Shown one piece after another: positions 1 to 64,000 of a stretch of DNA of 64,000 nucleotides. This DNA comes from an uncultured Gemmatimonadales bacterium (GTDB lineage Bacteria > Gemmatimonadota > Gemmatimonadetes > Gemmatimonadales > GWC2-71-9): contig CAVVKJ010000010.1 in the NCBI GenBank assembly GCA_963748815.1, positions 1,088,001 to 1,152,000 on the forward strand, in the 5' to 3' direction. Position numbers and translations under genes: made by a program. The notes beneath the pieces are model-generated. The model was given only the letters and a program-made list of their open reading frames with translations. It was not told the origin of the DNA and did no database searches. Numbering within the stretch: position 1 is the first letter of the stretch; every line of letters begins with the position of its first letter.

Positions 1-422
1 CCGACTCGGGCCTCTACCACGAGTACCAGACCAAGAAGACCGGACTCTCGTCCGAGTACCCCATCGACGACGCCGGCTTCCTCTACTTTGTGCGGGTCAC
101 CCCGCTCGAGGTCGGCAAGACCTACGAATTCGACCGGTACTTCCGGAAGGAACTCAATCCGGTGGTGCTGAAGGTGCACAAGCGGGAGGAGATGGAGCTC
201 CCCGACGGGTCGAAGGTGCAGTGCCTCGTGGTGCAGCCGATCGTCGGCGAGAAGCGGAGCCTCTTCGGACGACAGTCCGACACACGGGTCTGGCTCACCG
301 ACGACGAACGGCGGATCCCGGTGCAGATTCGCATCCGGTTCCCCTTCGGGACCATCACGATGCGACTCAAGGAGATGCAGCTCCCCCCGGCCCCGACGAG
401 CAAGGCCGACGCACCGGCATGA
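1..422 (+). CDS. DUF3108-like protein, C-terminal part (5' end outside window)
   Basis: Open frame from window edge; C-terminal WLTDDERRIPVQIR..FGTITMRL resembles DUF3108 proteins. Confidence 0.6.
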   Translation, partial: DSGLYHEYQTKKTGLSSEYPIDDAGFLYFVRVTPLEVGKTYEFDRYFRKELNPVVLKVHKREEMELPDGSKVQCLVVQPIVGEKRSLFGRQSDTRVWLTDDERRIPVQIRIRFPFGTITMRLKEMQLPPAPTSKADAPA

Positions 423-1372
423 CCTATCGCGAGCCGGACCTCTCGAAGATTCGCACCGTGCCGGTGGCGAACCGCGCCAACAAGGTGGAGCCGGCGTCGC
501 TGGCGCACCCGCCGTCGGGCGAGCGCTCGTTCCGCGCGTTCCTCGACAGCCTCCCCGACGTGCTCGCCGTGCGGGATCTCCGCACGGCGGCTGATGCGGT
601 GGTCAGCGCCACACGGGCCAGGAAGGGCGTCGTCCTCCTCCTCGGCGGCCACGTGATCAAGGTCGGCCTTGGTCCGCTCGTGGGCGACTGGATCCGGCGC
701 GGCGTCGTCACCCACGTGGCGATGAACGGCGCCGCCGCCATCCACGACTTCGAACTCGCCGCCTATGGCGGGACGAGTGAGGATGTCGCCGCCGGACTCG
801 GCGACGGCACATTCGGGATGGCGGAGGAGACCGGCCGCGACATGAACGCCGCCATTGCCGCCGCCGCATCCGCCGGGCTCGGGATGGGCGAGGGCCTTGC
901 CGACCACCTCGCCACGCTGCCGTCGCGCCCGGGCGAGGAGGTGTCCGTCCTCCTCGCCTGCCGCCGCCACGGCGTGCCGGTCACCGTCCACACCGCCGTC
1001 GGCGCCGAGATCATCCACCAGCACCCCGCGGCGGATGGTGCGGCCATGGGCGCCACCAGCCACCGCGACTTCCTGCGGCTGGCCGGGTCGCTGCCGTCCA
1101 TCGACCAGGGCGGCGTGGTGATGAACTGGGGGAGCGCGGTCATTATGCCTGAAGTGTTCCTGAAGGCGCTGACCATCGCGCGGAACCTCGGGAACGGGAA
1201 ACCGACGCACTTCCTGGCGGCCGACTTCGACATGCAGCGCCACTACCGCCCGCGCGTGAACGTGGTCCAGCGGCCGACGCTGGCCGGCGGAACGGGCATT
1301 CAAATCACGGGACATCACGAACTGATGTTTCCGCTCTTGTATTGGGCGGTGCTGGAACAGCTCGGGGCGTGA
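419..1372 (+). CDS. Deoxyhypusine-synthase-like (DHS-fold) hypothetical protein
   Basis: ATG overlaps upstream stop; GGHVIKVG, MNGAAAIHDFE, FGMAEETG, GSAVIMPEVFLKA, TGHHE motifs. Confidence 0.6.
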   Translation: MTYREPDLSKIRTVPVANRANKVEPASLAHPPSGERSFRAFLDSLPDVLAVRDLRTAADAVVSATRARKGVVLLLGGHVIKVGLGPLVGDWIRRGVVTHVAMNGAAAIHDFELAAYGGTSEDVAAGLGDGTFGMAEETGRDMNAAIAAAASAGLGMGEGLADHLATLPSRPGEEVSVLLACRRHGVPVTVHTAVGAEIIHQHPAADGAAMGATSHRDFLRLAGSLPSIDQGGVVMNWGSAVIMPEVFLKALTIARNLGNGKPTHFLAADFDMQRHYRPRVNVVQRPTLAGGTGIQITGHHELMFPLLYWAVLEQLGA

Positions 1373-1448
1373 TTGGGGCGGGTGCCAAACGCAGAACGCG
1401 CCCGGGAGCACCGGGCGCGTCAGGACCTGAGGGAGTGTGGACTCGAGA

Positions 1449-1664
1449 TCAGGCGGCGGGCTTGCCTGAAATCGTCTCCTTGACCTTGTCTGCCGTGCTG
1501 GGGCTGAACACCCGCAGGACGAGATAGATGATGAAGCCCCAGAAGGCGAAGTAGATGATGGTGCCGACGAGACTCAGGACGACGCCGAACACCGAACCGA
1601 GCAGCTTCAGGACGATCATGGCGATGACGGCAAACGCTGCGAAGCCTGTGATTGAGCGGATCAT
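1449..1664 (-). CDS. Small membrane protein (2 TM)
   Basis: 71 aa, two hydrophobic helices, basic tail. Confidence 0.7.
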   Translation of the reverse strand: MIRSITGFAAFAVIAMIVLKLLGSVFGVVLSLVGTIIYFAFWGFIIYLVLRVFSPSTADKVKETISGKPAA

Positions 1665-1738
1665 TTGGACACCCCTTCAGGTTGACGGTCGTGGCACCAG
1701 TACGCCCGGATGTTTCAAAAAGTTTCGTGGAGCTGTAA

Positions 1739-2848
1739 GTGACTACTGTGTTTGATGTTATAGTCGTGGGAGGGGGCGCTGTCGGCGCCGCGTGCGCCAG
1801 GGAACTGGCTCGGGCGGGCCGGAGCGTGGCCTTCATGGACCCCGACGGAGACGAGGGTCAGGCCTGGCGCGCCGCCGCGGGAATGCTGGCGCCGGAGATC
1901 GAGACACGCGACAGCGATGACCCGACGGTGGCGCTGGGGGTGGCCGGCCGCGACCGCCTGGCCGTGCTGGCGGAGCGCCTGAAGGAATCGGTCGGAGTCG
2001 ACATCGGCCTCTGGCAGGAGGGGATCGCCCACGCCGCGTTCGACGAGGCCGAGGAGGCCAGGCTGCGGGCACAGGCGGCTCATCAGCGCCAGCAGTCGCT
2101 GCACGTGGACTGGCTCGATGCCGACGAGGCGAAGGCCCGCTGGCCCTGGCTCGGCCCGGCGCGCGGCGCCCTCTGGGCCCCGGCCGGCGGCGGGGTCGAT
2201 CCCCAGCGCCTGGTCGAGGCACTCCGCGCCGATGCGGTGCGGCTCGGCGCCACCCTGATCGCTGACCGCGCGGTGGCCATCGAGCGCCACGGCGACAAGA
2301 TCGCCGCGGTGCGCGGCACCGAACGCCACGCCGCCACCGACGTGGTCATCGCCGCCGGCGCCTGGTCGGGGCTGATCGAGGGACTCCCGCGCCCGCTCGC
2401 CGTGGCGCCGGTCCGCGGAGCGATGGCGGCGCTGCCCGCCCCGGACGGTGTCGGACGGTCGATCGTGTACGGGATGGGCGCCTACCTGATGGGGCGGGGC
2501 GACGAGGTCACGGTGGGCTCGACGATGGAATACGCGGGGTTCAAGAACGAGGTCACCGCAGCGGGCCTCGCCCGGATTTTCGCCGGCGCCAGCCAGCTCT
2601 GTCCGGCGCTGGCGCGTTCTCCGGTCATCCGGACCTGGTCCGGCCTCCGGCCGGTCTCCGCCGATGGGCTGCCCCTGCTCGGCCGGGACCCGTCGCTCCA
2701 GGGGCTCTGGTACGCGACCGGGCACGGCCGGAACGGGATTCTCCTCTCGGGAATTACCGGCGTGCTCATTCGCCAGTTGATCGTGGGAGAGCCTACCGTG
2801 ATCGAGGACCTCAGCGCGTTCGATCCCGGCAGGTTCTGGCAGTGGTGA
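1739..2848 (+). CDS. thiO: FAD-dependent oxidoreductase, glycine oxidase (ThiO/DAO) family
   Basis: GGGAVG dinucleotide motif, AAAGMLAP, GLRP, ATGHGRNGILL. Confidence 0.75.
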   Translation: MTTVFDVIVVGGGAVGAACARELARAGRSVAFMDPDGDEGQAWRAAAGMLAPEIETRDSDDPTVALGVAGRDRLAVLAERLKESVGVDIGLWQEGIAHAAFDEAEEARLRAQAAHQRQQSLHVDWLDADEAKARWPWLGPARGALWAPAGGGVDPQRLVEALRADAVRLGATLIADRAVAIERHGDKIAAVRGTERHAATDVVIAAGAWSGLIEGLPRPLAVAPVRGAMAALPAPDGVGRSIVYGMGAYLMGRGDEVTVGSTMEYAGFKNEVTAAGLARIFAGASQLCPALARSPVIRTWSGLRPVSADGLPLLGRDPSLQGLWYATGHGRNGILLSGITGVLIRQLIVGEPTVIEDLSAFDPGRFWQW

Positions 2849-3666
2849 GGCCGACCGCCTCCGCCCTGCTCTTCCTGACCCTGGTGTCGGGCACCGTCGA
2901 GGCGCAGGGCTCGTCGCTCACCGTGGAGCGCCAGGCCTACGCGGAGTGGCTGACGACCGCGGTCACCTCGCCGCTCGCCGCGGTCGCCATGCAACGCCTG
3001 AGCGGCGTCGTCACCCTCGGTCCCGACACGGCGGACATTCCGCTTGTCGGTTTCGGCCCCGCCTCGGTGGCCGAGCGGAAGGGGACGGTCACCCTGACGG
3101 GCGCGGATGGGAAGAGCCGGGTGCTTCCCCGCGGGCGGCCGGTCGCGTTGGCTCCCTGGACCCTGCAGGTGCTCGGCGGCGGCAGCGGTCCGGTGCTGAT
3201 GGTCTACGGCAAGCCGGAGGGCGAAGTGCCCGGCTGGTACGGGATCGATCCAGCTCTCGTGTACACGGCGCCGCTGGAGGTGCCCGCGTCCCGGGAGCGG
3301 CGCCGGGTGCTGACGCTCGATGGAATCGACGTGGAGGCCGAGACCGCCGGCCACCTGTCCGTGCCCATCGGGGGCGTCACCGCGCGACTCCTCGTCCTGC
3401 GGATGCCGGTCCCCGGGACGGAAGAGACGGAGCTGCAGGTGTATTTCCGCGACGCGACCAACGACCGCGGCACCTATCCCGCCGGGCGATTCGTGGAGGT
3501 GACGCGCACCGCCGCCGGGACCTACAAGATCGACTTCAACCGGGCGCGAAACCCGTTCTGCGCCTACAGCTCGGTCTATCCCTGCCCGGTTCCCTGGTCG
3601 GGCAACAGCCTCTCCGTCCCGGTCGCGGCGGGCGAGAAATACCTGCCCTCCAAGCCCGGGAGCTGA
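2842..3666 (+). CDS. DUF1684 domain secreted protein
   Basis: FRDATN..TYPAGRF, DFNRARNPFCAYS.VYPCPVP..N.L.V.V.AGEK signature. Confidence 0.85.
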   Translation: MVRPTASALLFLTLVSGTVEAQGSSLTVERQAYAEWLTTAVTSPLAAVAMQRLSGVVTLGPDTADIPLVGFGPASVAERKGTVTLTGADGKSRVLPRGRPVALAPWTLQVLGGGSGPVLMVYGKPEGEVPGWYGIDPALVYTAPLEVPASRERRRVLTLDGIDVEAETAGHLSVPIGGVTARLLVLRMPVPGTEETELQVYFRDATNDRGTYPAGRFVEVTRTAAGTYKIDFNRARNPFCAYSSVYPCPVPWSGNSLSVPVAAGEKYLPSKPGS

Positions 3667-3679
3667 CCTGACTTCTCTC

Positions 3680-4849
3680 ATGGCGCTGTTGCTCGCCGCC
3701 CTCCTGCCCGTTGCGCCCCCGCTCACTGGCCCCTGGCGGGCGGCGCTGGACCTCGCCGGTGGTACGCTGCGCTTTTCCATCCAGGTGGACGGCGGCACCC
3801 CAACCACTGCGCGGCTTTGCAACGGCTCGTATTGTGAACCGTTCTCCGCGGTACAGACATCCGGCGACACCGTGCTCTTCGAAATCGGCGACTACGCCGC
3901 CTCCATCCGGGCCGTCTGGCAAGGCGACTCGCTGGTGGGGGCCTACTCGAACGTCGGCAACCGGGGGCCGAGGACCATTCCCTTTCGGGCTGCCCGGGGC
4001 ACCTGGCCTGCAAGGCCCGCCCCGGCCGAACTGATCGGCACCTGGGACGCCTGGTTTGGGTCGGAAGGTCGGCTGTCCCCCCGCGTGCTCGAGCTGGGCA
4101 ATGGCCCGCTCGGCCTCCAGGCGACGGTGCTCTCCAACTCCGGCGACTACGGGGCGTTCTGGGGCGGGGCCGCCGGGCGTGACTTCTCGGTCGGCCATTT
4201 CGACGGTTCGTTCATCTACATGCTCACGGGAGCGGTGGTGGGGGACACCATCGTCGGAGTCTTCCATGCGGGGCTCCGGAGCCAGACGCCTTTTACCGCC
4301 ACCAGGAGTTCGGGGGCTCCGCACCTGAAGCCGCCCACGGAGGTCACCACCGCCGATACCACCGCTCCTTTCGAGTTTGCGTTCCCGAACCTCGATGGGA
4401 CCATCGTGACCAACGAGGACCCGCGGTTCCAGGGCAAGATCGTGATGGTCGACATCTTCGGGACCTGGTGCCCCAACTGCCAGGACGCCGCCCCGACGCT
4501 GGTCGAGCTCTACAACGCCTACCACGCCCGGGGGTTCGAGGTGGTGAGCCTGGCCTACGAGGTGACCGGCGACCCGGAGGTGGACGGGGTCCTGGTCCGG
4601 CGGTTTCGCGACAAGTTCGGCATCCCCTGGCCGATCCTCCTGGCAGGAGTCAACGAGAGCGAACTCACAGCGGCTACCCTGCCCCAGCTGGAGGGCTTTA
4701 CAGCCTACCCAACCCTTCTCTTTCTGGACCGGACCGGCCGGGTGCGGAAGATCCACGCCGGGTTCTACGGACCGGCCACCGGCGCCCAGTACACGAAACT
4801 CAAGGCCGACCTCCACTCGTACGTCGAGGAGCTGCTGGCCGGGAACTAG
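3680..4849 (+). CDS. TlpA/ResA-like thioredoxin family disulfide reductase
   Basis: FGTWCPNC (CxxC), AYPTLLFLDRTG. Confidence 0.85.
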   Translation: MALLLAALLPVAPPLTGPWRAALDLAGGTLRFSIQVDGGTPTTARLCNGSYCEPFSAVQTSGDTVLFEIGDYAASIRAVWQGDSLVGAYSNVGNRGPRTIPFRAARGTWPARPAPAELIGTWDAWFGSEGRLSPRVLELGNGPLGLQATVLSNSGDYGAFWGGAAGRDFSVGHFDGSFIYMLTGAVVGDTIVGVFHAGLRSQTPFTATRSSGAPHLKPPTEVTTADTTAPFEFAFPNLDGTIVTNEDPRFQGKIVMVDIFGTWCPNCQDAAPTLVELYNAYHARGFEVVSLAYEVTGDPEVDGVLVRRFRDKFGIPWPILLAGVNESELTAATLPQLEGFTAYPTLLFLDRTGRVRKIHAGFYGPATGAQYTKLKADLHSYVEELLAGN

Positions 4850-5037
4850 AGACGGCCCATTTTCAGACCGGACATCCTACTTGAGGTCTCGGTGTCTAAA
4901 TCCCTACCACCACTACCGGTTATCCACATGCAGACCCTTGCGCTTTTGGGGGGAATTGCCCATCGTGGTACCGCTCGAATTGACCTCGGGGCGTTTGTCG
5001 TCCCCCAAAACTGAGATTCCCGGAGAGGGCGGTACGT

Positions 5038-5622
5038 ATGACCAGCAGGATTCGTGGGGTCGTCTTTGCGATCGGTTTCGGGCTCTTCCTTGCCAGTTCC
5101 GCCTCGGCCCAGCTGGCCGTCGGGCTCACCGGTGGCGTCAATTCGGCCACCCTGTCGGGAAGCGACGCCGACGCAATCGATGTCAGTTCCAAGACCGGCG
5201 GGGCCGGCGGGCTCTACGCCAACATCTACCTCGGGAGCCGGTTTTCGGCCGAGGGACAGCTCCTCTTCCAGGGGCAGGGATTTACGGGGACTGACTCGAC
5301 CACGGGCGACATCGACGTGGCGCAGGGCTACATCGTGTTCCCCATGCTGCTCAAGGTCTATTTTGGCCACCTGAATGTCTTCCTCGGGCCGGCCATCAGC
5401 TGGGAAGTCAGCTGCACGGCGAGCTCCACGGGCGCGTCCGGCGAATGTGATGCTTCGAAATCCAGCCTCTGGAGCGGCATTGCCGGTCTGGGCGTCCAGT
5501 TCGGACGGCTCGGCGTGGAGGCGCATTACCAGTCCGGCTTCAGTGACACCTTCGACAACGTCAATGCATCCTACGGCGTCTGGTCCCTGATGGGCCGATT
5601 CGCCATTTTGGGAAGTCGCTAG
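5038..5622 (+). CDS. Outer membrane beta-barrel protein (porin/PorT-like), copy 1
   Basis: Signal peptide ASAQ, GLTGGVNS, alternating beta-strand pattern. Confidence 0.7.
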   Translation: MTSRIRGVVFAIGFGLFLASSASAQLAVGLTGGVNSATLSGSDADAIDVSSKTGGAGGLYANIYLGSRFSAEGQLLFQGQGFTGTDSTTGDIDVAQGYIVFPMLLKVYFGHLNVFLGPAISWEVSCTASSTGASGECDASKSSLWSGIAGLGVQFGRLGVEAHYQSGFSDTFDNVNASYGVWSLMGRFAILGSR

Positions 5623-5751
5623 CCGGCCCTGGTGGCCAAGGCCTGTTCATTCCTCCTTCACGGGAGGTTCATGATTCGACACGCATTCTACGCGGTTGGC
5701 AGCGCTGGACCATTGTCGTTGGACCGAACCTCACCAGCCAAGGAGACAGCA

Positions 5752-6425
5752 ATGCGCAAGTTATTCCGGGTGACGGGTGTCACGGCATTGGCGCTTGGCG
5801 CGCTGAGCCTCGGTGCCGAGGCGCAAGAGAAGCAGGTTGGCCTGGTGCTAGGAGCCAACTTCGCGACCCTCAATGTTGGCTCTGGCGTGGACTTCTCCAC
5901 GGGCCTCGGAACTCGGACCGGATTCGTTGGCGGGATATTTGTCTCCATCCCGGTGGGGGACGGCGGAGTCTCGATCGAGCCTGAGGTGCTTTACATCTAT
6001 GCAGGGCGCCACATACGACAATGCAGCTTACGACGGCACGCTACGCCGTTGACTACATCAAGGTCCCCATTCTCGTCAAATGGTCCGCGAATCCCGGTGG
6101 CAAGGGGATTTACATCCTGCTGGGACCGACCGTCGGCTTCAATGTGAGCTGCAACGACTCGGGCGACAGCAAAGGCGACGAGTGCCAGCTCGTACGACGG
6201 CACATGCGAAGAGGAGTCCTACTTCAAGGCGAAGACTACCTTCAGTGGGGACCTCGGGCTCGGCTACACCTTTGGCCGATTTGGGCTCGAGGGGCGATAC
6301 ACCTTCGACTGGGGCGATGCCTTCGAGAAGACTTCCGGCGATCCTAACACCGGGGCCGTTCGGCTGGCACGAGTCTGGATGTGAAGAACAGTGTATTCCA
6401 ACTGCTGGTCCGGGTGACGAAGTAG
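5752..6425 (+). CDS. Outer membrane beta-barrel protein, copy 2 (frameshifted)
   Basis: AAGGAG RBS + MRKLFRV; EPEVLY, DYIKVPILVK, GPTVGFNVSC and KNSVFQLLVRV lie in different frames. Confidence 0.6.
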
Positions 6426-6511
6426 CTCGTCCACCCTGTGGTTGCGCGATGGTCAGGGCTGGATCGCCTCCCAGGGGCCACTCCTACGGGGCATGAGTAT
6501 GCCCTAGGGTA

Positions 6512-6526
6512 TGGCGCGGACTTTGC
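6512..6526 (+). promoter_or_regulatory. Putative sigma-54 -24/-12 promoter
   Basis: TGGCGC-N5-TTGC about 80 nt upstream of ATG 6604. Confidence 0.5.
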
Positions 6527-6603
6527 CGGGAAAGCGCTGGCTTGGTCACTTCGGTGACGGTCGTTCCCTCAGTTCCTTACCACTCGTCAATTCGGAGATT
6601 GCA

Positions 6604-7234
6604 ATGCGCAAGTTTATCCGGAATTCGGCCTTGGTGGCCATCGCCCTCAGCGCCACCGCGCTCACTGCGCAGGCGCAGGAGAAAGCAACGGAACTCACAG
6701 TTGGGGTGCTCGGATTCTCGTCCACATCCTGAGCGGCTGCGATACCCTGACTCGTTTAAGACAGGAGGCTCCGACAATTACATCGCTTCGGGGCCACTGG
6801 TGGCGCCTATTTCGCCGCGGGTTTTTACCTTTCTCCAGGCATGGCGATCGAGCCAACTCTGTCGTTTGCCTACCTCGGTGCGAGCTTTGACGATCCGCTT
6901 CAGGATCTTAACGTCACACACGTTCAGCTTCACCCTCGGAGTTGCTCTACCGTACTACTTCAGCAAGGGGTGGGGTCGAAAGGGAGCATACCTCGCGCCA
7001 CGGGTGTCTTGGACGTCTACTTCGACCAAGCCGTGCGACAGATGACCCGATCTCGACTCATATTCCGCCAGCCAGTCGGGCTCGGAATCGGATTGGGCAC
7101 CAAGGTTCCCCTTGTTACGGACATCGTCGCCCTCAGAATCCAAGGGTCGTTTGATTACGGATTCGAAAACGACGACCTGGCCAGCTCGACTTCGCTTCGG
7201 GGCCTCCCTCGGCCTGTCGGTGTTCCTCCCGTAG
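6604..7234 (+). CDS. Outer membrane beta-barrel protein, copy 3 (divergent, frameshifted)
   Basis: GGAG RBS, MRKFIRNSAL..AQAQ signal; beta-strand fragments IEPTLSFAY, GVALPYYF, ALRIQGSFDYGF in shifting frames. Confidence 0.5.
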
Positions 7235-7257
7235 CGCGCCCCGGGCGTTAGCATGAG

Positions 7258-7293
7258 ACGGGTCCCCGGGAAGTATTCCCGAGGACCCGTTTT
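7258..7293 (+). terminator. Intrinsic terminator
   Basis: ACGGGTCCCCGGGAA..TTCCCGAGGACCCGT hairpin followed by T run. Confidence 0.6.
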
Positions 7294-7343
7294 GCATCCC
7301 GTGGCTCGCACCGACGTGGTTGAGCACGACTTTGCCGGGTACT

Positions 7344-7359
7344 TGGCTTGGCCTTTGCA
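7344..7359 (+). promoter_or_regulatory. Putative sigma-54 promoter
   Basis: TGGCTT-N5-TTGCA about 50 nt upstream of ATG 7409. Confidence 0.4.
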
Positions 7360-7408
7360 GCACAAGCTCGCTCCTTGCTGACATCCAACGGAGTACTGGA
7401 GGAGTTCG

Positions 7409-8080
7409 ATGCGCAAATTGATTCGGGCCGTTGCCCTCGTGACGATGGCCGCCACCACCCTGTCGCTCCCTGCGGAGGCCCAAAGCAAGAACTTCATCGG
7501 CATCATCGCCGGCGTAGACTTCTCCTCCTTCACTGGTTCGCTTTCCTCCGCATTCTACATTGTGGACGAGAGCGGAAGTGAAGCAGATTTCTATGACCAA
7601 CAGAGCACGACCGGATTCATCGGCGGAATCTTCGTGGACCTGCCGATTGGGCAATCCCTGATCCTCGAGCCTTCCTTGCTTTTTGCCCAGAAGGGTGCCG
7701 ATTACAATGTGGATATCTATGACAGTTTCGGCGACTTTGTGGGCAGCGGCAGACTGACCGGGAACCTGGATTACCTCAGCGTCCCCCTCCTCCTGCGGTA
7801 CAATTTCCAGGCGGATGGCGGCGTCTACGGCCTGATCGGCCCGGAAGTCTCGTTCAACCTCTCCTGTACCCTCAAGGGAGCGGGCGGGAGTATCGATTGC
7901 TCGGACGACCTCGGCCTGGAGCCGACCACGACCTTCGGAGGGGTAGCCGGGCTGGGATACCAGAAGGGCCCCGTCGGGATTGAAGGCCGATATGATTTCG
8001 ACTTTGGCAACGCATTCAGCAATGTCGACGGCCTGAAGAACAGCGCGTGGGAGTTGATGCTAAGGTACCAATTCAGGTAA
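7409..8080 (+). CDS. Outer membrane beta-barrel protein, copy 4
   Basis: GGAGGAG RBS; signal peptide; EPSLLFAQKG, LDYLSVPLLLRY, GIEGRYD. Confidence 0.85.
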   Translation: MRKLIRAVALVTMAATTLSLPAEAQSKNFIGIIAGVDFSSFTGSLSSAFYIVDESGSEADFYDQQSTTGFIGGIFVDLPIGQSLILEPSLLFAQKGADYNVDIYDSFGDFVGSGRLTGNLDYLSVPLLLRYNFQADGGVYGLIGPEVSFNLSCTLKGAGGSIDCSDDLGLEPTTTFGGVAGLGYQKGPVGIEGRYDFDFGNAFSNVDGLKNSAWELMLRYQFR

Positions 8081-8250
8081 TCTCGGCGTATCCCGCCTCC
8101 CCCGCTGACGGCCCCCCGGGAATACCCGGGGGGTCGTTCTGCATCTTGCGGCGGTTGGTCAGAGCCCAGTGTCTGGCGAAACCGGCCAGCCGACGATATC
8201 GTGGTACCAATTTCCATCCCACCACCCGCCGCGACACCCTGGAGGATTCC

Positions 8251-8856
8251 CTGCACACTCCCGCCGCCCGACTCTGTGTCCTTGCCGGCCTCATCGTCGC
8301 AGTGTCCGCTACCGCCTCTGCCCAGGGGACCCGTCGGATCGGCGTGCTGGCCGGAGTCGACTACTCCACGCTGACCGGCGACGCATCGTCTGGCAGCAAG
8401 ACCCGCATCGGCTTCATGGGGGGCCTGTTCGGTGCGTTGCCACTCGGGGAACGGATCGAGCTGGAGGTCGAAGCGCTGTATGCCATGAAGGGGACAGATT
8501 GGCAGGACGTCCAGGAATCGGGCACGATTGCCCTGGACTACTTCGAGGTGCCGATCCTCCTCCGCTACAGCCCGGAGGTTGCGGAGGGTTTCTACGGGCT
8601 GGGCGGCCCCACCTTCAGCTTCAACGTGTCGTGCCACGAGTCGGTCCCCTCCGATCCGTCCGCTCCCTGTGCCGACGGCACCTTGCGCCCGCAGACCACG
8701 ATCGGCGGCGTGCTCGGCGCGGGCTTCAAGAAGTCGTTCATCGGGGCGGAAGCGCGCATCGACTTCGACCTCAGCGATCCCCTCCAGAACGAGAACGGCG
8801 TCGGCATCGCGGTCAGGAACCGCGTCGTGGCGCTGCTGCTTCGGGTAGGCACGTAG
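8251..8856 (+). CDS. Outer membrane beta-barrel protein, copy 5 (probable CTG start)
   Basis: GGAGG at 8241 then CTG; signal ASAQ; EALYAMKG, LDYFEVPILLRY. Confidence 0.75.
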   Translation: MHTPAARLCVLAGLIVAVSATASAQGTRRIGVLAGVDYSTLTGDASSGSKTRIGFMGGLFGALPLGERIELEVEALYAMKGTDWQDVQESGTIALDYFEVPILLRYSPEVAEGFYGLGGPTFSFNVSCHESVPSDPSAPCADGTLRPQTTIGGVLGAGFKKSFIGAEARIDFDLSDPLQNENGVGIAVRNRVVALLLRVGT

Positions 8857-9074
8857 GGCGGGAGTCGTCCAATTCAGGCCGCCGAGAAGGCCGAGGAATC
8901 GAACTCCCCAATTCGGTCCGCCATCGCAGATCTGGGCATCCCCCGCCCGAATCCCGCCCGGACTGGTCGAGAATCCCGCCCCCCTTCCCCATCGCCGAGT
9001 CTGGCCGTACTATCCATCCGTTCCGGCGGCTCAGCTGACGGTTTCGACGGCACTTCCTCAACCCTGAGGCACCC

Positions 9075-9674
9075 ATGCGCACTTGGTTTCGTCGGTGTTC
9101 CACTCTCGCCGGTCTGGCTCTCGCCGCCGTCGCCCTCCACGCCTCTCCGGCGTCGGCCCAGCAGCAGGCGTCGGTTGGCTTCCTCGGCGGCGCCTCGTTC
9201 TCCACGCTGATGAGCACCGACTCCGACGTGTCGCCCAAGTCGTCGACGGGGTTTGCCGGCGGGTTCTTCGTGTCGATCCCGGTGGCCAAGTCGCTGATGG
9301 TCGAGCCGGAAATCCTCTACGTCAACAAGGGTTCCGGCTTCGAGGACGAAGAGTTCACCCTCAATCTCAACTACATCGAGATCCCGGTCCTGCTCCGCTA
9401 TGAATTCACCCAGGACGGCGGTCCGTTCGCCTATGTCGGCCCGTACGTCGGGTTCAACGTGAAGTGCAACGCCTCGGTCGATACGCTCGGGACCCCCTGC
9501 GCCGACGAGAACGTCGAACCGTCGACCGACTTCGGCGGCACGATCGGCATCGGATACCGCAAGGCGGCCTGGGGCTTCGACATCCGCTACGACTACGGAT
9601 TCACCGACGTCATCAAGGACGAGAAGGGGAAGAACTCCGCCCTCATGATCCTGCTTCGCGTGGCCGTCAACTAG
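9075..9674 (+). CDS. Outer membrane beta-barrel protein, copy 6
   Basis: Signal ASAQ; EPEILYVNKG, LNYIEIPVLLRY, DIRYDYG. Confidence 0.85.
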   Translation: MRTWFRRCSTLAGLALAAVALHASPASAQQQASVGFLGGASFSTLMSTDSDVSPKSSTGFAGGFFVSIPVAKSLMVEPEILYVNKGSGFEDEEFTLNLNYIEIPVLLRYEFTQDGGPFAYVGPYVGFNVKCNASVDTLGTPCADENVEPSTDFGGTIGIGYRKAAWGFDIRYDYGFTDVIKDEKGKNSALMILLRVAVN

Positions 9675-9690
9675 CCCCGACATCATCGCC

Positions 9691-9731
9691 AGCGGCCCTC
9701 CGGAGCACTCCCGGGGGGCCGCTCGCTTTTT
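9691..9731 (+). terminator. Intrinsic terminator
   Basis: AGCGGCCCTCCGG..CCGGGGGGCCGCT hairpin plus T-tract. Confidence 0.65.
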
Positions 9732-9851
9732 GACCCATTCCCCGTATCCCAAAGCGGTGGAACGTCTTCCGGAGCCTCCTCCGGGCGACTAGTTTCCTAC
9801 CCTGACTTGGCCGGGGGGATGCCCGGCCTTCGCCGCCTCAAGGAGCCGTCG

Positions 9852-10799
9852 GTGGCCGTTCCGCTCGTCCAGCTCAGCCGCACCCCCGCCACCCCCAAGG
9901 GGGGGGCATCGACCGTGCCTGCAACCCCCGTCCGGAAGCCGTCCTGGCTCAAGGTCCGGACGCCAGGGGGCCAGAACTACGTGGAAATCCGGGGGATGAT
10001 GCGGGAGCTGGGCCTCCACACGGTGTGCGAGGAGGCTCGCTGCCCGAACATCGGCGAGTGCTGGGAACACAAGGCCGCCACGTTCATGATCCTCGGCGAC
10101 GTCTGCACCCGGAACTGCACCTACTGCGCGGTGGCCCACGGGACGCCCAAGCCGTTCGATCCGGTCGAGCCGGTCCGACTCGCCGAGGCGGTCACCCGGA
10201 TGGGGCTGCAGCACGTGGTCATCACCTCGGTGGACCGGGACGACCTCCCGAACGGCGGGGCCGAGGCCTTCGCGGGATGCATCACCGAAATTCGCGCCCG
10301 GCTCCCCGAGACCTCGGTCGAAGTGCTGATTCCCGACTTCAAGGGCTCCGAACAGGCGCTCCAGCTCGTGATGGACGCCCGCCCCGACATCCTGAACCAC
10401 AATCTCGAGACCCCAGAACGCCTCTACCGTCTGGCCCGGCCGGGAGGCCGCTACGACCGGGCCCTGCGACTCCTCGCCAACGCGCGCCGGATGGGCGGTC
10501 CCGACGCCCTCACCAAGTCGGGGATCATCCTCGGCATGGGCGAGGAGTGGGACGAGGTCCTGGTCTGCATGCGCGATCTCCGCAAGAGCGACGTCAACAT
10601 CCTGACCCTCGGCCAGTATCTCCGCCCCTCCGGCGGCCACCTGCCGATCGCCCGCTACTACACCCCCGATGAGTTCGCCGAGCTCCGCGAGATCGGCCTG
10701 CGGCTCGGGTTCTCCCACGTCGAATCGAGCCCGTTGACCCGTTCCTCGTATCACGCGTGGGAGCAGGTCGACAAGGCCAAAGAACAGAGGAACGCCTGA
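9852..10799 (+). CDS. lipA: Lipoyl synthase
   Basis: TVCEEARCPNIGEC and CTRNCTYC clusters, RSSYHA; AAGGAG RBS before GTG. Confidence 0.95.
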   Translation: MAVPLVQLSRTPATPKGGASTVPATPVRKPSWLKVRTPGGQNYVEIRGMMRELGLHTVCEEARCPNIGECWEHKAATFMILGDVCTRNCTYCAVAHGTPKPFDPVEPVRLAEAVTRMGLQHVVITSVDRDDLPNGGAEAFAGCITEIRARLPETSVEVLIPDFKGSEQALQLVMDARPDILNHNLETPERLYRLARPGGRYDRALRLLANARRMGGPDALTKSGIILGMGEEWDEVLVCMRDLRKSDVNILTLGQYLRPSGGHLPIARYYTPDEFAELREIGLRLGFSHVESSPLTRSSYHAWEQVDKAKEQRNA

Positions 10800-11827
10800 T
10801 GGCGGGCACCCGTCCCTCGTCCCGAGCCAAGGGCGCGGCGCGCAGCGCCGAATCCGGCGCCAGCCCAGAGCAGTGCCGGAGCTACCTGCGGCAAATGCGC
10901 CTCATCCGTCAGTTCGAGGACAAGGCCGGTGAGGCGTACAGCCTCGGCAAGATCGGCGGGTTCTGTCACCTGTACATCGGGCAGGAGGCGGTGGCGGTCG
11001 GCAGCATGGCGGCGCTTCGCCAGGACGACTACATCACCACCTCCTACCGCGATCACGGCCATGCGCTGGCCCGGGGACTCACCGCGCGGTCGGTCATGGC
11101 GGAGCTCTTCGGCAAGGCGACAGGGTGTTCGCACGGCAAGGGCGGCTCGATGCACCTCTTCGACGCCTCCCTCGGGTTTCTCGGCGGGCACGGCATCGTC
11201 GGCGGCCACATCCCGCTCACGGCGGGGATGGCGTTCGCGGCCAAGTACCGGAAGACCGACCAGGTGGCGGTCTGTTATTTCGGGGAGGCGGCGGTCAACA
11301 TCGGGTCGTTCCACGAGACGCTCAACATGGCGGCGCTCTGGAAGCTGCCGGCCATCTTCATCGTCGAGAACAACGGCTACGGCATGGGGACCGCGCTGGC
11401 GCGGGCCAGCTCGCTGCTGGACCTTGCCCACCGGGCCTACTCCTACGAAATGACCGAGGAAGTGGTGGATGGGCAGGACGTCTTTGCCGTCCGGAGCGCC
11501 ATGGATCGCGCCGTGACGCGGGCGCGTGTCGAGTCGCTCCCGACGCTCCTCGAAATGCGCACCTACCGCTACGTCGGGCACTCGATGTCGGACGCGGCGC
11601 ACGGCACCTATCGCACCAAGGAAGAGGTGGAGGAGTTTCGGCAGCGGGATCCGATCAAGCTGCTCGAGGCCCATATGGTCGCCGCGCGGATGATCGACGA
11701 GGCGGGGCTCAAGGCGCTCGACGAGGAGATCGTCGCCGAGGTCGAGGATTCGGTGCGCTTCGCGGAGGAGTCGCCGGACCCGGCGCCGGGCGAACTGTGG
11801 ACCGACGTGCTCGCGGGAGGGCGGTAA
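10799..11827 (+). CDS. pdhA: Pyruvate dehydrogenase E1 alpha
   Basis: GFCHLYIGQEA, GGSMH, GHGIVG, YRYVGHSMSD. Confidence 0.95.
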   Translation: MAGTRPSSRAKGAARSAESGASPEQCRSYLRQMRLIRQFEDKAGEAYSLGKIGGFCHLYIGQEAVAVGSMAALRQDDYITTSYRDHGHALARGLTARSVMAELFGKATGCSHGKGGSMHLFDASLGFLGGHGIVGGHIPLTAGMAFAAKYRKTDQVAVCYFGEAAVNIGSFHETLNMAALWKLPAIFIVENNGYGMGTALARASSLLDLAHRAYSYEMTEEVVDGQDVFAVRSAMDRAVTRARVESLPTLLEMRTYRYVGHSMSDAAHGTYRTKEEVEEFRQRDPIKLLEAHMVAARMIDEAGLKALDEEIVAEVEDSVRFAEESPDPAPGELWTDVLAGGR

Positions 11828-11828
11828 C

Positions 11829-12809
11829 ATGGCGCTCCTGACCTACCGCGACGCCCTGAACGAGGCGCTCCGCGAGGAGATGGCCCTCGACGACCGCGTC
11901 TTCCTGATGGGCGAGGAAGTGGCGGAGTACGACGGTGCCTACAAGGTGAGCCGCGGGCTGCTGAAGGAGTTCGGCCCGCTGCGGGTGGTGGACACGCCGA
12001 TCGCCGAGCTGGGCTTTGCCGGCATCGGGGTCGGCGCGGCGATGGTCGGCCTCCGCCCGGTCATCGAGTTCATGACGTGGAACTTCGCGCTGCTCGCCAT
12101 CGACCAGATCGTCAACTCGGCGGCCAAGATGCGGTACATGTCGGGGGGCCAGGTCGGCTGCCCGATCGTCTTCCGCGGCCCGGGCGGCGCGGCGCTGCAG
12201 CTCGCCGCGCAGCACTCGCAGTCGTTCGAGTCCTGGTACGCGCACATCCCCGGCCTCAAGGTGCTGACCCCCGGCACGCCGGCCGACGCCAAGGGGCTGC
12301 TCAAGAGCGCCATCCGCGACGACGACCCGGTGGTGTTCATCGAAGGCGAGATGCTCTACAACGTGAAGGGCGAGGTGCCGGAAGGCGAGCACCTGGTGCC
12401 GATCGGGAAGGCGGAGGTCAAGCGCGCCGGCTCCGACGTCACGCTGGTCTGCCACTCGAAGACGGTCACGGTGGCGCTCAAGGCGGCGGAGCAGCTCGCC
12501 GCCGAGGGGATCAACGCCGAGGTGGTGGACCTCCGCACGATCCGCCCGATGGACACCGAGACGGTGCTCAACTCGGTGGGCCGGACGCATCGGTGCGTGG
12601 TGGTGGAGGAGGGGTGGGCGTTCGCGGGGGTGGGCGCGCAGGTGGTGGACGAGATTCAGCGGCACATCTTCGATGAACTCGACGCGCCGGTGCTGCGGGT
12701 CACGGGCGCCGACGTGCCGATGCCCTACAACAAGCAGCTCGAGCGGGCGGCCAAGGCCGACCCGGCCAAGGTGATCGCCGCCGTCAAGCAGGTGCTCTAC
12801 CTGGCCTGA
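11829..12809 (+). CDS. pdhB: Pyruvate dehydrogenase E1 beta
   Basis: GEEVAEYDGAYKVS, DTPIAE, EFMTWNF, AQHSQ. Confidence 0.95.
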   Translation: MALLTYRDALNEALREEMALDDRVFLMGEEVAEYDGAYKVSRGLLKEFGPLRVVDTPIAELGFAGIGVGAAMVGLRPVIEFMTWNFALLAIDQIVNSAAKMRYMSGGQVGCPIVFRGPGGAALQLAAQHSQSFESWYAHIPGLKVLTPGTPADAKGLLKSAIRDDDPVVFIEGEMLYNVKGEVPEGEHLVPIGKAEVKRAGSDVTLVCHSKTVTVALKAAEQLAAEGINAEVVDLRTIRPMDTETVLNSVGRTHRCVVVEEGWAFAGVGAQVVDEIQRHIFDELDAPVLRVTGADVPMPYNKQLERAAKADPAKVIAAVKQVLYLA

Positions 12810-12850
12810 CGGATGTCGCCATTCTACTGCCTCGATCCGGGATCTGACGC

Positions 12851-14108
<1,258 letters not shown>

Positions 14109-14147
14109 CGGCCCCGGCCGCCCGACCTGAGACCGAGGACTTTCATC

Positions 14148-15542
14148 GTGGCTTCATTCGACATCATCATCCTGGGCGGCGGCCCCGCCGGCTACGTCTG
14201 CGCCATCCGCGCGGCCCAGCTCGGCCTCAGCACCGCCGTCGTCGAGAAGGACAAGCTGGGCGGCGTCTGCGTCAACATCGGCTGCATCCCGACCAAGGCC
14301 CTGCTCCACAGCGCGTCGTCGATCCAGCTCATCCAGCACCAGGCCAAGGACCTCGGCATCGAGGTCGGCACCGTGAAGACCGACTACGGCGTCGCGATGA
14401 AGCGGAGCCGCAAGGTGTCGGAGCAGAACTCCAAGGGCGTGGAGTTCCTGATGAAGAAGAACAAGGTGACGGTCATCAAGGGGACCGGCACGCTGATGCC
14501 CGGCAAGAAGGTCAAGGTCGGCGCCGACGTGCACGAGGCCAAGAAGGCGGTCGTCATCGCCACCGGGTCCCGGGTCAAGGGCATTCCGCAAATCGGGCTG
14601 GAGATCAACAAGACCACCGTCATCAGCTCCGACGAGGCGCTGTTCCTGGAATCCGCGCCGAAGTCGATGATCGTGGTCGGCGCGGGCGCGGTCGGATCGG
14701 AATTTGCCGACATCTTCAACTCCTTCGGCACCAAGGTGACGCTCGTCGAGGCCCTCCCCCGGATCCTCCCGATCGAGGACGCCGAGTGCTCCGACGCGCT
14801 GGCCAAGTCGTTCAAGAAGCGGGGCATCGACGTGCTGGCGGGCGCCAAGGTGCTGAAGGCGACGGTCGGGAAGGATTCGGTCACGCTGGAGGTCGAGTCG
14901 GGCGGCGAAAAGAAGTCCATCACCGCCGACAAGGTGCTGATGGCGGCCGGCCGCGCCGTGAACACCGAGAACATGGGCTTCAAGGAAGCCGGCGTGCAGC
15001 TGACCGACCGCGGGTTCGTGAAGGTGAACCTCGCCACGCTCGAGACCACCGCCCCCGGCGTCTACTGCATCGGCGACGTGGCCGGTCCGCCGATGCTGGC
15101 GCACAAGGGGAGCCGCGAGGGCTCGGTCGTCGCGGAGCTGATCGCCGGGCACAAGCCGCACCCCATCCGCTACGACAATGTCCCGAGCGTCACGTACTGC
15201 CACCCGGAAGTCGCCAGCATCGGCCTGACCGAGGAGCAGTGCAAGGAGAAGAAGCTCGACTACCAGGTCGGCCGCTTCCCCTTCAGCGCCAACGGCCGCG
15301 CCCGCGCCTCCAACGAGACCGAGGGCTTCGTCAAGATCATCCGCGACAAGAAGTACGGCGAGATCCTCGGCGCCCATATCGTCGGCGGGCACGCCTCCGA
15401 GATGATCCACGAGCTCGCCGTGGCGCGGGAAAACGAGTACACCGTCGAGGAAGTCGACCTGGCCATCCACGCCCATCCCACCCTGTCGGAAGCGATCGCC
15501 GAAGCGGCGCTCGATTCGATGGGGAGGGTGATCCACACCTAG
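14148..15542 (+). CDS. lpdA: Dihydrolipoamide dehydrogenase
   Basis: GGGPAGY, GGVCVNIGCIPTK, HAHPTLSE. Confidence 0.95.
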   Translation: MASFDIIILGGGPAGYVCAIRAAQLGLSTAVVEKDKLGGVCVNIGCIPTKALLHSASSIQLIQHQAKDLGIEVGTVKTDYGVAMKRSRKVSEQNSKGVEFLMKKNKVTVIKGTGTLMPGKKVKVGADVHEAKKAVVIATGSRVKGIPQIGLEINKTTVISSDEALFLESAPKSMIVVGAGAVGSEFADIFNSFGTKVTLVEALPRILPIEDAECSDALAKSFKKRGIDVLAGAKVLKATVGKDSVTLEVESGGEKKSITADKVLMAAGRAVNTENMGFKEAGVQLTDRGFVKVNLATLETTAPGVYCIGDVAGPPMLAHKGSREGSVVAELIAGHKPHPIRYDNVPSVTYCHPEVASIGLTEEQCKEKKLDYQVGRFPFSANGRARASNETEGFVKIIRDKKYGEILGAHIVGGHASEMIHELAVARENEYTVEEVDLAIHAHPTLSEAIAEAALDSMGRVIHT

Positions 15543-15564
15543 GCGGGGAAGCGGGGAAGCGGGG

Positions 15565-16023
15565 ATGCAACAGCCTCAAAGCGACCGCCCCGAACACTGG
15601 AATCCCGTCGCCCCGACCGAGGACTACATCCCCCTCGCGTGGGCGTCCATCGGATTCGGCATCCTCCTCGGCACCGCTCTCGTCGCGGCCGTGCTCCTCG
15701 GTGTCCGCGCGCTCATCGCGCAGGGCCCCCCGACCGACACCCCCGATCCCGGCCAGCCCGCGGCAGTACTCCTCATCTTCGGGACCCTCGGCGCCTGCGC
15801 CGTGGCGGGCGTTTCGTGCTGGACGGCCATGGCCCCGGTCCCGGCCTATCGCCGAGGCGGCCTCAGCATGGTCACCGCCTTCGCCACCGTCGTCACGGCC
15901 CTCCTCCTCGCCCCGGTCAACGAACTTGGCGGGCCGGCCGCGCTGGGCGCGGTTGCGCTCGGGTGCGGCGCGCTGGCCTGGAGGCTTGGCAGGCGGATCA
16001 GGGGACTGCGGGCGGACCGATGA
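15565..16023 (+). CDS. Hypothetical membrane protein (4 TM)
   Basis: Hydrophobic helices; stop overlaps lipB start. Confidence 0.6.
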   Translation: MQQPQSDRPEHWNPVAPTEDYIPLAWASIGFGILLGTALVAAVLLGVRALIAQGPPTDTPDPGQPAAVLLIFGTLGACAVAGVSCWTAMAPVPAYRRGGLSMVTAFATVVTALLLAPVNELGGPAALGAVALGCGALAWRLGRRIRGLRADR

Positions 16024-16736
16024 GCCAGCGATCGCTCCTGGTGGCGGACCTGGGCCGGCGCCCCTACGGCGAGGTGCTGGAGTTGCAGCGCAGGCTCTGC
16101 CGGGCGCGCCAGTCGGGAGAGACGAGCGAGGACCTCCTGTTGTTCGTCGAGCACGATCCAGTGGTGACGCTGGGCCGCGGCACCAAGGAAAGCAGCCTCC
16201 CGCTCTCGCCGGCGGGCATCCGGCAGCGCGGGGTCGAGGTCTACGACGTGGAGCGCGGAGGCGACGTCACCTTCCACGGCCCGGGCCAGCTGGTGGGTTA
16301 CCCGATTCTCGACCTGTCACACCATCGGCAGGACCTGCACTGGTACCTGCGGACCGTCGAGGAGGCCCTCATCGTGGGGCTCGACGCGCTCGGAATCGCG
16401 GCGGCGCGCAACCCGGGATTGACCGGGGTCTGGACGGGGGGACGGAAGATCGCGAGCATCGGAATTCACGTGAAGCAGTGGGTCACCTTTCACGGCTTCG
16501 CCCTGAATGTCACGACCGACCTCGACTACTTCGACCTGATCGTGCCCTGCGGCATCGAGGGAGTCTCGATGACCAGCGTGGCGAGGGAACTGGGGGGCGC
16601 CGCGCCCGCCGACCTGCTGGCCGTCACGCAGGACGCCGTCACGGCGGCGTTTGGCCGGGTCTTCGATCGCAAGTGGCGCCACGCGGAGCCCGTCGAGTGG
16701 GACCCCGCGGCACCGGCTGGTGGGGCGATGCGGTAA
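16020..16736 (+). CDS. lipB: Octanoyltransferase
   Basis: EHDPVVTLG, RGGDVTFHGPGQLVGYP, KIASIG, HGFALN, IVPCG. Confidence 0.95.
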   Translation: MSQRSLLVADLGRRPYGEVLELQRRLCRARQSGETSEDLLLFVEHDPVVTLGRGTKESSLPLSPAGIRQRGVEVYDVERGGDVTFHGPGQLVGYPILDLSHHRQDLHWYLRTVEEALIVGLDALGIAAARNPGLTGVWTGGRKIASIGIHVKQWVTFHGFALNVTTDLDYFDLIVPCGIEGVSMTSVARELGGAAPADLLAVTQDAVTAAFGRVFDRKWRHAEPVEWDPAAPAGGAMR

Positions 16737-16774
16737 GGTTGCCTTTCGTGCGGTGCTCCGCCAATCTCCACGTC

Positions 16775-17257
16775 ATGGCGGACATTCCACCGAAACGCAC
16801 CCCGCAGACCATCGCGGACGAGCGCGTGACGCAAATCCTGAAGGCGGCCGACAGCTGGGCCTCCGACGCTCCCGCGGCGCTTTCGCCGGCGGTGCGGGCC
16901 GTCTGCCTGCGCCTGGCGGAGATGATCGCCGATGCGCGGCACGAACACCTCCCGAATCCCGAACCCCTTGATCCCGAAGCCGGCCAGGCGCTCGACCTGA
17001 TCGCCAAGCGGCTCCGCGCCCCCGCCTCCGTGCGCGGACTTGAGCAGGAGCTCGAGGCGCTGTCCGCACTGGAACTCCGGGCCACGGGGGCGTGGGCGGT
17101 GGTGCCCTCCGCGCAGGGCGAATGGACCGCCACCGCCATCGCCTACCTCGAACAGCGTGCCGCCACGCTGCCGGCGGCGGAGCGCCCAGGCGACTACTGG
17201 GCCGACGACCTGGTGGCGGGGGTCATCGCCTCCGTCCGGGCCCTGGTGGCCGGGTGA
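16775..17257 (+). CDS. Hypothetical protein
   Basis: 160 aa ORF MADIPPKRTP... with host-like codon usage, followed by a terminator. Confidence 0.6.
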   Translation: MADIPPKRTPQTIADERVTQILKAADSWASDAPAALSPAVRAVCLRLAEMIADARHEHLPNPEPLDPEAGQALDLIAKRLRAPASVRGLEQELEALSALELRATGAWAVVPSAQGEWTATAIAYLEQRAATLPAAERPGDYWADDLVAGVIASVRALVAG

Positions 17258-17272
17258 AGGCCCGCTAAGCTG

Positions 17273-17303
17273 AAGCCCCCCGGCACGACGCCGGGGGGCT
17301 TCT
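17273..17303. terminator. Bidirectional terminator
   Basis: AAGCCCCCCGGC-ACGAC-GCCGGGGGGCTT between convergent genes. Confidence 0.75.
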
Positions 17304-17326
17304 TCACACGCGGGATCGCACGGTGC

Positions 17327-18704
17327 TCAACCCTTCGTGGGCTTTTCCTCCGCCATCATCTCGAAGAACCGTCCGAACACCCGGATGCCGTCCCAGATCT
17401 GCTGCACGGCGATCTTCTCGTTGGGCGAATGCAAGCCGTCGTCGGGAAGGCCCACGCCGGTCAGGAGCACCGGGGCGCCGGTCATGCCGAGTTTCGGCAC
17501 GATGGGGATCGACCCGCCTGCCCGCACCGACACCGTCTTGCGCCCCACCACTTCCTCGAAGGCGCGATCGAGCACTCGGAAGGCGGGGGCGGTGACATCC
17601 ACCTCCACCGGGTCGGCACCGTGCAGGGGACGGACTTCGACCTTGGCCCAGGTCGGCGCCAGCGCCTGCACCGTCTTCTCGAGCGCCGCCTGTACCCCGT
17701 CCCGGGTCAGCCCGGGCACCAGGCGGAGGCTCACCTTGGCGGCGGCCTTGGCGGGAATGACGGTCTTGGCCCCGTCGCCGGTGAAGCCGCCCATGATGCC
17801 GTGGATTTCGAACGTCGGCAGCGCCCAGGTCCGCTCGAGGATCGAGTATTCCTTGAGGCCGGTCAAGCGCGGTGGAGGTGACCTCCTCCTTCATGTACTC
17901 GTGCACGTTGAAGGGCAGCCCCTTCCACGCCTCCAGCTCCGACTCGGTCGGCGGCACCACCTGGTCGTAGAGTCCGCGGATGTGAATGCGGCCGTCGACC
18001 CCCTTCAGGTCCATGAGGAGGCGGCAGAGCGCCTCCATCGCGTTCGGGGCGACGCCGCCGTAGGTGCCGGAGTGGAGGTCGCGCTCCAGCGTCCGGAGGT
18101 GAATCTCGGCGTAGCACATGCCCCGGAGCGCGGTGTACACCGCGGGGATGCCCGGCGCGTAGTACCCCATGTCGGCCACCAGCACGGCGTCGGCGTTGGT
18201 GCGCTCCGGCTCCAGGTTGAGGCGGTCGACGATCACGTCGCCCCCGCACTCCTCTTCGCCCTCGATGATGAAATTCACGTTGAGGGGCGGGCGGCCGTCG
18301 GCGTCGAGCACCGACTCGTACGCCTTCAGGAGGGTGAAGACCTGCCCCTTGTCGTCCACCGCACCGCGCGCGTAGAGATTGCCATCGCGGATGGTCGGCT
18401 CGAAGGCGGGGGAAATCCACTCGTCGAGCGGATCGGGGGGCTGCACGTCGTAGTGGCCGTAGACCAGCACCGTCGGCTTGCCGGGGACGCGGGGACTCTC
18501 CGCCCAGACGATCGGGTGCCCCTTCCCCTCGAGGAGGGTGACCTTGGAGCACTTCAGCCGCTTGAACTCTTCCACCAGCCAGTCGGCGGCCTTCCGGCAG
18601 TCGGGGGCGTTCGCCGGGAGGGTGCTCACACTGGGGATGCGCAGAAAGGAGAAGAGTTCGCCGAGGAGGCGCTTCTCTTCGCGGGCCACAAATCCGGTAT
18701 CCAT
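17327..18704 (-). CDS. M20 family dipeptidase (frameshift near 17866)
   Basis: YGHYDVQP, RGAVDDKGQ, EGEEE, DLHSG.YGG, GGSIP, HSPNEK. Confidence 0.9.
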
Positions 18705-18850
18705 AGGGGGAACGTCCTCGGAAAAGCTGACGGTTGCGAGCGGGCGTAACTGACGAAAGGTACACGAAACCGGGCAGCACGCGAGGGCCGTCCGCGGGGT
18801 GACCAAAGGCCCCCTCTGGCGCGATTCGATCCCACCGATACATTCGCCAG

Positions 18851-19963
18851 ATGTTCACCACATCCCAGTTCCGCGTGTTCGCCACCGAGCCCAGTGAGCG
18901 TGCCCTGGCCCGGGCGCGGCACCTCCTCCGCGACGCGTCACTCGATGAGGCGGAAGAGGCGTACCTCGAACTCATCGACCGGCAACCGGACTTGAAGCTG
19001 GCCTGGTGCGAGTACTTCGAGATGCTCCGCGGGCAGCGGCGCTTCGAGGAAGGGCTGGCGCTCTCGGCGCAGGCGGCCGACCAGTTCGGCGAGTCCGCCC
19101 TCCCGCTCGCGCTCAAGGGCGCGGCGATGGTGGAACTCGGCCGGTACCGGGAAGGTCTCGTGGCGCTGGAACAGGCGGCCGCCCGCAATCCTGACTTCGC
19201 CATGGTCTGGCACGAGGCCGGGTACGCCGCGTACCGACTCGGCGAGCACGACCGCGCCCTGCTCGCCCTCGACCGGGCGTTCGCCCTCGAGCCCCACAGC
19301 GGCACGCTGCACCTGCGCGGGAAAATCCTGCGGGGCGCCGGCCGGTACCTCGCCGCGGAGGTTGCCTTCAGCGGCGCAGTCGAGTCGGCCGAGTTCCCGG
19401 AGCAGCGGGCGGAGGCGGAGCGGCAGGTGGCCATCACCCGCCGGTACGCGGCCTTCGCCGGCCGGCGGCCCGCCGAGCTTACCGCCACCCAGCGCTGGTT
19501 CGGCGACCACGGCGCGTCGCTCCTCACCCGCTCAGACGGCGAGCATCATCCCTCGCCGGAGCGGCTGGTGCAGGAGTTCATCACCGTGGTGCGCGAGGAA
19601 GAGTGGCGATTCACCCACCTGGTGACCACCGACGAGTGGGACGGCTGGGTGGCGCTGGCGGCGGCGCTGGAGCTCCCGGGGCACGACGGAAAGTCCCTCG
19701 CGCCCGACGCGGTGCCGCTGGTCGTCGGGCTGCGGCCGGGCGGCGTCGGGTCCAGCTGGGCACTGGCCAACCGGCAGGTCCTCCGGAGCGAGGAGGGGCT
19801 GACGTTCAGCGTCTTCCAGCCCCTCTCGGGACCGGTGGCGGATGTGGCGGGGATTCTGGAAGGGACCGGTCGCGTGCGCGTCGACCTCGGCCTCGCGGAG
19901 GAGGCCATCCGGCATCCGCAAAGCCGCCTGCGGGGCCGTCGCCTACGGTCGGTCGGCCACTGA
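18851..19963 (+). CDS. Tetratricopeptide repeat protein
   Basis: TPR-like helical repeats in the N-terminal half. Confidence 0.7.
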   Translation: MFTTSQFRVFATEPSERALARARHLLRDASLDEAEEAYLELIDRQPDLKLAWCEYFEMLRGQRRFEEGLALSAQAADQFGESALPLALKGAAMVELGRYREGLVALEQAAARNPDFAMVWHEAGYAAYRLGEHDRALLALDRAFALEPHSGTLHLRGKILRGAGRYLAAEVAFSGAVESAEFPEQRAEAERQVAITRRYAAFAGRRPAELTATQRWFGDHGASLLTRSDGEHHPSPERLVQEFITVVREEEWRFTHLVTTDEWDGWVALAAALELPGHDGKSLAPDAVPLVVGLRPGGVGSSWALANRQVLRSEEGLTFSVFQPLSGPVADVAGILEGTGRVRVDLGLAEEAIRHPQSRLRGRRLRSVGH

Positions 19964-21052
19964 ATCTGGGTACACCTCGGCAGGCCGGAGCGCAGCCTCG
20001 AGGCGCGTCCAGGCACTGTCGCCCTGCGCCCCTGCCACCACCGGCTGGAGCCGCTCCACGGCGAGCCGGATATCCCCGTCATTCTGCCGGTACCATTCCT
20101 CGAACAGGGCCGAACGGGTCCGGTAGATGCGCGCGGCGATCAGGCGCGCGTTGTTGATCGGTCGATCGGCCATCCGACCGACCTGGATGGTCCGCAATTC
20201 CCCCCCGACCGGCCCCTCCAGCTGTTCCCGCGCCCAGCGGCCCGCTTCGGCGCGGCCCGCCGCAAGCGCCAGGGAATCGGGGTGCGCCCCGTAGAGCGCA
20301 TCCAGCCTCCCGGCCAGCGAATCGTAGAACTCCCCCAGCACCAACTCGTCGTGCCAGCGATCCGCCGCGCGCCGCGCGTGCGCGCTATCCCCGCGGTCGA
20401 GGAAGAAGGCCTCGGCGGCGCGGTATCCGACCAGCTGGGCAAAGGTTTCGTTGAAGGTCGTGGCGCTCTTCACATAGAGCGTGTTGTGCGCCACCTCGTG
20501 GAACACGAGCGCCGCAATCTCCACCGAGTCGCCGCCCAGCGCGGTCGACAATAACGGATCGTTGAACCACCCCAGCGTGGAGAATGCGCCCGACGGACGC
20601 AGGTAGGTGTCGAGCCCCTTGGCCTCCAGCTCGGCGACAGCCTTCTCCGCCATTTTCGGGTCGAAGAACCCCTTGTACGGAACCCGGCCGACGACGGGAT
20701 ATTTCCACGTCACGGGACAGAGGCAGTCGGGGGGCGAGGCGGAGAGGACGAGCAGCAGCGTGTCGCGGCCGACGTCGGTGTATTGCGTGTAGGTCTTGTC
20801 GGCCTCGAGCCCGAGACCCGCCGCCGCGTCACGCGCGTTCAGCACCAGCTCGAGCTGGCCGCGGACGGCGGGATCGAGGTCGGGATTGCGGAGGACCTTG
20901 GCAATCGGCTTGCGCTCGGTCAGGATCTGGGTTTCCTCCAGTCCCGCCCGCGTCAAGTACCGCACTTCGCTGCTGGCCACGTACGCCGTGCTGAAACCGA
21001 TCATCAGGGCGGCCACGACGGCGACGATCACGCGAACAGGCCTCCAGCGCAT
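19943..21052 (-). CDS. Putative zinc aminopeptidase (DUF2265-type)
   Basis: W.YPVVG.VPYKGFF, AFSTLGWFNDP, FHEVAH..NETFA. Confidence 0.85.
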   Translation of the reverse strand: MRWRPVRVIVAVVAALMIGFSTAYVASSEVRYLTRAGLEETQILTERKPIAKVLRNPDLDPAVRGQLELVLNARDAAAGLGLEADKTYTQYTDVGRDTLLLVLSASPPDCLCPVTWKYPVVGRVPYKGFFDPKMAEKAVAELEAKGLDTYLRPSGAFSTLGWFNDPLLSTALGGDSVEIAALVFHEVAHNTLYVKSATTFNETFAQLVGYRAAEAFFLDRGDSAHARRAADRWHDELVLGEFYDSLAGRLDALYGAHPDSLALAAGRAEAGRWAREQLEGPVGGELRTIQVGRMADRPINNARLIAARIYRTRSALFEEWYRQNDGDIRLAVERLQPVVAGAQGDSAWTRLEAALRPAEVYPDSVADRP

Positions 21053-21059
21053 GGTGTCC

Positions 21060-21929
21060 TCACGGTGTCAGGCGCACGCCGAACTCGTGGATCGCGGTGC
21101 CGAAGAGGTTCTGCGCCTGGTAGGCGTAGTCGAGCCCGAGTCGGCCGAGCACCACCCCTCCGCCAAAGGTCCACCGCCCCTCGCTGTTCCCCATCGGCGG
21201 CGGACCGTAACCGGCCCGAACCACCAGCCCCGCCCCCTTGAGCACGAGGCCGGCTTCCGCCCCGGCGAGAAACCGGGTCGCCTGGCCGTCCGTCCAGACC
21301 CACTCGATGGTGCCGAGCAGTCGGGTCGTGCCCTGCGGGTCCACGAAATTCAGCGTGTAGCCGAGGTGCGTGGCCGTGGGCAGCCGGACCCCGAGGCCGG
21401 AGAGGTTCTGGTTCCCGATGTTTTCCACGGCGACGGCCAGCGCCATGATGTCGAACACCGCGATGGTAAATCCGGCGCCGGTCGTGAAGGAGCGGTTCAC
21501 CTGGCCGCTGGTGTCGGTGACGGAGACATACCGGCCGGACGCGCCGAGGGCGAGCAGACCGTACCGATAGTCCGCCGCGCCGACCCACGTGACGTTGTCC
21601 ACGTACCCGGAGGTGTCGGGCAGCACCAGGTAGGCGGCGCCGGCGCCGAGGTTGAATTGGCCGGCCCGGAACGCCCCCGCCCCCTGCCAGAGGGTCACGT
21701 CCTGGGGCATCGGACTGTACGCCCCTTCCAGGCTCAGCACCTTGATGGTCGCCAGGCCGGAGGGGTTGATGAAGACGCTGCCCGCGTCCCCCACGAGGGC
21801 GACGCCCGCTCCCGCCATGGCGGCGGAGCGGGTGGAGGCCGGGAGCACGTTGACGATGGAGGAGGGCGCCTGCGCACGGAGCGGCGCGGCGGAGGCCGCG
21901 ACGCTGGCGGCCAGCACGAGGTGCCGCAC
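21060..21929 (-). CDS. PorV/PorQ-like outer membrane beta-barrel protein
   Basis: STRSAAMAGAGVAL.GDAGSVFINPSGLA N-terminal motif; LDYAY near C-terminus. Confidence 0.65.
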   Translation of the reverse strand: MRHLVLAASVAASAAPLRAQAPSSIVNVLPASTRSAAMAGAGVALVGDAGSVFINPSGLATIKVLSLEGAYSPMPQDVTLWQGAGAFRAGQFNLGAGAAYLVLPDTSGYVDNVTWVGAADYRYGLLALGASGRYVSVTDTSGQVNRSFTTGAGFTIAVFDIMALAVAVENIGNQNLSGLGVRLPTATHLGYTLNFVDPQGTTRLLGTIEWVWTDGQATRFLAGAEAGLVLKGAGLVVRAGYGPPPMGNSEGRWTFGGGVVLGRLGLDYAYQAQNLFGTAIHEFGVRLTP

Positions 21930-21940
21930 CCGGACCGGCC

Positions 21941-23671
21941 TCAGCGAATCCGCACCACGCCGAAGCGAACGCCCCGGTCGTCAGGGAATGCCTCGCCGCT
22001 CTGGCGGGCCAGCACGATGTCGAGGTCTGCGCTGTTGGCGGCCTGCAGGACCCGGAGATGCCGTCCCGAGCCGCCGCGCAAGGTGCCGGAACGGCTGTAC
22101 GAGCCGGTGATGGTGCTGTCGGGGCGCAGCGGGTACGGCCGCGACACCAGGTCGGGGCGCTGGGCGTTCAGCGTGTCGTAGATGTACCGGAAATCCCAGC
22201 TCGTGTACTGCAACCGCGGATCGACGGGGGAGAATCCGGGGAGGTTGTCGAGGTAGTTGGCCAACTGCCAGAGCGGTACCAGCTGGCTCATCGTGGTGCC
22301 GGTGGCGGACTGCACGTTGGCGCTGCCCAGGAGGGTCGTGCCGACCAGCTGTCGCGTGAGGCTCGTCCCCAGGGAGTCGGGGGAATAGTGGTCGGCGAGC
22401 CAGCGCACGAAGAGCCAGTTGGCGCCCCGTTCCTGGAGCGTGCCGGTCGAGCTGCTCGGCGTGATCAGGAAGTGCGCTTCCGGATTGAGCAGGTAGTCGT
22501 TGGCGTTGAGGAGGTCCGGAATCGTGAACTGCACCAGCCGGGACGACGCCGCCCCCTGCCCGGGGCCGTTGCCCAGCAACCGCCCGCCGAGCTCCTCCGC
22601 AAAGTGTGACAGCCCCTCGTTCAGCCAGACCTCTTCGCCGCTCACTCCGGGCCGGGCCAGCACGTGCTGGTTGAAGGAGATCATGTGCTGGAATTCGTGG
22701 ATGAACACCGGGGCGATCTGCTGCTTCACGAACGTCTTGGAGACCGCGCAGCCGCCGGTGGTGTTGGGGACCAGTCCGTAGAAAATCTCCGCCTCGTTGG
22801 ATCCGGGATTGCTCCCGCTGCGGGCCAGCAGGTCGCCGCCGTAGAAGAAGCCGAGGATGATGCTGCCGCCGGTGCAGCTGCCGCTGAGATCGTTCACCGC
22901 GTCGGTGAGGAGGAAAATGACCTTGCCGTTGACGTCGATGTCCGATTCCCGGCCAAACGCGGTGGTGTCGATCTGGTACATGTTCGGCGCCGTGCCGGCC
23001 ACACCGCCGTCGAAGAGCAGGCCCAGGGTGTCGATGTCCTCCTGGATGAACCCGCCGGCGGGGACGACGTCATCGAGGAAGATGGCGCCCTTCGGGCCGA
23101 CATACTTGGCCGTTGCGATCACGGTCTTGAAGGCGGTGCAGGAGGTGTTGCCGCAGACCTTGAACGTGTCCTTGACGCCGACCACCGGCGGGATCGAGAC
23201 CCGGTCGGGCGCCCCCGCGCTGAGCCGGGCTCCCGGCTCCGCCGCGAGGGCCCGCTCCCGCTGCCGGAGCATGGCGTGAAATTCCGCCGCCGTCGCCGGT
23301 TCCTTCCAGGCCTCGAGCAGCGGCGATGCGATCCCCGGCCCACTCGCGGCAGGAACGTTGACACTGCTGCTCACCCGGCCCTGCAGGGCGTAGTCGATCG
23401 TCACGCCACTCGACGTGACCTGACCGGTTGTGGCCAGGGCGGCGATGAGGTATTCGCCACCGGAGGGCCCCGCCCCAGGGAGGCGGAGGCACCCCTCGGA
23501 GCCGGCAGGATTGAGGATCCGGAATTCACCCACATTCATGACCGTGGGCGCCGGTCCCGGGCTGCACGTCAGCGTCGGGACTGATGGGCCGGTGTCCCCA
23601 TCCCCCCCTGAGCAGGCGGCGGCGGTCAGCAGGAGGACGGGAAGGATCCGGCGGCGGTGCAAGGGCTTCAC
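21941..23671 (-). CDS. Lipoprotein zinc metallopeptidase (M30/gluzincin-like)
   Basis: Lipobox TAAAC; HEFQH plus WLNEGLSHFAE. Confidence 0.75.
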   Translation of the reverse strand: MKPLHRRRILPVLLLTAAACSGGDGDTGPSVPTLTCSPGPAPTVMNVGEFRILNPAGSEGCLRLPGAGPSGGEYLIAALATTGQVTSSGVTIDYALQGRVSSSVNVPAASGPGIASPLLEAWKEPATAAEFHAMLRQRERALAAEPGARLSAGAPDRVSIPPVVGVKDTFKVCGNTSCTAFKTVIATAKYVGPKGAIFLDDVVPAGGFIQEDIDTLGLLFDGGVAGTAPNMYQIDTTAFGRESDIDVNGKVIFLLTDAVNDLSGSCTGGSIILGFFYGGDLLARSGSNPGSNEAEIFYGLVPNTTGGCAVSKTFVKQQIAPVFIHEFQHMISFNQHVLARPGVSGEEVWLNEGLSHFAEELGGRLLGNGPGQGAASSRLVQFTIPDLLNANDYLLNPEAHFLITPSSSTGTLQERGANWLFVRWLADHYSPDSLGTSLTRQLVGTTLLGSANVQSATGTTMSQLVPLWQLANYLDNLPGFSPVDPRLQYTSWDFRYIYDTLNAQRPDLVSRPYPLRPDSTITGSYSRSGTLRGGSGRHLRVLQAANSADLDIVLARQSGEAFPDDRGVRFGVVRIR

Positions 23672-23738
23672 GGATGCGACTCCGGGGCGGCGTCTCGGGG
23701 AGGGGTCAAGGCTGCAAAATAAGGCGGCGCAACGGCTT

Positions 23739-23767
23739 TTGACAATCATTCGCTCGGCCGATAGGTT
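23739..23767 (+). promoter_or_regulatory. Sigma-70 promoter of dnaE operon
   Basis: TTGACA-17 nt-TAGGTT. Confidence 0.6.
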
Positions 23768-23904
23768 CCCTCATTCGACGGGTTTCCGCAGCCGTCCCGC
23801 GTCCGGGGCGAGGGGCCGAGCCCACTTTCAGCACGTCGCCGCACCGACCCGCAGGTGTCCCGCCGGACGCCGACGGCCCCCGGGTCCGGCACGTCCGGCA
23901 GGTC

Positions 23905-26900
23905 ATGGCCTTCGCCCACCTACATACCCACAGCGAATACTCGCTCCTCGACGGCGCCAACCGCCTCGATGCGCTGGTCGACCACGTCCGGGGCATGGGC
24001 ATGGACAGCCTGGCCGTCACCGATCACGGCAACCTCCACGCGGCGTGGTCCTTTTACGAGGCCGCCAAGGCTGCCAAGATCCGCCCCATCCTCGGCTTTG
24101 AGGCGTACCTCGCTTTCGGATCCCGTCGGCAGCGCGAAAAGCCCTCCGGCGCCCCCGCCTTCTACAGCCACCTGGTCCTGCTGGCCCAGAACCGGACCGG
24201 CTACAAGAACCTGATCAAGCTCAGCTCGATCGGCTACACGGAGGGGTTCTACCGCCGGCCCCGCATCGACAAGGAAGTCCTCGAGGCGCATTCCGAGGGA
24301 ATCGTCTGTCTCGCCGCCTGCCTCTCGGGCGAGGTGGCGCTCTGGCTCCGCCAGGGCAACTACGAGGAGGCGCGGCGGAGCGCGGCCTGGTTCGCGAAGA
24401 CCTTCGGACCCGACCGGTTCTGGCTCGAGATCCAGAAGCACGGCATCCCGGAGGAGGACCTGGTCACCGAGGGGATGCTCAAGCTGGGGCACGACCTCGG
24501 CCTCGGGGTGGTCGCGACCAACGACGCCCACTACCTCCGCCGGGAAGACGCCGAGGCGCACGACGTCCTCCTCGCCATCGGGACGGGGTCCGACCTCGAC
24601 GACCCGAAACGGTTCCGCTTCACGGGACAGGAATCGTACGTGAAGTCCGAGAAGGAGATGCGGGCGCTCTTCCCCGACCATCCGGAAACGATCGACAACA
24701 CCCAGCGAGTGGCAGACCTCTGCGAACTCGATTTCGAAAAGCGGTACTTCCTTCCCGAGTTTCCCGCGGCCGGCGGGATACGACACCGACGAACGCCTCC
24801 TCGACCACCTCGCCCGCGAGGGGGCCGCCGAGCGGTACGGCTCGCCGCTGCCGGCGCCGGTGCTGGAACGGCTGGAATACGAGCTCGGCGTCATCAACAC
24901 CGCGGGCTACGCCGGGTACTTCCTGATCGTGCAGGACTTCATCGCCGCGGCGCGCGACCGTGGCATCCCGGTCGGACCGGGCCGTGGCTCCGCCGCCGGC
25001 TCGCTCGTGGCGTACGCCCTCCGCATCACCGACGTGGATCCGCTCCGGTTCGACCTGCTCTTCGAGCGGTTCCTGAACCCGGAACGCGTCTCGATGCCGG
25101 ACATCGACGTGGACTTCTGCTTCGAGCGGCGCGGCGAGGTCATCGAGTACGTCCGCGCAGCGCTACGGGCGGGAGAGCGTGGGGCAGATCGTCACCTTCG
25201 GGACGATGAAGGCGCGCGCGGCGGTCAAGGACGTGGCCCGGGTCCTCAAGATTCCGCCCGGCGAGGCGGACAAGATCACCAAGCTGATCCCGTCCGGCCC
25301 CGGCTTCAACGTGACGATCCCCGAGGCCGTGAAGAAGGTCAGCGAGCTCCGGGATCTGGTGAAGGGCAATCCGGTCTACGAGCGGCTGATGGACCTCAGT
25401 GCCCGGATCGAGGGGGTCTCCCGCCACCTGTCGGTCCACGCCGCCGGCGTCGTCATCGCCCCGGGTCCGCTGCGCCGACTACGTGCCCGGTCTGCACCAC
25501 GCCGACCAAGGGGGCCGGACAGTCGGCGGGCGGCGAGGACGTGATGATCACGCCAGTACGAAATGGGCGCGCTCGAGAAGGTCGGGATGCTCAAGATGGA
25601 CATCCTCGGCCTCAAGACGCTGACGGTGATCCACGACGCGCTGCAGATGATCGGCGTACGACACGGCGCCGCGCCCGACCTCTCCGTCACCACCTACGAC
25701 GACCCGAAGGTGTACGAACTGCTCCGGGACGGCCGCACCGCCGGCGTGTTCCAGTTCGAGTCGGCGCTCGCCACCGAGACGCTGCGCGCCATGCGGTGCG
25801 ACCGCTTCGACGACCTCGTCGCCACCAACGCCCTGCTCCGCCCAGGACCGCTCGACGCCGGCATGCACACGGTGTTCATCAAGCGGAAGCTCGGCCAGGA
25901 GGCGGTCACCTATCCCCACCCGTCGCTCCAGGGCATCCTGGAGCCGACCTACGGCGTCATCACCTACCAGGAACAGGTGATGCGCATCGCGAACGTGCTC
26001 GCCGGGTTCAGCCTGGCCGAAGCCGACGTGCTGCGGAAGGCGGTGGGCAAGAAGGACGAGGCGCTGATCAAGCAGGAGGTCGGGCAGTTCGTGGAGCGCG
26101 CCATGGCGCAGGGGCACCCCCGCCGCCTGGCGGAGGAGCTCGGCGGCGCAGATCGAGACCTTCGGGCGGTACGGCTTCAACAAGTCGCACTCCGTCGCGT
26201 ACTCGGTGCTCTCCTACCAGACGGCCTGGCTCAAGGCGCACTATCCCGCCGAATTCATGGCCGCGCTGCTTCAGCTCGGAAATCGGCAACACCGACAAGG
26301 TGGTGCAGTACATCAACGAGGCCCGCGAGCTGGGGCTGGAAGTGCTGCCGCCGGACGTGAACGAATCGGGGTTCAAGTTCACCGTCGTCGGCGAGAACCG
26401 GCTGCGGTTCGGGCTCGGCGCGGTGCGCAACGTGGGCGCCGGCGTGATCGAATCGATGATCAGCGCCCGGCGCGACGGACCGTTCCACGACCTCTGGGAC
26501 TTCGTCGGGCGGATCGACCTGCGGCTGGGCAACCGCCGCGTGATCGAATCGCTCATCGTGGCCGGCGCCTGCGACGGCCTGGGCGGGCATCGCCGGCAAT
26601 ACCTCGAGGCGCTCGACGCCGCCCTCGGCGAGGCGCAGCTGCGGCAGCAGGAGCGGGAGGCGGGGCAGTCCTCCCTCTTCGGTGAGGTGCTGGCGACCTC
26701 CAAGCCGGCGGGGCACAACCTCCCCGACGTGCCGCCGCTGCCGGAAGCGGACCGGCTGACCCGCGAGAAGGAGGTCATCGGCTTCTTCATCTCCGGTCAC
26801 CCGCTGGAGCGGTTCCGGGCCGAGGTCGAGCTGTTCGGGACGCGGACCACGGCCACCCTGCACGAGTGGAGCGAGCACGAGGTCAGCGTCGCCGCCGTGG

Positions 26901-27394
26901 TCACCGGACTCAAGCGGCAGATCTCCAAGAAGACCGGGAAGGAGTACGCCCGGCTCACCCTGGAGGACTTCCACGGCACCTCGGAGGCGATCGTCTTCCC
27001 CGACGCCTGGGCCAAGCTCAACCAGGTCATCACGGCGGACGCGGCCATTCTGCTGGGCGGCGGCTACAGCGCCCGGGACCGGGGGGAGGACCGGGCGCCC
27101 TTCGTGGTCGAGTCGGCCCGGCCCCTCGCCGAGCTCCGGGAGAGCGGGGCCCTGGGGGTCAGCCTCCGGTGGCGCGCCCCGGACGCCCCCCCGCCCGACG
27201 CCGTCAAGGCCGCCGCGGCCCTCTGCGCGTCGCATCCGGGGCCGGCGCCGGTCTATATTGAATGGAGCGACGGCAACGGCGAGGCCCTCCGGCTTCGCGC
27301 GCGCCGTCTTCGCATTGCCCCCGATGAAGACCTCCTCCGGGCCCTCCGCGAGCTGCTGGGTGCCGGTGCCGTTCACTACGTGAAGGCGGGGTAA
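23905..27394 (+). CDS. dnaE: DNA polymerase III alpha subunit (several frameshifts, likely errors)
   Basis: [16 protein letters not shown] domain, [27 protein letters not shown]-terminal OB fold. Confidence 0.95.
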
Positions 27395-27396
27395 CG

Positions 27397-28360
27397 ATGG
27401 CGACGTCCTACACACTCGAATTCGAGAAACCGCTCCAGGAACTCGACCGCCAGATCGAGGAACTCCGCCGTTCGAGCGCCGAACGGGGCACCGACCTGAC
27501 CGACGAGATCACCGCGCTGGAGACCAAGCTCGCCGCCCAGCGCGACGAGATCTACCGCACCCTGACGCCGATCCAGCGGGTGCATGGTGGCCCGGCATTC
27601 GCGCCGGCCCTATACCCTCGACTACCTCAGCACGATCTTCACCGACTTCATCGAGCTGCACGGCGACCGCCTCTTCCGCGACGACCCGGCCATCGTCGGC
27701 GGCTGGGCCCGGCTCGGCGGCCAGAGCGTGATGGTGATCGGGCACCAGAAGGGTCGCGACACCAAGGAAAACCTGCGCCGCAACTTCGGGATGCCCCACC
27801 CGGAGGGGTACCGGAAGGCGCTCCGCCTGATGAAGCTGGCGGCGCGGTTCGGCGCCCCCGTGATCACCCTGATCGACACCGACGGCGCCTACCCCGGCCT
27901 GGGCGCCGAGGAGCGCGGGCAATCGGAGGCGCTGGCGCGCAACATCCTGGAAATGTCGGTGCTGCCCACGCCCATCGTCACCATCGTGATCGGCGACGGC
28001 GGGTCGGGCGGCGCGCTCGCGCTGGGCGTGGCCGACCGGGTCCTGATGCTCGAGAACTCGATCTACTCCGTCATCTCGCCCGAGGGGTGCGCGGCCATCC
28101 TCTGGAAGGACGCCTCGCAGCGCGAGCGCGCCGCGGAGGCGCTCAAGCTCACGGCCGCCGACCTCCTGCGGCTCAAGGTCATCGACGAAATCATCCCGGA
28201 ACCCGCCGGCGGCGCGCACACCGATCACGACGCCACCGGCGAGGCCGTGCGCGAGGCGCTGCTGCGCCACGTCGGGGAGCTCCGGAAGGTGAAGCCCGAG
28301 AAACTGGTCCGCCGTCGCGCCGAGAAGTACGGCGCCATGGGCGCCTACACCGAGGCCTGA
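27397..28360 (+). CDS. accA: Acetyl-CoA carboxylase carboxyltransferase alpha (frameshift near 27583)
   Basis: [41 protein letters not shown]. Confidence 0.95.
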
Positions 28361-29439
28361 TGCCGCAGACCGTGGAAGTCCGGTTCAAGGGGAACCGGAA
28401 GGGGCTCTTTGACTGGGCGGGCGAGGGCGAGCAGTTGCGCATGCGCGACGCGGTCATCGTCGACGCCGATCGCGGCCAGGACCTCGGCCGGGTCAGCGCC
28501 GTCGGCGAGACCGCCCTCAAGAAGTGTGGCTCGAGCTGCGGCGGGTGCGCGTCGGGCGAGGCGCCGCCCGGCGATCGCCCGCCGGTCCTCCGCGTCGCCT
28601 CGCGCCAGGAGGTGTCGACCCACGAGGAGCTCCGGCGCTCCGAGGAAGACATCCGCCGCGAAATCATCACGCGGGTGCGCGCGCACAATCTCCCGATGAA
28701 AATCAGCGACGCCGAGTGGCAGTGGGACCGGAAGAAGCTGACCGTGTATTTCACCTCGGAAAAGCGGGTGGACTTCCGCAACCTGGTGCGCGAGCTCGCC
28801 GGGCAGTTCAAGACCCGTATCGAGTTGCGCCAGATCGGCGTGCGCGACGAGGCCGCCCGGCTCTCGGGCGTGGGGCGCTGCGGCCGCGAGTACTGCTGCT
28901 CCACCTGGCTGACCGAGCTGTCCCCCGTGAACCTCGGCCTCGCCAAGGACCAGCGCCTGTCGCTGAACCCCTCCCAGATTTCCGGCGGCTGTGGCCGCCT
29001 GCTCTGCTGCCTCAAGTACGAGCACGAATTCTATGTGACGGCGCGGAAGCGCTTCCCCAAGGAAGGCCGGATGGTCGTGACCATCCACGGGCAGGAAAAG
29101 GTGGTGGCGGTCGACCTCATCCGGGAACGGGTCTTCCTCCGCAACGAGGAGGGCCAGCGGATCGTGCCGCTGCTCCAGCTCAAGGAGGAGGTGGAGGCGG
29201 CGGGGGGCGGAACACCCCTCGAACCGGCGGCCCCGGCCACGCGCCCGCCGCGGCCGAGCGCGCCCCGTCCCACCGCCCGCGAGGCCCCCCCGGCTCCCAC
29301 CCCTCCCCCCGCGGCGGAAGCGCCCGCTCCCTCGGCCGACGCGCCGCCCACCCCCGGCCGGTCCAAGCGGCGCCGTCGCGGACGGCGGCGCCGGGGTGGC
29401 GGCGGTTCCGGCTCGCCGCCGCAGAGCGACGGAGGCTGA
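28360..29439 (+). CDS. ricT: PSP1/RicT (YaaT) family protein
   Basis: RVDFRNLVRELA..FKTRIELRQIGVRDEA, CGREYCC, ISGGCGRLLCCLKYE. Confidence 0.85.
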   Translation: MPQTVEVRFKGNRKGLFDWAGEGEQLRMRDAVIVDADRGQDLGRVSAVGETALKKCGSSCGGCASGEAPPGDRPPVLRVASRQEVSTHEELRRSEEDIRREIITRVRAHNLPMKISDAEWQWDRKKLTVYFTSEKRVDFRNLVRELAGQFKTRIELRQIGVRDEAARLSGVGRCGREYCCSTWLTELSPVNLGLAKDQRLSLNPSQISGGCGRLLCCLKYEHEFYVTARKRFPKEGRMVVTIHGQEKVVAVDLIRERVFLRNEEGQRIVPLLQLKEEVEAAGGGTPLEPAAPATRPPRPSAPRPTAREAPPAPTPPPAAEAPAPSADAPPTPGRSKRRRRGRRRRGGGGSGSPPQSDGG

Positions 29440-30967
29440 GTGGCGCCGTTCTACATCACCACCGCCATCGACTACGCCAACGGCGATCCCGCACCTCGGG
29501 CACGCCTACGAGAAGATCGGCGCCGACGCCATCGCACGGTATCACCGGCTCCGTGGCGACGACGTCTGGTTCCTGATCGGCATGGACGAGCACGGGCAGA
29601 AGGTGGCGCAGGCGGCGGCGGCGGAAGCGCTGACCCCGCAGGCGCTGGTCGACCGGGTGGCCGGGCGCTTCGAGGCGATGTGGGCGCGGCTCGGCCTCTC
29701 CCACGACCAGTTCATCCGCACGACCGCCGAGGCGCACAAGGCGGGCGTGGTGGAATTGATCGAGCGGATCTTCGAGAAGAACCCCGACGACTTCTATGAG
29801 CAGTCCTACCGCGGGCGCTATTGCGTCGGGTGCGAGGCGTTCAAGCAGGACAATGAAATCACGGATGACCGCTGCGCGCTGCATCCCACCCGGACGCTCG
29901 AATGGGTGGAGGAGCGCAACTGGTTCTTCCGGCTCTCGCGGTACCGCGACTTCCTGCTCGAGCTGATCGAAGGGGATCGGAACTTCGTGCAGCCGGAGAG
30001 CCGCCGCAACGAGATTCTCTCCCTGCTTCGGCAGGGGCTCGACGACATCTCCGCGAGCCGCTCCCGGTTCACCTGGGGCGTCCCCTTTCCCCGGCTCACC
30101 AGCCAGGGGGAGCAGCAGACCACCTACGTCTGGTTCGACGCCCTCCCGAACTACTGGACCGCCACCCGCGCCCCCGGCTCTCATGCTGCGTGGCCGGCGC
30201 AATTGCACGTGATCGGCAAGGACATCACCCGCTTCCACTGCGTCATCTGGCCCGCGATGCTGCGGGCGGCGGACCTCCCGCTGCCGAAGCAGGTGTGGGC
30301 CCACGGCTTCGTCTATTTCCGGGGCGAGCGTTTCAGCAAGAGCGCGGGTACCAAGCTGGACCTCGGCGAGGCAATCGACCGGTTCGGACCGGACGCCTTC
30401 CGGTATTTCCTGTTGCGGGAGATTCCCTGGGACAGCGACGGCAACTTCACCTGGGACCGGTTCGTGGATCTCTATACCGCGGACCTCGCCGACGGACTGG
30501 GCAACCTCGCCAGCCGTTCGCTCGCGATGCTGGCCAAGTATCGGGACGGTCGGGTACCGGAGGCGGCGGAGACGTCGCTCGATCAGGCTGGAGCCGAGGC
30601 GACCCAGGCGTATGAACAGGCAATGGAGTGCAATGATTTGCGCGGTGCGGCGGAGGCGGCGTGGCGGATCGTTACGGCAGCAAACCAGTACATCGTGCAG
30701 ACTGCCCCCTGGGTGCTGGCCAAGGAAGGCCGGAATGATGAGTTGGACGCCGCCCTGGCCTCGCTGGCGCGGTGCCTCTACCGGCTGGCCGTCCTGACGA
30801 GCCCGCTGATGCCGGGGAAGGCAGAGGAACTCTGGGCCGTCCTGGGACAGGTGGGGGCGGCCGCGACCGCCCGCTGGGCCAGCCTTGCGGCCCCGCCGGT
30901 CACCGGCTCGGCCACCCGGAAGCCGGAGGGCCTCTTTCCACGCCCGGAACCAACCGTAACAAGCTAG
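29440..30967 (+). CDS. metG: Methionine--tRNA ligase (frameshift near 29488)
   Basis: FYITTAIDYANG, HLGH, GMDEHGQK, YVWFDAL, GKDI, FSKS. Confidence 0.95.
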
Positions 30968-31134
30968 AGCACAATCACTTACGCCAATAATCCTGCACCT
31001 TGACATCCCCTGTACCGGGGGCCATTTTTCATGCTTGTGAACCACATGGTCGCCAAGACCGGTGGAGAGGGCTGGGCGGCCCGTGGATTGCGTTAAGGAC
31101 CGGCCCCCGGACAAACCGTGCAAAGGTTGGTGGA

Positions 31135-32061
31135 ATGGCTGATCGCCGCTGGACGTTCATGGTGGTACCCGAGGGGACAGGCGCGTCCCGGGCCATCCAG
31201 GTCTCTCAATCCGTCCTGAAGGTCGGGGCAATCGGGTTGGGCCTGTTTGTCCTGCTGGCGCTGGTCCTCGGCTACGCCACCGTGAGCCGCAGCGTCGACC
31301 TCTCCCGTGCCGCCCGTCTCGAACGCGAAAACCAGCAGCTGGCCGCCACCCTTGGCCAGCTCAACGCCCAGATCTCCTCGCTTTCCGATACGCTCGGCCA
31401 GATCACCCGCCGCGACGCCCGTATCCGCCTGCTCGCCAATCTCGAGCCGACCGATCCGCAGGTGCTGCAGGCGGGCATCGGCGGGCCTGCTCCGGAAACG
31501 CCGGTCAGCGGCGCGCCCCGCAGCGAGCTCGTGCGCCAGGCCACGGAAGTCTCCGTCGACCTGAACGCCATGATCCGGCGCGCCAACCTGCTCGCCTTCT
31601 CGTTCGACGAGGCGGCCGACAGCCTGGAGTCGCACCGCGACCGGCTGGCCGCCCTCCCCTCCATCCTGCCGACGCAGGGCTGGCTGACCAGCGCCTTCAG
31701 CTCGATGCGCGAACACCCGGTGCTGCACATCGCCCGGGCGCACGAGGGCATCGACGTGGTGGCGCCGATGGGCGCGCCGATCGAGGCCCCCGCCGCCGGC
31801 AAGGTGGTCAGCGCAGGGTGGGAAACCGGCTACGGCTACTCCGTCTCGATCGACCACGGCTACGGCATCACCACCCGTTTCGCCCACGCCTCCAAGCTGC
31901 TCGTCCGCCGCGGCGACAAGGTGGAACGCGGCCAGCGCATCGCCCTGGTCGGCAACACCGGATTGGCCACCGGACCGCACCTGCACTACGAGGTGCACGT
32001 CCGCGGCCGCGCGGTGAATCCGCTCAACTATGTGCTGCCGGCGGGGGTAGTGACAGACTAA
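31135..32061 (+). CDS. M23 family metallopeptidase
   Basis: TM plus coiled coil plus HEGID / GPHLHYEV. Confidence 0.9.
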   Translation: MADRRWTFMVVPEGTGASRAIQVSQSVLKVGAIGLGLFVLLALVLGYATVSRSVDLSRAARLERENQQLAATLGQLNAQISSLSDTLGQITRRDARIRLLANLEPTDPQVLQAGIGGPAPETPVSGAPRSELVRQATEVSVDLNAMIRRANLLAFSFDEAADSLESHRDRLAALPSILPTQGWLTSAFSSMREHPVLHIARAHEGIDVVAPMGAPIEAPAAGKVVSAGWETGYGYSVSIDHGYGITTRFAHASKLLVRRGDKVERGQRIALVGNTGLATGPHLHYEVHVRGRAVNPLNYVLPAGVVTD

Positions 32062-32129
32062 GGCGGGGAAGCGGGGAAGAAATTACGAACGGTGGACTCC
32101 CACGGGAATCCACCGTTTTCTGTTCCTGC

Positions 32130-32157
32130 CGTCACCCCGGCGAAAGCCGGGGTCCAT
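32130..32157. repeat. CGTC-type REP-like palindrome
   Basis: CGTCACCCCGGCGAAAGCCGGGGTCCA; near-identical unit at 35762. Confidence 0.6.
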
Positions 32158-32188
32158 GGGACCCTCCCCGCGTCCCCGCCTCGTGCCC

Positions 32189-32758
32189 CTAAAACTGTAC
32201 CTTCGGTACCTCCGCCGCCGCGGCGTTCGTCAGCTCGAAGTAGTCCTTCGGCGCCGACGCGCCGAACATCTTGGCCGTCAGGTTGTAGGGAAAGGTCCGG
32301 ACGAAGGTGTTGTACTGCCGGGCCGCCTGGTTGTAGTCCTGCCGGGCGACGGAAATCCGGTTCTCGGTCCCCTCGAGCTGGTCCTGCAGCTGCCGGAAGT
32401 TCTCGTTCGACTTCAGTTCCGGATAATTCTCCACGATGGCCAGCAACCGACCGAGCGGTGCGTTCATCGCCTGGTTGGCATCGGCCATTTCCTGCAGGTT
32501 GCCTCCCTGCACCGCCCCCGCCAGCCGTGAGCGCGCGTCGGCCACTTCGGTGAAAATGGTCGTTTCCTGCTTGGCAAACCCCTTGACCGTCTCGACCAGG
32601 TTCGGAATCAGGTCGGCCCGGCGCTGCAGCTGGACCTTGATCTGGCTCTCCGCCGAGTTCACCTGCTCGTCGAGCGCCTGGATCCGGTTGTAGCCGCATC
32701 CGGCGAGCAGGGTCAGCAGCACGAGGGCGGGCGCGAGGCGCACGGTACGGCGAGTCAT
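32189..32758 (-). CDS. lemA: LemA family protein
   Basis: GCGYN, QRRADLIPNLVETVKG, ENYPELKS, LEGTENRISVAR. Confidence 0.95.
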   Translation of the reverse strand: MTRRTVRLAPALVLLTLLAGCGYNRIQALDEQVNSAESQIKVQLQRRADLIPNLVETVKGFAKQETTIFTEVADARSRLAGAVQGGNLQEMADANQAMNAPLGRLLAIVENYPELKSNENFRQLQDQLEGTENRISVARQDYNQAARQYNTFVRTFPYNLTAKMFGASAPKDYFELTNAAAAEVPKVQF

Positions 32759-33477
32759 GGACGGTCTCCAGAGGTCAGGTTGTCGACGTAACGGACCGCG
32801 GCCTCCACGGCCGCGATGTATCCGGCAAAGCAATCGGGGGTACAACGCCACTCCCCATCGCCCAGATGATTCAGGATCTCGACGAGAGGCGCCGACTCGA
32901 AGCCTGCGACGAGCCCCGCGGTGGCCGCCACATCCGGCCGGCCCGGTGGCAGCTGCGCGCCAGCCAGGACCAGGACACCCCGCAGCAGGACCACCAGCGA
33001 GGGGGCCGTGCTGCGCGCGAGGCCGGCGAGCGCCCCGGGGTCCGCCGCCAGCGCCACGAAGCCCTGCCGGAGCCGGAGAAGGCGGCCACGCAGGTCGCGC
33101 TCCAGGGCGGCGCGTAGATCGTCGCGGCGCACCGTCACGTCGACCAGGGGGTCGTCGCCGCGCAGGACGCGGTAGGCGCTCCGGATGTCGGTGATTTCCA
33201 CCGGGAAGACATCGGCGGCGCGGCGCCACTCGGGACGCGAGAGCAGGAGGGGCGGCGCCTGGTTGGACTTGGCCCAGAACGCGAATGGGGTGGTCAGCGC
33301 GCCCAGCACGTCGGGCGTGGCCGACTCGAGCACCAGGAGCAGGTTCACGTCCGACCAGCCGTCGAGGTACTCGCCGCGGACCACCGACCCGTGGAGGACC
33401 GCGCTGTAGCCGCGGCCCAGGAGACGGTCGCACTCGCGAAGGAACGGTTCGACCAGCGTTGCCGTGATGTCCGCCAT
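32755..33477 (-). CDS. Nucleotidyltransferase-fold hypothetical protein
   Basis: LHGSVVRGE..SDVNLLLV, DVFPVE; lies between TPM and lemA genes. Confidence 0.7.
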   Translation of the reverse strand: MADITATLVEPFLRECDRLLGRGYSAVLHGSVVRGEYLDGWSDVNLLLVLESATPDVLGALTTPFAFWAKSNQAPPLLLSRPEWRRAADVFPVEITDIRSAYRVLRGDDPLVDVTVRRDDLRAALERDLRGRLLRLRQGFVALAADPGALAGLARSTAPSLVVLLRGVLVLAGAQLPPGRPDVAATAGLVAGFESAPLVEILNHLGDGEWRCTPDCFAGYIAAVEAAVRYVDNLTSGDRP

Positions 33478-34326
33478 CTAGAACCTCCCTCCGGCGCCAC
33501 CGCCACTGAAGCCGCCGCCGCCGCCGAATCCTCCGAATCCGCCACCGCCGCCGCCGAACCCCCCGCCGCCCCATCGTCCTCCCCCACCGCCCCCGCCCCA
33601 ATATACGTGCGGAGTCCGGGGACGCCGCCGACCGGAGCCCCCGCCCGGGGGTGGCCCGCCGCCTCGCGAGGCGCGGATCATGGTCACGATCACCACCACC
33701 GCGATCAGCAGCAGGAAGAACAGCAGTCCCCACGAACGCTCAGCCGCGCGCTGCGGGGGCGCGAGCGTACTGTCGAGGATGCCGAGGCCGCGGGTCACCC
33801 GGGCGGCGAGCAGCCGCGTCCCGGTCACCAGGCCCGGCCCGTACTCCCCCTTGGCCAGCTGGGGCACCATGGCGTCCCGGACGCTGCCGGCCGCGGCATC
33901 GGTGACGATGCCCTCAAGCCCCTGCCCGGTGCTGATGAAGATGTGCCCGGAGTTCGGGTCGCCCTCGCGGCGCGGGACCAGCAGGACGACGAGGCCTGCG
34001 TTGCGGGTGGCGTCGCCGATCTCGGCGGCCCGCCCGACCCCCCAGGCCCGGCCGATGGCAAGCGCCACATCGGAGGCGGGGTAGTCGCCGATGGTGGGCA
34101 GGGTGACCACCGCAAGCTCGGCGCCGGTGACGCGCCGCAACCGCGTCGCGATCGAATCGATGACGGCGGCCGATCCCGGGTCCACCACGCTGGCCACGTC
34201 GGTCAGGTACCCGGTGGGCCGGGCGGGAAAGAGCGAGTCCGCCGGCGACTGGGCGGTGGCCGCGCCGGCGCAGATCGCGAGTTGAAGCACGAGTCCCAGC
34301 CCGGTAGCTTTCACCCGACCTGTCAC
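33478..34326 (-). CDS. TPM domain protein (YgcG-like)
   Basis: YLTDVA, WGVG, GQGLEG, TM and Gly-rich tail. Confidence 0.9.
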   Translation of the reverse strand: MTGRVKATGLGLVLQLAICAGAATAQSPADSLFPARPTGYLTDVASVVDPGSAAVIDSIATRLRRVTGAELAVVTLPTIGDYPASDVALAIGRAWGVGRAAEIGDATRNAGLVVLLVPRREGDPNSGHIFISTGQGLEGIVTDAAAGSVRDAMVPQLAKGEYGPGLVTGTRLLAARVTRGLGILDSTLAPPQRAAERSWGLLFFLLLIAVVVIVTMIRASRGGGPPPGGGSGRRRPRTPHVYWGGGGGGGRWGGGGFGGGGGGFGGFGGGGGFSGGGAGGRF

Positions 34327-34353
34327 CTGACGTCTCCCGCCTTCGAGCTGCCT

Positions 34354-35097
34354 GTGTCCCGCTGGTGCATCGCCCTGCTCCTCCTGACCGCCGCCTGCGA
34401 TGGGCCCCGGACCGTGACCGTGATGGCGTCGATTCCCGGCCTCGATTCCGCCGAGGCCCCGACCCCAGGATTTTCGTTCGTGGTGCTGCCCTACAACCGG
34501 GATAGCCTCGTCGCTGCCTTCGAGGCTCGCGCCGCGACCCCGCGGCCCGCCACCGCCCAGCTCGACACGCTCTTCGCCCAGTTCCGGGCGCCTTTCTCGG
34601 CGTACACCGCCATCGTCGCCGAAATCGACCGGCTCGGCGATTCCCTGGCGGCGCTGAAGACGCGCCTCGAGGGGATGTCACGCACGAGTGAGGAGTATAA
34701 CGCCTCCTATCGGCGCTGGACCGGCCTCCGCGACTCGATCCGTTCGATCGACACGCAGGCGGCCCGCGCGCGCGCCGACCTCGACGCGGCCCGGCCGAAG
34801 TTCCTGGCCCAGAGCGAGTCGCTCCGCGCGGTCGTGCGCGAGTGGCAAGATAGCACGTACCGCGGGTACGACCGGGTCGTCGATTCGATCGTGCGGGCGA
34901 CCCACCGCGAGCCGGTGGCCGACACCACCGACGCTTCCGGCGTCGCGCGCGTCACCCTCCGCGGGGGACCCTGGTGGGTCTACGCCCGCTCCTGGGACCC
35001 GGCCGATCCGAACGCCGAGTGGTACTGGAACGTCTCCGTGTCCGCCGATACCGTCCGCCTGAACGCCACCAGCGGCGTCAACCGCCCCCGCTACTGA
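34354..35097 (+). CDS. Hypothetical lipoprotein with coiled coil
   Basis: Lipobox LTAAC; start inferred. Confidence 0.6.
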   Translation: MSRWCIALLLLTAACDGPRTVTVMASIPGLDSAEAPTPGFSFVVLPYNRDSLVAAFEARAATPRPATAQLDTLFAQFRAPFSAYTAIVAEIDRLGDSLAALKTRLEGMSRTSEEYNASYRRWTGLRDSIRSIDTQAARARADLDAARPKFLAQSESLRAVVREWQDSTYRGYDRVVDSIVRATHREPVADTTDASGVARVTLRGGPWWVYARSWDPADPNAEWYWNVSVSADTVRLNATSGVNRPRY

Positions 35098-35111
35098 CTC
35101 CGGGACAGATC

Positions 35112-35717
35112 ATGCGCCTCGCCCTCTCGCTCTTCGTCGTCGCGACCCTCGCCGGCCCCCTCCACGCCCAGGACCCGATGGCGGCGCGCAGCAAGGGCAG
35201 CCCGACCGCGCCGGTCACCGTCTATGAGATGTCGGACTTCCAGTGTCCGTACTGCGCCAGGTTTGCGCTCGACATCTTCCCGGCGCTGGACTCCGCCTAC
35301 ATCCAGACCGGCAAGGTGCGCTGGGTCTTCGTGAACTTCCCGCTCCCGATGCATCCCAACGCCGTCTCCGCGGCCCAGGTGGCGATGTGCGCGGCGAACC
35401 AGAACAAGTTCTGGCCGGTGCACGACCTCCTGTTCCGGAATCAGAAGGTGTGGGCGCCGCTCGAGGCCCCGGGAGAATACCTCCTGACCTTTGCCGACTC
35501 GGCGGCCCTCAACCCGACGACGTTCAAGGAATGCCTGACGACCGGCGCCACCCGCGCCGAGATCGAGAGCGACGCCCAAGCCTCGGTGCGGGCGGGCGCC
35601 AAGAGCACGCCGAGCTTCTATGTCGAGGGGGGCATGATGGCGGGCGCGCAGCCGGTGAGCGTCTTCGGACCGATTCTCGACTCGATCTATGCGGTGAAGA
35701 CGGCGGGGGCGAAGTAG
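35112..35717 (+). CDS. DsbA/thioredoxin family protein
   Basis: SDFQCPYC, NFPL..H, STPSF. Confidence 0.9.
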   Translation: MRLALSLFVVATLAGPLHAQDPMAARSKGSPTAPVTVYEMSDFQCPYCARFALDIFPALDSAYIQTGKVRWVFVNFPLPMHPNAVSAAQVAMCAANQNKFWPVHDLLFRNQKVWAPLEAPGEYLLTFADSAALNPTTFKECLTTGATRAEIESDAQASVRAGAKSTPSFYVEGGMMAGAQPVSVFGPILDSIYAVKTAGAK

Positions 35718-35761
35718 GGGCGGGGAAGCGGGGAAGCGGGGAAGCGCAACATGAGACGCCC

Positions 35762-35828
35762 CGTCACCCCCGCGAAAGCGGGGGTCCAGTCGAACTGAAT
35801 CTGGATTCCCGCATTCGCGGGAATGACG
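35762..35828. repeat. Inverted REP doublet (CGTC-type / dRS3-like)
   Basis: CGTCACCCCCGCGAAAGCGGGGGTCCAG...CTGGATTCCCGCATTCGCGGGAATGACG. Confidence 0.7.
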
Positions 35829-36040
35829 ACCGGGCCCCCTGCCTCCCGGCCCCACCGTCTTCACCTCACCCGCTGTCCCCCTCACCGTGAGTCCGAGAGG
35901 GGGCTCGAGGCTCGGGACAGAAGACGCGGGAAACACGGAAGCAGAGAAGTGCGGAATGGGGATTGGGGTGCGCCGACACAACCACCAAAGTGGTCTTCCG
36001 AGTTTCCCGTTCTTCCGCGCTTCCCGCGTTTCCTGTATGG

Positions 36041-36796
36041 CTACGCAAGCGTCAGCGAAAGAAACACATCGTACAGCGCATGGGTCCACGCGGTGATGCC
36101 GAAGCCGCGCAGTAGATACAACGCGCTGAAGAGCACGCCGGCCACTGCCCGGAAGGTGAACGAAGCCAGCTGCAGCTCGTCACCGTAGGGGCCGACGTAG
36201 TGGAACGCCGAGAAGATCAGGGCGCCGACCACCACGGCGAAGACTCCGGAGGCCCCCGGAATCCAGCCGAATCCGACCCGCGCCAGGCGCGCCAGCAATG
36301 AGACGAGCAGCACCCGGAAGAGCAGTTCCTCGTAGAGCCCGGCCCCCAGTGAAATCATCAATTGCGTCGCCAGGTCGAACCCGGCCATTGGCCCGGCCGC
36401 CAGCGGCGGCGCGGCGTGCAGGATGAGCCCGGTCAGCGTCCCGGTGACGATGCCAAAGACCAGGGCGTACGCCACCGACTCCGCCATCATCCCCACGAAA
36501 TAGCGGCCGGTGATGGTGCCGCCCCGACGGACATCGCGCCACACCAGCACGGCGGAGACGCCGACCAGCGCCAGGCCGAAGACCAGCAGCCCGTCGCGAC
36601 CGCCGAGCCAGAGAAAGGCGCTCTTCAGGAGGACGTCCGCGCCGTTCCGGACGCCGCTGATCGCATCGCCCGACAGCAGAAACGCCAGCCCCTCGTAGGC
36701 GAGAAGCAGGGGGAGCGCGAAGAGGAGCGAGTATCTGGGAGCGCGGGTGTCGCGCCAGTAGGAGGGGGTGGTTGGGAGCATCCTCAAATCTATCAT
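36041..36796 (-). CDS. CPBP (Abi/CAAX) intramembrane metalloprotease
   Basis: YEELLFR, FSAFHY, HALYD. Confidence 0.85.
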   Translation of the reverse strand: MIDLRMLPTTPSYWRDTRAPRYSLLFALPLLLAYEGLAFLLSGDAISGVRNGADVLLKSAFLWLGGRDGLLVFGLALVGVSAVLVWRDVRRGGTITGRYFVGMMAESVAYALVFGIVTGTLTGLILHAAPPLAAGPMAGFDLATQLMISLGAGLYEELLFRVLLVSLLARLARVGFGWIPGASGVFAVVVGALIFSAFHYVGPYGDELQLASFTFRAVAGVLFSALYLLRGFGITAWTHALYDVFLSLTLA

Positions 36797-36976
36797 CAGC
36801 CTGAAGTTCTGCCCCGCAGCCCGCCTTCTTCACCTCACCCCCGTCCCCCTCTCCGTGATACGGAGAGGGGGGACACCCGGCGAGACCGGGTGTGAGGCGC
36901 TGCCGCCCTGCCTCCCTGCCCCGCGGCCCCTCTGTCCGCCCTTGCCGAACGCCCCCGACGCCCGGACATTCCGGCC

Positions 36977-38284
36977 ATGCCTCGCACTTCCCTCCTCTAC
37001 CGGATCGTGGCCCGCGCCGCATCGGCGCTGGTGCCGGTGGCGGGCCTCGCCAGCGACAAGGTGGCCCGGAGCCACCGGGGCCGCCGGGGCGCCGTCGATC
37101 GGCTCACGACCTGGGGCAACGCCTCCCGGGATCCCTCACGTCCGTTGGTGTGGCTGCACGCCCCCTCGGTCGGCGAGGGGCTGCAGGCCGAAAGCGTGCT
37201 GCACGTCCTCCGCCGTCGGCACCCCGAGTGGCAATACATCTACACCTGGTTCAGCCCGTCGGCCGAATCGCTCGGGCGGCGCCTGCCAGTCGATGTCGCG
37301 GACTATCTCCCCTACGACCTGCCAGGTGACGTCGACGCCCTGCTCGCCGCCATCCGCCCCGATGTCCTGGCGTTCTCGAAGCTCGACCTCTGGCCCGAGC
37401 TCGCCACCAGAGCCGCCTCCGCCGGCACCCGGGTGGTCATGGTGGCCGCCACGGTATCCCCGGGCAGCGGGCGGCTCCGCTGGCCGGTGCGCGGCGCACT
37501 CCGACCGGGATACGCCAGCCTTTCACTCGCGGGTGCCATCTCCCCCGACGACGCGTCGCGCCTCCAGCAACTCGGCGTACCCCACGACCGGATTCGGGTG
37601 ACTGGCGACCCGCGATTCGACAGCGTGATGGAGAAGGTGGCTGCCATCCCGCCCGACGACCCGCTCCTACGCTTCGGTCAGGGGGCCCCGACCCTGGTGG
37701 CCGGTTCCACCTGGCCCGCCGACGAGAAGGTGGTCCTCGACGCCTTCGCCAGGCTGCATGTCCATCGCCCCGACGCCCGGCTGATCCTTGTCCCCCACGA
37801 ACCGACCGAGACGCACCTCGTCCCGATCGAGCGGCTCGCCTCCCGCCTCGGGCTGCCGTCCCCGGTTCGGCTCAGCCGCGCCGAGAACACGGCCGTTCCC
37901 TTTCTCCTGGTGGACAAGGTCGGAGTCCTCGCCGCCCTCTATGCCGGGGCGGGGGCGGCGTTTGTCGGCGGCGGATTCGGCCGGGCGGGCCTCCATTCAG
38001 TCCTGGAGCCCGCCGCCTGCGGCATTCCCGTGGTCTTCGGGCCCAACTGGCAGAACAGCCGGGACGCCGGGTTGCTCCTCACGGCGGGAGGGGCGGAGGC
38101 GCTCTCGGCGTTCGGCACCGAGGAGGCGGGCGAGGCGCTGCACGCGCATTGGCACGGGTGGATCGAAAACGAAACGCGCCGCCTGTCGCAGGGACAGAAG
38201 GCGCGTGCGGTGGTCGAACAGGGGCGTGGGGCCGCGGAAGCATCCGCCACGCTGATCGAGGAGGCGGTGGCCCGGACTACTTGA
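36977..38284 (+). CDS. waaA: 3-deoxy-D-manno-octulosonate transferase
   Basis: WLHAPSVGE, YLPYD, GDPRFD, AGSTW, HSVLEPA. Confidence 0.9.
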   Translation: MPRTSLLYRIVARAASALVPVAGLASDKVARSHRGRRGAVDRLTTWGNASRDPSRPLVWLHAPSVGEGLQAESVLHVLRRRHPEWQYIYTWFSPSAESLGRRLPVDVADYLPYDLPGDVDALLAAIRPDVLAFSKLDLWPELATRAASAGTRVVMVAATVSPGSGRLRWPVRGALRPGYASLSLAGAISPDDASRLQQLGVPHDRIRVTGDPRFDSVMEKVAAIPPDDPLLRFGQGAPTLVAGSTWPADEKVVLDAFARLHVHRPDARLILVPHEPTETHLVPIERLASRLGLPSPVRLSRAENTAVPFLLVDKVGVLAALYAGAGAAFVGGGFGRAGLHSVLEPAACGIPVVFGPNWQNSRDAGLLLTAGGAEALSAFGTEEAGEALHAHWHGWIENETRRLSQGQKARAVVEQGRGAAEASATLIEEAVARTT

Positions 38285-38639
38285 CGACGATTCCCTCGGC
38301 CGTGACGGTGCGCGGCACGATGATGCCGACGGTCACGATGGTGATCAGCACATCCGACCAGCGGCTCCGGACCTTGATCTTCACGTCCACGAGCGCCTTC
38401 CCCCCAACCAGCTGACCGGCGAGCGTGTGGTGCAGCGCCGGGCTGCTGATTTCCGTGATGCCCCACATGGCGTACACGGCCTTGCCGGTGACGGTGAACC
38501 GTTCGCCGCCGGGAGGCATCGGCGTGCCAGCCGCCGAGGCGAGGGTGACCGGCACGCCGATGCGCGTGGCGTCGATGTTCTGCACGCAGCCGGCCAGGAG
38601 GAGGGCGGCGATCGGCAACATCAGGACGGGGCGCCTCAC
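38277..38639 (-). CDS. Small lipoprotein (Bor/TRL-like)
   Basis: Lipobox LLAGC; ITIVTVGIIVPRTV C-terminus. Confidence 0.55.
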   Translation of the reverse strand: MRRPVLMLPIAALLLAGCVQNIDATRIGVPVTLASAAGTPMPPGGERFTVTGKAVYAMWGITEISSPALHHTLAGQLVGGKALVDVKIKVRSRWSDVLITIVTVGIIVPRTVTAEGIVVK

Positions 38640-39277
38640 AGGCCGAACGACCACTTGGCGCCGACCGACCAGCTCGACGGGTTCTCGGCACCGTAGTCCG
38701 CCCAGTCGTAGGCGGTGCGCAGCCCGAGCCCGAAGATGAAGGCGATGTCGAGGCCGGCGCTGTAGCCGAAGGCGGAGTTGCTGCCGCTGACGGTCCCCGA
38801 CACCGAGTTGTAGTCCCAGCGGGGGGCAAACCACGGCTTGAGCCCGAAGATCGGGAGCGGAATCGTCAGGCCGATGCCGACGCCAACCGGGACGTGCGTG
38901 GTCTTGGCGCCGTCGAGGTCGCCGTAGCCGACGCCGGCCTGGAGATTCACGAAGAAGGGGACCAGCGGCCCCCCGATGAGGCGGAGGTTGGCGGTGCCGC
39001 CGTAGACGCCGGTGGAACTGCCACCGGAGAGTTCCGTCGAGCCGAGCGTGGCGGTGAAGCCCAGCATCCCGAGCCCGAGAGCGCCGGTGGCGGCGTACGT
39101 CGTTCCGCCGCCGGCCGCGTCGTTCGGGAAGCCGACGTCGCCGGCGACGAGGATGCCCCGGGGCACTCCGTTGTTCATGACGGGCAGCCGGGGCACCTGG
39201 GCCTCAAGCGGCGGGGCCGGCAGCAGCGGGGCCGCGAAGGCGGTCACGGCCGCGAGGGCCAATAGACGGCGAAGCAT
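38636..39277 (-). CDS. Hypothetical outer membrane beta-barrel protein
   Basis: Signal peptide, amphipathic strands, aromatic C-terminus. Confidence 0.65.
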   Translation of the reverse strand: MLRRLLALAAVTAFAAPLLPAPPLEAQVPRLPVMNNGVPRGILVAGDVGFPNDAAGGGTTYAATGALGLGMLGFTATLGSTELSGGSSTGVYGGTANLRLIGGPLVPFFVNLQAGVGYGDLDGAKTTHVPVGVGIGLTIPLPIFGLKPWFAPRWDYNSVSGTVSGSNSAFGYSAGLDIAFIFGLGLRTAYDWADYGAENPSSWSVGAKWSFGL

Positions 39278-39309
39278 GTCAGGATGTCCAGGTGGCGAGA
39301 TCGTGGCGG

Positions 39310-39911
39310 CTAGTGCAGCCAGGTGAAGCTGGCGGAGAAGCCGTCGAGGTCGCCGAAGGAGCCGCCGACGTTCAGGAGAAAGTTGGCGCCGAACTTCATG
39401 TCCACCCCGAGGCCCACCGAGAAGTTGATCTCGCTGTTGTCGGCGAAGGTCGGAATCAGCGTCGGGGTGACGTACGGCACGAAGCTGGTCGTCGAGTTCT
39501 CGAGCAGGATCTGGCGGCCGAGCGAGAAGCCGACCGGGATGAAGAGGTGGTTGTTGTTGTCGAGGAGCGAGGCGCCGACGCCCACGACGAGCGCGCCGTC
39601 GAGGGGGAAATTGTCGCTGTGGCGCAGCACCGGGCCCGGTAGTCGCCGCCGAGGAGGAACGCCGTGGCCCCGGTGTTGTCGGGATTGGCGAAGCCGAGGC
39701 GGAACCCGAAGTCGGCCGAGGGACCGGACGCCATGCGGTAGAAGCCCTCGAGCGCGATCCCGCTGTTCTGTGGGTCCGAGACGGACACGCCGAACGATGT
39801 CTTGTCGAAGAGCCGCTGGGACGAGAGGAAGACCGGCGTGCCGGTTTCCTGGGCCAGCGCGGGCGTGGCCAGCACGAACAACGAAACGGCAGCGATCAGG
39901 CTACGACGCAT
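39310..39911 (-). CDS. Hypothetical outer membrane protein (frameshift near 39632)
   Basis: [14 protein letters not shown] signal; C-terminal strands ending FTWLH. Confidence 0.6.
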
Positions 39912-40160
39912 GGACGACCTCCTTGGCATGTTCGGCGACGACGCGGACGACGTTCCCCACCACCTGCAGGAACCCGCCGCGCACCGCAAAGGACTGCTCG
40001 CCGCCGGCGACCCGCACCTGCAAGGTACCCTCGCCGAGCAGCGTCATGAATGGGGCGTGGTGCGGCAAGACCCCCACCTGCCCGTCGTAGGCGGGGGCCT
40101 GCAGGCTCTCCGCCTCCCCGTCAAAGATGGAGCCTTCGGGGGAAATCACCGTGACTCGCA

Positions 40161-40164
<4 letters not shown>
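39901..40164 (-). CDS. atpC: ATP synthase epsilon subunit (short form)
   Basis: [26 protein letters not shown]; follows atpD. Confidence 0.9.
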
Positions 40165-41596
<1,432 letters not shown>

Positions 41597-41629
41597 GCGT
41601 TGGTATCCCGTGAAGTCAGAGTGATCGAG

Positions 41630-44117
<2,488 letters not shown>

Positions 44118-44298
44118 GTGTGTGGTCGCCTGTTTCACCAAAAGGGGTGAGAAGATTCGCTTCGTCTACAGCTTGTGAAAATAATCACATAGCGGGGTCG
44201 GGGGCAACCGCCACTGCCGTTGCGAAGCCCTGGTGTGCCGGCCCGGGATTGCCGCGTCGGCCCCTGCCGGGGCCTCCTCGCAATGACAGAGTTCGGAG

Positions 44299-45069
44299 CT
44301 ACAGCCGGCTCCTCGTATGCCCGCGGGCAAACCGGCTGAGCAACTCCGCCGGGGTGGTCTTCGGGAGGTCCTGCGCCCCGATTCCGGCGATCCGGCGGGC
44401 CGTGGAGCCCAGATGGCTCGAGGAGGAGAAGGAGAGGAGCTCCGCGACCCGAGCCACGCTGTAGCCGGGGTTGTGGAGCAGTTGGGCGGCGGCCACCACT
44501 CGCAGGAAGTCGATGACCCGCTTGAGGTTAGGTGCTCCGCCGGCGCCGAATTGCCGGGAGAGATGCTCGCGGGAGACGCCCTTCCGCCGGGCCAGCGTGG
44601 CCGTGGTGACGGGCTGGTCCACCTTGTCGACGAGGGAGTCCCAGAGCTCCCGCTGCAGCGGATCGGCCAGCCGGAGGAGGCGGGGGGCGTCGGCCAGGGC
44701 ACGCCGCCGGGCCGCCGCCAGCGAGACCCGCCGCACCAGTTCGCCCACCACCGCGTCGTCCACCCCCTCGACCAGCACCGCCGCCACCTTCTGCCGTCGG
44801 CATTCGGAGAGCAGTGCACCGTCATCGGGGCGAATCGGCGCGTACACCACGATCGGGATGTGAGGGAAGTCGGACCGGAGTGCGGCCCAGTCATCCAGCA
44901 GGCCGGGGCGGGGGGCAAAGACCACCGCCTCGACGATCCGGCGGTCGAGCAGTTGGCGGAGATTGGCGGGGGTGCGGCAGGTGACGACCCCGGGGCCGCC
45001 CCGGGGGAGCGAACGGCGGAGCGCCGTCACGGCGCTCCGCCCCTCGAAGAGGGCGGCGATGGCCGCCAT
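44299..45069 (-). CDS. AraC-family HTH regulator with receiver-like N-terminus
   Basis: LARRKGVSREHLSRQF, SVARVAELLSFSSSSHL. Confidence 0.8.
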   Translation of the reverse strand: MAAIAALFEGRSAVTALRRSLPRGGPGVVTCRTPANLRQLLDRRIVEAVVFAPRPGLLDDWAALRSDFPHIPIVVYAPIRPDDGALLSECRRQKVAAVLVEGVDDAVVGELVRRVSLAAARRRALADAPRLLRLADPLQRELWDSLVDKVDQPVTTATLARRKGVSREHLSRQFGAGGAPNLKRVIDFLRVVAAAQLLHNPGYSVARVAELLSFSSSSHLGSTARRIAGIGAQDLPKTTPAELLSRFARGHTRSRL

Positions 45070-45071
45070 CG

Positions 45072-45563
45072 TCAGTTCTCGGCGGCGACGGGGTCCGGCT
45101 GCTTCTTCGGCCGACCCGCCCCGACCGCCACCAGGGTGCGGGCCATCTCGCCACCGCGCCGGAGCACGCCACGCGCGTTGTCGTAGCTCAGCTGGTCGAG
45201 CGCCTGGTCGAGGGGGAGCCACTGGTGATCGGTGATCCCCTCGTCCTCCTGCGGGACCACGTCGCCCTCGGGGCTCTCGAAGAGGAAGAAGTGGCAGAAC
45301 TTGTGGATGGCGCGCCCGCGAAAGCGGAAGTGCCAGTCGATGATCCGGATGGGGCCGTGCAGCAGCAGCGACTCGAGCCCCGTTTCCTCACCGGTCTCGC
45401 GCAGCGCCGCCTCGGCGGGGGTCTCCTCCTCCTCGAGGTGCCCCTTCGGAAATCCCCAGTGCCGGTACGAGTCCTTGATGAGCAGGAAGCGCGCCTCCGA
45501 GCCGAACCGCCGAAAGACGATCCCGCCCGCACTCACCTCGCGCTCCGGCTTCCGCTTGGCCAT
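45072..45563 (-). CDS. NUDIX hydrolase (Ap4A hydrolase-like)
   Basis: SAGGIVF, WGFPKGHLEEEETPAEAALRETGEETG Nudix box. Confidence 0.9.
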   Translation of the reverse strand: MAKRKPEREVSAGGIVFRRFGSEARFLLIKDSYRHWGFPKGHLEEEETPAEAALRETGEETGLESLLLHGPIRIIDWHFRFRGRAIHKFCHFFLFESPEGDVVPQEDEGITDHQWLPLDQALDQLSYDNARGVLRRGGEMARTLVAVGAGRPKKQPDPVAAEN

Positions 45564-45566
45564 CGG

Positions 45567-46575
45567 CTAGAAGACCGAGAACTTGAAGTACTTGCGCGGA
45601 TTCACCTGGATGTCGGCGATCAGCTTGCGCAACTCGATCATCGTCGCGGTCGTCTCGTTGTAGAGCGTCGAGTCCTTGGTCAGCATCCCGAGGGTGCCCT
45701 GCCCCGCCTGCAGCCGGCCCATGATCGAATCGGCGGCCACGAGGATCCGGACCAGGCTCACCTCGTGCTCGCGGGCCGCGCCGAGGAGTTCGCGCAGGTC
45801 GGCGGTGGCCACGCGCAGGTCGGCAGAGGAGCCCTGGGCGGAGTTCACGATGCTCGCGATCTGGCCCTCGCTCGTGGCGGAATCGAGCCGGGAGAGGGTG
45901 GCGTGGAGGTCCTGGGCCGCTCCGGCAAAGTCGCGGGAGGCGGCGACGCCGCTCGTGGAGATGGCGTCCACCTTGTCGGTCTGCTTGTTGGCGAAGGCGG
46001 TCAGCCGGTTGATCATCGCCAGGAAGTCGTCGAGGCTGTTCCGGACCTTGGCGGCGGTGGTCGAGTCGAACACGGCGCCGACCCGGTCGGTGAGCAGGGC
46101 GATGTCGCCGGCAATGCGCCCGGCCTGGGAGGTCAGCGAGCCGATGTCGGGGAGGGTGGCGCCGGGCCAGTCGTCCGCGCCGGCCTTCTTGGCCGCCAGC
46201 GAGTTCGGCCAGCATCGTCGGGTCCTCGAGCGGGTCGTCGAGCGAGATGATCTTGGCCTCCCACTCGCCGAAGAGGCTCGCGGTGGAGGCGATGACCGCG
46301 GGGCTGGCGGGGATTTCGGTGCGCTGCTCGAGCTTCAGGGTCGCCAGCACCCAGTCGCCGTCGGCCAGTTCGACGGAAAAGACCTGTCCGATCTTGACGC
46401 CGCGGAGGGTGACGGGAGCGCCGACACCCATGCCGCCGACCGTGCGAAACCGCACCGTGACCTTCTCGGGTCGGCTGCCGAGGTGGATGCGGCCGAGCCA
46501 GAGGGCGGCGGCCACCACGACCAGGAGGGCGACGAGGACGGTGCCCCCGACCACGAACGCATTGCGCCGCTTCAC
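45567..46575 (-). CDS. mlaD: MlaD/MCE family protein (frameshift near 46200)
   Basis: N-terminal TM, GMGVGAPVTLRGVKIGQV, C-terminal NPRKYF. Confidence 0.85.
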
Positions 46576-47306
46576 ACGCCCCCCTCCGGACGCCCCTCGA
46601 TGAACTGTCGCACCACGGGATCCTCCGTCTGCTGAATCTCCTGGACCGTGCCCACCTGCCGGATCCGTCCCTCGTACAGCATCGCGATCCGGTCGCCCAC
46701 GGTGTAGGCGCTCCGCATGTCGTGGGTGACCACGATGGCGGTGGTGCCGTACTGCTCGCGGACCCGGACCATCAACTGGTCGATGACCGCCGAGGTCACG
46801 GGGTCGAGCCCGGTGGTCGGTTCGTCGTACAGAATGTACCGCGGCCGGAGCGCGATCGCGCGGGCCACGCCCACCCGCTTCCGCATGCCGCCCGAGAGCT
46901 CGGCGGGATAGTGGTCCTCAGTGCCCGTGAGGTCGACGACGTCGAGGCTCTGTGCGACCCGCTCCTCGATCTCTCCCGGCTCCAGCCCGCGGCGGGCGAG
47001 CCCCAGCCGGATGTTGTCGCCGATGGTCATCGAGTCGAAGAGCGCGGCAAACTGGAAGACGTAGCCGATCTTGCTGCGCAGCGCGGTCAGGCCGTCCCAA
47101 TCGAGCTCGTGCACCACCTCGTCGTCCACCGTCACCGATCCCGCGTCGGGTGACAGCAACCCGACCACGTGCTTCAGCAGGACGCTCTTTCCCGAGCCGG
47201 AAAAGCCGATCAGCACGGTGGTCTCCCCTTCCGGGATGTCGAGCGTGAGGCCGTCGAGCACGACCTTGTCGCCGAAGGCTTTGTGGACGTCGTGGAACCG
47301 AATCAT
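46572..47306 (-). CDS. mlaF: MlaF-type ABC ATPase
   Basis: GFSGSGKS, LSGGMRKR, YDEPTTGLDP. Confidence 0.9.
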   Translation of the reverse strand: MIRFHDVHKAFGDKVVLDGLTLDIPEGETTVLIGFSGSGKSVLLKHVVGLLSPDAGSVTVDDEVVHELDWDGLTALRSKIGYVFQFAALFDSMTIGDNIRLGLARRGLEPGEIEERVAQSLDVVDLTGTEDHYPAELSGGMRKRVGVARAIALRPRYILYDEPTTGLDPVTSAVIDQLMVRVREQYGTTAIVVTHDMRSAYTVGDRIAMLYEGRIRQVGTVQEIQQTEDPVVRQFIEGRPEGGV

Positions 47307-47349
47307 GATTTACGTCCCCGCTTCCCCGCTTCCCCGCTTCCCCGCCGCT

Positions 47350-48112
47350 TCACAGCAGCACCACCGCCCAGAAGGCATCCAGCACCAGGATCGCCTCGCA
47401 GCCGTAGACGACGGCCAGCGTGGTGCGGCGCCCGACGCCGGCCGCGCCGCCCGAGGTGGCGCAGGCCCTGCAGGCAGCCGAGGAGGGTGACGGCGGCGCC
47501 GAAGCTGGCCGCCTTCACGAGGCCGTACCAGATGTCCTTGAACTGGTAGAAGATCTGCAGCCCCTTGATGAACTCGGCGCTGGAGAGGTCGAGCAGGTTG
47601 AGCGAGGTCACGTACCCCGCGGAGACGCCGAGGGCGACGGCGAGGGCGGTCACCACGGGGAACATCAGCGTGCCGGCGATGACGCGGGGGACGACGAGGT
47701 AGGCGTACTTGTCGTAGGCCAGCGTCTCGAGGGCGTCCACCTGTTCGGTGACCTTCATGGTGCCGAGCTCGGCGGCGATGTTGGCCCCGACCCGACCGGC
47801 GAGCGCCATGCCGGTGAGCACGGGACCGAGCTCCAGCATGATCGCCTTGCCGACGAGGGTCCCGACGAAGTAGATGGGGACGGCGCCGGTGAAGATGTAC
47901 TTGGAGAGGAGGGCGAGGACGATGCCGGTGAAGAGCGCGATGAAGAGCGCGATCGGCACGGATGCGACGCCGAGGCGCCGCATCTGCTCGAGCAGCAGGG
48001 GTCCCCAGGTGCGGCGGTCGCGGAGGGCGCGTGCGGCGTCGAGCGCGAAGGTGCCGACGCGGCTGACCTGCCGACCCGGGGCGGAGTCCCGAAGGGTCGC
48101 GGGGTGGGTCAC
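47350..48112 (-). CDS. mlaE: MlaE-type ABC permease (frameshift near 3' end)
   Basis: ELGPVLTG..LAGRVGANIAAELGTMKVTEQVDAL. Confidence 0.9.
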
Positions 48113-48127
48113 GAGTGGAAGGTACGC

Positions 48128-49079
48128 CTAGGCCGCATAGCTCGCCAGCGCCCGGCCGATGTCGCCCTCGCCGAGCCGCTTGAGGGCGCGATCGCGGAGC
48201 TGGCGCACCCGCTCGCGGGTCACGCCGAGCATGGTGCCGATTTCCTCGAGGGTGTGTTCCGGCCGTCGTCGAGGCCGAAGTAGAGGCGGAGGACCTGGCG
48301 TCGCGCGGCGGCAGCGAGGCGAGGGCGTGCTCGACTTCCTCGGAGAGGAAGCGTTCCATCGCTCGGGCCTCGACGTCGCTGGAGTCGTCGGCGACGAAGC
48401 GGTCGATGAGGGTGCGTTCGCCGCCGGGATCGAGGGGCGCATCGAGCCGCACGTCGCTGGTGTTGAGCGCCGTCGAGCGACTGGACCACATCCCGGAGAG
48501 CGGTCACCTCGCGGCGACTTCCTCGGGGGTCGGCTCGCGCACCAGTTTCTGGCGGAGGAGTTCGGTAGCGCGGATGATCCGCGAGAGATCGGCGGTGCGG
48601 TTGAGCGGGACGCGGACGGTGCGCCCCTGGCTTGGCGAGTGGCGGCGAGGATGGCCTGGCGGATCCACCAGACGGCGTAGGAGATGAACTTCACGCCCTG
48701 TCGGGATCGAACTTCCGGGCGGCGGTGAGCAGGCCGATGTTGCCCTCGCCGATGAGGTCGGTGAGGGCCATGCCGCGGTTCTGGTACTTCTTGGCGACGG
48801 AGATGACGAAGCGGAGGTTGCGCTTGACGAGCTCCTGCATGGCGTCCTGGTCGCCGGCGCGGACCCGCCGGGCGACGGCGATTTCCTGTTCGCGGGGTGA
48901 GGAGGGGGGTCTTGGAGACCTCGTGGAGGTACTGGTCGAGGATATCGCGCTCGGCGGCGCCCGCGCCAATGGCGCGGGGCGCGCGCCGCGGCGCGAGGCG
49001 GGGAAGCGGGGAAGCGGGGAGGCGGGGAGGGCTCGGCGGCTTCGGGCTTCGGCTTCTTGGCGGACTTCTTGACGGGCAT
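48128..49079 (-). CDS. RpoD/RpoS-like sigma-70 factor (frameshifted)
   Basis: [49 protein letters not shown]. Confidence 0.9.
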
Positions 49080-49096
49080 GGAGGGGCCTTTTCTGC

Positions 49097-49125
49097 TTGA
49101 CACAAGTGCAGCCCGCGTCTAGGTT
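49097..49125 (+). promoter_or_regulatory. Sigma-70 promoter of tRNA operon
   Basis: TTGACA-17 nt-TAGGTT. Confidence 0.65.
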
Positions 49126-49179
49126 TGTGTGCTGTCGCCCAAGCGCTTTTCCGGGCCGGGGTGGCAGGGAATAGATAAT

Positions 49180-49252
49180 GGGGGCGTAGCTCAGTTGGGA
49201 GAGCGCGTGAATGGCATTCACGAGGTCAGGGGTTCGATCCCCCTCGCCTCCA
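49180..49252 (+). tRNA. tRNA-Ala(GGC)
   Basis: Cloverleaf, G3:U70, anticodon GGC. Confidence 0.95.
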
Positions 49253-49337
49253 CTCCCAGACAGGACCGGGTGGCGGGATGCGCTCGGAGTGGTTGCGCGA
49301 GGGCGGGGACTCGGCTAGACTCCCGTCCCTCGTCATT

Positions 49338-49410
49338 GCGGGAATAGCTCAGTTGGTAGAGCACAACCTTGCCAAGGTTGGGGTCGCGGGTTCGAGTCCC
49401 GTTTCCCGCT
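49338..49410 (+). tRNA. tRNA-Gly(GCC)
   Basis: Cloverleaf, anticodon GCC. Confidence 0.95.
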
Positions 49411-49426
49411 CTCCAGAGGACAACGT

Positions 49427-49500
49427 CGCGGGGTGGAGCAGTCTGGTAGCTCGCCGGGCTCATAACCCGGAGGTCGTGGGTTCAAATCCCACCCCCGCTA
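49427..49500 (+). tRNA. tRNA-fMet(CAT)
   Basis: CGCGGGG start with unpaired C1, GGG/CCC anticodon stem, CAT. Confidence 0.95.
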
Positions 49501-49598
49501 TTGCAGGACCAGGACTGGGGACTGAGGACTGAGGACTGAGAGGTCGCAGGTCGCCGCCCTCGGTGTTCGGATCTTCGGGAACCAGTCCTTGCGGTTTC

Positions 49599-49672
49599 GG
49601 GCGGTTAGCTCAGTTGGTTAGAGCGCCACGTTGACATCGTGGAGGTCACAAGTTCGAGCCTTGTACCGCCCA
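49599..49672 (+). tRNA. tRNA-Val(GAC)
   Basis: Cloverleaf, anticodon GAC. Confidence 0.95.
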
Positions 49673-49680
49673 TGCAGTCT

Positions 49681-49754
49681 GCGCCCATAGCTCAATTGGA
49701 TAGAGCATCTGACTACGGATCAGAAGGTTAGGGGTTCGAGTCCCTTTGGGCGCA
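49681..49754 (+). tRNA. tRNA-Arg(ACG)
   Basis: Cloverleaf, anticodon ACG. Confidence 0.95.
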
Positions 49755-49766
49755 TTGTTGCAGGGA

Positions 49767-49840
49767 CGGGGCGTAGCGTAGCCTGGTAGCGCGCCTGCTT
49801 CGGGAGCAGGAGGTCGCCGGTTCAAATCCGGCCGCCCCGA
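49767..49840 (+). tRNA. tRNA-Pro(CGG)
   Basis: Cloverleaf, anticodon CGG. Confidence 0.95.
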
Positions 49841-49868
49841 TTTACATTAGGATGGTAGGGAAGGGTTC

Positions 49869-49942
49869 GGGTCCGTAGCTCAGTTGGATAGAGCGCTTGC
49901 CTCCGGAGCAAGAGGTCGTAGGTTCGAATCCTATCGGGCCCA
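49869..49942 (+). tRNA. tRNA-Arg(CCG)
   Basis: Cloverleaf, anticodon CCG. Confidence 0.95.
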
Positions 49943-49946
49943 TCAC

Positions 49947-49997
49947 ACACACACGACACCCCGTCCTCCACGAAGTGGGGGGCGGGGTTTGTGTGTC
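49947..49997. terminator. Bidirectional hairpin at left island edge
   Basis: ACACAC..CCCCGTCCTCCAC-GAA-GTGGGGGGCGGGG..GTGTGT. Confidence 0.6.
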
Positions 49998-50016
49998 AGG
50001 GACTTGTCGAGACGCG

Positions 50017-52206
50017 CTAGTTCCCGGTCCAGACTCCGGGCCGCACCGATCCCACCCAGGCCGGATTGTGGCCGTTGCCACTCTTGTCCGCGACGTCCGT
50101 GGGAGTTGGGTTCAGGTTCAGGTACCACGGCGTCCGCACCGAGCCAGGCGAGGCGATCTCCTGGGCGATCTGGGCCGGAGTCAGCACCACATCATAGAAT
50201 TGATAGCCGCGCAGGATGGCGTTGGGAATTTCCTTCCCCTGATTCCACGGCGCATCCCCGATGATGATCGCCGGGTCGCTCACCATCGAGAGGGCTCGCG
50301 CGTGCGTCCACTGGACCACGCCAGTGGTCGTGTTCGGCCAATTGAAATAGTAGGTATACACCTCATTGTTGCCCACCAGTTCGGCGGTGGCCACCTGCTG
50401 GTACCACTGGTTGTACCCCACGGGCACACCCTGCGCCCCGGACGTCGCCGTTCGGTCATCGCAGTACCCTGCGATTTCCCACTTGTGTTCCATGTTGGTT
50501 TCCCGGTCAGGCCACGGGTGGAAGCCGTAGTAGGTGTGACACGGTACCTCTCCCTGCGTCCACGTGGTTTCATACCTGGCATAGAATAGGAATGTCCAAT
50601 AGGACTGGAGAAAATTGTTGTTCGCCCGTGGGTATGCCCGCCAAATGTAGGTCGCCGGATAGGCGGGCATCGGGGCAGCCCCGCTCCGCGCCTGATTCCA
50701 GGTAAGGATGGCAGACGGGCTCTTCGAGGGGAAGTTGACATTCCCGGGGAAATCGAGGCCGGTGAGCAGCCCGGACGCCTGGGTCACCGTGACCGTACTG
50801 GTATCCGCCAGGCTCCCGCTCTGCTGCTGGGCGATGACCCGGAAGCTGCCCGCCGTATTGCCCGCCGCGTAGAATCCGCCGGAACTGATGCTGCCACCGG
50901 TGGCAGTATAGGTTACCGCCGGCGCCGTCGTGGCTCCGTCGCTCCACTGCCCGCTCACGCTGAACTGCTGCGCGCCGCCGGTGGTGAGCGACGCGGTGCT
51001 CGGCGTCAGGATCACCGCCTGGAGGACCGGCGGCGTGGTGGTCAGCGTGACCGTCGAGGTGTCTGCCAAGGTCCCGCTCTGCTGCCGGGCGATGACCCGG
51101 AAGCTCCCCGCCGTATTCCCCGCCGTGTAGAGCCCAGCACTGGTGACGCCGCCGCCCGTGGCAGTGTAGGTCACCGCCGGTGCCGTTGTGGCCCCATTAC
51201 TCCACTGCCCGCTCACGCTGAACTGCTGCGTGCCGCCGGTGGTGAGCGACGCGGTGCTCGGCGTCAGGATCACGGCCTGGAGGACCGGCGGGGTGGAGCT
51301 GAGGGTCACCGCGCTGGTGTCGGCCAGGGTCCCGCCCTGCTGCACGGCGATGACCCGGAAGCTCCCCGCCGTATTTCCAGCCGTGTAGAGCCCAGCACTG
51401 GTGACGCCGCCGCCCGTGGCACTGTAGGTCACCGCCGGTGCCGTTGTGGCCCCATTACTCCACTGCCCGCTTACGCTGAATTGCTGCGTGGCGCCGGTGC
51501 TGAGCGACGCGCTGCTCGGCGTCAGGAGCACGGCCTGGAGGACCGGCGGGGTGGTGGTGATGGTTACGGCGCTGGTGTCGGCCAAAGTCCCACCTTGCTG
51601 CGTGGCGATCACCCGGAAGCTGCCGGCCGTGCTTCCCGCCGCGTAGAGCCCGCCGGCATTGATGGACCCGCCGGTGGCGCTGTACGTCACCGCCGGCGCC
51701 GTCGTGGTCCCGTTGCTCCACTGCCCGCTCACGCTGAACTGCTGCGTGCCGCCGGTGGTGAGAGACGCCGTGCTCGGCGTCAGGATCACCGCCTGGAGGA
51801 CCGGCGGGGTCACCACGATGATGGTGGAATCCTTCGGGGTACACCTGTACCTGCGGCACCACCAAACCCAGAAAGAGCCAGCACTCAGGGAGCTGAACCG
51901 GGCGGTGGAATCCGTGAGTACCTCGACAGAGCCGCCGCTGGAGCCCCACTCGCCGTCCATCGCCACCTCCTCGCCACCCGGGTTCATGACGCTGGCTCGC
52001 AGCAGGGAACTTTCTCCAATCAGAAGGGCGGCCTTCTCTGCGGTAAGCGTCACCGACTCAACCGCATCCGGGCCAAGACTGTTCTTCAGCTCACCAGGGG
52101 CACAGGCAACGATCAACGATGCAAGCCCGAACGAAACGCGACGCAGGATAGCGCGGATCGCCGGCGGAGCTCGGAGTGCAGAAATTAGATTTGCCACGCT
52201 TGTCAC
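50017..52206 (-). CDS. Surface lipoprotein: Ig-like tandem repeats plus C-terminal ConA/LamG-like domain
   Basis: Lipobox LIVAC; four 86-aa Thr/Ser-rich repeats; Trp/Tyr-rich C-domain with DKSGNGH. Confidence 0.8.
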   Translation of the reverse strand: MTSVANLISALRAPPAIRAILRRVSFGLASLIVACAPGELKNSLGPDAVESVTLTAEKAALLIGESSLLRASVMNPGGEEVAMDGEWGSSGGSVEVLTDSTARFSSLSAGSFWVWWCRRYRCTPKDSTIIVVTPPVLQAVILTPSTASLTTGGTQQFSVSGQWSNGTTTAPAVTYSATGGSINAGGLYAAGSTAGSFRVIATQQGGTLADTSAVTITTTPPVLQAVLLTPSSASLSTGATQQFSVSGQWSNGATTAPAVTYSATGGGVTSAGLYTAGNTAGSFRVIAVQQGGTLADTSAVTLSSTPPVLQAVILTPSTASLTTGGTQQFSVSGQWSNGATTAPAVTYTATGGGVTSAGLYTAGNTAGSFRVIARQQSGTLADTSTVTLTTTPPVLQAVILTPSTASLTTGGAQQFSVSGQWSDGATTAPAVTYTATGGSISSGGFYAAGNTAGSFRVIAQQQSGSLADTSTVTVTQASGLLTGLDFPGNVNFPSKSPSAILTWNQARSGAAPMPAYPATYIWRAYPRANNNFLQSYWTFLFYARYETTWTQGEVPCHTYYGFHPWPDRETNMEHKWEIAGYCDDRTATSGAQGVPVGYNQWYQQVATAELVGNNEVYTYYFNWPNTTTGVVQWTHARALSMVSDPAIIIGDAPWNQGKEIPNAILRGYQFYDVVLTPAQIAQEIASPGSVRTPWYLNLNPTPTDVADKSGNGHNPAWVGSVRPGVWTGN
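50780..51810 (-). repeat. Four tandem 258-bp intragenic repeats
   Basis: PPVLQAV.LTPS..QQFSVSGQWS..AGSFRVIA unit recurs every 258 nt. Confidence 0.9.
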
Positions 52207-52526
52207 CTCATTGGAGTTCCCACGTCAAGGCCAATCAGCCGACTCTCGCGTTCTTGACCCGACGAGGTGGTCTGCTTGGAACTACCGGAAGGATTTACCG
52301 GCGAGTGCCGTAGAACCATCGCTCGAAGGGACGGATTGTGGGCTACACCGGAAGGTGGACAGGCGGCATGTGGGAGGTCGCTGGAGGGAGCTTGGCCGAC
52401 CGCATTGGTTAGGAATCCGGCGTCACTCCTGGATCGCCAGTCGGTCTCGGAAGCGTGGGCGAGTGCGAGGATTGTTGGGGGGGGACCAAGTGCGATATCA
52501 CAAGTCAGGTCAATGAGATCCTATCC

Positions 52527-53630
52527 CTAGGGTCCGGTCCAGACTCCCGGCCGCCCCGGTCCCACCCAAGCCGGGTTGTGGCCGTTGCCACTCTTGTCCG
52601 CGACGTCCGTGGGAGTTGGATTCAGGTTCAGGTACCACGGCGTCCGCACCGAGCCGGGGGAGGCGATCTCCTGGGCGATCTGGGCCGGCGTGAGCGCCAC
52701 ATCATAGAACTGGTAGCCCCGCAGAATGGCATTGGGCACTTCCCTGCCCTGATTCCATGGTGCGTCCCCGATGATGATGGCAGGATCGGTGTTGGGCAAG
52801 TCCTTCGCGTGCGTCCACCGGATCACATCGGTCGTCGTGTTCGGCCAGTTGAAATAGTAGGTGTACACCTCGTTGCCGCCAATCAGTTCGGTGGTGGCGA
52901 CCTGCTGGTACCATTGGTTGTACCCGATGGGCACGCCCTGCGCCCCGGACGTCGCCGTCCGGTCGTCACCAAAAGCGGAAATCTCCCACTTGTGCTCCAT
53001 ATTGGTTTCCCGGTCAGGCCACGGGTGAAAGCCATAGTACGTCTTGGACGGGATCTCCCCCTGCGTCCACGTAGTCTCGTACCTGGCATAGAACAAGAAG
53101 GTCCAGTAGGACTGGAAAAAATTGTTATTCGGTCGTGGGTAGGCTCGCCAAATGTAGGTCGCCGGATAGGCCGGGAACGGAGCCGCGCCGCTCCGAGACT
53201 GATTCCATGTGAGGATGGCGGACGGGCTCGGAGATGGGTAGTTGACGTTCCCGGGGAAATCGAGGCCGGCAAGTGACTCCGATGGCTGTGTCACCGTCGC
53301 CGACGCCGAACCGCGTTGACCTTCACTCGCCGCCGCGATATCAGACAACCCGGCCGCCACTGCTTTGACGAGGCCGTTCCCGTCAACCGTGGCCCGGGAA
53401 GGCTGACTCGACGCCCAAGTCACGATCCGCCCCGTGAGCACAACCCCCGCCGCATCACGCAGCGTCGCCACCAATTGTCTTGACTGCCCTACTTCCAGGA
53501 CCAGGTTTCCGGGGGAAACCGTTACCGAGGCGACTGACGCCGGAACGGACTCCGTCGCGTCCGGACTGCACGAGAACGCCGCACACACCGCCGCGAGCAT
53601 GGCGGAGAGGTTGCGCGCCTGGCTCCACAC
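52527..53630 (-). CDS. Lipoprotein: one Big_2-like domain plus the same C-terminal domain (paralogue)
   Basis: Lipobox AFSC; VASVTVSP..VTWASSQPSRATVD; C-domain near-identical to 50017..52206. Confidence 0.8.
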   Translation of the reverse strand: MWSQARNLSAMLAAVCAAFSCSPDATESVPASVASVTVSPGNLVLEVGQSRQLVATLRDAAGVVLTGRIVTWASSQPSRATVDGNGLVKAVAAGLSDIAAASEGQRGSASATVTQPSESLAGLDFPGNVNYPSPSPSAILTWNQSRSGAAPFPAYPATYIWRAYPRPNNNFFQSYWTFLFYARYETTWTQGEIPSKTYYGFHPWPDRETNMEHKWEISAFGDDRTATSGAQGVPIGYNQWYQQVATTELIGGNEVYTYYFNWPNTTTDVIRWTHAKDLPNTDPAIIIGDAPWNQGREVPNAILRGYQFYDVALTPAQIAQEIASPGSVRTPWYLNLNPTPTDVADKSGNGHNPAWVGPGRPGVWTGP

Positions 53631-53737
53631 GCCCCCGCGTCGATATTCCGGCACGGCGGGGAGCGCCGTGGGCGCCGACGGGAGGAGCACTTCGAGGTGG
53701 CCAGATTCCGGGAAAGCAGGTGGGTACCATCGGGGCA

Positions 53738-54934
53738 TCAGATCGTCCGTTGCGGCGAGCCCAGCGCCTTCGCGAAGCGCCACCAGCGTCGTCCGGCCTG
53801 CAACTGCCCGGCGAGGCGCTCCCCCACCCCCCGGTCCCGGTCGAGCCTGAAGACGCGTTTGAAGAGCTCGTTGGACTGCCAGGGCCGGGAGTCGCCGTGC
53901 CCGGAAGCGCGTGGCTGGATTCCGGCGCTCCAGAGGAGCTTCGCCATCCAGACGGACGGACAGGCCCCGAAGAGCCCGGTCGTGATGTAGCCCCGCTCCA
54001 GCGCGTGGCTCAGGACCGCGGGCTGCTGTGGACGGAGGGCTTCGAGGACGGTCTTCGGGATCGGCGTACCCGACAGGGTGTGTGTGATCGCGAGCGTCCA
54101 GTACGCACACGTTCCGGCTCGTGTGCGGACGGCCAGCTCGGTGAATCGGTCCCAGTCGAAGGGTGCCGCGGCCAGGATGGTCGCGATGTCCCGGACCGTG
54201 CGGCCCATGCCGCTGAACATGTGCGACCAGGCGAAGTGCACGGACAGGTGCAGCAGTTGATGATGATCGGACGGCACCCACGCCTCGACATCGCCAAGCC
54301 TGACCGGCCTGGCGTCACGCCAGAGCTCGGCCACGTCAAGCTGAAACGGCCCGGTCGGAGGCAGCATGGAACGGTGAATTTCCAGCACCAGATTGAGACC
54401 CTTTGGATCCACCAGGCCGGGGAGGTGCTGGTGCCCCTCGAAGAACTGTTCGCCTCCCTCCAGTTCAAGCCCCCACCCGGCCTCCCGCATGATCTGCCAG
54501 GCGCGTTCCGACTCACCGACTGGCACCAGGATGTCGAAGTCTCCCATCGGCCGCTTCAGAAACGACCCATAGACCGTGGTCGCCAGCGCCGCCCCCTTGA
54601 GCAGCATGACGCGGATCCCGTTGCGCGCGAGCGTCGCGGCCACCTCCCGCAGGGCGGTCTCCGTCAACGCCATCCGGAACTCGGTCACGGCGGCCTGGGC
54701 CTGGAACGCCGCCCGGACATCCGGGGGGACGAGCTCGGACTGTGCCCGCATGTACTTCCAGAGCACGGGGAGCAGCTTCTCCCGTTCCGCCAGCGCACCA
54801 ACCGCCCGCCAGTTCGGCCGGGAGGCCGCGAGTGCGGCAAAGTACGTCTCCCCGCACACGGCGTCCGGACGTGCGGCAAGGAAGAGCAACCGGGCCTCGT
54901 CAGGGAGCAGTGGCATGGGAGAAAACCGGTTCAA
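53738..54934 (-). CDS. Nucleotidyltransferase family protein (NTP_transf_5-like)
   Basis: LLKGAAL..YG..RPMGDFDILV, LEIH, LLHLSVH. Confidence 0.85.
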   Translation of the reverse strand: MNRFSPMPLLPDEARLLFLAARPDAVCGETYFAALAASRPNWRAVGALAEREKLLPVLWKYMRAQSELVPPDVRAAFQAQAAVTEFRMALTETALREVAATLARNGIRVMLLKGAALATTVYGSFLKRPMGDFDILVPVGESERAWQIMREAGWGLELEGGEQFFEGHQHLPGLVDPKGLNLVLEIHRSMLPPTGPFQLDVAELWRDARPVRLGDVEAWVPSDHHQLLHLSVHFAWSHMFSGMGRTVRDIATILAAAPFDWDRFTELAVRTRAGTCAYWTLAITHTLSGTPIPKTVLEALRPQQPAVLSHALERGYITTGLFGACPSVWMAKLLWSAGIQPRASGHGDSRPWQSNELFKRVFRLDRDRGVGERLAGQLQAGRRWWRFAKALGSPQRTI

Positions 54935-55731
54935 TATTGGGCCAGGGTGCCCTGTCGGCGCGCGTACCGAAAGGCGGCGGTGATGGCGGCTGTGCCGATC
55001 AAGAAGAGTATAACCGTCGCGGCCGAGAGCGCGAGGAGGTCAGGGGCGACGTCGGCGATGGACGCGTCCTGAAGCACCACGCGCCGGAGCGCGCGGAGTC
55101 CGTAGCTCAGGGGGAGCAGATCCGAGACCGACTGCAGCCAGGAGGGGATCACGTGCGTCGGGTAATAGACTCCGCCAAGCAGCCCGGAGATCATCAGCAC
55201 CCCCTTCGGCAAGGGGCCGGCGGTGCGAAAGGCGAGCACGAGGGCCGCCCCGACCAGGCCGATGGGGACGTGCGCCAACACGACGAGCAGCAGGATGGCG
55301 AGCCCCGGCAGGAATTGCCCGGGCATGAGATTGGCGCCAAGGAGCCACCCGGCCATGAGGAGGATGGCCCCCTTCAGGGCGGCCCACAGCATGTCGAAGG
55401 CGTTCAGGCCGGCGAGGAGGGCGGGGCCGGAGGTCGGCGTGGCCAGCAACGCCTCGAGCACCCCGCTGGCAACTGCGCTGCCGACCGCCGCGGGGAGGGC
55501 TACGACGGCGACGGAAACCACCGAGAACGTGGTCAGGCCGACTAGCAGAAAGCCAAACGACTGCCCCCCCTCCATCTTGATGGCGTTGGCCATGACCGGC
55601 TGGAGTGCGCCGGAGATGAAGTAGAGCGGAACGACCGTAGCGAGGAGGCCGGCGATCGAGACCACCATTTGCAGCCGATAGCTGAGCATCGTCTGCCAGT
55701 GTGCACGGCACAGTGCAGCAATCCGTCTCAT
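54931..55731 (-). CDS. ABC-2 type exporter permease
   Basis: Six TM, GVLEALLATP, LLGGVYYP..PSWLQ..LPLSY. Confidence 0.9.
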   Translation of the reverse strand: MRRIAALCRAHWQTMLSYRLQMVVSIAGLLATVVPLYFISGALQPVMANAIKMEGGQSFGFLLVGLTTFSVVSVAVVALPAAVGSAVASGVLEALLATPTSGPALLAGLNAFDMLWAALKGAILLMAGWLLGANLMPGQFLPGLAILLLVVLAHVPIGLVGAALVLAFRTAGPLPKGVLMISGLLGGVYYPTHVIPSWLQSVSDLLPLSYGLRALRRVVLQDASIADVAPDLLALSAATVILFLIGTAAITAAFRYARRQGTLAQY

Positions 55732-56817
55732 TGCGGTCCCCTCGCGACGACCCGCTCGATCAGATCCGCCAGGCTCAGCGGGACATGCGAGAGCTCGCTT
55801 ACCGGTACACCCTCGGCGACGAGTCGGCTCGTGAGGTCAGCGCACGCCAAAGCGCCGCCGGGGATGGCGCCCTCGAGCTCGCACCATCCAGACTCGGGCG
55901 CGGGCTGCTCGATGAACGGGCCAAGGCCGGTCGTCTGGAGGACTTGTCGTGCCTCGCGCATTCGGTCGGCTGCGACTGAAATCCGGTAGCGGTTCTCGCC
56001 GGCGATCGCGGCGAGTTCCGATGCAGATCCGTGGGCGATGACCGTGCCCCGGTCCAGCACCGCCAGCCGGTCGCAGAGCTCGAATGCCTCGTCCGCGTCG
56101 TGGGTCGCCAGGAGGACGGTACACCCCTGTCGACCGACAATCTCCTCGCGGAGAAATCGGCGAAAGTCGCGGGCGCTCACGGGGTCGAGACTGCGGGTCG
56201 GCTCGTCGAGGAGGAGGACGGCTGGGCGGGAGAGGAGGGCACGCGCGATCAGCAGGCGCTGCTTCATGCCGGAGGAGTAGGTACCGACCATTCGGCTTCC
56301 CGCGTGGGCAGAGTCCGACCGCATCGAGGAGCCGCTCGGCGGTCCGCTCCCGCTCCGCCTGGTTTCACGTCATACAGTGCGGCGTAGAGCGCCAGATTCT
56401 GCAGACCGGAGAGTCGCCAGTAGAGGCTTCGCTCATCGGCGATGACGGGAGTGAGCATCCCGCGCACGGCAGCCGGATCGGTCAGGACGCTGCGACCGCC
56501 GACTTCGACGGAGCCGGCGTCGGGGAGCACCAGGGTCGCCAGGATCTTGAAGAGGGTCGTCTTCCCCGCCCCGTTGGGTCCCAGCAGTCCAAAGAACTCG
56601 CCCTTGTCGAACGTCGAGCGACACGCCCGCGCAGCACCTCGACTTGCTCCCGGTGGAAGGGACGCCGGAGTGTGTCGGTCCACGATCGGCGCAGGGGAAA
56701 GGTCTTCACCAGCCCGTCGACATGAACAATAGGCTTGTGCGCCGGGTCGCCGCGCGAGGCGCCCACGTCCGGCCTGGACCCATCGCGAGCGACCCGAGCG
56801 TCATCGACTGGCTCATG
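55728..56817 (-). CDS. ABC exporter ATPase (frameshifted; start approximate)
   Basis: [24 protein letters not shown] in separate frames. Confidence 0.85.
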
Positions 56818-57779
56818 CCGGGCCCGGAGCGGAGCTGGGGACTCTTGCGCGGAGTGCCATCCCATCAGACTGGAGGTCAGCTCCCCGATCCGCTCGAAGT
56901 CGCGCGGAATTTCCAGCCGGTAGACAGGCACCCGCTCCCCCAGCTCCACCAGGCGCTGCAGCAGCACCGCCCGCCGTTCGACGCCGAGGAGCGCGCCCGA
57001 CCTTCGTCTGGCCGAGGAGCGCGAGGGCAGCTTCGACAGCCGATAGGCGCGTTCCGGTTCACGATGCCCCCTGCGTCAGACTTGATCGGAGCGAGGAGGT
57101 AGACGCGCCGCGAGCGGGACCGCGGCTGTGGCATTCCGATCGGGGTCTTTCCAGGCGACCTGGAGCTTTGGCGCCAGCTGCTCCGGCGTCACGGGTGAGG
57201 CTTGGCCCGCGACCCGTGCGGCGGAGTCGGCCCAGAGTTGCACGACGGGGACGCTGGGCAACACCAGGGGATGCTCGCCGGAGGTGACGGGGACGAGGTC
57301 GTCGGCGAGCAGCCGTCCCCCGGCGTTCACGAGCGCGGTGGCGGTGGTGGACTTTCCGTGGAACTTTGGGCGCGAGAAAGGCGACGGCAACGTCGCCGAG
57401 GGCGACGGCGCTCCCGTGGAGCGTGATGATATCCTCCTGGTCCAGCGCCACGGCGAAGACTCGCCCGAGGATGTCCTTGCGGACGGCGTCCATGTCGGGT
57501 TCGGGCGGTGGCAGCCCAGTCGATCCTCCGGCCATCTGCGGAAATGTCGAACACCCCGGTATCGTCGAACGCGAGGCGGAGGGCCCGACCTGCACGGTAG
57601 AGTGACACGCTGACCCCGGCATCGACGTCCTCTGTCCCCAGTCGGCTCAGGTCAGGGAGAGGGGGTGGTGCGTTCAGGCGGTGGAGGGACCAATCAGGGA
57701 ATTGGGCGGGGCGGGGAATGAGCTCAGGAAACTCTACTTCCGAGCGGAAGACACCGCCGAAGAGATGGTAGTCTGGCAT
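56814..57779 (-). CDS. HPr-kinase-like lasso peptide kinase (frameshifted)
   Basis: LHGSAV, APKFHGKST P-loop, LLADD, VPVYRL. Confidence 0.75.
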
Positions 57780-57843
57780 TGGGAGTCCGGGTTGGAGGGT
57801 CGGACGGCCTGACCCGCTGGCCGCCCGGCCCCACAGTCGGAAC

Positions 57844-57982
57844 CTACGACCGCGTGCACCCAACGGTGCAGCCGTCAAGGAAGCCGCTGCCGAGAAACGC
57901 CACCGTCCCCATCGGCGCCAGTGCCGACGAGGGTGAGGGCCCGAAGGTCCCCGAACCGCTGAAGAGCAGGCTTCTGATACAT
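57844..57982 (-). CDS. Lasso peptide precursor A2 (one extra base near 57894)
   Basis: AAGGAG RBS; MYQKPALQRFGDLRALTL leader (YxxPxLxxxGxxxxxT); corrected core VGTGADGDGGVFGSGFLDGCTVGCTRS. Confidence 0.85.
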
Positions 57983-58036
57983 GATGCGCTCCTTCGAACA
58001 GTATTCACGGGCAGCTGGCCCGCACAGCCCACGGCC

Positions 58037-59999
58037 TCATGCCGCAGGAAACTCCACTGCCCGGTCGCTTGACCCGATGGAGGACAGTGACCGGCGATTC
58101 ACGTTGTTCCAGCCCACGCAGCCAAAATTCGGTCTTGATCGTGTGAAAGAGGTTCACTCTCACGAACTCGTTGCACCAGTCACTGGAGTAACTGTCCACC
58201 GCCCTCCGGAGGGCCGGCAAGTCCACGATGCCAAGTTCCGCGAGTCGCAGCGGTTCGGAGAAGAGTTTCGCGAATAGTGCCGGATAGGATTCGCTCATCC
58301 GGCGTTGTGAGAATCCGATGGTCATTCCCGTTCGGTGAGGTCGCGGCGCCAAGACCGATTCCGGCAGCAAGCCAACCATCGCCTGGCGGAGGAGGATCTT
58401 GGTCTCGGTGCCGTCAGCACGCTCGGCAATTGGCCGCCGAAGTGCGAAGTCCACGATCCTCAAGTCCAGCAGCGGCGATCGAACCTCGACCCCTTCTTGT
58501 AGCAGCGGACCCCGCATGAACGCCCCACCCCACCCCCAAACCGGCAGCGTGAGGTAGAGCAGGCTCTCGGTCTGCGCCAGTCCGTGGCCTCGTACCCTCC
58601 CGAACACCGAAAGATCCCGCTCGCGCAGGCTGCTGCACGGCCAGGAACTCCGGGCGAACCCATGTCGCCGGGGCGCGCTCGAGGTAGTGCCGGGGGAGCC
58701 GGTGCCCGAGCACTCGCTCCCCAAATTGGACGACCGATCGGGGAAGGAGTGGCAGCACTCCGGCTCGGACGAGGTGCCGCCAGCCGCGCGGCCATCGCGT
58801 CCGCGCCGAGCTTCAACGAACTCCCCCCAGCGGCCGGTTCGGAGCAGGTCCGCAAGCAGGACGTCTGACACCTGGAAGAGCTGATCGCCACCACATCCGT
58901 CCAGCGTGACCCGTGCGCCGGCGCGGCGCGTGCCCTGCGCAAGGCCTCGATTCCAGAGTTCGTACAAATGCGCCGGCGGCTCGTCGTACTGTGCCGCGCG
59001 GTCCTCAAGTCGTTCGAGCATCTGGAGATCGTCGCTCTGGAGCCAATGAACCTCAGCCTTCCAGTGCTCAGCGACCTGACGTGATGAACTCGTCCTCGTG
59101 GCCTGGGTCACCCTCCGGATAACTGATCGACACCGGACGAAGTCGTGGCCGTGTCTCGGGGGTCAGGGCATGTTGACCGGCGCGCAAAGACAGCCGTCGA
59201 GTCCCAGCCACCGCTCATCCAGACCGTGCGTCACGCCGCTGGCAGAGCCGTTGGGAGACGGCCGTGCACAGCAGTTCCCGAAGTTCATCTGCGGCCTCAG
59301 CGGACGGCGCTGGATGCCGGTCGGGAGCCTCCCGAGGTTGCCACCAGGTCGCCGTCGCTGCGTCGCCGTCCCGCCAGACGACTCTACGCCCGGGGAGAAG
59401 CGTGTCAACTCCCCTGATACGCTGTGTCCATTCCGTTCGACCATGCCAACCCGGCGACTTGGCCGCCGAGATTGGCCAGGTTCAGCTGGTTGGTCGTGCC
59501 CCGCAGTTCTGCCAGCGCCCGGCAGGAGGAGGCCACGGCAATCCCGGAGCCGAGGCTCGCGCACAAAAAGTGGGCGCCCACCGATCGGGTCCCGCGCCGC
59601 GAGCAGGGTTCGGCGGCGGCGGTCCCAGATCACGAACGCGTAGTCACCGTTCAGGTGGTGGACCATCTCCGAGCCCCACGCGCGGTAGGCCGCTTCCAGG
59701 TAGTGGCTCGCCGTCTCGCCCCGCGCTCGCACGCCAGCCGTCGAGAGCTTCCGCGCGAGTCCCTTCTTGTCAAAGAGCGAGGCGTCCGCCGCCACCACCA
59801 GGTCTGGCGTCTCGAGTACCAGCACGTCGACCGCTGAAATCGTCGTCGAGCTGCCATTCCTTCCGCGTCACGACGAGGAGCGCGTCCTCCTCCGACCAGA
59901 CCTGCTCCCGGTCGCCGCCGAGGTAGCGGAGCGGCGCCGAGCGCCGACTCCACCCGGGAGTCGCGCACCTGACCGATCGACCGCGAGGATGCCGCTCAT
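58037..59999 (-). CDS. Lasso cyclase (asparagine synthetase-like; frameshifted; 3' end approximate)
   Basis: MSGIL start (no catalytic Cys), GDYAFVIWD..AARDPIG, SGGWDST, DGCGGDQLF, EVRSPLLD. Confidence 0.85.
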
Positions 60000-60448
60000 G
60001 GCGCCAGCGCCGAGAAATCGTGCAGCGGCGTGAAGCGGCTGCACCCGCGACCTGCTCGTCACCGATGACCCGGCCCTCGAGCTCGATCCAGGCGTGGGCC
60101 AGCAGCTCCCCCGCAACCTGCGCCACGCCGACCCGGACGACGGCGGGCCCGGCGTTGGCCCGCCGGATCTGGCGCTCCAGCGCCACCGCCCGGACGAGGC
60201 AGGTGGGCCGGAAGAGTCCGAAGCGGGCCACGCGGTCCACCGCCAGGGCCAGCCGCTCCAGACGCGCATCGTTGCGGACACCCGCTCGCCGTCGGTGCCG
60301 CGCTCAGCGGGCGGAGCAGCTCGCCCTTCGGGCGTCGCCGGATCGTCCAGAGCGCCGCCAGGAGATACCACTGGGCGAGGACCAGGTCGGCAAACTCCCG
60401 CGGCGTGAGGGTGAAGAGCCTCCTCACGACACCGCATCCAGCGGTCAA
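59996..60448 (-). CDS. Lasso leader peptidase B2 (transglutaminase-like; frameshifted)
   Basis: TCLVRAVAL..VRVGV..AHAWIE; TGA overlaps cyclase ATG. Confidence 0.85.
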
Positions 60449-60765
60449 ACACCGGCGTCGTCCTCACGTCGACGTCCACCAGCAGCTTGGCCTCGCGGAG
60501 CTGATCGAGCAGTTCCGATGACATCCGCCGCGAGCTGCGCTCCGGGGACGTCGGGATAGACCTGTCCGAGCCGTGCGCAGAGATCTTCCAGGCTGGCGCA
60601 CGCAGGTGGCAGCAACTGCCAGATCCGCGCACCAACATCATTGAGCCCGAAGTAGATCTCATCCTCCATCTGCAGGAGGACGGCGCCTTCGGAGACTTCC
60701 CGGAACATGACGGCCGGGTGGGGACGAGGAAGAATGGTCGGAGCCTCCGCATGAGCGCGGTTCAC
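60445..60765 (-). CDS. PqqD-family RiPP recognition element (lasso B1)
   Basis: EGAVLL..EIYFGLNDVGARIWQLL..L.DV.ELLDQLREAKLL. Confidence 0.85.
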   Translation of the reverse strand: MNRAHAEAPTILPRPHPAVMFREVSEGAVLLQMEDEIYFGLNDVGARIWQLLPPACASLEDLCARLGQVYPDVPGAQLAADVIGTARSAPRGQAAGGRRREDDAGV

Positions 60766-61087
60766 GGGAAATCCCGGATTCGAATTGATTGAGGAACGCC
60801 GGGGCCTCCGGCGAGAGAAGAGCTTGAGGCAAGGACAATTCCCGAACTGCCACCGTGTCGGGAGTCGCCACAAATGCTTGTCAGTGAATGGCTTAGAAAC
60901 TGATGCCACGGGGGATTCGGCGCCCGTGCCGAGTCATCGGCGCCGAGCCGGATCCACGGGAATGTCGGGGGGGCACGACACGACTGCAGAGAGTTGTCAG
61001 TGCACGGGGCTGTCTGTGCGGTGTTGGCTCCTGGGCGAGAGACCGGACGGGCTCGTGTGCGAACCGCCCAGTCTCCCAGAACGTGGC

Positions 61088-61229
61088 CTACGATCTCCCG
61101 GCGCACCCGATGGTGACAACCATCGATGTACCCGGTGCCGAAGATGCCACCGTCCCCATCGGGACCGAGCCCGATGAGTGTGAGGGCCCGAAGGTCCCCA
61201 AACCGCCGAAGTACGGGTTTCTCGTACAA
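61088..61229 (-). CDS. Lasso peptide precursor A1 (TTG start; one extra base near 61115)
   Basis: AGGAG RBS; MYEKPVLRRFGDLRALTL leader; corrected core IGLGPDGDGGIFGTGYIDGCTIGCAGRS. Confidence 0.85.
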
Positions 61230-61339
61230 GCGGGCTCCTGGGAAGAGTGTCACGGGCAACTGGCCCGCACAGTTCGCGACATGGCGCCGCGCCGACCGTG
61301 ACAGACGGTCAAGCGCCCCGCTCGTCACCAGCGGTAAGG

Positions 61340-61355
61340 GCAACTCCCGTTCCAG
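61340..61355 (-). promoter_or_regulatory. Putative sigma-54 promoter of lasso operon
   Basis: CTGGAAC-GGGAG-TTGC on minus strand about 110 nt upstream of A1. Confidence 0.55.
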
Positions 61356-61414
61356 TGATCACGGTCGATGCGGCCAATTGCGCTTCGGAAGACCGCTTGA
61401 CCAAGCAGTTGCAA

Positions 61415-61427
61415 TATCAACACTTTA
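61415..61427. promoter_or_regulatory. IHF consensus site
   Basis: TATCAA-CACT-TTA matches WATCAANNNNTTR. Confidence 0.45.
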
Positions 61428-61584
61428 GGAGCGGTGATCCTCGAGATGGACCGTGCAAATTGTGATGTGGACAACCGGGGAGCCGAGTACCGCAGCGACT
61501 ACGCCACACTTCCCGACACACAACACCCCGTCCCTCCTCTCGGAGAGCGGGGCTTGTGCACTCCCCCGGACCGACCCTCCGGGG

Positions 61585-61986
61585 TCAGACCCGCGCGTTC
61601 GCCACCGCGCGGACCACGTCGCTCTGCGAGATGACTCCCAGCAACTCGCCGTCCTTCTCGACGAAGAGCCGGTGCACGTTGGCGTAGAGCATCTGCTGCG
61701 CCGCCTGCTTCACCTCCGCCTGCGGCTCGATGGTCATCGGCTTCGGCGTCATCAGGTCCCGTACCAGCATGTTCTCGAACATCGCCCCCGCCTCGGCGTC
61801 GACGCCCCGCTCCGCCAACGCGGTCAGGATGTCGCTCGTGGAGAGCACCCCCACCAGGTGCAGGCTGGCATCCACCACCGGCAACCCGGTCACGTGCGCG
61901 TCGGCCAGGGAAATGATCGCTTCGGACATCGGGCTGTCACTGGGGATCGTCACCAGGTTGGACTGCATCAGCTCACTGACTCGCAT
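61585..61986 (-). CDS. CBS domain pair protein
   Basis: VSELM, GLPVVD..LVGVLSTSD, VRDLMT, LLGVISQSD. Confidence 0.9.
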   Translation of the reverse strand: MRVSELMQSNLVTIPSDSPMSEAIISLADAHVTGLPVVDASLHLVGVLSTSDILTALAERGVDAEAGAMFENMLVRDLMTPKPMTIEPQAEVKQAAQQMLYANVHRLFVEKDGELLGVISQSDVVRAVANARV

Positions 61987-62267
61987 AACGACCTCCCGCT
62001 AGGGTCACCTGCAACCTACCCCCCTCCAACGTGCCACACCGTGAACCACCCGTGAACGGGCCTTCACGCAACCATCACCATCCCTTTACCCGGCCGGTCC
62101 AGATTCCCAATCATGCGCACCCGCCCCCGCCCGACCCCTGAGTTCCTCGAGGAATTCCCCTGGCTGGCCCCGGATCCCGAGGCCGCCGAGCGTGACTCTT
62201 ACCGCCCCCATCCCAAGGCCCTCGTGCACCCGGTTCGGCAGTGGCCCCGTCGGCGGAAGGCTCAGGC

Positions 62268-63143
62268 TCAACCCTCCCCCAAGGGGGGGTGAAGGGCCAG
62301 CACCGGCACGTCGGAGCCACGCACCACCTTGTCGGTCACACTCCCCAGCACCAATCGCTTGACCCCCACCGCGCCCCGCGTGGCGATGGCCACGCAGTCG
62401 GTGGCCTCCGGTCGTGCCTGGTCCAGGATCGCCTGCGCCGGCGAGTCCGACACCACCACCGTGGTGCTCACCCGGCAGCCGCGCCGCTCCAGCCGATCCG
62501 CGACTTCGTCCAGATAGATTGCCGCCGCACTCCGGCCCTGCGCCGCCGCGTTGGCCTCCGGGGTCACGACCCGCAACAGCGCCAGCTCGGCCGTCGGCGG
62601 CGGGCAGAGCGCCAGCGCCGGCTCGATAACCGCTTCGGCCCGCTCCGACCCGTCGAGCGCAATCAGCATCCGCCGAAACGCCATCCGGCTCTCCTGCACC
62701 GTCTCCTCCTTGTGCCTGAGCAGCAGGAGCGGCACGTCAAGATGCCGCAGCAGGTGATCGGCCACACTCCCCAGCCAGAACCGGCTCACGGCGCCGCGGC
62801 CGTGCGTGGTCATCACCACCATCCCCGCCCCGATCCGGGTCACATACGCTGCGAGCGTCTCGGCGACCGGGCCGTCCAGGATCTTCGTTTCGGTGTGAAT
62901 GCCGTAGTGGAGACGCATCCGCTCCGCGAGTTGCACCAGGTACTGCTCCTCGCCCTCCCGGGCCAGGCGATCGAGGTCGTCGATGGCCGTCGCCATCGCC
63001 GCCGAGTCCGCGCTTGGAGCGACCGGGTGGTGAACCAGCGCCATATGGAGCACGGCGCCGGTGCGGCGTGCGGTGGCGCAGGCGGCGCGCAACGACTCCT
63101 CCGCGAGCCGGGATCCGTCGAGCGGGGTCAGGATGGCGCGCAC
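62268..63143 (-). CDS. Universal stress protein (tandem USP)
   Basis: ILTPLDGS, MTTHGRG..WLGSVAD, LVLGSVTDKVVR. Confidence 0.9.
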   Translation of the reverse strand: MRAILTPLDGSRLAEESLRAACATARRTGAVLHMALVHHPVAPSADSAAMATAIDDLDRLAREGEEQYLVQLAERMRLHYGIHTETKILDGPVAETLAAYVTRIGAGMVVMTTHGRGAVSRFWLGSVADHLLRHLDVPLLLLRHKEETVQESRMAFRRMLIALDGSERAEAVIEPALALCPPPTAELALLRVVTPEANAAAQGRSAAAIYLDEVADRLERRGCRVSTTVVVSDSPAQAILDQARPEATDCVAIATRGAVGVKRLVLGSVTDKVVRGSDVPVLALHPPLGEG

Positions 63144-63237
63144 AGGGGCTTCTCCTCGGGGAGAGGGATGCTGGAACGTGGGCCACCGAGTATGAAGGAA
63201 GGTTGAAATCAGATGGAACGGGCCTTCCGGCCCAGAG

Positions 63238-64000
63238 TCAGGCGAGGGTCTCGCGCATCTCCCCAATGAACGCGTCGACGTCATCTTCCGTCGTGTCGAA
63301 CGAGCACATCCACCGCACCTCCCCCGCCCCCTCGTCCCACATATAAAAGAATCGCCGGGCCTGCAGCGCCGCAATCCGGCCCTTCGGCAGGCGGGCAAAG
63401 ACGGCGTTCGCATCCACCGGCTGCGTGACCGTCACCCCGGGTACCGTGGCCGCTCCCTCGGCGAGGCGCCGGGCCATCCGGTTGGCGTGCCGCGCGTTCC
63501 GCGACCAGAGTCCGTCGCGGAGGAGCGCCGCGAACTGCGCCGCGACGAATCGCATCTTGGAGGGGAGCTGCATCGCCTGCTTGCGGCCGAAGCGGACCGC
63601 CTCGTCCCGCCCCGCGTCAAAGAAGACGACGGCCTCCGCCGCCATGGCGCCGTTCTTGGTGCCGCCGAACGAGAGCACATCCACCCCCACATCAGCGGTC
63701 AGCGCGCGGAGTGGGAGGTCGAGCGCCGCCGCCGCGTTGCCGAGCCGGGCCCCATCCATGTGCAGGAGGAGCTGGTGCTCCTTCGCCACCACCGAGAGCG
63801 CATGGATCTCCTCCGCGGTGTAGACCGTGCCGTACTCGGTGGACTGGCTGATGGAGATGACGCGGGGCCGAACGTGGTGGGCGGCGTGATCGATGCTGAC
63901 CGCGGATGCCGCGGCCCGAACCTGCTCCGGTCGGAGCTTGCCATCGGCGGTCGTGAGGGGAATGAGCTTGCAGCCGATGAACCGTTCAGGCGCGCCGCAC
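63238..64000 (-). CDS. ltaE: Low-specificity L-threonine aldolase, partial
   Basis: SISQSTEYGTVY, HMDGARL, SFGGTKNG, KQAMQLPSKMRF. Confidence 0.9.
   Translation of the reverse strand, partial: CGAPERFIGCKLIPLTTADGKLRPEQVRAAASAVSIDHAAHHVRPRVISISQSTEYGTVYTAEEIHALSVVAKEHQLLLHMDGARLGNAAAALDLPLRALTADVGVDVLSFGGTKNGAMAAEAVVFFDAGRDEAVRFGRKQAMQLPSKMRFVAAQFAALLRDGLWSRNARHANRMARRLAEGAATVPGVTVTQPVDANAVFARLPKGRIAALQARRFFYMWDEGAGEVRWMCSFDTTEDDVDAFIGEMRETLA

Follow-up and report, generated by a model that had tools for sequence, protein, structure and literature searches.

What does a run of frameshifted genes on the minus strand of a Gemmatimonadales contig make, and is it still working? Within the 64,000-nucleotide stretch that we analyzed (the window), a first-pass annotation had proposed a lasso-peptide pathway with kinase and NTP_transf_5 tailoring genes in a Gemmatimonadota lineage. 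Profile searches and reading frames give the gene order A1-B1-B2-C-A2-K-D1-D2-N over 53738..61229 (Table 1), and the domain matches bear out the order it had listed, from precursor A1 through recognition element, peptidase, cyclase, A2, kinase and ABC pair to nucleotidyltransferase. The four profiles it had named for a check (PqqD, Transglut_core3, Asn_synthase and NTP_transf_5) all score above cut-off in the cluster. Moreover, 22 of 56 examined loci, the window locus counted, have exactly the order B1-B2-C-A-K-D1-D2-N, which is therefore not a chance arrangement. The proposed pathway is supported. The lineage holds as well, since the three relatives of N with named records belong to Gemmatimonadales or Gemmatimonadaceae (73, 58 and 39% identity). 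Overlapping stop and start codons, claimed at several junctions, are found at B2/C (59999-59996), K/D1 (56816-56813, with the end of K taken in the shifted frame) and D1/D2 (55731-55728), and conditionally at D2/N, where the overlap (54934-54931) holds only with the TTG start of N, while relatives favour the ATG.

Table 1. Features of the cluster, in the order of the minus strand; shifts are frameshifts.
Feature	Position	Strand	Basis and state
Two-hairpin element and ribosome-binding site 5′ of A1	61228..61305	-	R1 model, fold, family covariation
A1 precursor	61088..61229, TTG start at 61229	-	NF033521; frames; intact near-twins in L042, L046
Hairpin 3′ of A1	61040..61076	-	Fold
B1, RiPP recognition element (PqqD family)	60464..60765, start approximate	-	PF05402; at least one shift
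B2, leader peptidase	59996..60452	-	PF13471, NF033537; alignments; four net +1 shifts
C, lasso cyclase, asparagine-synthetase homologue	58037..59999	-	PF13537, PF00733; 11 shifts
Two-hairpin element and ribosome-binding site 5′ of A2	57985..58060	-	R1 model, fold
A2 precursor	57844..57982, ATG start at 57982	-	NF033521; DNA alignment with intact relatives; frames
Hairpin between A2 and K	57795..57835	-	Predicted fold
K, HPr-kinase-like peptide kinase	56813..57779	-	Weak PF07475/TIGR04352; five shifts mapped
D1, ABC ATPase (DrrA-like)	55728..56816	-	PF00005 (ABC_tran), TIGR01188; alignments; five shifts
D2, ABC-2 permease, unbroken	54931..55731	-	PF01061 (ABC2_membrane)
N, NTP_transf_5 nucleotidyltransferase, unbroken	53738..54934, likely start ATG 54916	-	PF14907

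The cluster lies between a tRNA array and CBS and Usp genes, and the neighbouring genes vary from relative to relative, so a link to an exopolysaccharide locus was rejected. Because the stop codon of N overlaps the ATG of the next gene, two Ig/lectin-like genes downstream were weighed as cluster members and also rejected, the domain they share being found in 1 of 61 genomes, the source genome only. A scan for sigma-70 promoters and terminators returned one promoter-like and three terminator-like sites, all intragenic and at chance level.

The enzymes keep the residues expected of the pathway. B1 matches the PqqD model at 43.4 bits (cut-off 23.4), and B2 scores 42.4 bits against Transglut_core3 (cut-off 26) and 44.2 against the lasso B2 model NF033537 (cut-off 33). 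All three residues of the B2 triad, Cys, His and Asp, are present in the alignment, with Asp at His+12, a spacing that we take from McjB. Pieces of C exceed the cut-offs for GATase_7 and Asn_synthase (78.1 bits, cut-off 21); residue 2 is Ser in place of the glutaminase Cys, and the SGGWDS and DGCGGD motifs, which we compared across 46 cyclases, are unbroken. The best NCBIfam match of C is the lasso cyclase model NF033535, at a score under its cut-off, and intact cyclases of the same family reach 190 and 204 bits, far under the cut-off of 525; the only solved structures matching an intact cyclase by sequence are a hydroxyamidotransferase and asparagine synthetase B. The 3′ end of C is probably a TGA in the loop of the first hairpin of the element preceding A2. 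K matches Hpr_kinase_C weakly (E 0.0024, under cut-off), its intact orthologues also falling under the Pfam cut-off, and its read-through keeps the His, P-loop Lys and Asp-Asp motifs. B1, C and K are 65, 61 and 59% identical, respectively, to their intact counterparts in one related locus, L024. N scores 149.6 bits against NTP_transf_5 (PF14907, cut-off 31.2), and its Asp-x-Asp at residues 132/134, numbered from TTG, lies by position near D134/D136 of PsmN, as given in the portion of PMC6993621 available to us.

Both precursors match the NCBIfam lasso-leader model NF033521 (A1 21.5 bits, A2 24.2; cut-off 19), and each carries one additional base, following the first Cys codon in A1 and near core codon 11 in A2. 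Read in the shifted frame, both end in Ser: behind leaders of 18 residues, A1 has a predicted 28-residue core with Ile1 and A2 one of 27 residues with Val1, each with Asp8, Cys20, Cys24 and a C-terminal Arg-Ser. The intact near-twins of A1 display the same Cys20/Cys24 pair and Arg-Ser end. The leaders hold Tyr at -17, Pro at -14 and Leu at -12 (Tyr-x-x-Pro-x-Leu) and Thr-2; a register running from Tyr(-17) through Leu(-12) has been published (PMC10368454, seen in part).

We then placed these cores among 47 unique related cores, which do not include A1 and A2 and which are kin rather than independent draws; a 75-residue candidate on the opposite strand at another locus (L071) was dropped as spurious. 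Asp8 occurs in 39 of the 47, an acidic residue at positions 7-9 in 43, and Ser as the last residue in 40. There are exactly two Cys in 37 cores, where a Cys frequency taken as 1% would predict about 2 such cores, and in 29 both Cys lie beyond position 9; five cores have no Cys, four have three, and six have Cys7, within the ring, each with exactly one tail Cys. Four cores have no acceptor at 7-9. Position 1 is Ile or Val in 15 cores, all with Asp8. The window cyclase belongs to a clade of 13 tips with FastTree support 1.0; every core of this clade has Ile or Val first and Asp8, and 12 of the 13 have two tail Cys, the window's own read-through counted. Given this pattern of Asp8, two Cys and terminal Ser across related cores, the Ile/Val start, Asp8, two tail Cys and Arg-Ser end point to a class IV lasso peptide with a terminal phosphoserine, and the two peptides probably unite a branched residue at position 1, a tail bridged by cysteines and an end capped with phosphate.

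The product could be read differently. Since Gly stands at position 2 in 37 of the 47 related cores, the leader could be cut one residue later, giving a seven-residue ring of the canonical Gly1-Asp7 kind; Thr would then stand at -3, and there would be no Ile/Val N terminus. Characterised lasso peptides mostly have small residues at position 1 (PMC13632552, in the part consulted), rings of this kind are known from huascopeptin, according to a source available in part, and the core at locus L054 has one additional residue ahead of its Gly-Lys-Ser-Asp start, which otherwise matches that of L059. We consider this reading unlikely, however, given that the distance from Thr to Asp is fixed whether Gly is at 1 or 2, that the cores of L056, L059 and L061 start with Gly yet have Asp8, that Tyr-17, Pro-14, Leu-12 and Thr-2 match the published register exactly (PMC10368454, same portion), and that some cyclases are known to accept almost every residue at position 1 (PMC13632552, same part).

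Alternatively, the product could be an unthreaded branched-cyclic or linear phosphopeptide, comparable to Bacillota's linear polyphosphorylated peptides, and the Cys pair could have another use such as metal binding. Pseudomycoidin produced without K and N is described as not threaded in the section of PMC6993621 we could consult, the rings here are Gly-rich, related cores can be as long as 43 residues, where pandonodin has 33 (PMC13352647, excerpt), and cyclase-less A-B1-B2-K-N cassettes exist in the phylum (in L029, B1, B2, K and N match without C). The Bacillota peptides (PMC13381572) resemble the window cluster in RRE, HprK-like kinase, NTP transferase and Tyr-x-x-Pro leader, but that class has no cyclase and uses a signal-peptidase-like leader protease, whereas the window has C and a B2-type protease. 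The adjoining conserved cyclase with intact ATP motifs and the Asp8 held at a fixed distance from Thr-2 argue against this reading, and because the Cys spacing varies from 4 to more than 20 residues while the count stays steady at two, a disulfide would fit better than a metal site. An unthreaded product is improbable.

A covarying two-hairpin element lies upstream of both A1 and A2, the covariation being measured across the family; the R1 model scores 38.2 bits at A1 and 51.4 bits at A2, both copies having belonged to its training set. Searching Rfam over 52000-62500 gave no family for the element, only two chance matches elsewhere, far under their gathering scores. Strong hairpins, judged by inspection, also follow most related precursors. 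The one 3′ of A1 (z-score -2.24; 6 of 200 shuffles equally good) may act as an attenuator or stabiliser, and the one between A2 and K folds no better than shuffles (z -0.69). The earlier reading stands for the pathway and its kinase and nucleotidyltransferase, but it had overlooked the RNA element, the Ile/Val at position 1, the pair of Cys and a second such cluster, complete, 17 kb away in the same genome.

Whether the cluster works depends on what its frameshifts are. Among the 24 shifts mapped in B1, B2, C, K and D1, 23 are net +1, none of these genes has an in-frame stop, and the catalytic motifs of the cluster enzymes are all unbroken. Genes elsewhere in the window are broken similarly: 28 shifts in the atp genes (atpA 7, atpG 10, atpD 11), 6 in dnaE, 8 in a sigma-70-family gene and 4 in a dehydrogenase E2. 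The five broken cluster genes (24 shifts in about 5.5 kb) are denser in shifts than the 39 flanking genes on average (34 in 38.5 kb; 28 of the 39 unbroken) and less dense than the atp operon. Because nearly all the shifts are single-base insertions, in-frame stops are absent and core genes of the window are similarly broken, the shifts are almost certainly assembly errors. That the cluster is instead a decaying pseudogene set in the source genome, as 28 or more shifts spread over seven of its nine genes and a complete paralogue that could make it redundant might suggest, is very improbable given the near-pure +1 bias with no nonsense codon, ATP synthase and dnaE genes broken equally densely or more, the same bursts in the second cluster (12 shifts in N; none in B2, D1 or D2), and dN/dS values against L019 of 0.09-0.20 in all seven genes, alike for broken and unbroken ones, although these reflect long-term history and not recent decay. 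Nor do the shifts hide most of the cluster from pipelines, as had been expected, the broken pieces still exceeding class-defining HMM cut-offs. Judged from sequence, the gene set is complete for two lasso peptides and probably intact in the source bacterium.

By its gene content, the cluster is of the known paeninodin/pseudomycoidin/bsf kind; the comparisons below draw on portions of the cited reports. The set A, B1, B2, C, D, K, N has been published from Bacillus pseudomycoides (PMC6993621) and the Gram-negative Bradymonas sediminis (PMC10368454). The pseudomycoidin cluster psmCAKB1B2ND shares the split B1/B2, cyclase, HPr-type kinase, Asp-x-Asp NTP transferase, exporter and Ser-ended precursor; the window differs in phylum, in an ABC-2 exporter encoded by two genes, in its order (B1-B2-C-A-K-D1-D2-N), in having two precursors, and in cores that start with Ile/Val and carry two tail Cys (PMC6993621). 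The paeninodin (PadeK), ThcoK and SyanK systems share the leader motif and have a kinase that targets the linear precursor at its C-terminal Ser, but the paeninodin cluster is without N, and the consulted text describes no disulfide for these peptides, in contrast to the Cys pair predicted here (PMC9266682, PMC8498205). The bsf cluster has a Gram-negative host, all seven functions and an Asp8 ring; BsfA, however, has Ile at -2 and Gly1, where the window precursors have Thr at -2 and Ile/Val at 1, and BsfK phosphorylates the internal Ser3, whereas the conserved Ser here is C-terminal (PMC10368454). The class IV peptides LP2006, pandonodin and felipeptins (PMC9266682, PMC13352647) have a long tail and one tail-to-tail disulfide, as predicted here, with no dedicated oxidoreductase needed, and the felipeptins come as a pair, like the window's two peptides. 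In the available part of the review, class IV clusters carry no kinase or nucleotidyltransferase, only the oxidoreductase FilE in one, unlike the window with K and N.

The cluster type is not rare: close cyclases, nearly all free of internal stops, turn up in 38 of 301 Gemmatimonadota genomes, and lasso clusters have been described from 29 of 495 MAGs of the phylum (PMC11316326, part seen). The earlier statement that the lineage has no known characterised lasso peptide agrees with our literature search, which, as far as its sources were accessible, found none from Gemmatimonadota and no peptide in which a branched first residue occurs together with both a cysteine-bridged tail and a phosphate cap.

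Based on the genes, motifs and conserved precursor pattern observed here, and on paeninodin and pseudomycoidin for the remaining steps, we think it likely that this is a working, intact lasso-peptide operon with assembly-error frameshifts. In this model, the 5′ double hairpin and 3′ hairpin bracketing the precursor segments would probably hold precursor message above enzyme message. K would phosphorylate the linear precursor on its C-terminal Ser, B1 would bind the leader at Tyr-x-x-Pro-x-Leu (-17 to -12), and B2 would cleave two residues past the conserved Thr, after which C would activate Asp8 with ATP and join it to the new N terminus, Ile1 (A1) or Val1 (A2), closing an 8-residue ring around a tail of 19-20 residues. 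N would put a hexose, or a nucleotide exchanged later, onto the phosphate, and the ABC-2 pump would export the peptide. Oxidation of Cys20-Cys24, needing no dedicated enzyme, would form a small class IV tail ring that, together with the decorated end, likely locks the tail inside the Gly-rich ring.

More tentatively, Gemmatimonadota may hold a large uncharacterised lasso subfamily with rings closed on beta-branched Ile/Val, a class IV disulfide with a phospho(glyco)serine end, cores as long as about 40 residues (exceeding the 33 of pandonodin), a non-Rfam two-hairpin leader that sets precursor supply, and near-twin peptides acting as a pair. Many intact natural variants differ in whether the Cys pair or terminal Ser is retained, which makes testable both what PsmN-type enzymes transfer and whether the knot is held by the decorated end or by the disulfide. 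The two-hairpin element may raise yields in expression hosts and could be used to locate precursor genes. If the model is true, these cyclases would naturally take bulky branched first residues and long tails, of use in lasso engineering, and the peptides would be the first characterised lasso peptides of an abundant, seldom cultured phylum.

The first-pass annotation had proposed a nine-gene lasso-peptide cluster on the minus strand of the window, and all nine genes were found in the claimed order from their frames and profile matches (Table). Only the permease D2 and the nucleotidyltransferase N are single open frames. The broken pieces of the other processing genes score above curated cut-offs with PqqD on B1 (43.4 bits), Transglut_core3 and NF033537 on B2 (42.4 and 44.2 bits) and Asn_synthase on C (78.1 bits), and both precursors, A1 and A2, exceed the cut-off of the lasso-leader model NF033521. 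K matches the kinase profile weakly, and so do its intact orthologues. The overlapping stop/start codons were seen, four bases long, at the B2/C, K/D1 and D1/D2 junctions, and the closest named relatives of N are MAGs of Gemmatimonadales and Gemmatimonadaceae, in agreement with a Gemmatimonadota-like genome.

Features located in the window
Feature	Position	Strand	Basis
Lasso cluster, 5'->3': precursor A1, PqqD-type B1, peptidase B2, cyclase C, second precursor A2, HPr-kinase-like gene K, ABC ATPase D1, ABC-2 permease D2, NTP_transf_5 gene N	53738-61229	-	frames and profile matches
Two tandem genes encoding Big_2 Ig repeats plus a common C-terminal domain	50017-52206 and 52527-53738	-	profile matches
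Seven-tRNA gene array adjoining the accessory block	49180-49942	+	
atpA, atpG, atpD and dnaE, broken by single-base insertion bursts	40100-44200 and 23905-27394		frameshift analysis

We then asked whether the frameshifts reflect decay of the cluster or errors of assembly. Frameshift-aware alignment to the intact cluster at the related locus L024 (59-68% identity, near end-to-end coverage per gene) revealed one shift in B1, three in B2, 11 in C, five in K and four in D1, with a net +1 in 23 of the 24 mapped and no in-frame stop in any of these genes. Comparison with a closer relative exposed two further shifts, one towards the beginning of B2 and one towards that of D1, and each precursor carries one extra base. 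For comparison, we aligned 39 genes lying to the left of the cluster, named from their translations, to the related genome G008; this control gave 34 shifts in 38.5 kb, confined to 11 genes (including dnaE with 6, atpA with 7, a sigma-70-family gene with 8 and dehydrogenase E2 with 4); beyond this set, atpG has 10 and atpD 11. The shifts are grouped in bursts that affect the ATP synthase operon more severely than the lasso cluster. Such bursts break atpA, atpG, atpD and dnaE, and the base-level sequence of this assembly is unreliable. The dN/dS values against the related locus L019 are 0.09-0.20 across all seven genes, with 0.12 for C and 0.13 for the unbroken N. Shift density in the cluster exceeds the flanking mean, which counts against an artefact; even so, the sequence comparisons make it almost certain that the frameshifts arose in assembly.

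The A1 and A2 leaders display Tyr -17, Pro -14, Leu -12 and Thr -2, a register matching the one in the accessible text of PMC10368454. Read across the extra base, the predicted cores comprise 28 (A1) and 27 (A2) residues, start with Ile-Gly and Val-Gly, respectively, share Asp at position 8 and have Cys20, Cys24 and a C-terminal Arg-Ser. The frame is fixed by intact near-twins at the related loci L042 and L046, whose Cys positions and ending are identical. In a set of 47 unique related cores (from 49 rows, leaving out L071 and window A2), which are kin, so that the counts show conservation rather than independent tests, the first residue is Ile in 12, Ala in 10, Gly in 6, Thr in 5, Leu in 4, Val in 3, Gln in 3 and others in 4, while Gly2 occurs in 37, Asp8 in 39 and a final Ser in 40. 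Two Cys are found in 37 of these cores, none in 5, three in 4 and one in 1; 27/47 combine two tail Cys with the final Ser, and 6/47 have Cys7 in the ring with one tail Cys. In a midpoint-rooted FastTree phylogeny of 46 cyclases, the window cyclase lies in a 13-tip clade (support 1.0), every core of which has Ile or Val first and Asp8. Cores that begin with Gly keep the same Thr-to-Asp distance, which argues against cleavage yielding a Gly1-Asp7 ring with Thr at -3. Four related precursors (L032:1346, L032:5458, L066:7446 and L003:5886) lack both Asp and Glu at core positions 7-9; among them is a long Gly/Phe-rich repeat. The precursors at L048, L049, L053 and L057 each carry three Cys, and this odd count might permit dimers or a different modification.

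A second complete cluster, ordered B1-B2-C-A-K-D1-D2-N, lies ~14 kb past the window end (C10:1166466-1173430, plus strand). Its own precursor has Ile1, Asp8, two Cys and a final Ser, its DNA is ~90% identical to a locus of the related genome G001, and its cyclase occupies a different branch from that of the window. That same order recurs in 22 of 56 loci examined; three others have the precursor at the cluster head, four have two precursors, and many of the remainder are truncated by contig ends. N was matched in 21 of 61 related genomes. With the intact cyclase as query, 38 of 301 genomes sampled across the phylum gave a match at E 1e-60 or better, a tally that takes in G189, a genome marked unpublished that no other result depends on. 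According to the portion of PMC11316326 available, 29 of the 495 MAGs in a Gemmatimonadota set had previously been found to hold lasso clusters. As the first-pass annotation had supposed, a literature search at the level of titles and abstract openings found, among the papers listed, no characterised lasso peptide from this phylum. Among individual loci, L029 has B1, B2, K and N with no cyclase match, L023:4045-4690 has B2 with no B1 match, and L042, the second cluster of the L023 genome, has a B1 match and no B2 match; the latter two clusters may share processing proteins.

Between the tRNA array, a likely integration site, and the lasso cluster sit the tandem Big_2 genes, whose products are probably secreted or lipoproteins. 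Their C-terminal domain, 88% identical between the two, resembles concanavalin A/laminin G lectins in language-model features and was found in 0/60 related genomes. Elsewhere, window 5000-9700 has lower GC and several tandem genes that, by eye, resemble outer-membrane beta-barrels.

Both window precursors have a predicted double hairpin immediately 5' of the ribosome-binding site. We aligned 32 of 50 upstream regions, a set biased by being picked after the folds were seen; RNAalifold gave 11 pairs, each changing on both sides, and paired cells reached 89.8% vs 72.4% in shuffles (0/500 as high) and 35-43% with slid partners. Of 18 held-out regions, the resulting model recovered 5 (E up to 0.14), each closely related to training members, and missed 13. 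Across five whole genomes it gave five matches at E 0.05 or better, all training members immediately 5' of a precursor gene, and missed the precursors of the second cluster and of the related genome G013. Taken by themselves, the two window sequences give folds that do not surpass those of shuffles (z -0.45 and -0.65). The element had no Rfam match, and titles and abstract openings yielded no comparable stem-loop upstream of lasso precursors. We infer that it is a processing or stabilising leader boosting precursor supply.

By analogy with known pathways, K would phosphorylate the terminal Ser of the precursor, B1 and B2 would take off the leader, C would close an Ile1-Asp8 or Val1-Asp8 ring, N would decorate the phosphate, and the ABC-2 pump would export the peptide, whose Cys pair would oxidise. 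N, at its residues 132/134, shares Asp-x-Asp with the enzyme decorating pseudomycoidin, which needs that motif to add one or two hexoses by a chemistry still unsettled, as far as the accessible part of PMC6993621 goes. In the available sections of PMC9266682, the Cys pair of class IV peptides appears to oxidise without an enzyme, and no kinase is listed for class IV clusters. Within a literature whose subscription and primary papers were incompletely covered, we did not find phosphorylation combined with a disulfide and C-terminal Ser, class IV with a kinase, or a beta-branched N-terminus in such a combination. Since small residues dominate position 1, with Phe1 and Glu1 called unprecedented, yet predicted precursors show every residue there except Pro (PMC13632552, 2026, accessible text), Ile1/Val1 is unusual without being unexpected, and lack of precedent cannot be claimed. 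The proposed modified-lasso pathway is upheld in part: a branched first residue, tail disulfide and phosphoserine end, together with the RNA leader, would make the predicted product a variant absent from the literature searched, from a cluster whose enzymology is of a known kind and whose type is common in the phylum.

What the first reader, a model, noticed from the sequence alone, without database searches (positions are those of the whole stretch)
57844..61229. Two hidden paralogous precursor genes, each restored by removing one base
Seen: A1 (61229-61088, TTG start) gives MYEKPVLRRFGDLRALTL-IGLGPDGDGGIFGTGYIDGCTIGCAGRS. A2 (57982-57844) gives MYQKPALQRFGDLRALTL-VGTGADGDGGVFGSGFLDGCTVGCTRS. 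The leaders match at 15/18 positions and carry the RRE-binding YxxPxL motif, the conserved Gly and Thr(-2). The extra bases sit at different positions (about 61115 and 57894), so each copy shows the correct frame across the other's break. The ORF track calls neither. A2 sits mid-operon between cyclase and kinase.
Basis: seen in the sequence. Interest (0 to 1): 0.88.

Follow-up and report, generated by a model that had tools for sequence, protein, structure and literature searches.

The report
Lasso-peptide genes broken by assembly errors
Two small genes for knotted "lasso" peptides really are there, but the single extra base that breaks each one is most likely an error of a noisy genome assembly, so this is an ordinary antibiotic-type gene cluster that the errors had hidden.

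Summary
On the minus strand, A2 (ATG 57982) and A1 (TTG 61229) encode lasso-peptide leaders. Both pass NCBIfam NF033521, with Tyr-17, Pro-14, Leu-12, Thr-2 and Asp8. Each gene carries one base that no homologue has: C at 57894 and C at 61115. Downstream of each break the next frame reads a family-typical tail with two Cys that ends in Arg-Ser-stop.

Intact relatives confirm that frame:
- a third paralogue about 20 kb away in the same genome;
- an A2-type orthologue in a same-genus genome;
- an A1 orthologue with the same TTG start on a metagenome contig;
- 40 distinct intact family peptides in all, 37 ending in Ser.

The genes lie in a B1-B2-cyclase-A-kinase-ABC-nucleotidyltransferase cluster of a Gemmatimonadales MAG. 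This is the paeninodin/pseudomycoidin type, which modifies the C-terminal Ser.

The extra bases are very probably not biology. About 22 further isolated one-base insertions, against about 2 deletions, break the cyclase, B2, kinase and ATPase over 4.5 kb. The same signature shatters atpA into at least 6 frame pieces and one dnaE into at least 5 elsewhere in the window.

No reads could be obtained. My verdict is real precursor genes with artefactual breaks, about 85% confident. A conserved twin hairpin upstream of every precursor gene was noticed in passing.

The parts
61116..61229 (-). A1, 5' part: TTG start, 18-residue leader, and core residues 1-20 up to the first Cys
   Evidence: Translation. 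NF033521 scores 25.3 bits against a cut-off of 19. The Shine-Dalgarno AGGAG lies at 61235-61239. The intact orthologue L055 has the same TTG start.
61115..61115 (-). Extra base (C) that breaks A1
   Evidence: In DNA alignment A2 this column is filled only by the window's A1; the other 4 of 5 sequences have a gap. Three references support it as an isolated extra base (listed at 61116).
61088..61114 (-). A1 tail in the next frame: TIGCAGRS plus stop
   Evidence: Translation. It aligns with the tails of L055, L016 and L054.
61252..61292 (-). Twin-hairpin element upstream of A1 (helix 1 at 61292-61274, helix 2 at 61268-61252)
   Evidence: Alignment A3 and pair counts. Coordinates were derived by me from the alignment row.
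60445..60909 (-). B1: PqqD-like leader-binding protein (RRE). The homology-supported part is 60517-60750.
   Evidence: PF05402, E = 4.4e-11. One frame, 65% identity to the G009 B1.
60049..60430 (-). B2: transglutaminase-like leader peptidase, split over two frames
   Evidence: PF13471, E = 7.4e-11. NF033537 scores 44.2 bits against a cut-off of 33. The frame changes near 60280.
58005..59934 (-). C: Asn-synthetase-like lasso cyclase, split over at least five frame pieces
   Evidence: PF00733 and PF13537; NF033535. Frames run 3>1>2>3>1. Extra bases lie at 59830, 59410, 59244, 59229, 59184 and 59083, each supported by 2-9 references.
58007..58047 (-). Twin-hairpin element upstream of A2 (helix 1 at 58047-58029, with TGA in its loop; helix 2 at 58023-58007)
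   Evidence: The minimum-energy fold of this copy shows both hairpins.
57896..57982 (-). A2, 5' part: ATG start, 18-residue leader, and core residues 1-11
   Evidence: Translation. NF033521 scores 24.2 bits against a cut-off of 19. The Shine-Dalgarno GAAGGAG lies at 57989-57995.
57894..57894 (-). Extra base (C) that breaks A2
   Evidence: In DNA alignment A2 this column is filled only by the window's A2. One search lists it at 57894 (2 references) and 57899 (3 references); these are the same event placed differently.
57844..57891 (-). A2 tail in the next frame: GSGFLDGCTVGCTRS plus stop
   Evidence: Translation; alignment.
56854..57812 (-). K: HPr-kinase-like kinase, split over three frames
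   Evidence: tblastn with the intact G009 kinase gives frames 1>2>3. PF07475 E = 0.0024 and TIGR04352 E = 0.0013, both below their cut-offs. Extra bases at 57515 and 57365.
55728..56745 (-). ABC transporter ATPase, split over three frames
   Evidence: PF00005 is found in two separate ORFs. Frames run 3>2>1.
54931..55731 (-). ABC-2 permease, intact
   Evidence: PF01061, E = 3.3e-16.
53738..54934 (-). NTP_transf_5 nucleotidyltransferase, intact
   Evidence: PF14907, E = 1.5e-43. A single frame of 392 aa against the G009 homologue.

Best explanation
A1 and A2 are genuine paralogous precursor genes of a lasso-peptide cluster in a Gemmatimonadales genome. The single extra base in each is a consensus error of the assembly, not a feature of the organism.

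Inferred pathway (by analogy with characterised systems; none of it is shown here):
1. The PqqD-like B1 protein binds the leader through Tyr-17/Pro-14/Leu-12.
2. The HPr-kinase-like enzyme phosphorylates the C-terminal Ser of the linear precursor.
3. The NTP_transf_5 enzyme may add sugar to that phosphate.
4. B2 cuts after Thr-2/Leu-1.
5. The Asn-synthetase-like cyclase joins the new N-terminus (Ile or Val 1) to Asp8, forming an 8-residue ring.
6. The two tail Cys may form a disulfide.
7. The ABC-2 transporter exports the product.

One enzyme set would serve both A1 (ahead of B1) and A2 (after the cyclase).
For: Gene identity:
- Both leaders pass NF033521.
- The cluster order is B1, B2, C, A2, K, ABC ATPase, permease, NTP_transf_5.
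- The same order C-A-K recurs widely: the kinase sits directly after the precursor in 30 of 40 related loci.

Frame:
- The intact third paralogue is L003:1502-1651, in the same genome.
- The intact A2-type orthologue is L016, in a syntenic locus of G009 that has the same Usp and CBS genes upstream.
- The intact A1 orthologue L055 has the same TTG start and follows a CBS gene.
- Of 40 distinct intact family peptides, 37 end in Ser, 39 have Thr-2, and 32 have Asp or Glu at core position 8.
- The family profile matches all other genomes through the tail but stops at positions 42 and 29 for the window's A1 and A2.

Artefact:
- In window 53001-62500, 27 isolated one-base 'extra' sites against 3 'missing' sites are each supported by at least 2 independent references. 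That is about 23 and 2 distinct events, and 22 of the extras lie in 56604-61116.
- At that local rate of about 1 per 205 nt, two 140-nt genes are both hit roughly one time in four (my arithmetic).
- atpA (window 42544-44087) is cut into at least 6 frame pieces, and no piece reaches the family cut-off.
- dnaE (window 23911-26998) is in at least 5 pieces.
- Using ORFs of the syntenic genome G001 as queries, G000 shows 45 frame switches over 83,888 aligned aa. They are clumped and include 5 in dnaE, 4 in atpA and 3 in a nuoG-like gene.
- There are 117 isolated extra bases in G000 over 241,164 aligned columns, and 80 of them are not next to an identical base.
- In the second cluster, 6 of the 8 gaps against G001 are extra bases in G000, while G001 keeps single ORFs of 477 and 383 aa.
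Against: - No reads were seen, because no sequencing run was listed.
- The errors are not uniform. rpoB and rpoC are intact over about 9 kb, so a local cause must be assumed. I infer segments built from very few reads, but this is unproven.
- G001, the main reference, is itself imperfect: it shows 33 frame switches in the reciprocal test.
- Cluster 1 is accessory and absent from G001, so real decay of this cluster alone cannot be strictly excluded.
- Some homology segments contain stops: 13 in 2,654 aligned aa (overlapping hits from two cyclase queries are counted separately). All are in segments that also span further insertion sites, so I cannot show that no true nonsense mutation exists.
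- The kinase matches its families only below their curated cut-offs.
Confidence: 0.85

Rival explanations
1. The extra bases are real. Cluster 1 would then be a decaying, pseudogenised duplicate whose precursors, cyclase, B2, kinase and ATPase have all accumulated frameshifts, while the second cluster (A3) does the work.
For: Cluster 1 is accessory: G000 1137.9-1149.5 kb corresponds to only 5.7 kb in G001, and it matches only G001's other cluster, at 66-70% identity. It carries about 22 breaks in 4.5 kb. A3 is intact.
Against: The second cluster is broken in the same way, with 6 extra bases in 3.1 kb. The same isolated-insertion signature breaks the F1 atpA and a dnaE, which cannot plausibly all be pseudogenes. 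About 23 insertions against about 2 deletions is the opposite of the deletion bias usually described for bacterial gene decay (that bias is recalled, not tested). The protein sequence between breaks stays 45-75% identical to intact homologues.
Confidence: 0.1
2. The extra bases are real and are bypassed by programmed +1 ribosomal frameshifting or transcriptional slippage, which would make precursor output tunable.
For: Both breaks need the same +1 correction.
Against: The two sites differ in position and context and share no slippery motif. None of the 40 distinct intact family peptides from other genomes and metagenome contigs needs a shift, including the closest orthologues L055, L016 and L054. 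The same kind of break occurs about 20 more times in the neighbouring enzymes.
Confidence: 0.02
3. The genes are correct as written. A2 would make a 17-residue core ending in Pro, and A1 would be the start of a 193-aa protein.
For: The as-written A2 is an open 35-codon ORF with a plausible ring and a short tail.
Against: The as-written tails have no counterpart in any homologue, whereas the shifted frames align to the stop codon. The as-written A2 lacks the terminal Ser found in 37 of 40 relatives, although a kinase gene follows it. The A1 read-through runs across the intergenic region into B1 and has no Pfam match.
Confidence: 0.03

Closest known systems
Paeninodin-type phosphorylated lasso peptide clusters (Paenibacillus dendritiformis C454 and relatives), as described in the review PMC8498205 (passages read)
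   Same: Split B1/B2, a cyclase, an ABC exporter and an HPr-kinase-like gene. The precursor ends in Ser, the residue that kinase phosphorylates on the linear precursor.
   Different: The phylum is different (Gemmatimonadota). The gene order is B1-B2-C-A-K, with the precursor after the cyclase and a second precursor ahead of B1. Cores are long (median 28.5 residues in the family). Most members have two Cys in the tail. The kinase is only weakly similar to HprK families, scoring below their cut-offs.
Pseudomycoidin cluster of Bacillus pseudomycoides DSM 12442 (Zyubko et al. 2019, seen only as cited and summarised in PMC8498205)
   Same: A kinase together with a nucleotidyltransferase gene. There, the C-terminal phospho-Ser receives one or two hexoses. 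The window has a PF14907 NTP_transf_5 gene at the end of the operon.
   Different: Whether the Gemmatimonadales enzyme is orthologous was not tested, and no chemistry is known here.
bsf cluster of Bradymonas sediminis FA350 (PMC10368454, abstract and passages read)
   Same: YxxPxL at -17..-12, a ring closed on Asp8, and kinase (K) and N genes in related clusters.
   Different: BsfK phosphorylates Ser3, not the C-terminal Ser, and its leader has Ile at -2. The present family has Thr at -2 (39 of 40) and no conserved Ser other than the last residue.
NCBIfam NF033521, 'lasso RiPP family leader peptide-containing protein'
   Same: A1, A2, A3 and the intact homologues all score above its cut-off.
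   Different: The model covers only the 20-residue leader. It says nothing about the core, the tail or the tailoring.

Membership tests
Lasso peptide precursor (leader family NF033521) | Score at or above the curated cut-off of the leader model | tested here: met
   A2 scores 24.2 bits and A1 25.3 bits against a cut-off of 19. Intact homologues score 22.0-24.0 bits.
Lasso peptide precursor (leader family NF033521) | YxxPxL at -17..-12 and Thr at -2 of the leader (definition from PMC10368454, passages read) | tested here: met
   Y2, P5, L7 and T17 of an 18-residue leader are present in both genes. Thr-2 is present in 39 of 40 family peptides.
Lasso peptide precursor (leader family NF033521) | Asp or Glu at core position 7-9 to close the macrolactam ring | tested here: met
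   Asp at core position 8 in A1 and A2. It is invariant in the 12-sequence alignment and is D or E in 32 of 40 peptides.
Lasso peptide precursor (leader family NF033521) | Neighbouring B1 (PqqD/RRE), B2 (transglutaminase-like) and C (Asn-synthetase-like) genes | tested here: met
   PF05402, PF13471, PF00733 and PF13537; NF033537 scores above its cut-off. B2 and C are readable only across frame breaks.
Lasso peptide precursor (leader family NF033521) | Threaded lariat topology of the mature peptide | not testable with these tools
   Needs isolation followed by MS/NMR.
C-terminally phosphorylated or phosphoglycosylated lasso peptides (paeninodin / pseudomycoidin type) | Core peptide ends in Ser | tested here: met
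   Met only in the frame after each extra base. As written, neither gene ends in Ser. Of the relatives, 37 of 40 end in Ser.
C-terminally phosphorylated or phosphoglycosylated lasso peptides (paeninodin / pseudomycoidin type) | HPr-kinase-like kinase gene in the cluster | tested here: inconclusive
   PF07475 gives E = 0.0024 at 17.8 bits (cut-off 33.3). TIGR04352 gives 17.9 bits in the window piece and 27.6 bits in the intact G009 homologue (cut-off 200). The similarity is real but below the family thresholds.
C-terminally phosphorylated or phosphoglycosylated lasso peptides (paeninodin / pseudomycoidin type) | Nucleotidyltransferase (N) gene in the cluster | tested here: met
   PF14907 NTP_transf_5, E = 1.5e-43 at 149.6 bits against a cut-off of 31.2. 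Orthology to PsmN was not tested.
C-terminally phosphorylated or phosphoglycosylated lasso peptides (paeninodin / pseudomycoidin type) | Phosphate (and hexose) on the terminal Ser of the product | not testable with these tools
   Needs expression and mass spectrometry.
Programmed +1 frameshift genes (prfB-like recoding) | Shift site conserved in homologues, with a shared slippery or stimulatory motif | tested here: not met
   All 40 distinct intact family peptides from other genomes and contigs are read from uninterrupted frames. The two window sites differ in position and sequence.

The most novel reading that the evidence does not exclude
Setting the artefactual breaks aside, these genes would define an uncharacterised Gemmatimonadota lasso subfamily. 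Its features are:
- unusually long cores (27-28 residues for A1 and A2, up to 41 in the family);
- an Ile/Val1-Asp8 ring;
- a Cys pair in the tail;
- an invariant C-terminal Ser, the likely target for phospho(glyco)sylation.

In this reading, precursor dosage is set by a previously undescribed twin-hairpin RNA leader. The leader was copied together with the precursor when A1 arose, and it acts as a processing or stability element.
Probability: 0.3. Interest if true: 0.45.

Novelty: new member of a known kind. Interest (0 to 1): 0.25.

Why it matters
There are two practical lessons.

1. **Assembly quality.** This assembly carries clumps of single-base insertions. They hide short genes and split long ones. 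Any 'frameshifted', 'split' or 'pseudogene' reading in this genome, and probably in its few-contig relatives, must first be checked against intact homologues. Essential genes in this very window (atpA, dnaE) are affected.

2. **The cluster itself.** Once the errors are read through, the window holds a complete two-precursor lasso cluster of the kinase-plus-nucleotidyltransferase type, from a phylum with no characterised lasso peptide that I could find. One search listed 20 papers; I read passages of one, which only counts lasso clusters in 29 marine MAGs. The family occurs in 32 of 251 sampled genomes of the phylum (that tally includes one unpublished genome, G189). It offers long, Cys-containing, Ser-terminated cores for heterologous expression.

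None of this would surprise a RiPP specialist.

Tried and rejected
- **Read pile-ups.** The search for sequencing runs listed none, so no reads could be laid on the region. The decisive test remains undone.
- **Uniformly noisy assembly.** Rejected. rpoB (1492-aa open frame) and rpoC (1540 aa) are intact. The errors are clumped, not uniform.
- **GC3 frame plot of the cluster.** Too noisy to place breaks. I replaced it with homology-based mapping.
- **Known RNA families.** Rfam found nothing in 53000-62500 at E <= 1.
- **Promoter and terminator scan of 57600-61700.** It found one promoter-like and one terminator-like site, both inside the cyclase gene and neither near A1 or A2.
- **Single-sequence folding of the upstream elements.** The energies are no better than shuffles, with z from -1.1 to +0.4. 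Support for the hairpins therefore rests on covariation only.
- **Earlier notes of this scan.** Nothing was found on this locus or this peptide.
- **An earlier 'gene remnants' note about 410 kb upstream.** I checked whether it sits in an insertion clump. Only 4 isolated indel sites were found over 9 kb, so there is no clump there.
- **Nonsense mutations.** I could not settle whether any true nonsense mutation exists in the cluster.
- **Complex prediction of B1 with the leader.** Not run. It is a textbook pair, and a pass would not change the verdict.
Full report
**1. The observation**

The minus strand at 57982 starts with ATG behind a GAAGGAG Shine-Dalgarno. It reads MYQKPALQRFGDLRALTLVGTGADGDGGV up to 57896.
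- As written, the frame continues to a stop at 57875, giving a 35-codon ORF.
- The next frame, from 57891, reads GSGFLDGCTVGCTRS-stop.

At 61229 a TTG behind AGGAG opens LYEKPVLRRFGDLRALTLIGLGPDGDGGIFGTGYIDGC, up to 61116.
- As written, this runs on inside a 193-codon ORF.
- The next frame, from 61114, reads TIGCAGRS-stop.

The two loci match at 77% over 172 nt, E = 8e-29.

A five-sequence DNA alignment with three intact homologues pins each break to one column that only the window copy fills: C57894 in A2 and C61115 in A1. Conservation continues to the shared stop codon.

**2. What the genes are**

Both leaders pass NCBIfam NF033521, 'lasso RiPP family leader peptide-containing protein', at 24.2 and 25.3 bits against a cut-off of 19. 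With an 18-residue leader, Tyr, Pro and Leu fall at -17, -14 and -12 and Thr falls at -2. These are the positions given for lasso leaders in PMC10368454 (passages read). Asp sits at core position 8.

The neighbours on the same strand, in order, are:
- A1
- PqqD-like B1
- transglutaminase-like B2
- Asn-synthetase-like cyclase
- A2
- an HPr-kinase-like gene
- an ABC ATPase
- an ABC-2 permease
- an NTP_transf_5 nucleotidyltransferase

. The kinase resembles HprK families only below their cut-offs.

**3. Relatives fix the frame**

- The same genome holds a third, uninterrupted paralogue about 20 kb downstream of the window (L003:1502-1651). Its tail reads ...DGCEWSGCRS and a kinase gene follows it.
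- A search of 60 relatives found intact precursors in 11 of them, including 8 of 16 same-genus genomes.
- G009 carries an A2-type orthologue, MYQKPAVQRFGDLRALTLIGLGADGDGGVFGSGYLDGCAIGCSRS. Its locus shares the upstream Usp and CBS genes with the window.
- A metagenome contig (L055) carries an A1 orthologue with the same TTG start, directly after a CBS gene, with an uninterrupted frame ending ...GCAIGCTGRS.

I collected 40 distinct complete family peptides. The window's own A1/A2 loci and the G001 synteny blocks were left out before counting. Among the 40:
- 37 end in Ser and 27 end in Arg-Ser
- 39 have Thr-2
- 32 have Asp or Glu at core position 8
- 25 have at least two Cys
- cores are 11-41 residues long, median 28.5

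In 30 of 40 related loci a kinase gene follows the precursor directly.

The family is found in 32 of 251 genomes sampled across the phylum, in 22 of 107 genera (the tally includes G000 and one unpublished genome, G189). Record titles of related loci name Gemmatimonadales or Gemmatimonadaceae MAGs.

**4. Why the extra bases are most likely errors**

The cluster is riddled with breaks.
- Against intact G009 proteins, the cyclase is read in frames 3>1>2>3>1, B2 in 2>3, the kinase in 1>2>3 and the ATPase in 3>2>1. B1, the permease and the nucleotidyltransferase are whole.
- Nucleotide alignments to up to 15 reference loci give 27 isolated one-base 'extra' sites and 3 'missing' sites in 53001-62500, each supported by at least 2 references. 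After merging pairs no more than 7 nt apart, that is about 23 insertions and 2 deletions. Of the insertions, 22 lie within 56604-61116.
- At that local density, about 1 per 205 nt, hitting both 140-nt precursor genes is expected roughly one time in four (my arithmetic).

The same signature is found in genes that cannot be dispensable.
- atpA (window 42544-44087) is cut into at least 6 frame pieces.
- One dnaE (window 23911-26998) is cut into at least 5 pieces. A second dnaE-like gene on another contig is whole.

The comparison with the syntenic same-genus genome G001 (about 88% nucleotide identity) points the same way.
- With G001 ORFs as queries, G000 shows 45 frame switches over 83,888 aligned residues. 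These include 5 in dnaE, 4 in atpA and 3 in a nuoG-like gene.
- The reciprocal test finds 33 switches in G001, so both are imperfect assemblies.
- G000 has 117 isolated extra bases over 241,164 aligned columns, against 74 in G001. Of the 117, 80 are not next to an identical base.
- The extras fall in 3-5 kb clumps at C10 962-966 kb, 1128.7-1132 kb and 1167.9-1173.2 kb.
- In the second lasso cluster, 6 of the 8 gaps against G001 are extra bases in G000, while G001 keeps single ORFs.

The weaknesses of this reading are as follows.
- rpoB and rpoC are intact, so the error process is local. I infer stretches whose consensus rests on very few reads, but I cannot show this.
- Cluster 1 is absent from G001, which leaves some room for real decay.
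- Stops seen in a few homology segments all lie in segments that span further insertion sites, and I could not resolve them.

**5. How it most likely works**

This is inferred from the review PMC8498205 and from PMC10368454 (passages read). Nothing here is experimental for this organism.
1. B1 binds the leader.
2. The kinase phosphorylates the C-terminal Ser of the linear precursor, as in paeninodin.
3. The NTP_transf_5 enzyme may glycosylate that phosphate, as in pseudomycoidin.
4. B2 removes the leader after Thr-2/Leu-1.
5. The cyclase closes an Ile/Val1-Asp8 ring.
6. The ABC-2 system exports the product.

The two tail Cys may form a disulfide. A tail-internal disulfide class is something I recall, not something I tested.

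The terminal Ser exists only in the corrected frames. This is a further reason to regard the as-written ORFs as wrong.

**6. Rivals**

- Real pseudogenisation, about 0.10.
- The as-written products are real, about 0.03.
- Programmed +1 frameshifting, about 0.02.

All three are disfavoured by the intact homologues, the different break contexts, and the identical damage to essential genes.

**7. Noticed in passing: a twin hairpin**

Every precursor gene of the family is preceded by two short GC-rich hairpins and a conserved CTG-containing linker, about 20 nt ahead of the Shine-Dalgarno.
- It lies upstream of A2 at 58047-58007, where the loop of helix 1 holds a TGA that is probably the true cyclase stop.
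- It also lies upstream of A1 at 61292-61252, although no cyclase gene precedes A1.

The evidence comes from a 31-sequence alignment.
- 89.1% of cells pair, against 35-54% when the partners are slid.
- 11 of 13 pairs show changes on both sides.
- No shuffle out of 500 reaches the observed values.
- RNAalifold on its own finds 9 of the pairs, 8 of them with compensatory changes.

Against it: single-sequence folding energies are no better than shuffles, part of helix 1 overlaps coding sequence, and the sequences are related. Rfam has no match. I read it as a candidate processing or stability element for the precursor message, at moderate confidence.

**8. Verdict**

The breaks are artefacts of the assembly. 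The cluster is a new member of the known kinase-plus-nucleotidyltransferase lasso type, from an under-studied phylum. Interest is low to moderate.

Noticed in passing
window 58007-58047 and 61252-61292 (minus strand); alignment A3 of 31 loci: A conserved twin-hairpin element with compensatory base changes lies upstream of every precursor gene of the family, including A1, which does not follow a cyclase. It has no Rfam match. I read it as a candidate processing or stability leader for the precursor mRNA.
   Followed up: partly
window 42544-44087 (atpA) and 23911-26998 (dnaE); also G000:C10 962-966 kb: Essential genes are cut into 5-6 frame pieces by clumps of isolated single-base insertions. 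The assembly has local error clumps 3-5 kb long, while rpoB and rpoC are clean.
   Followed up: yes
G000:C10 about 1166.3-1173.2 kb (L003, L005), outside the window: A second, inverted lasso cluster has an intact third precursor (50 aa) followed by kinase, ABC and NTP_transf_5 genes. Its cyclase and kinase are also broken by extra bases. G001 has the same cluster with whole ORFs and an identical peptide.
   Followed up: partly
window about 49900-61500, compared with G001:C3 1118.2-1123.9 kb: The whole first lasso cluster and two large paralogous proteins (50017-52206 and 52527-54281, which share a C-terminal region of about 250 aa) lie in an 11.6-kb stretch that is only 5.7 kb in the syntenic relative G001. 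The stretch is therefore an accessory insertion or a deletion polymorphism.
   Followed up: partly
L035 (G009:C24) 3861-7295 and 10146-12700: The orthologous cluster in G009 has a GNAT-like gene and two GT2 glycosyltransferase genes between CBS and B1. It has no kinase, ABC or nucleotidyltransferase gene after the precursor, although that precursor still ends in Arg-Ser. G009's other cluster (L037) does have them, so tailoring may act in trans or may differ.
   Followed up: no
window 48128-49221 (minus strand): A sigma-70 family gene appears as three overlapping ORFs in different frames. An orthologue in L036 is a single 352-aa ORF with regions 1.2, 2, 3 and 4. This is probably more insertion errors; the breaks were not mapped.
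   Followed up: no
L064, L070, L071 (metagenome contigs): Several related clusters carry two tandem precursor genes with different cores, so multi-precursor clusters are common in this family.
   Followed up: no
G000:C10 676001-685000 (L080): I checked whether the block of truncated lipoprotein paralogues noted earlier in this scan lies in an insertion-error clump. Only 4 isolated indel sites were found over 9 kb against four relatives, so that earlier reading is not undermined by this artefact.
   Followed up: yes

Follow-up and report, generated by a model that had tools for sequence, protein, structure and literature searches.

Pseudomycoidin, encoded by the psm cluster of Bacillus pseudomycoides (PMC6993621), is among the described lasso peptides closest to the locus reported here, with which it shares a split B1/B2 pair, a cyclase, an HPr-type kinase, an ABC exporter and an uncharacterised NTP transferase with a DxD pair, as well as a core ending in Ser and a residue 1 other than Gly. 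It differs in its host phylum (Bacillota), in its ring (Ala1-Asp9, shown by NMR, against a predicted Val/Ile1-Asp8) and in that its unmodified product is unthreaded, and the portion of that account available to us describes no disulfide. Paeninodin and the ThcoK and SyanK systems (PMC9266682) likewise have a His-Lys-Asp-Asp kinase that modifies the linear precursor at its C-terminal Ser, and paeninodin-family cores, like those of the present family, show an x-Gly start following Thr-x. However, paeninodin is a class II peptide with a 9-residue ring starting from Ala and, as far as the available text goes, no disulfide, and its pade cluster is described without a nucleotidyltransferase. The class IV peptides LP2006, felipeptins A1 and A2 and pandonodin (PMC9266682) have in common with the family an 8-residue ring and one Cys pair after the ring, the C-x3-C spacing of the precursor A2 described below being that of LP2006 and both felipeptins, but their rings are Gly1-Glu8, their first Cys stands at position 13 (16 in pandonodin) and not 20, none of them ends in Ser, and the consulted part of the same source mentions neither a kinase nor a nucleotidyltransferase in their clusters. 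Citrulassin, stlassin, lagmysin, fusilassin, cellulassin and halolassin share a large hydrophobic residue 1 following Thr-x, with Leu1-Asp8 rings, whereas the characterised Leu1, Trp1 and Tyr1 peptides come from Actinomycetota, are not beta-branched at this position and have, in the partial accounts at hand, neither a disulfide nor a terminal Ser kinase. The bsf system of Bradymonas sediminis (PMC10368454) resembles the locus in its Gram-negative host, the spacing of the kinase motif, an Asp8 acceptor and, in some clusters, an N gene, but there Ser3 is phosphorylated, the leader has Ile(-2), the core starts with Gly1, and no mature lasso was detected.

The locus lies in a window of 64,000 nucleotides, the whole stretch of DNA analysed (assembly GCA_963748815.1, contig CAVVKJ010000010.1, positions 1,088,001 to 1,152,000), from an uncultured Gemmatimonadales bacterium; coordinates below are window positions. 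It is a pseudomycoidin-like cluster with the order B1-B2-C-A-K-ABC-NT, the full succession being A1, B1 (PqqD), B2 (Transglut_core3), C, A2, kinase, ABC ATPase, ABC-2 permease and NTP_transf_5:

61088..61229, minus strand: precursor gene A1 (142 nt), TTG start, with Ile1, Asp8, Phe12, Tyr16, Cys20, Cys24 and an Arg-Ser end
60477..60752, minus strand: B1, PqqD-family leader-binding protein (PF05402), in two frames, from tblastn pieces
59996..60424, minus strand: B2 leader peptidase (PF13471, NF033537 over cut-off), in three pieces, catalytic Cys and His motifs present
58005..59999, minus strand: C, lasso cyclase of the asparagine-synthetase type (PF00733), in at least five pieces
57844..57982, minus strand: precursor gene A2, an 18-residue leader and a 27-residue core; its 139 nt are one base over whole codons
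56848..57779, minus strand: K, HPr-type kinase with His, Walker A (Ala for the first Gly) and Asp-Asp, in at least three pieces with one break in the P-loop
55728..56816, minus strand: ABC transporter ATPase, in at least three pieces
54931..55731, minus strand: ABC-2 permease, intact
53738..54934, minus strand: NTP_transf_5 nucleotidyltransferase, PsmN-like (PF14907, E 1.5e-43), intact, with DxD motif

The lasso gene trio of RRE (B1), transglutaminase-like peptidase (B2) and cyclase (C) is thus present, and it is whole at the loci L035, L149 and L151, which also hold the kinase, ABC, permease and nucleotidyltransferase genes; an intact cyclase orthologue has its best NCBIfam match in NF033535, at 203.5 against a cut-off of 525. 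The same gene set was found at most of the family loci fetched, and around the syntenic orthologue in genome G083 (L031) a B2, kinase, ABC or nucleotidyltransferase gene was not found within 19 kb. A profile of the precursor matches 9 of 17 genomes of the genus and 61 of 401 genomes of the phylum (a tally that includes this genome, G000, and G157), and 12 of the 13 genome loci found with the precursor alignment belong by record to Gemmatimonadota groups. Since A2 is located between the lasso cyclase and the HPr-type kinase and its family recurs in 61 of 401 genomes, it is not a chance open reading frame but a real lasso-peptide precursor gene. Its parts are as follows:

57989..57995, minus strand: Shine-Dalgarno-like GAAGGAG, read from sequence
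57929..57982, minus strand: A2 leader with Tyr(-17), Pro(-14), Leu(-12), Gly(-8) and Thr(-2), the Thr codon at 57932-57934
57905..57928, minus strand: predicted ring from Val1 to Asp8, the Asp8 codon at 57905-57907; Thr is core position 3
57892..57899, minus strand: interval with a single extra base, likely an assembly error, leaving residues 11-12 uncertain
57856..57870, minus strand: Cys20-x3-Cys24, a predicted disulfide
57844..57852, minus strand: Arg26, Ser27 and stop, Ser27 being the predicted kinase target

Translation of A2 starts from an ATG at 57982 (minus strand) with the ribosome site GAAGGAG ahead of it, and the leader scores 24.2 bits against NCBIfam NF033521 (cut-off 19). The core begins with Val from 57928, two residues past Thr(-2), carries Asp6 and Asp8, and closes with the CTVGC motif and the Arg-Ser-stop end at 57870-57844. 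Its 5' and 3' halves lie in different frames: as assembled, A2 meets a stop after 35 codons and has neither any Cys nor the terminal Ser, and a full-length open reading frame for the precursor is absent from this assembly. Aligned at the DNA level with intact orthologues, which encode a 27-residue core with Val/Ile1, Asp8, Cys20, Cys24 and an Arg-Ser end, it has exactly one extra column, and Cys20 and Cys24 are present in 19 of 20 stored orthologues with cores of 26-30 residues. The outline of a 27-residue core given in the preliminary description was therefore right, as the intact orthologues attest, but it had been obtained by a silent correction of the frame, and the break had gone unreported. 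The interval 57892-57899 allows four readings of residues 11-12 (Phe-Leu, Val-Leu, Val-Phe and Val-Ser), and Val-Leu would result from over-calling of the TTT run; among stored orthologues with the YQKPAL leader of A2, Leu12 occurs in six of eight and Phe12 in none, and residue 12 of A2 is likely Leu rather than Phe. In A1 the single extra base falls within 61106-61119, at or just past Cys20.

We regard it as very probable that the frame breaks in A1, A2 and the cluster are assembly errors, since dnaE in the same window (23911-26998) is likewise fragmented, into five pieces. The competing explanation would have them genuine, this copy of the cluster being a decaying pseudogene island and the peptide a product of intact relatives only. 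Consistent with such decay, the breaks affect seven of the nine genes in the cluster (A1, B1, B2, C, A2, K and the ABC ATPase), the cluster occupies a variable island adjoining a tRNA-Arg gene, and the Usp, CBS, permease and nucleotidyltransferase genes nearby are whole. Yet not only dnaE but also a sigma-70 gene of the window, spread across three frames, is broken in the same manner. Compared with genome G138, this genome has 27 one-base extras and four one-base gaps over 8.6 kb at 90.6% identity, and 26 of the 27 extras recur within 7 bases in the comparison with G053; such extras, private to this genome, are patchy and occur also in ordinary DNA. Its second cluster is broken too, yet the precursor there is identical to that of G138, and in the present cluster catalytic motifs, ribosome sites and RNA leaders are retained. 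Genuine decay is on this evidence highly improbable. A programmed frameshift was considered and rejected: the orthologues are in frame, and the breaks of A1 and A2 occur at different places. No sequencing run is listed for 57000-61400, which bears on neither reading.

Treating the breaks as assembly errors, we compared the frame-corrected A2 with a family set of 154 distinct complete precursors, excluding the G157 locus and the broken reading from the window itself. Its sources were similarity searches (best 80 of 306 metagenome matches) and a leader pattern that itself requires Thr, so the set is biased, its members are kin, and counts from it are descriptive. When it was thinned at 70% similarity, 97 representatives remained, and they give the same picture. 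Core length in the family is mostly 17 to 50 residues, with most of the variation past residue 17-19. A PDB sequence search with the precursor profile gave no match, in a library of chains of at least 20 residues that carries little weight for short lasso peptides, and lasso folds are reportedly beyond AlphaFold2 (PMC12214591).

Tyr, Pro, Leu and Thr stand at -17, -14, -12 and -2 of the A2 leader, that is, the YxxPxL motif and Thr(-2) typical of lasso leaders, in the register by which the start of the core is placed in PMC10368454. In this register both A1 and A2 have Asp at core position 8, within the 7-9 range of lasso acceptors. Asp8 occurs in 128 of the 154 family cores and in 124 of the 136 with Gly2, Asp6 in only 60 of 154, and two natural orthologues (P0008 and P0016) have Asn6 while Asp8 is kept. 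The Thr(-2) register with Val/Ile1 and Asp8, as originally proposed, is borne out by these counts, and we are strongly inclined to accept the predicted Val/Ile1-Asp8 ring. Residue 1 is Ile in 50 precursors, Leu in 22, Val in 20, Ala in 17, Gly in 12, Thr in 11, Trp in 9 and another residue in 13, so that 70 of 154 start with Ile or Val in a set that is biased towards such starts; because all 154 precursors share the Thr(-2) register, the canonical Ala and Gly starts occupy the same slot as Val/Ile. Reading Val/Ile as the -2 residue, in a bsf-like register, was rejected, as it leaves a 6-residue ring and shifts the YxxPxL motif.

The preliminary description had also called Val or Ile atypical at position 1. 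This stands for determined structures, in so far as none of 28 PDB-linked LassoPred cores (20 starting with Gly, three with Cys, two with Ser, two with Leu and one with Asp; the source, PMC12214591, counts 47 structures) begins with Val, Ile or Thr. Among predictions it is no novelty: Ile1/Val1-Asp8 cores are already in print, the consulted rows for the lagmysin family including one with Val1 and three with Ile1, each with Asp8 (PMC12214591). The abundance of Gly at the start of known cores invites another reading, in which the mature ring begins one residue later and the same Asp accepts it (Gly1-Asp7), either by a cut three residues past Thr or by aminopeptidase trimming of residue 1. Gly is second in 136 of 154 cores, the loci L212 and L218 differ by one additional Ala ahead of the same Gly-led ring, which this reading accommodates equally well, and huascopeptin provides a Gly1-Asp7 ring. 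It would, however, put Thr at -3 and move Tyr, Pro and Leu off -17, -14 and -12. Starts other than Gly are moreover established (Leu1 in citrulassin and stlassin, Trp1, Tyr1, and Ala1 in pseudomycoidin), the paeninodin-family rows of LassoPred have an Ala-Gly start following Thr-x, and members of the present family are given a ring length of 8 in the same table (PMC12214591); the accessible literature yielded no precedent for trimming of residue 1. We therefore think a Gly-first ring improbable and retain Val/Ile1-Asp8.

The frame-corrected A2 has exactly two cysteines, both after the ring and none inside it, as class IV requires; the ring Cys of class III is absent from A1 and A2 alike. Across the 154 cores there are no cysteines in 28, one in a single core, two in 114 and three in 11, whereas independent placement of Cys would give about 47.5 single-Cys cores. 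All 26 class III-like cores, with a Cys in the ring, have exactly one later Cys, and a single Cys is seen in just one of the other 128; after thinning, the 97 representatives comprise one single-Cys core and 70 pairs. At locus L071, Cys3 has been gained where Cys20 was lost. This pairing of cysteines across the family is strong, if indirect, support for the proposed tail disulfide, and a Cys20-Cys24 bond is predicted with high confidence. The claim that a CT(V/I)GC motif is conserved needs to be narrowed: C-x3-C is common to the close orthologues, but the motif as such is not kept, since besides the class III-like members there are the 28 Cys-free cores, some of them close relatives, and the feature is modular, the spacing between cysteines ranging from 1 to 35 residues.

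Which residues might hold the ring in place was assessed on 37 cores picked on residues 1-10 only; a 19-member close subfamily had been defined via positions 16-17 and was excluded as evidence for those positions, the count being redone on residues 1-10. Of these cores, 36 have Tyr, Phe, Arg, Leu or Trp at position 16, 32 have Leu or Ile at position 17, and 13 have Phe at position 12; the bulky pair at 16-17 is also retained in Cys-free members of the family. Positions 16-17 thus appear to be better plug candidates than Phe12. The suggestion of F12 and F/Y16 as steric plugs is accordingly favoured by the census for position 16 (with 17) but is not supported for Phe12 in A2, where the frame readings, the YQKPAL-leader orthologues and the census at position 12 all speak against it; Phe12 is present in A1.

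The simplest reading of these patterns is that the tail threads near residues 16-17 and carries the Cys pair, and a threaded class IV topology, which requires both Cys below the ring, is in our judgement probable. Ring and disulfide could also form in a molecule that is not of class IV, either a branched cycle or loose lasso, or a peptide threaded near its C-terminus, whose loop holds both cysteines and which is locked by Arg26 together with a phospho-sugar on Ser27. Pseudomycoidin made without the kinase and nucleotidyltransferase is a branched cycle, and the authors proposed the hexose-phosphate as its lock (PMC6993621). The Arg-Ser end occurs in 86 of the 154 cores, and the 16-17-residue loop needed is feasible, as lasso loops of up to 20 residues are known (PMC13352647). 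C-terminal threading would nevertheless demand loops of about 40 residues elsewhere in the family, whose cores of 17 to 50 residues vary past position 17-19; Cys-free members retain the bulky 16-17 pair, and an 8-residue ring is tighter than the 9-residue ring of pseudomycoidin. We consider these forms unlikely, and threading near 16-17 remains the preferred reading.

In the kinase, His, Lys (of Gly-Lys-Ser), Ser and Asp-Asp are found at the spacing of BsfK in 98-99 of 99 distinct segments, the pieces of the window included, in which the His-Lys-Asp-Asp motif lies at +0, +21, +38 and +39. The protein exceeds no curated cut-off, and its matches to PF07475 and TIGR04352 are weak and below cut-off. 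Ser ends 138 of the 154 cores, A1 and A2 among them, and occupies one of the last two positions in 144. Around 60 precursors with 5 kb of context on each side and a cyclase nearby, a kinase is near 56; the cores linked to it end in Ser in 46 cases and otherwise in 10, and all four precursors with no kinase found nearby also end in Ser. Kinase, nucleotidyltransferase and terminal Ser occur together in 22 of 31 cores with two tail cysteines and context. For each of the described kinases PadeK, ThcoK, SyanK and PsmK, the residue modified is the C-terminal Ser (PMC9266682). The view that the Arg-Ser end is the expected kinase target is in keeping with the prevalence of terminal Ser and with the motif at BsfK spacing, and with fair assurance we predict that the kinase phosphorylates the terminal Ser.

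BsfK of Bradymonas, by contrast, phosphorylates Ser3 and accepts Thr3 (PMC10368454), and A2 has Thr3, so the kinase might spare the terminal Ser and act on this ring residue or another site. It might also be weak through its altered P-loop, in which 89 of the 99 segments have Ala where BsfK needs Gly163, and the 10 of 56 kinase-linked cores without terminal Ser could be cited on the same side. Against a target in the ring, Ser or Thr at core position 3 occurs in merely 15 of 154 cores, and A1 has Leu there. The Ile/Val at -2 and the conserved Ser/Thr3 that mark bsf-type precursors are moreover absent: the Bsf system uses Ile(-2) and the leader here has Thr(-2), although A2 itself has Thr3. We hold this reading to be very improbable. 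As for the nucleotidyltransferase, its DxD is kept in 58 of 58 segments and PsmN requires DxD (PMC6993621); by analogy with that system, a hexose on the phosphate of the terminal Ser is conceivable, and we place it slightly on the doubtful side.

Ahead of both precursor genes the window carries a conserved RNA leader:

58007..58048, minus strand: RNA leader ahead of A2, consisting of one hairpin and, after it, an H-type pseudoknot with stems of 3 bp and 6 bp
61252..61291, minus strand: the same RNA leader ahead of A1, with the hairpin and pseudoknot pattern

The pattern of hairpin and H-type pseudoknot is present at both window precursors and in 80 of 152 family upstream regions, against 4.3% of shuffles and 25 of 600 other starts of the genome, and it ends 10-15 bases ahead of the ribosome site. 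The 3-bp stem of the pseudoknot covaries: with the longer hairpin located independently, the complement is found in 63 of 89 cases (permutation mean 20, maximum 33), and among loops not starting with CAG in 31 of 47 as compared with 8 by permutation. The permutation test is the better measure here, as MAFFT put the first hairpin in the wrong place (58% of cells paired) and left the CTT/AAG rows out of step. Folding the two window leaders as single sequences gave structures no better than those of shuffles (z -0.85 and 0.01), and Rfam has no match at 58007-58048 or 61252-61291, with six weak matches within 57700-61600 at E up to 10. A covariance model produced 17 matches in 151 genomes, of which the 12 best lie ahead of lasso precursors (11 of training type and one more) and five weak ones (E 0.026-0.043) have no precursor downstream; it missed the leader of the third precursor of this genome. 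No literature joining a lasso peptide with a pseudoknot was found among the matches listed. The element would likely stabilise or boost the precursor message, such that the peptide outnumbers its enzymes. A role as a block to 5'-3' decay is weakened because RNase J (TIGR00649) is over cut-off in none of 17 genomes of the genus.

From these elements a biosynthetic route can be proposed. The kinase would likely phosphorylate the last Ser on the linear precursor as the first step, in the order established for paeninodin; B1 and B2 would then probably cut two residues past Thr(-2), and the cyclase would act last, presumably joining Val1 to Asp8 around the tail. If the tail threads near residues 16-17, the variable, Cys-bearing part would come to lie below the ring as in class IV, where Cys20 and Cys24 would probably form their disulfide with no dedicated enzyme, as has been suggested for LP2006 and pandonodin. 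A hexose might be placed on the phosphate by the nucleotidyltransferase, as in pseudomycoidin, a step that we rate at roughly even chance, and export would be by the ABC-2 transporter. Calculated masses for the P0001 core are 2503.11 Da when linear, 2485.10 Da with the ring, 2483.08 Da with ring and disulfide, 2563.05 Da once phosphate is added and 2725.10 Da with a hexose as well; starting from Gly, the form with ring and disulfide would be 2370.00 Da. By default one would guess that the product is secreted and serves as a signal or antagonist. Taken as a whole, the explanation comprising a lasso precursor core, a one-base sequencing error and the kinase, B1/B2, cyclase and disulfide steps falls just on the favourable side of even.

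Every part of this system has a precedent, and the family is already in a public prediction table, while the combination seems not to have been isolated so far. The part of LassoPred Supplementary Data 1 seen by us (PMC12214591) contains unnamed members whose cores start with Ile1 or Val1, are given a ring length of 8, have two Cys and finish in Arg-Ser, and the family makes up 28 of the 31 Gemmatimonadota rows there. The entries MQA92414, whose core is identical to that of the L037 precursor, and MCG8469487 belong to the same family and have the same leader; they are predictions only, with no PDB entry. A survey of marine Gemmatimonadota reports lasso clusters in 29 genomes and, in the text available, gives no chemistry. 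Within the literature searched, beyond which most subscription papers lay, no isolated peptide of this family was found, only predictions, nor was an Ile1 or Val1 lasso ring named; lasso phosphorylation together with a disulfide came up only in reviews and unrelated systems. The earlier statement that a tail disulfide and a phospho- or glyco-Ser terminus are not known together in any characterised lasso peptide is uncontradicted in these partly accessible sources. A report on residue-1 variants of fusilassin (bioRxiv 10.1101/2020.11.25.399105) may bear on the novelty of Val1/Ile1.

Because the assembled window sequence is broken, work on this peptide needs an intact orthologous cluster. In its fullest form the proposal is of a large, unisolated Gemmatimonadota family with cyclisation at Val/Ile1, switching naturally between classes II, III and IV on one scaffold as cysteines are gained or moved, the first disulfide combined with a phospho-hexose Ser, and an uncatalogued pseudoknotted RNA of its own that sets the ratio of peptide to enzymes; we offer this conjunction tentatively and consider it doubtful in its entirety.

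Lasso cyclases serve as tools for engineering, and no constraint on them is tighter than that at residue 1. If the 70 Ile/Val starts among the 154 precursors hold, the family would supply cyclases that accept hindered amines, and a scaffold that occurs naturally in class II, III and IV forms would show how the disulfide classes interconvert. The family also offers many candidates for soluble orthologues of the PsmN-like nucleotidyltransferase. With the parts all known separately and the predictions already public, the advance would thus lie in how they are combined and in the test bed that results, rather than in a novel type of system.

Upstream of both window precursor genes, A1 and A2, lies a structured RNA leader element:
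58007-58048, minus strand: hairpin and H-type pseudoknot upstream of A2
61252-61291, minus strand: hairpin and H-type pseudoknot upstream of A1

The same order, a hairpin and then an H-type pseudoknot, was recovered in 80 of the 152 upstream regions of the Gemmatimonadota lasso precursor family, compared to about 4% in controls, and the 3' end of the pseudoknot is found 10-15 bases upstream of the ribosome site of the precursor gene. A 3-bp stem of the element exhibits covariation, with CTG/CAG (42 cases), CTT/AAG (13), CTC/GAG (5), CAG/CTG (4) and CCG/CGG (4) as pairings. When the 6-bp hairpin was located without requiring that stem, the stem was present in 63 of 89 regions (permutation mean 20, maximum 33). 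Neither window copy had a match in Rfam. We take the layout to be reminiscent of the tRNA-like acceptor pseudoknots of plant viruses.

The lasso cluster itself is part of a variable island, bordered on one side by an array of seven tRNA genes ending in tRNA-Arg(CCG) and on the other by a CBS gene:
49943-61547: variable island with the lasso cluster and two genes with Ig-like domains
50017-52206, minus strand: intact Big_2 Ig-like repeat protein
about 52527-53750, minus strand: second intact Big_2 Ig-like repeat protein

Among the compared genomes, the site is empty in G053 and occupied by different inserts in G138 and G151, and the same CBS gene is followed by other lasso clusters in G083 and G150. 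The two Big_2 genes are situated directly downstream of the nucleotidyltransferase gene, and their products have a C-terminal domain in common that returned no Pfam or NCBIfam match.

In the P-loop of the HPr-type kinase (at about 57370 in the window kinase), Ala takes the place of the first Gly in 89 of 99 family kinase segments, and the middle Gly is often missing as well. Both are traits of the family kinases, unlike the P-loop of BsfK, the lasso-peptide kinase of Bradymonas sediminis.

A second lasso cluster was identified 17 kb past the window, in an assembly with several disrupted regions:
G000:C10:1169209-1169358: precursor L050 of the second lasso cluster
23911-26998 of the window: dnaE in five pieces
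40700-44000 of the window: dense patch of one-base extras
48128-49105 of the window: broken sigma-70 gene

Because of the broken dnaE and sigma-70 genes and the one-base extras, other findings from this assembly that derive from frame breaks or short ORFs call for caution. The L050 precursor is in frame, with Ile1, Asp8 (the predicted ring acceptor), two tail cysteines and an Arg-Ser end, and its protein is identical to the G138 counterpart. For the cluster inside the window, the syntenic orthologous precursor, L031 (G083:C24), is flanked by B1, the cyclase, two GT2 glycosyltransferases and a GNAT gene; B2, kinase, ABC and nucleotidyltransferase genes were not found within 19 kb, and G083 encodes these four at a separate cluster (L036).

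Cores rich in His and Phe (L082:2200, L149:323 and L192), all but one lacking Asp8, are preceded by the family leader, end in Arg-Ser and have normal precursors as neighbours; they may represent uncyclised or metal-binding variants. Within the 154 distinct family cores (drawn in part from the best 80 of 306 metagenome matches), 11 have three cysteines beyond the ring, of which one lies close to position 13 (L044, L047, L123-L127, L180), and the odd cysteine could lead to a dimer or a further modification. Another 26 combine one ring cysteine with exactly one tail cysteine (L041, L042, L043, L071, L077, L080, L081, L086 and others), the former located at position 7, adjoining Asp8, in 18 cases. 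These ring-cysteine cores are a class III-like branch within the family, and kinase and terminal Ser are found in this branch too.
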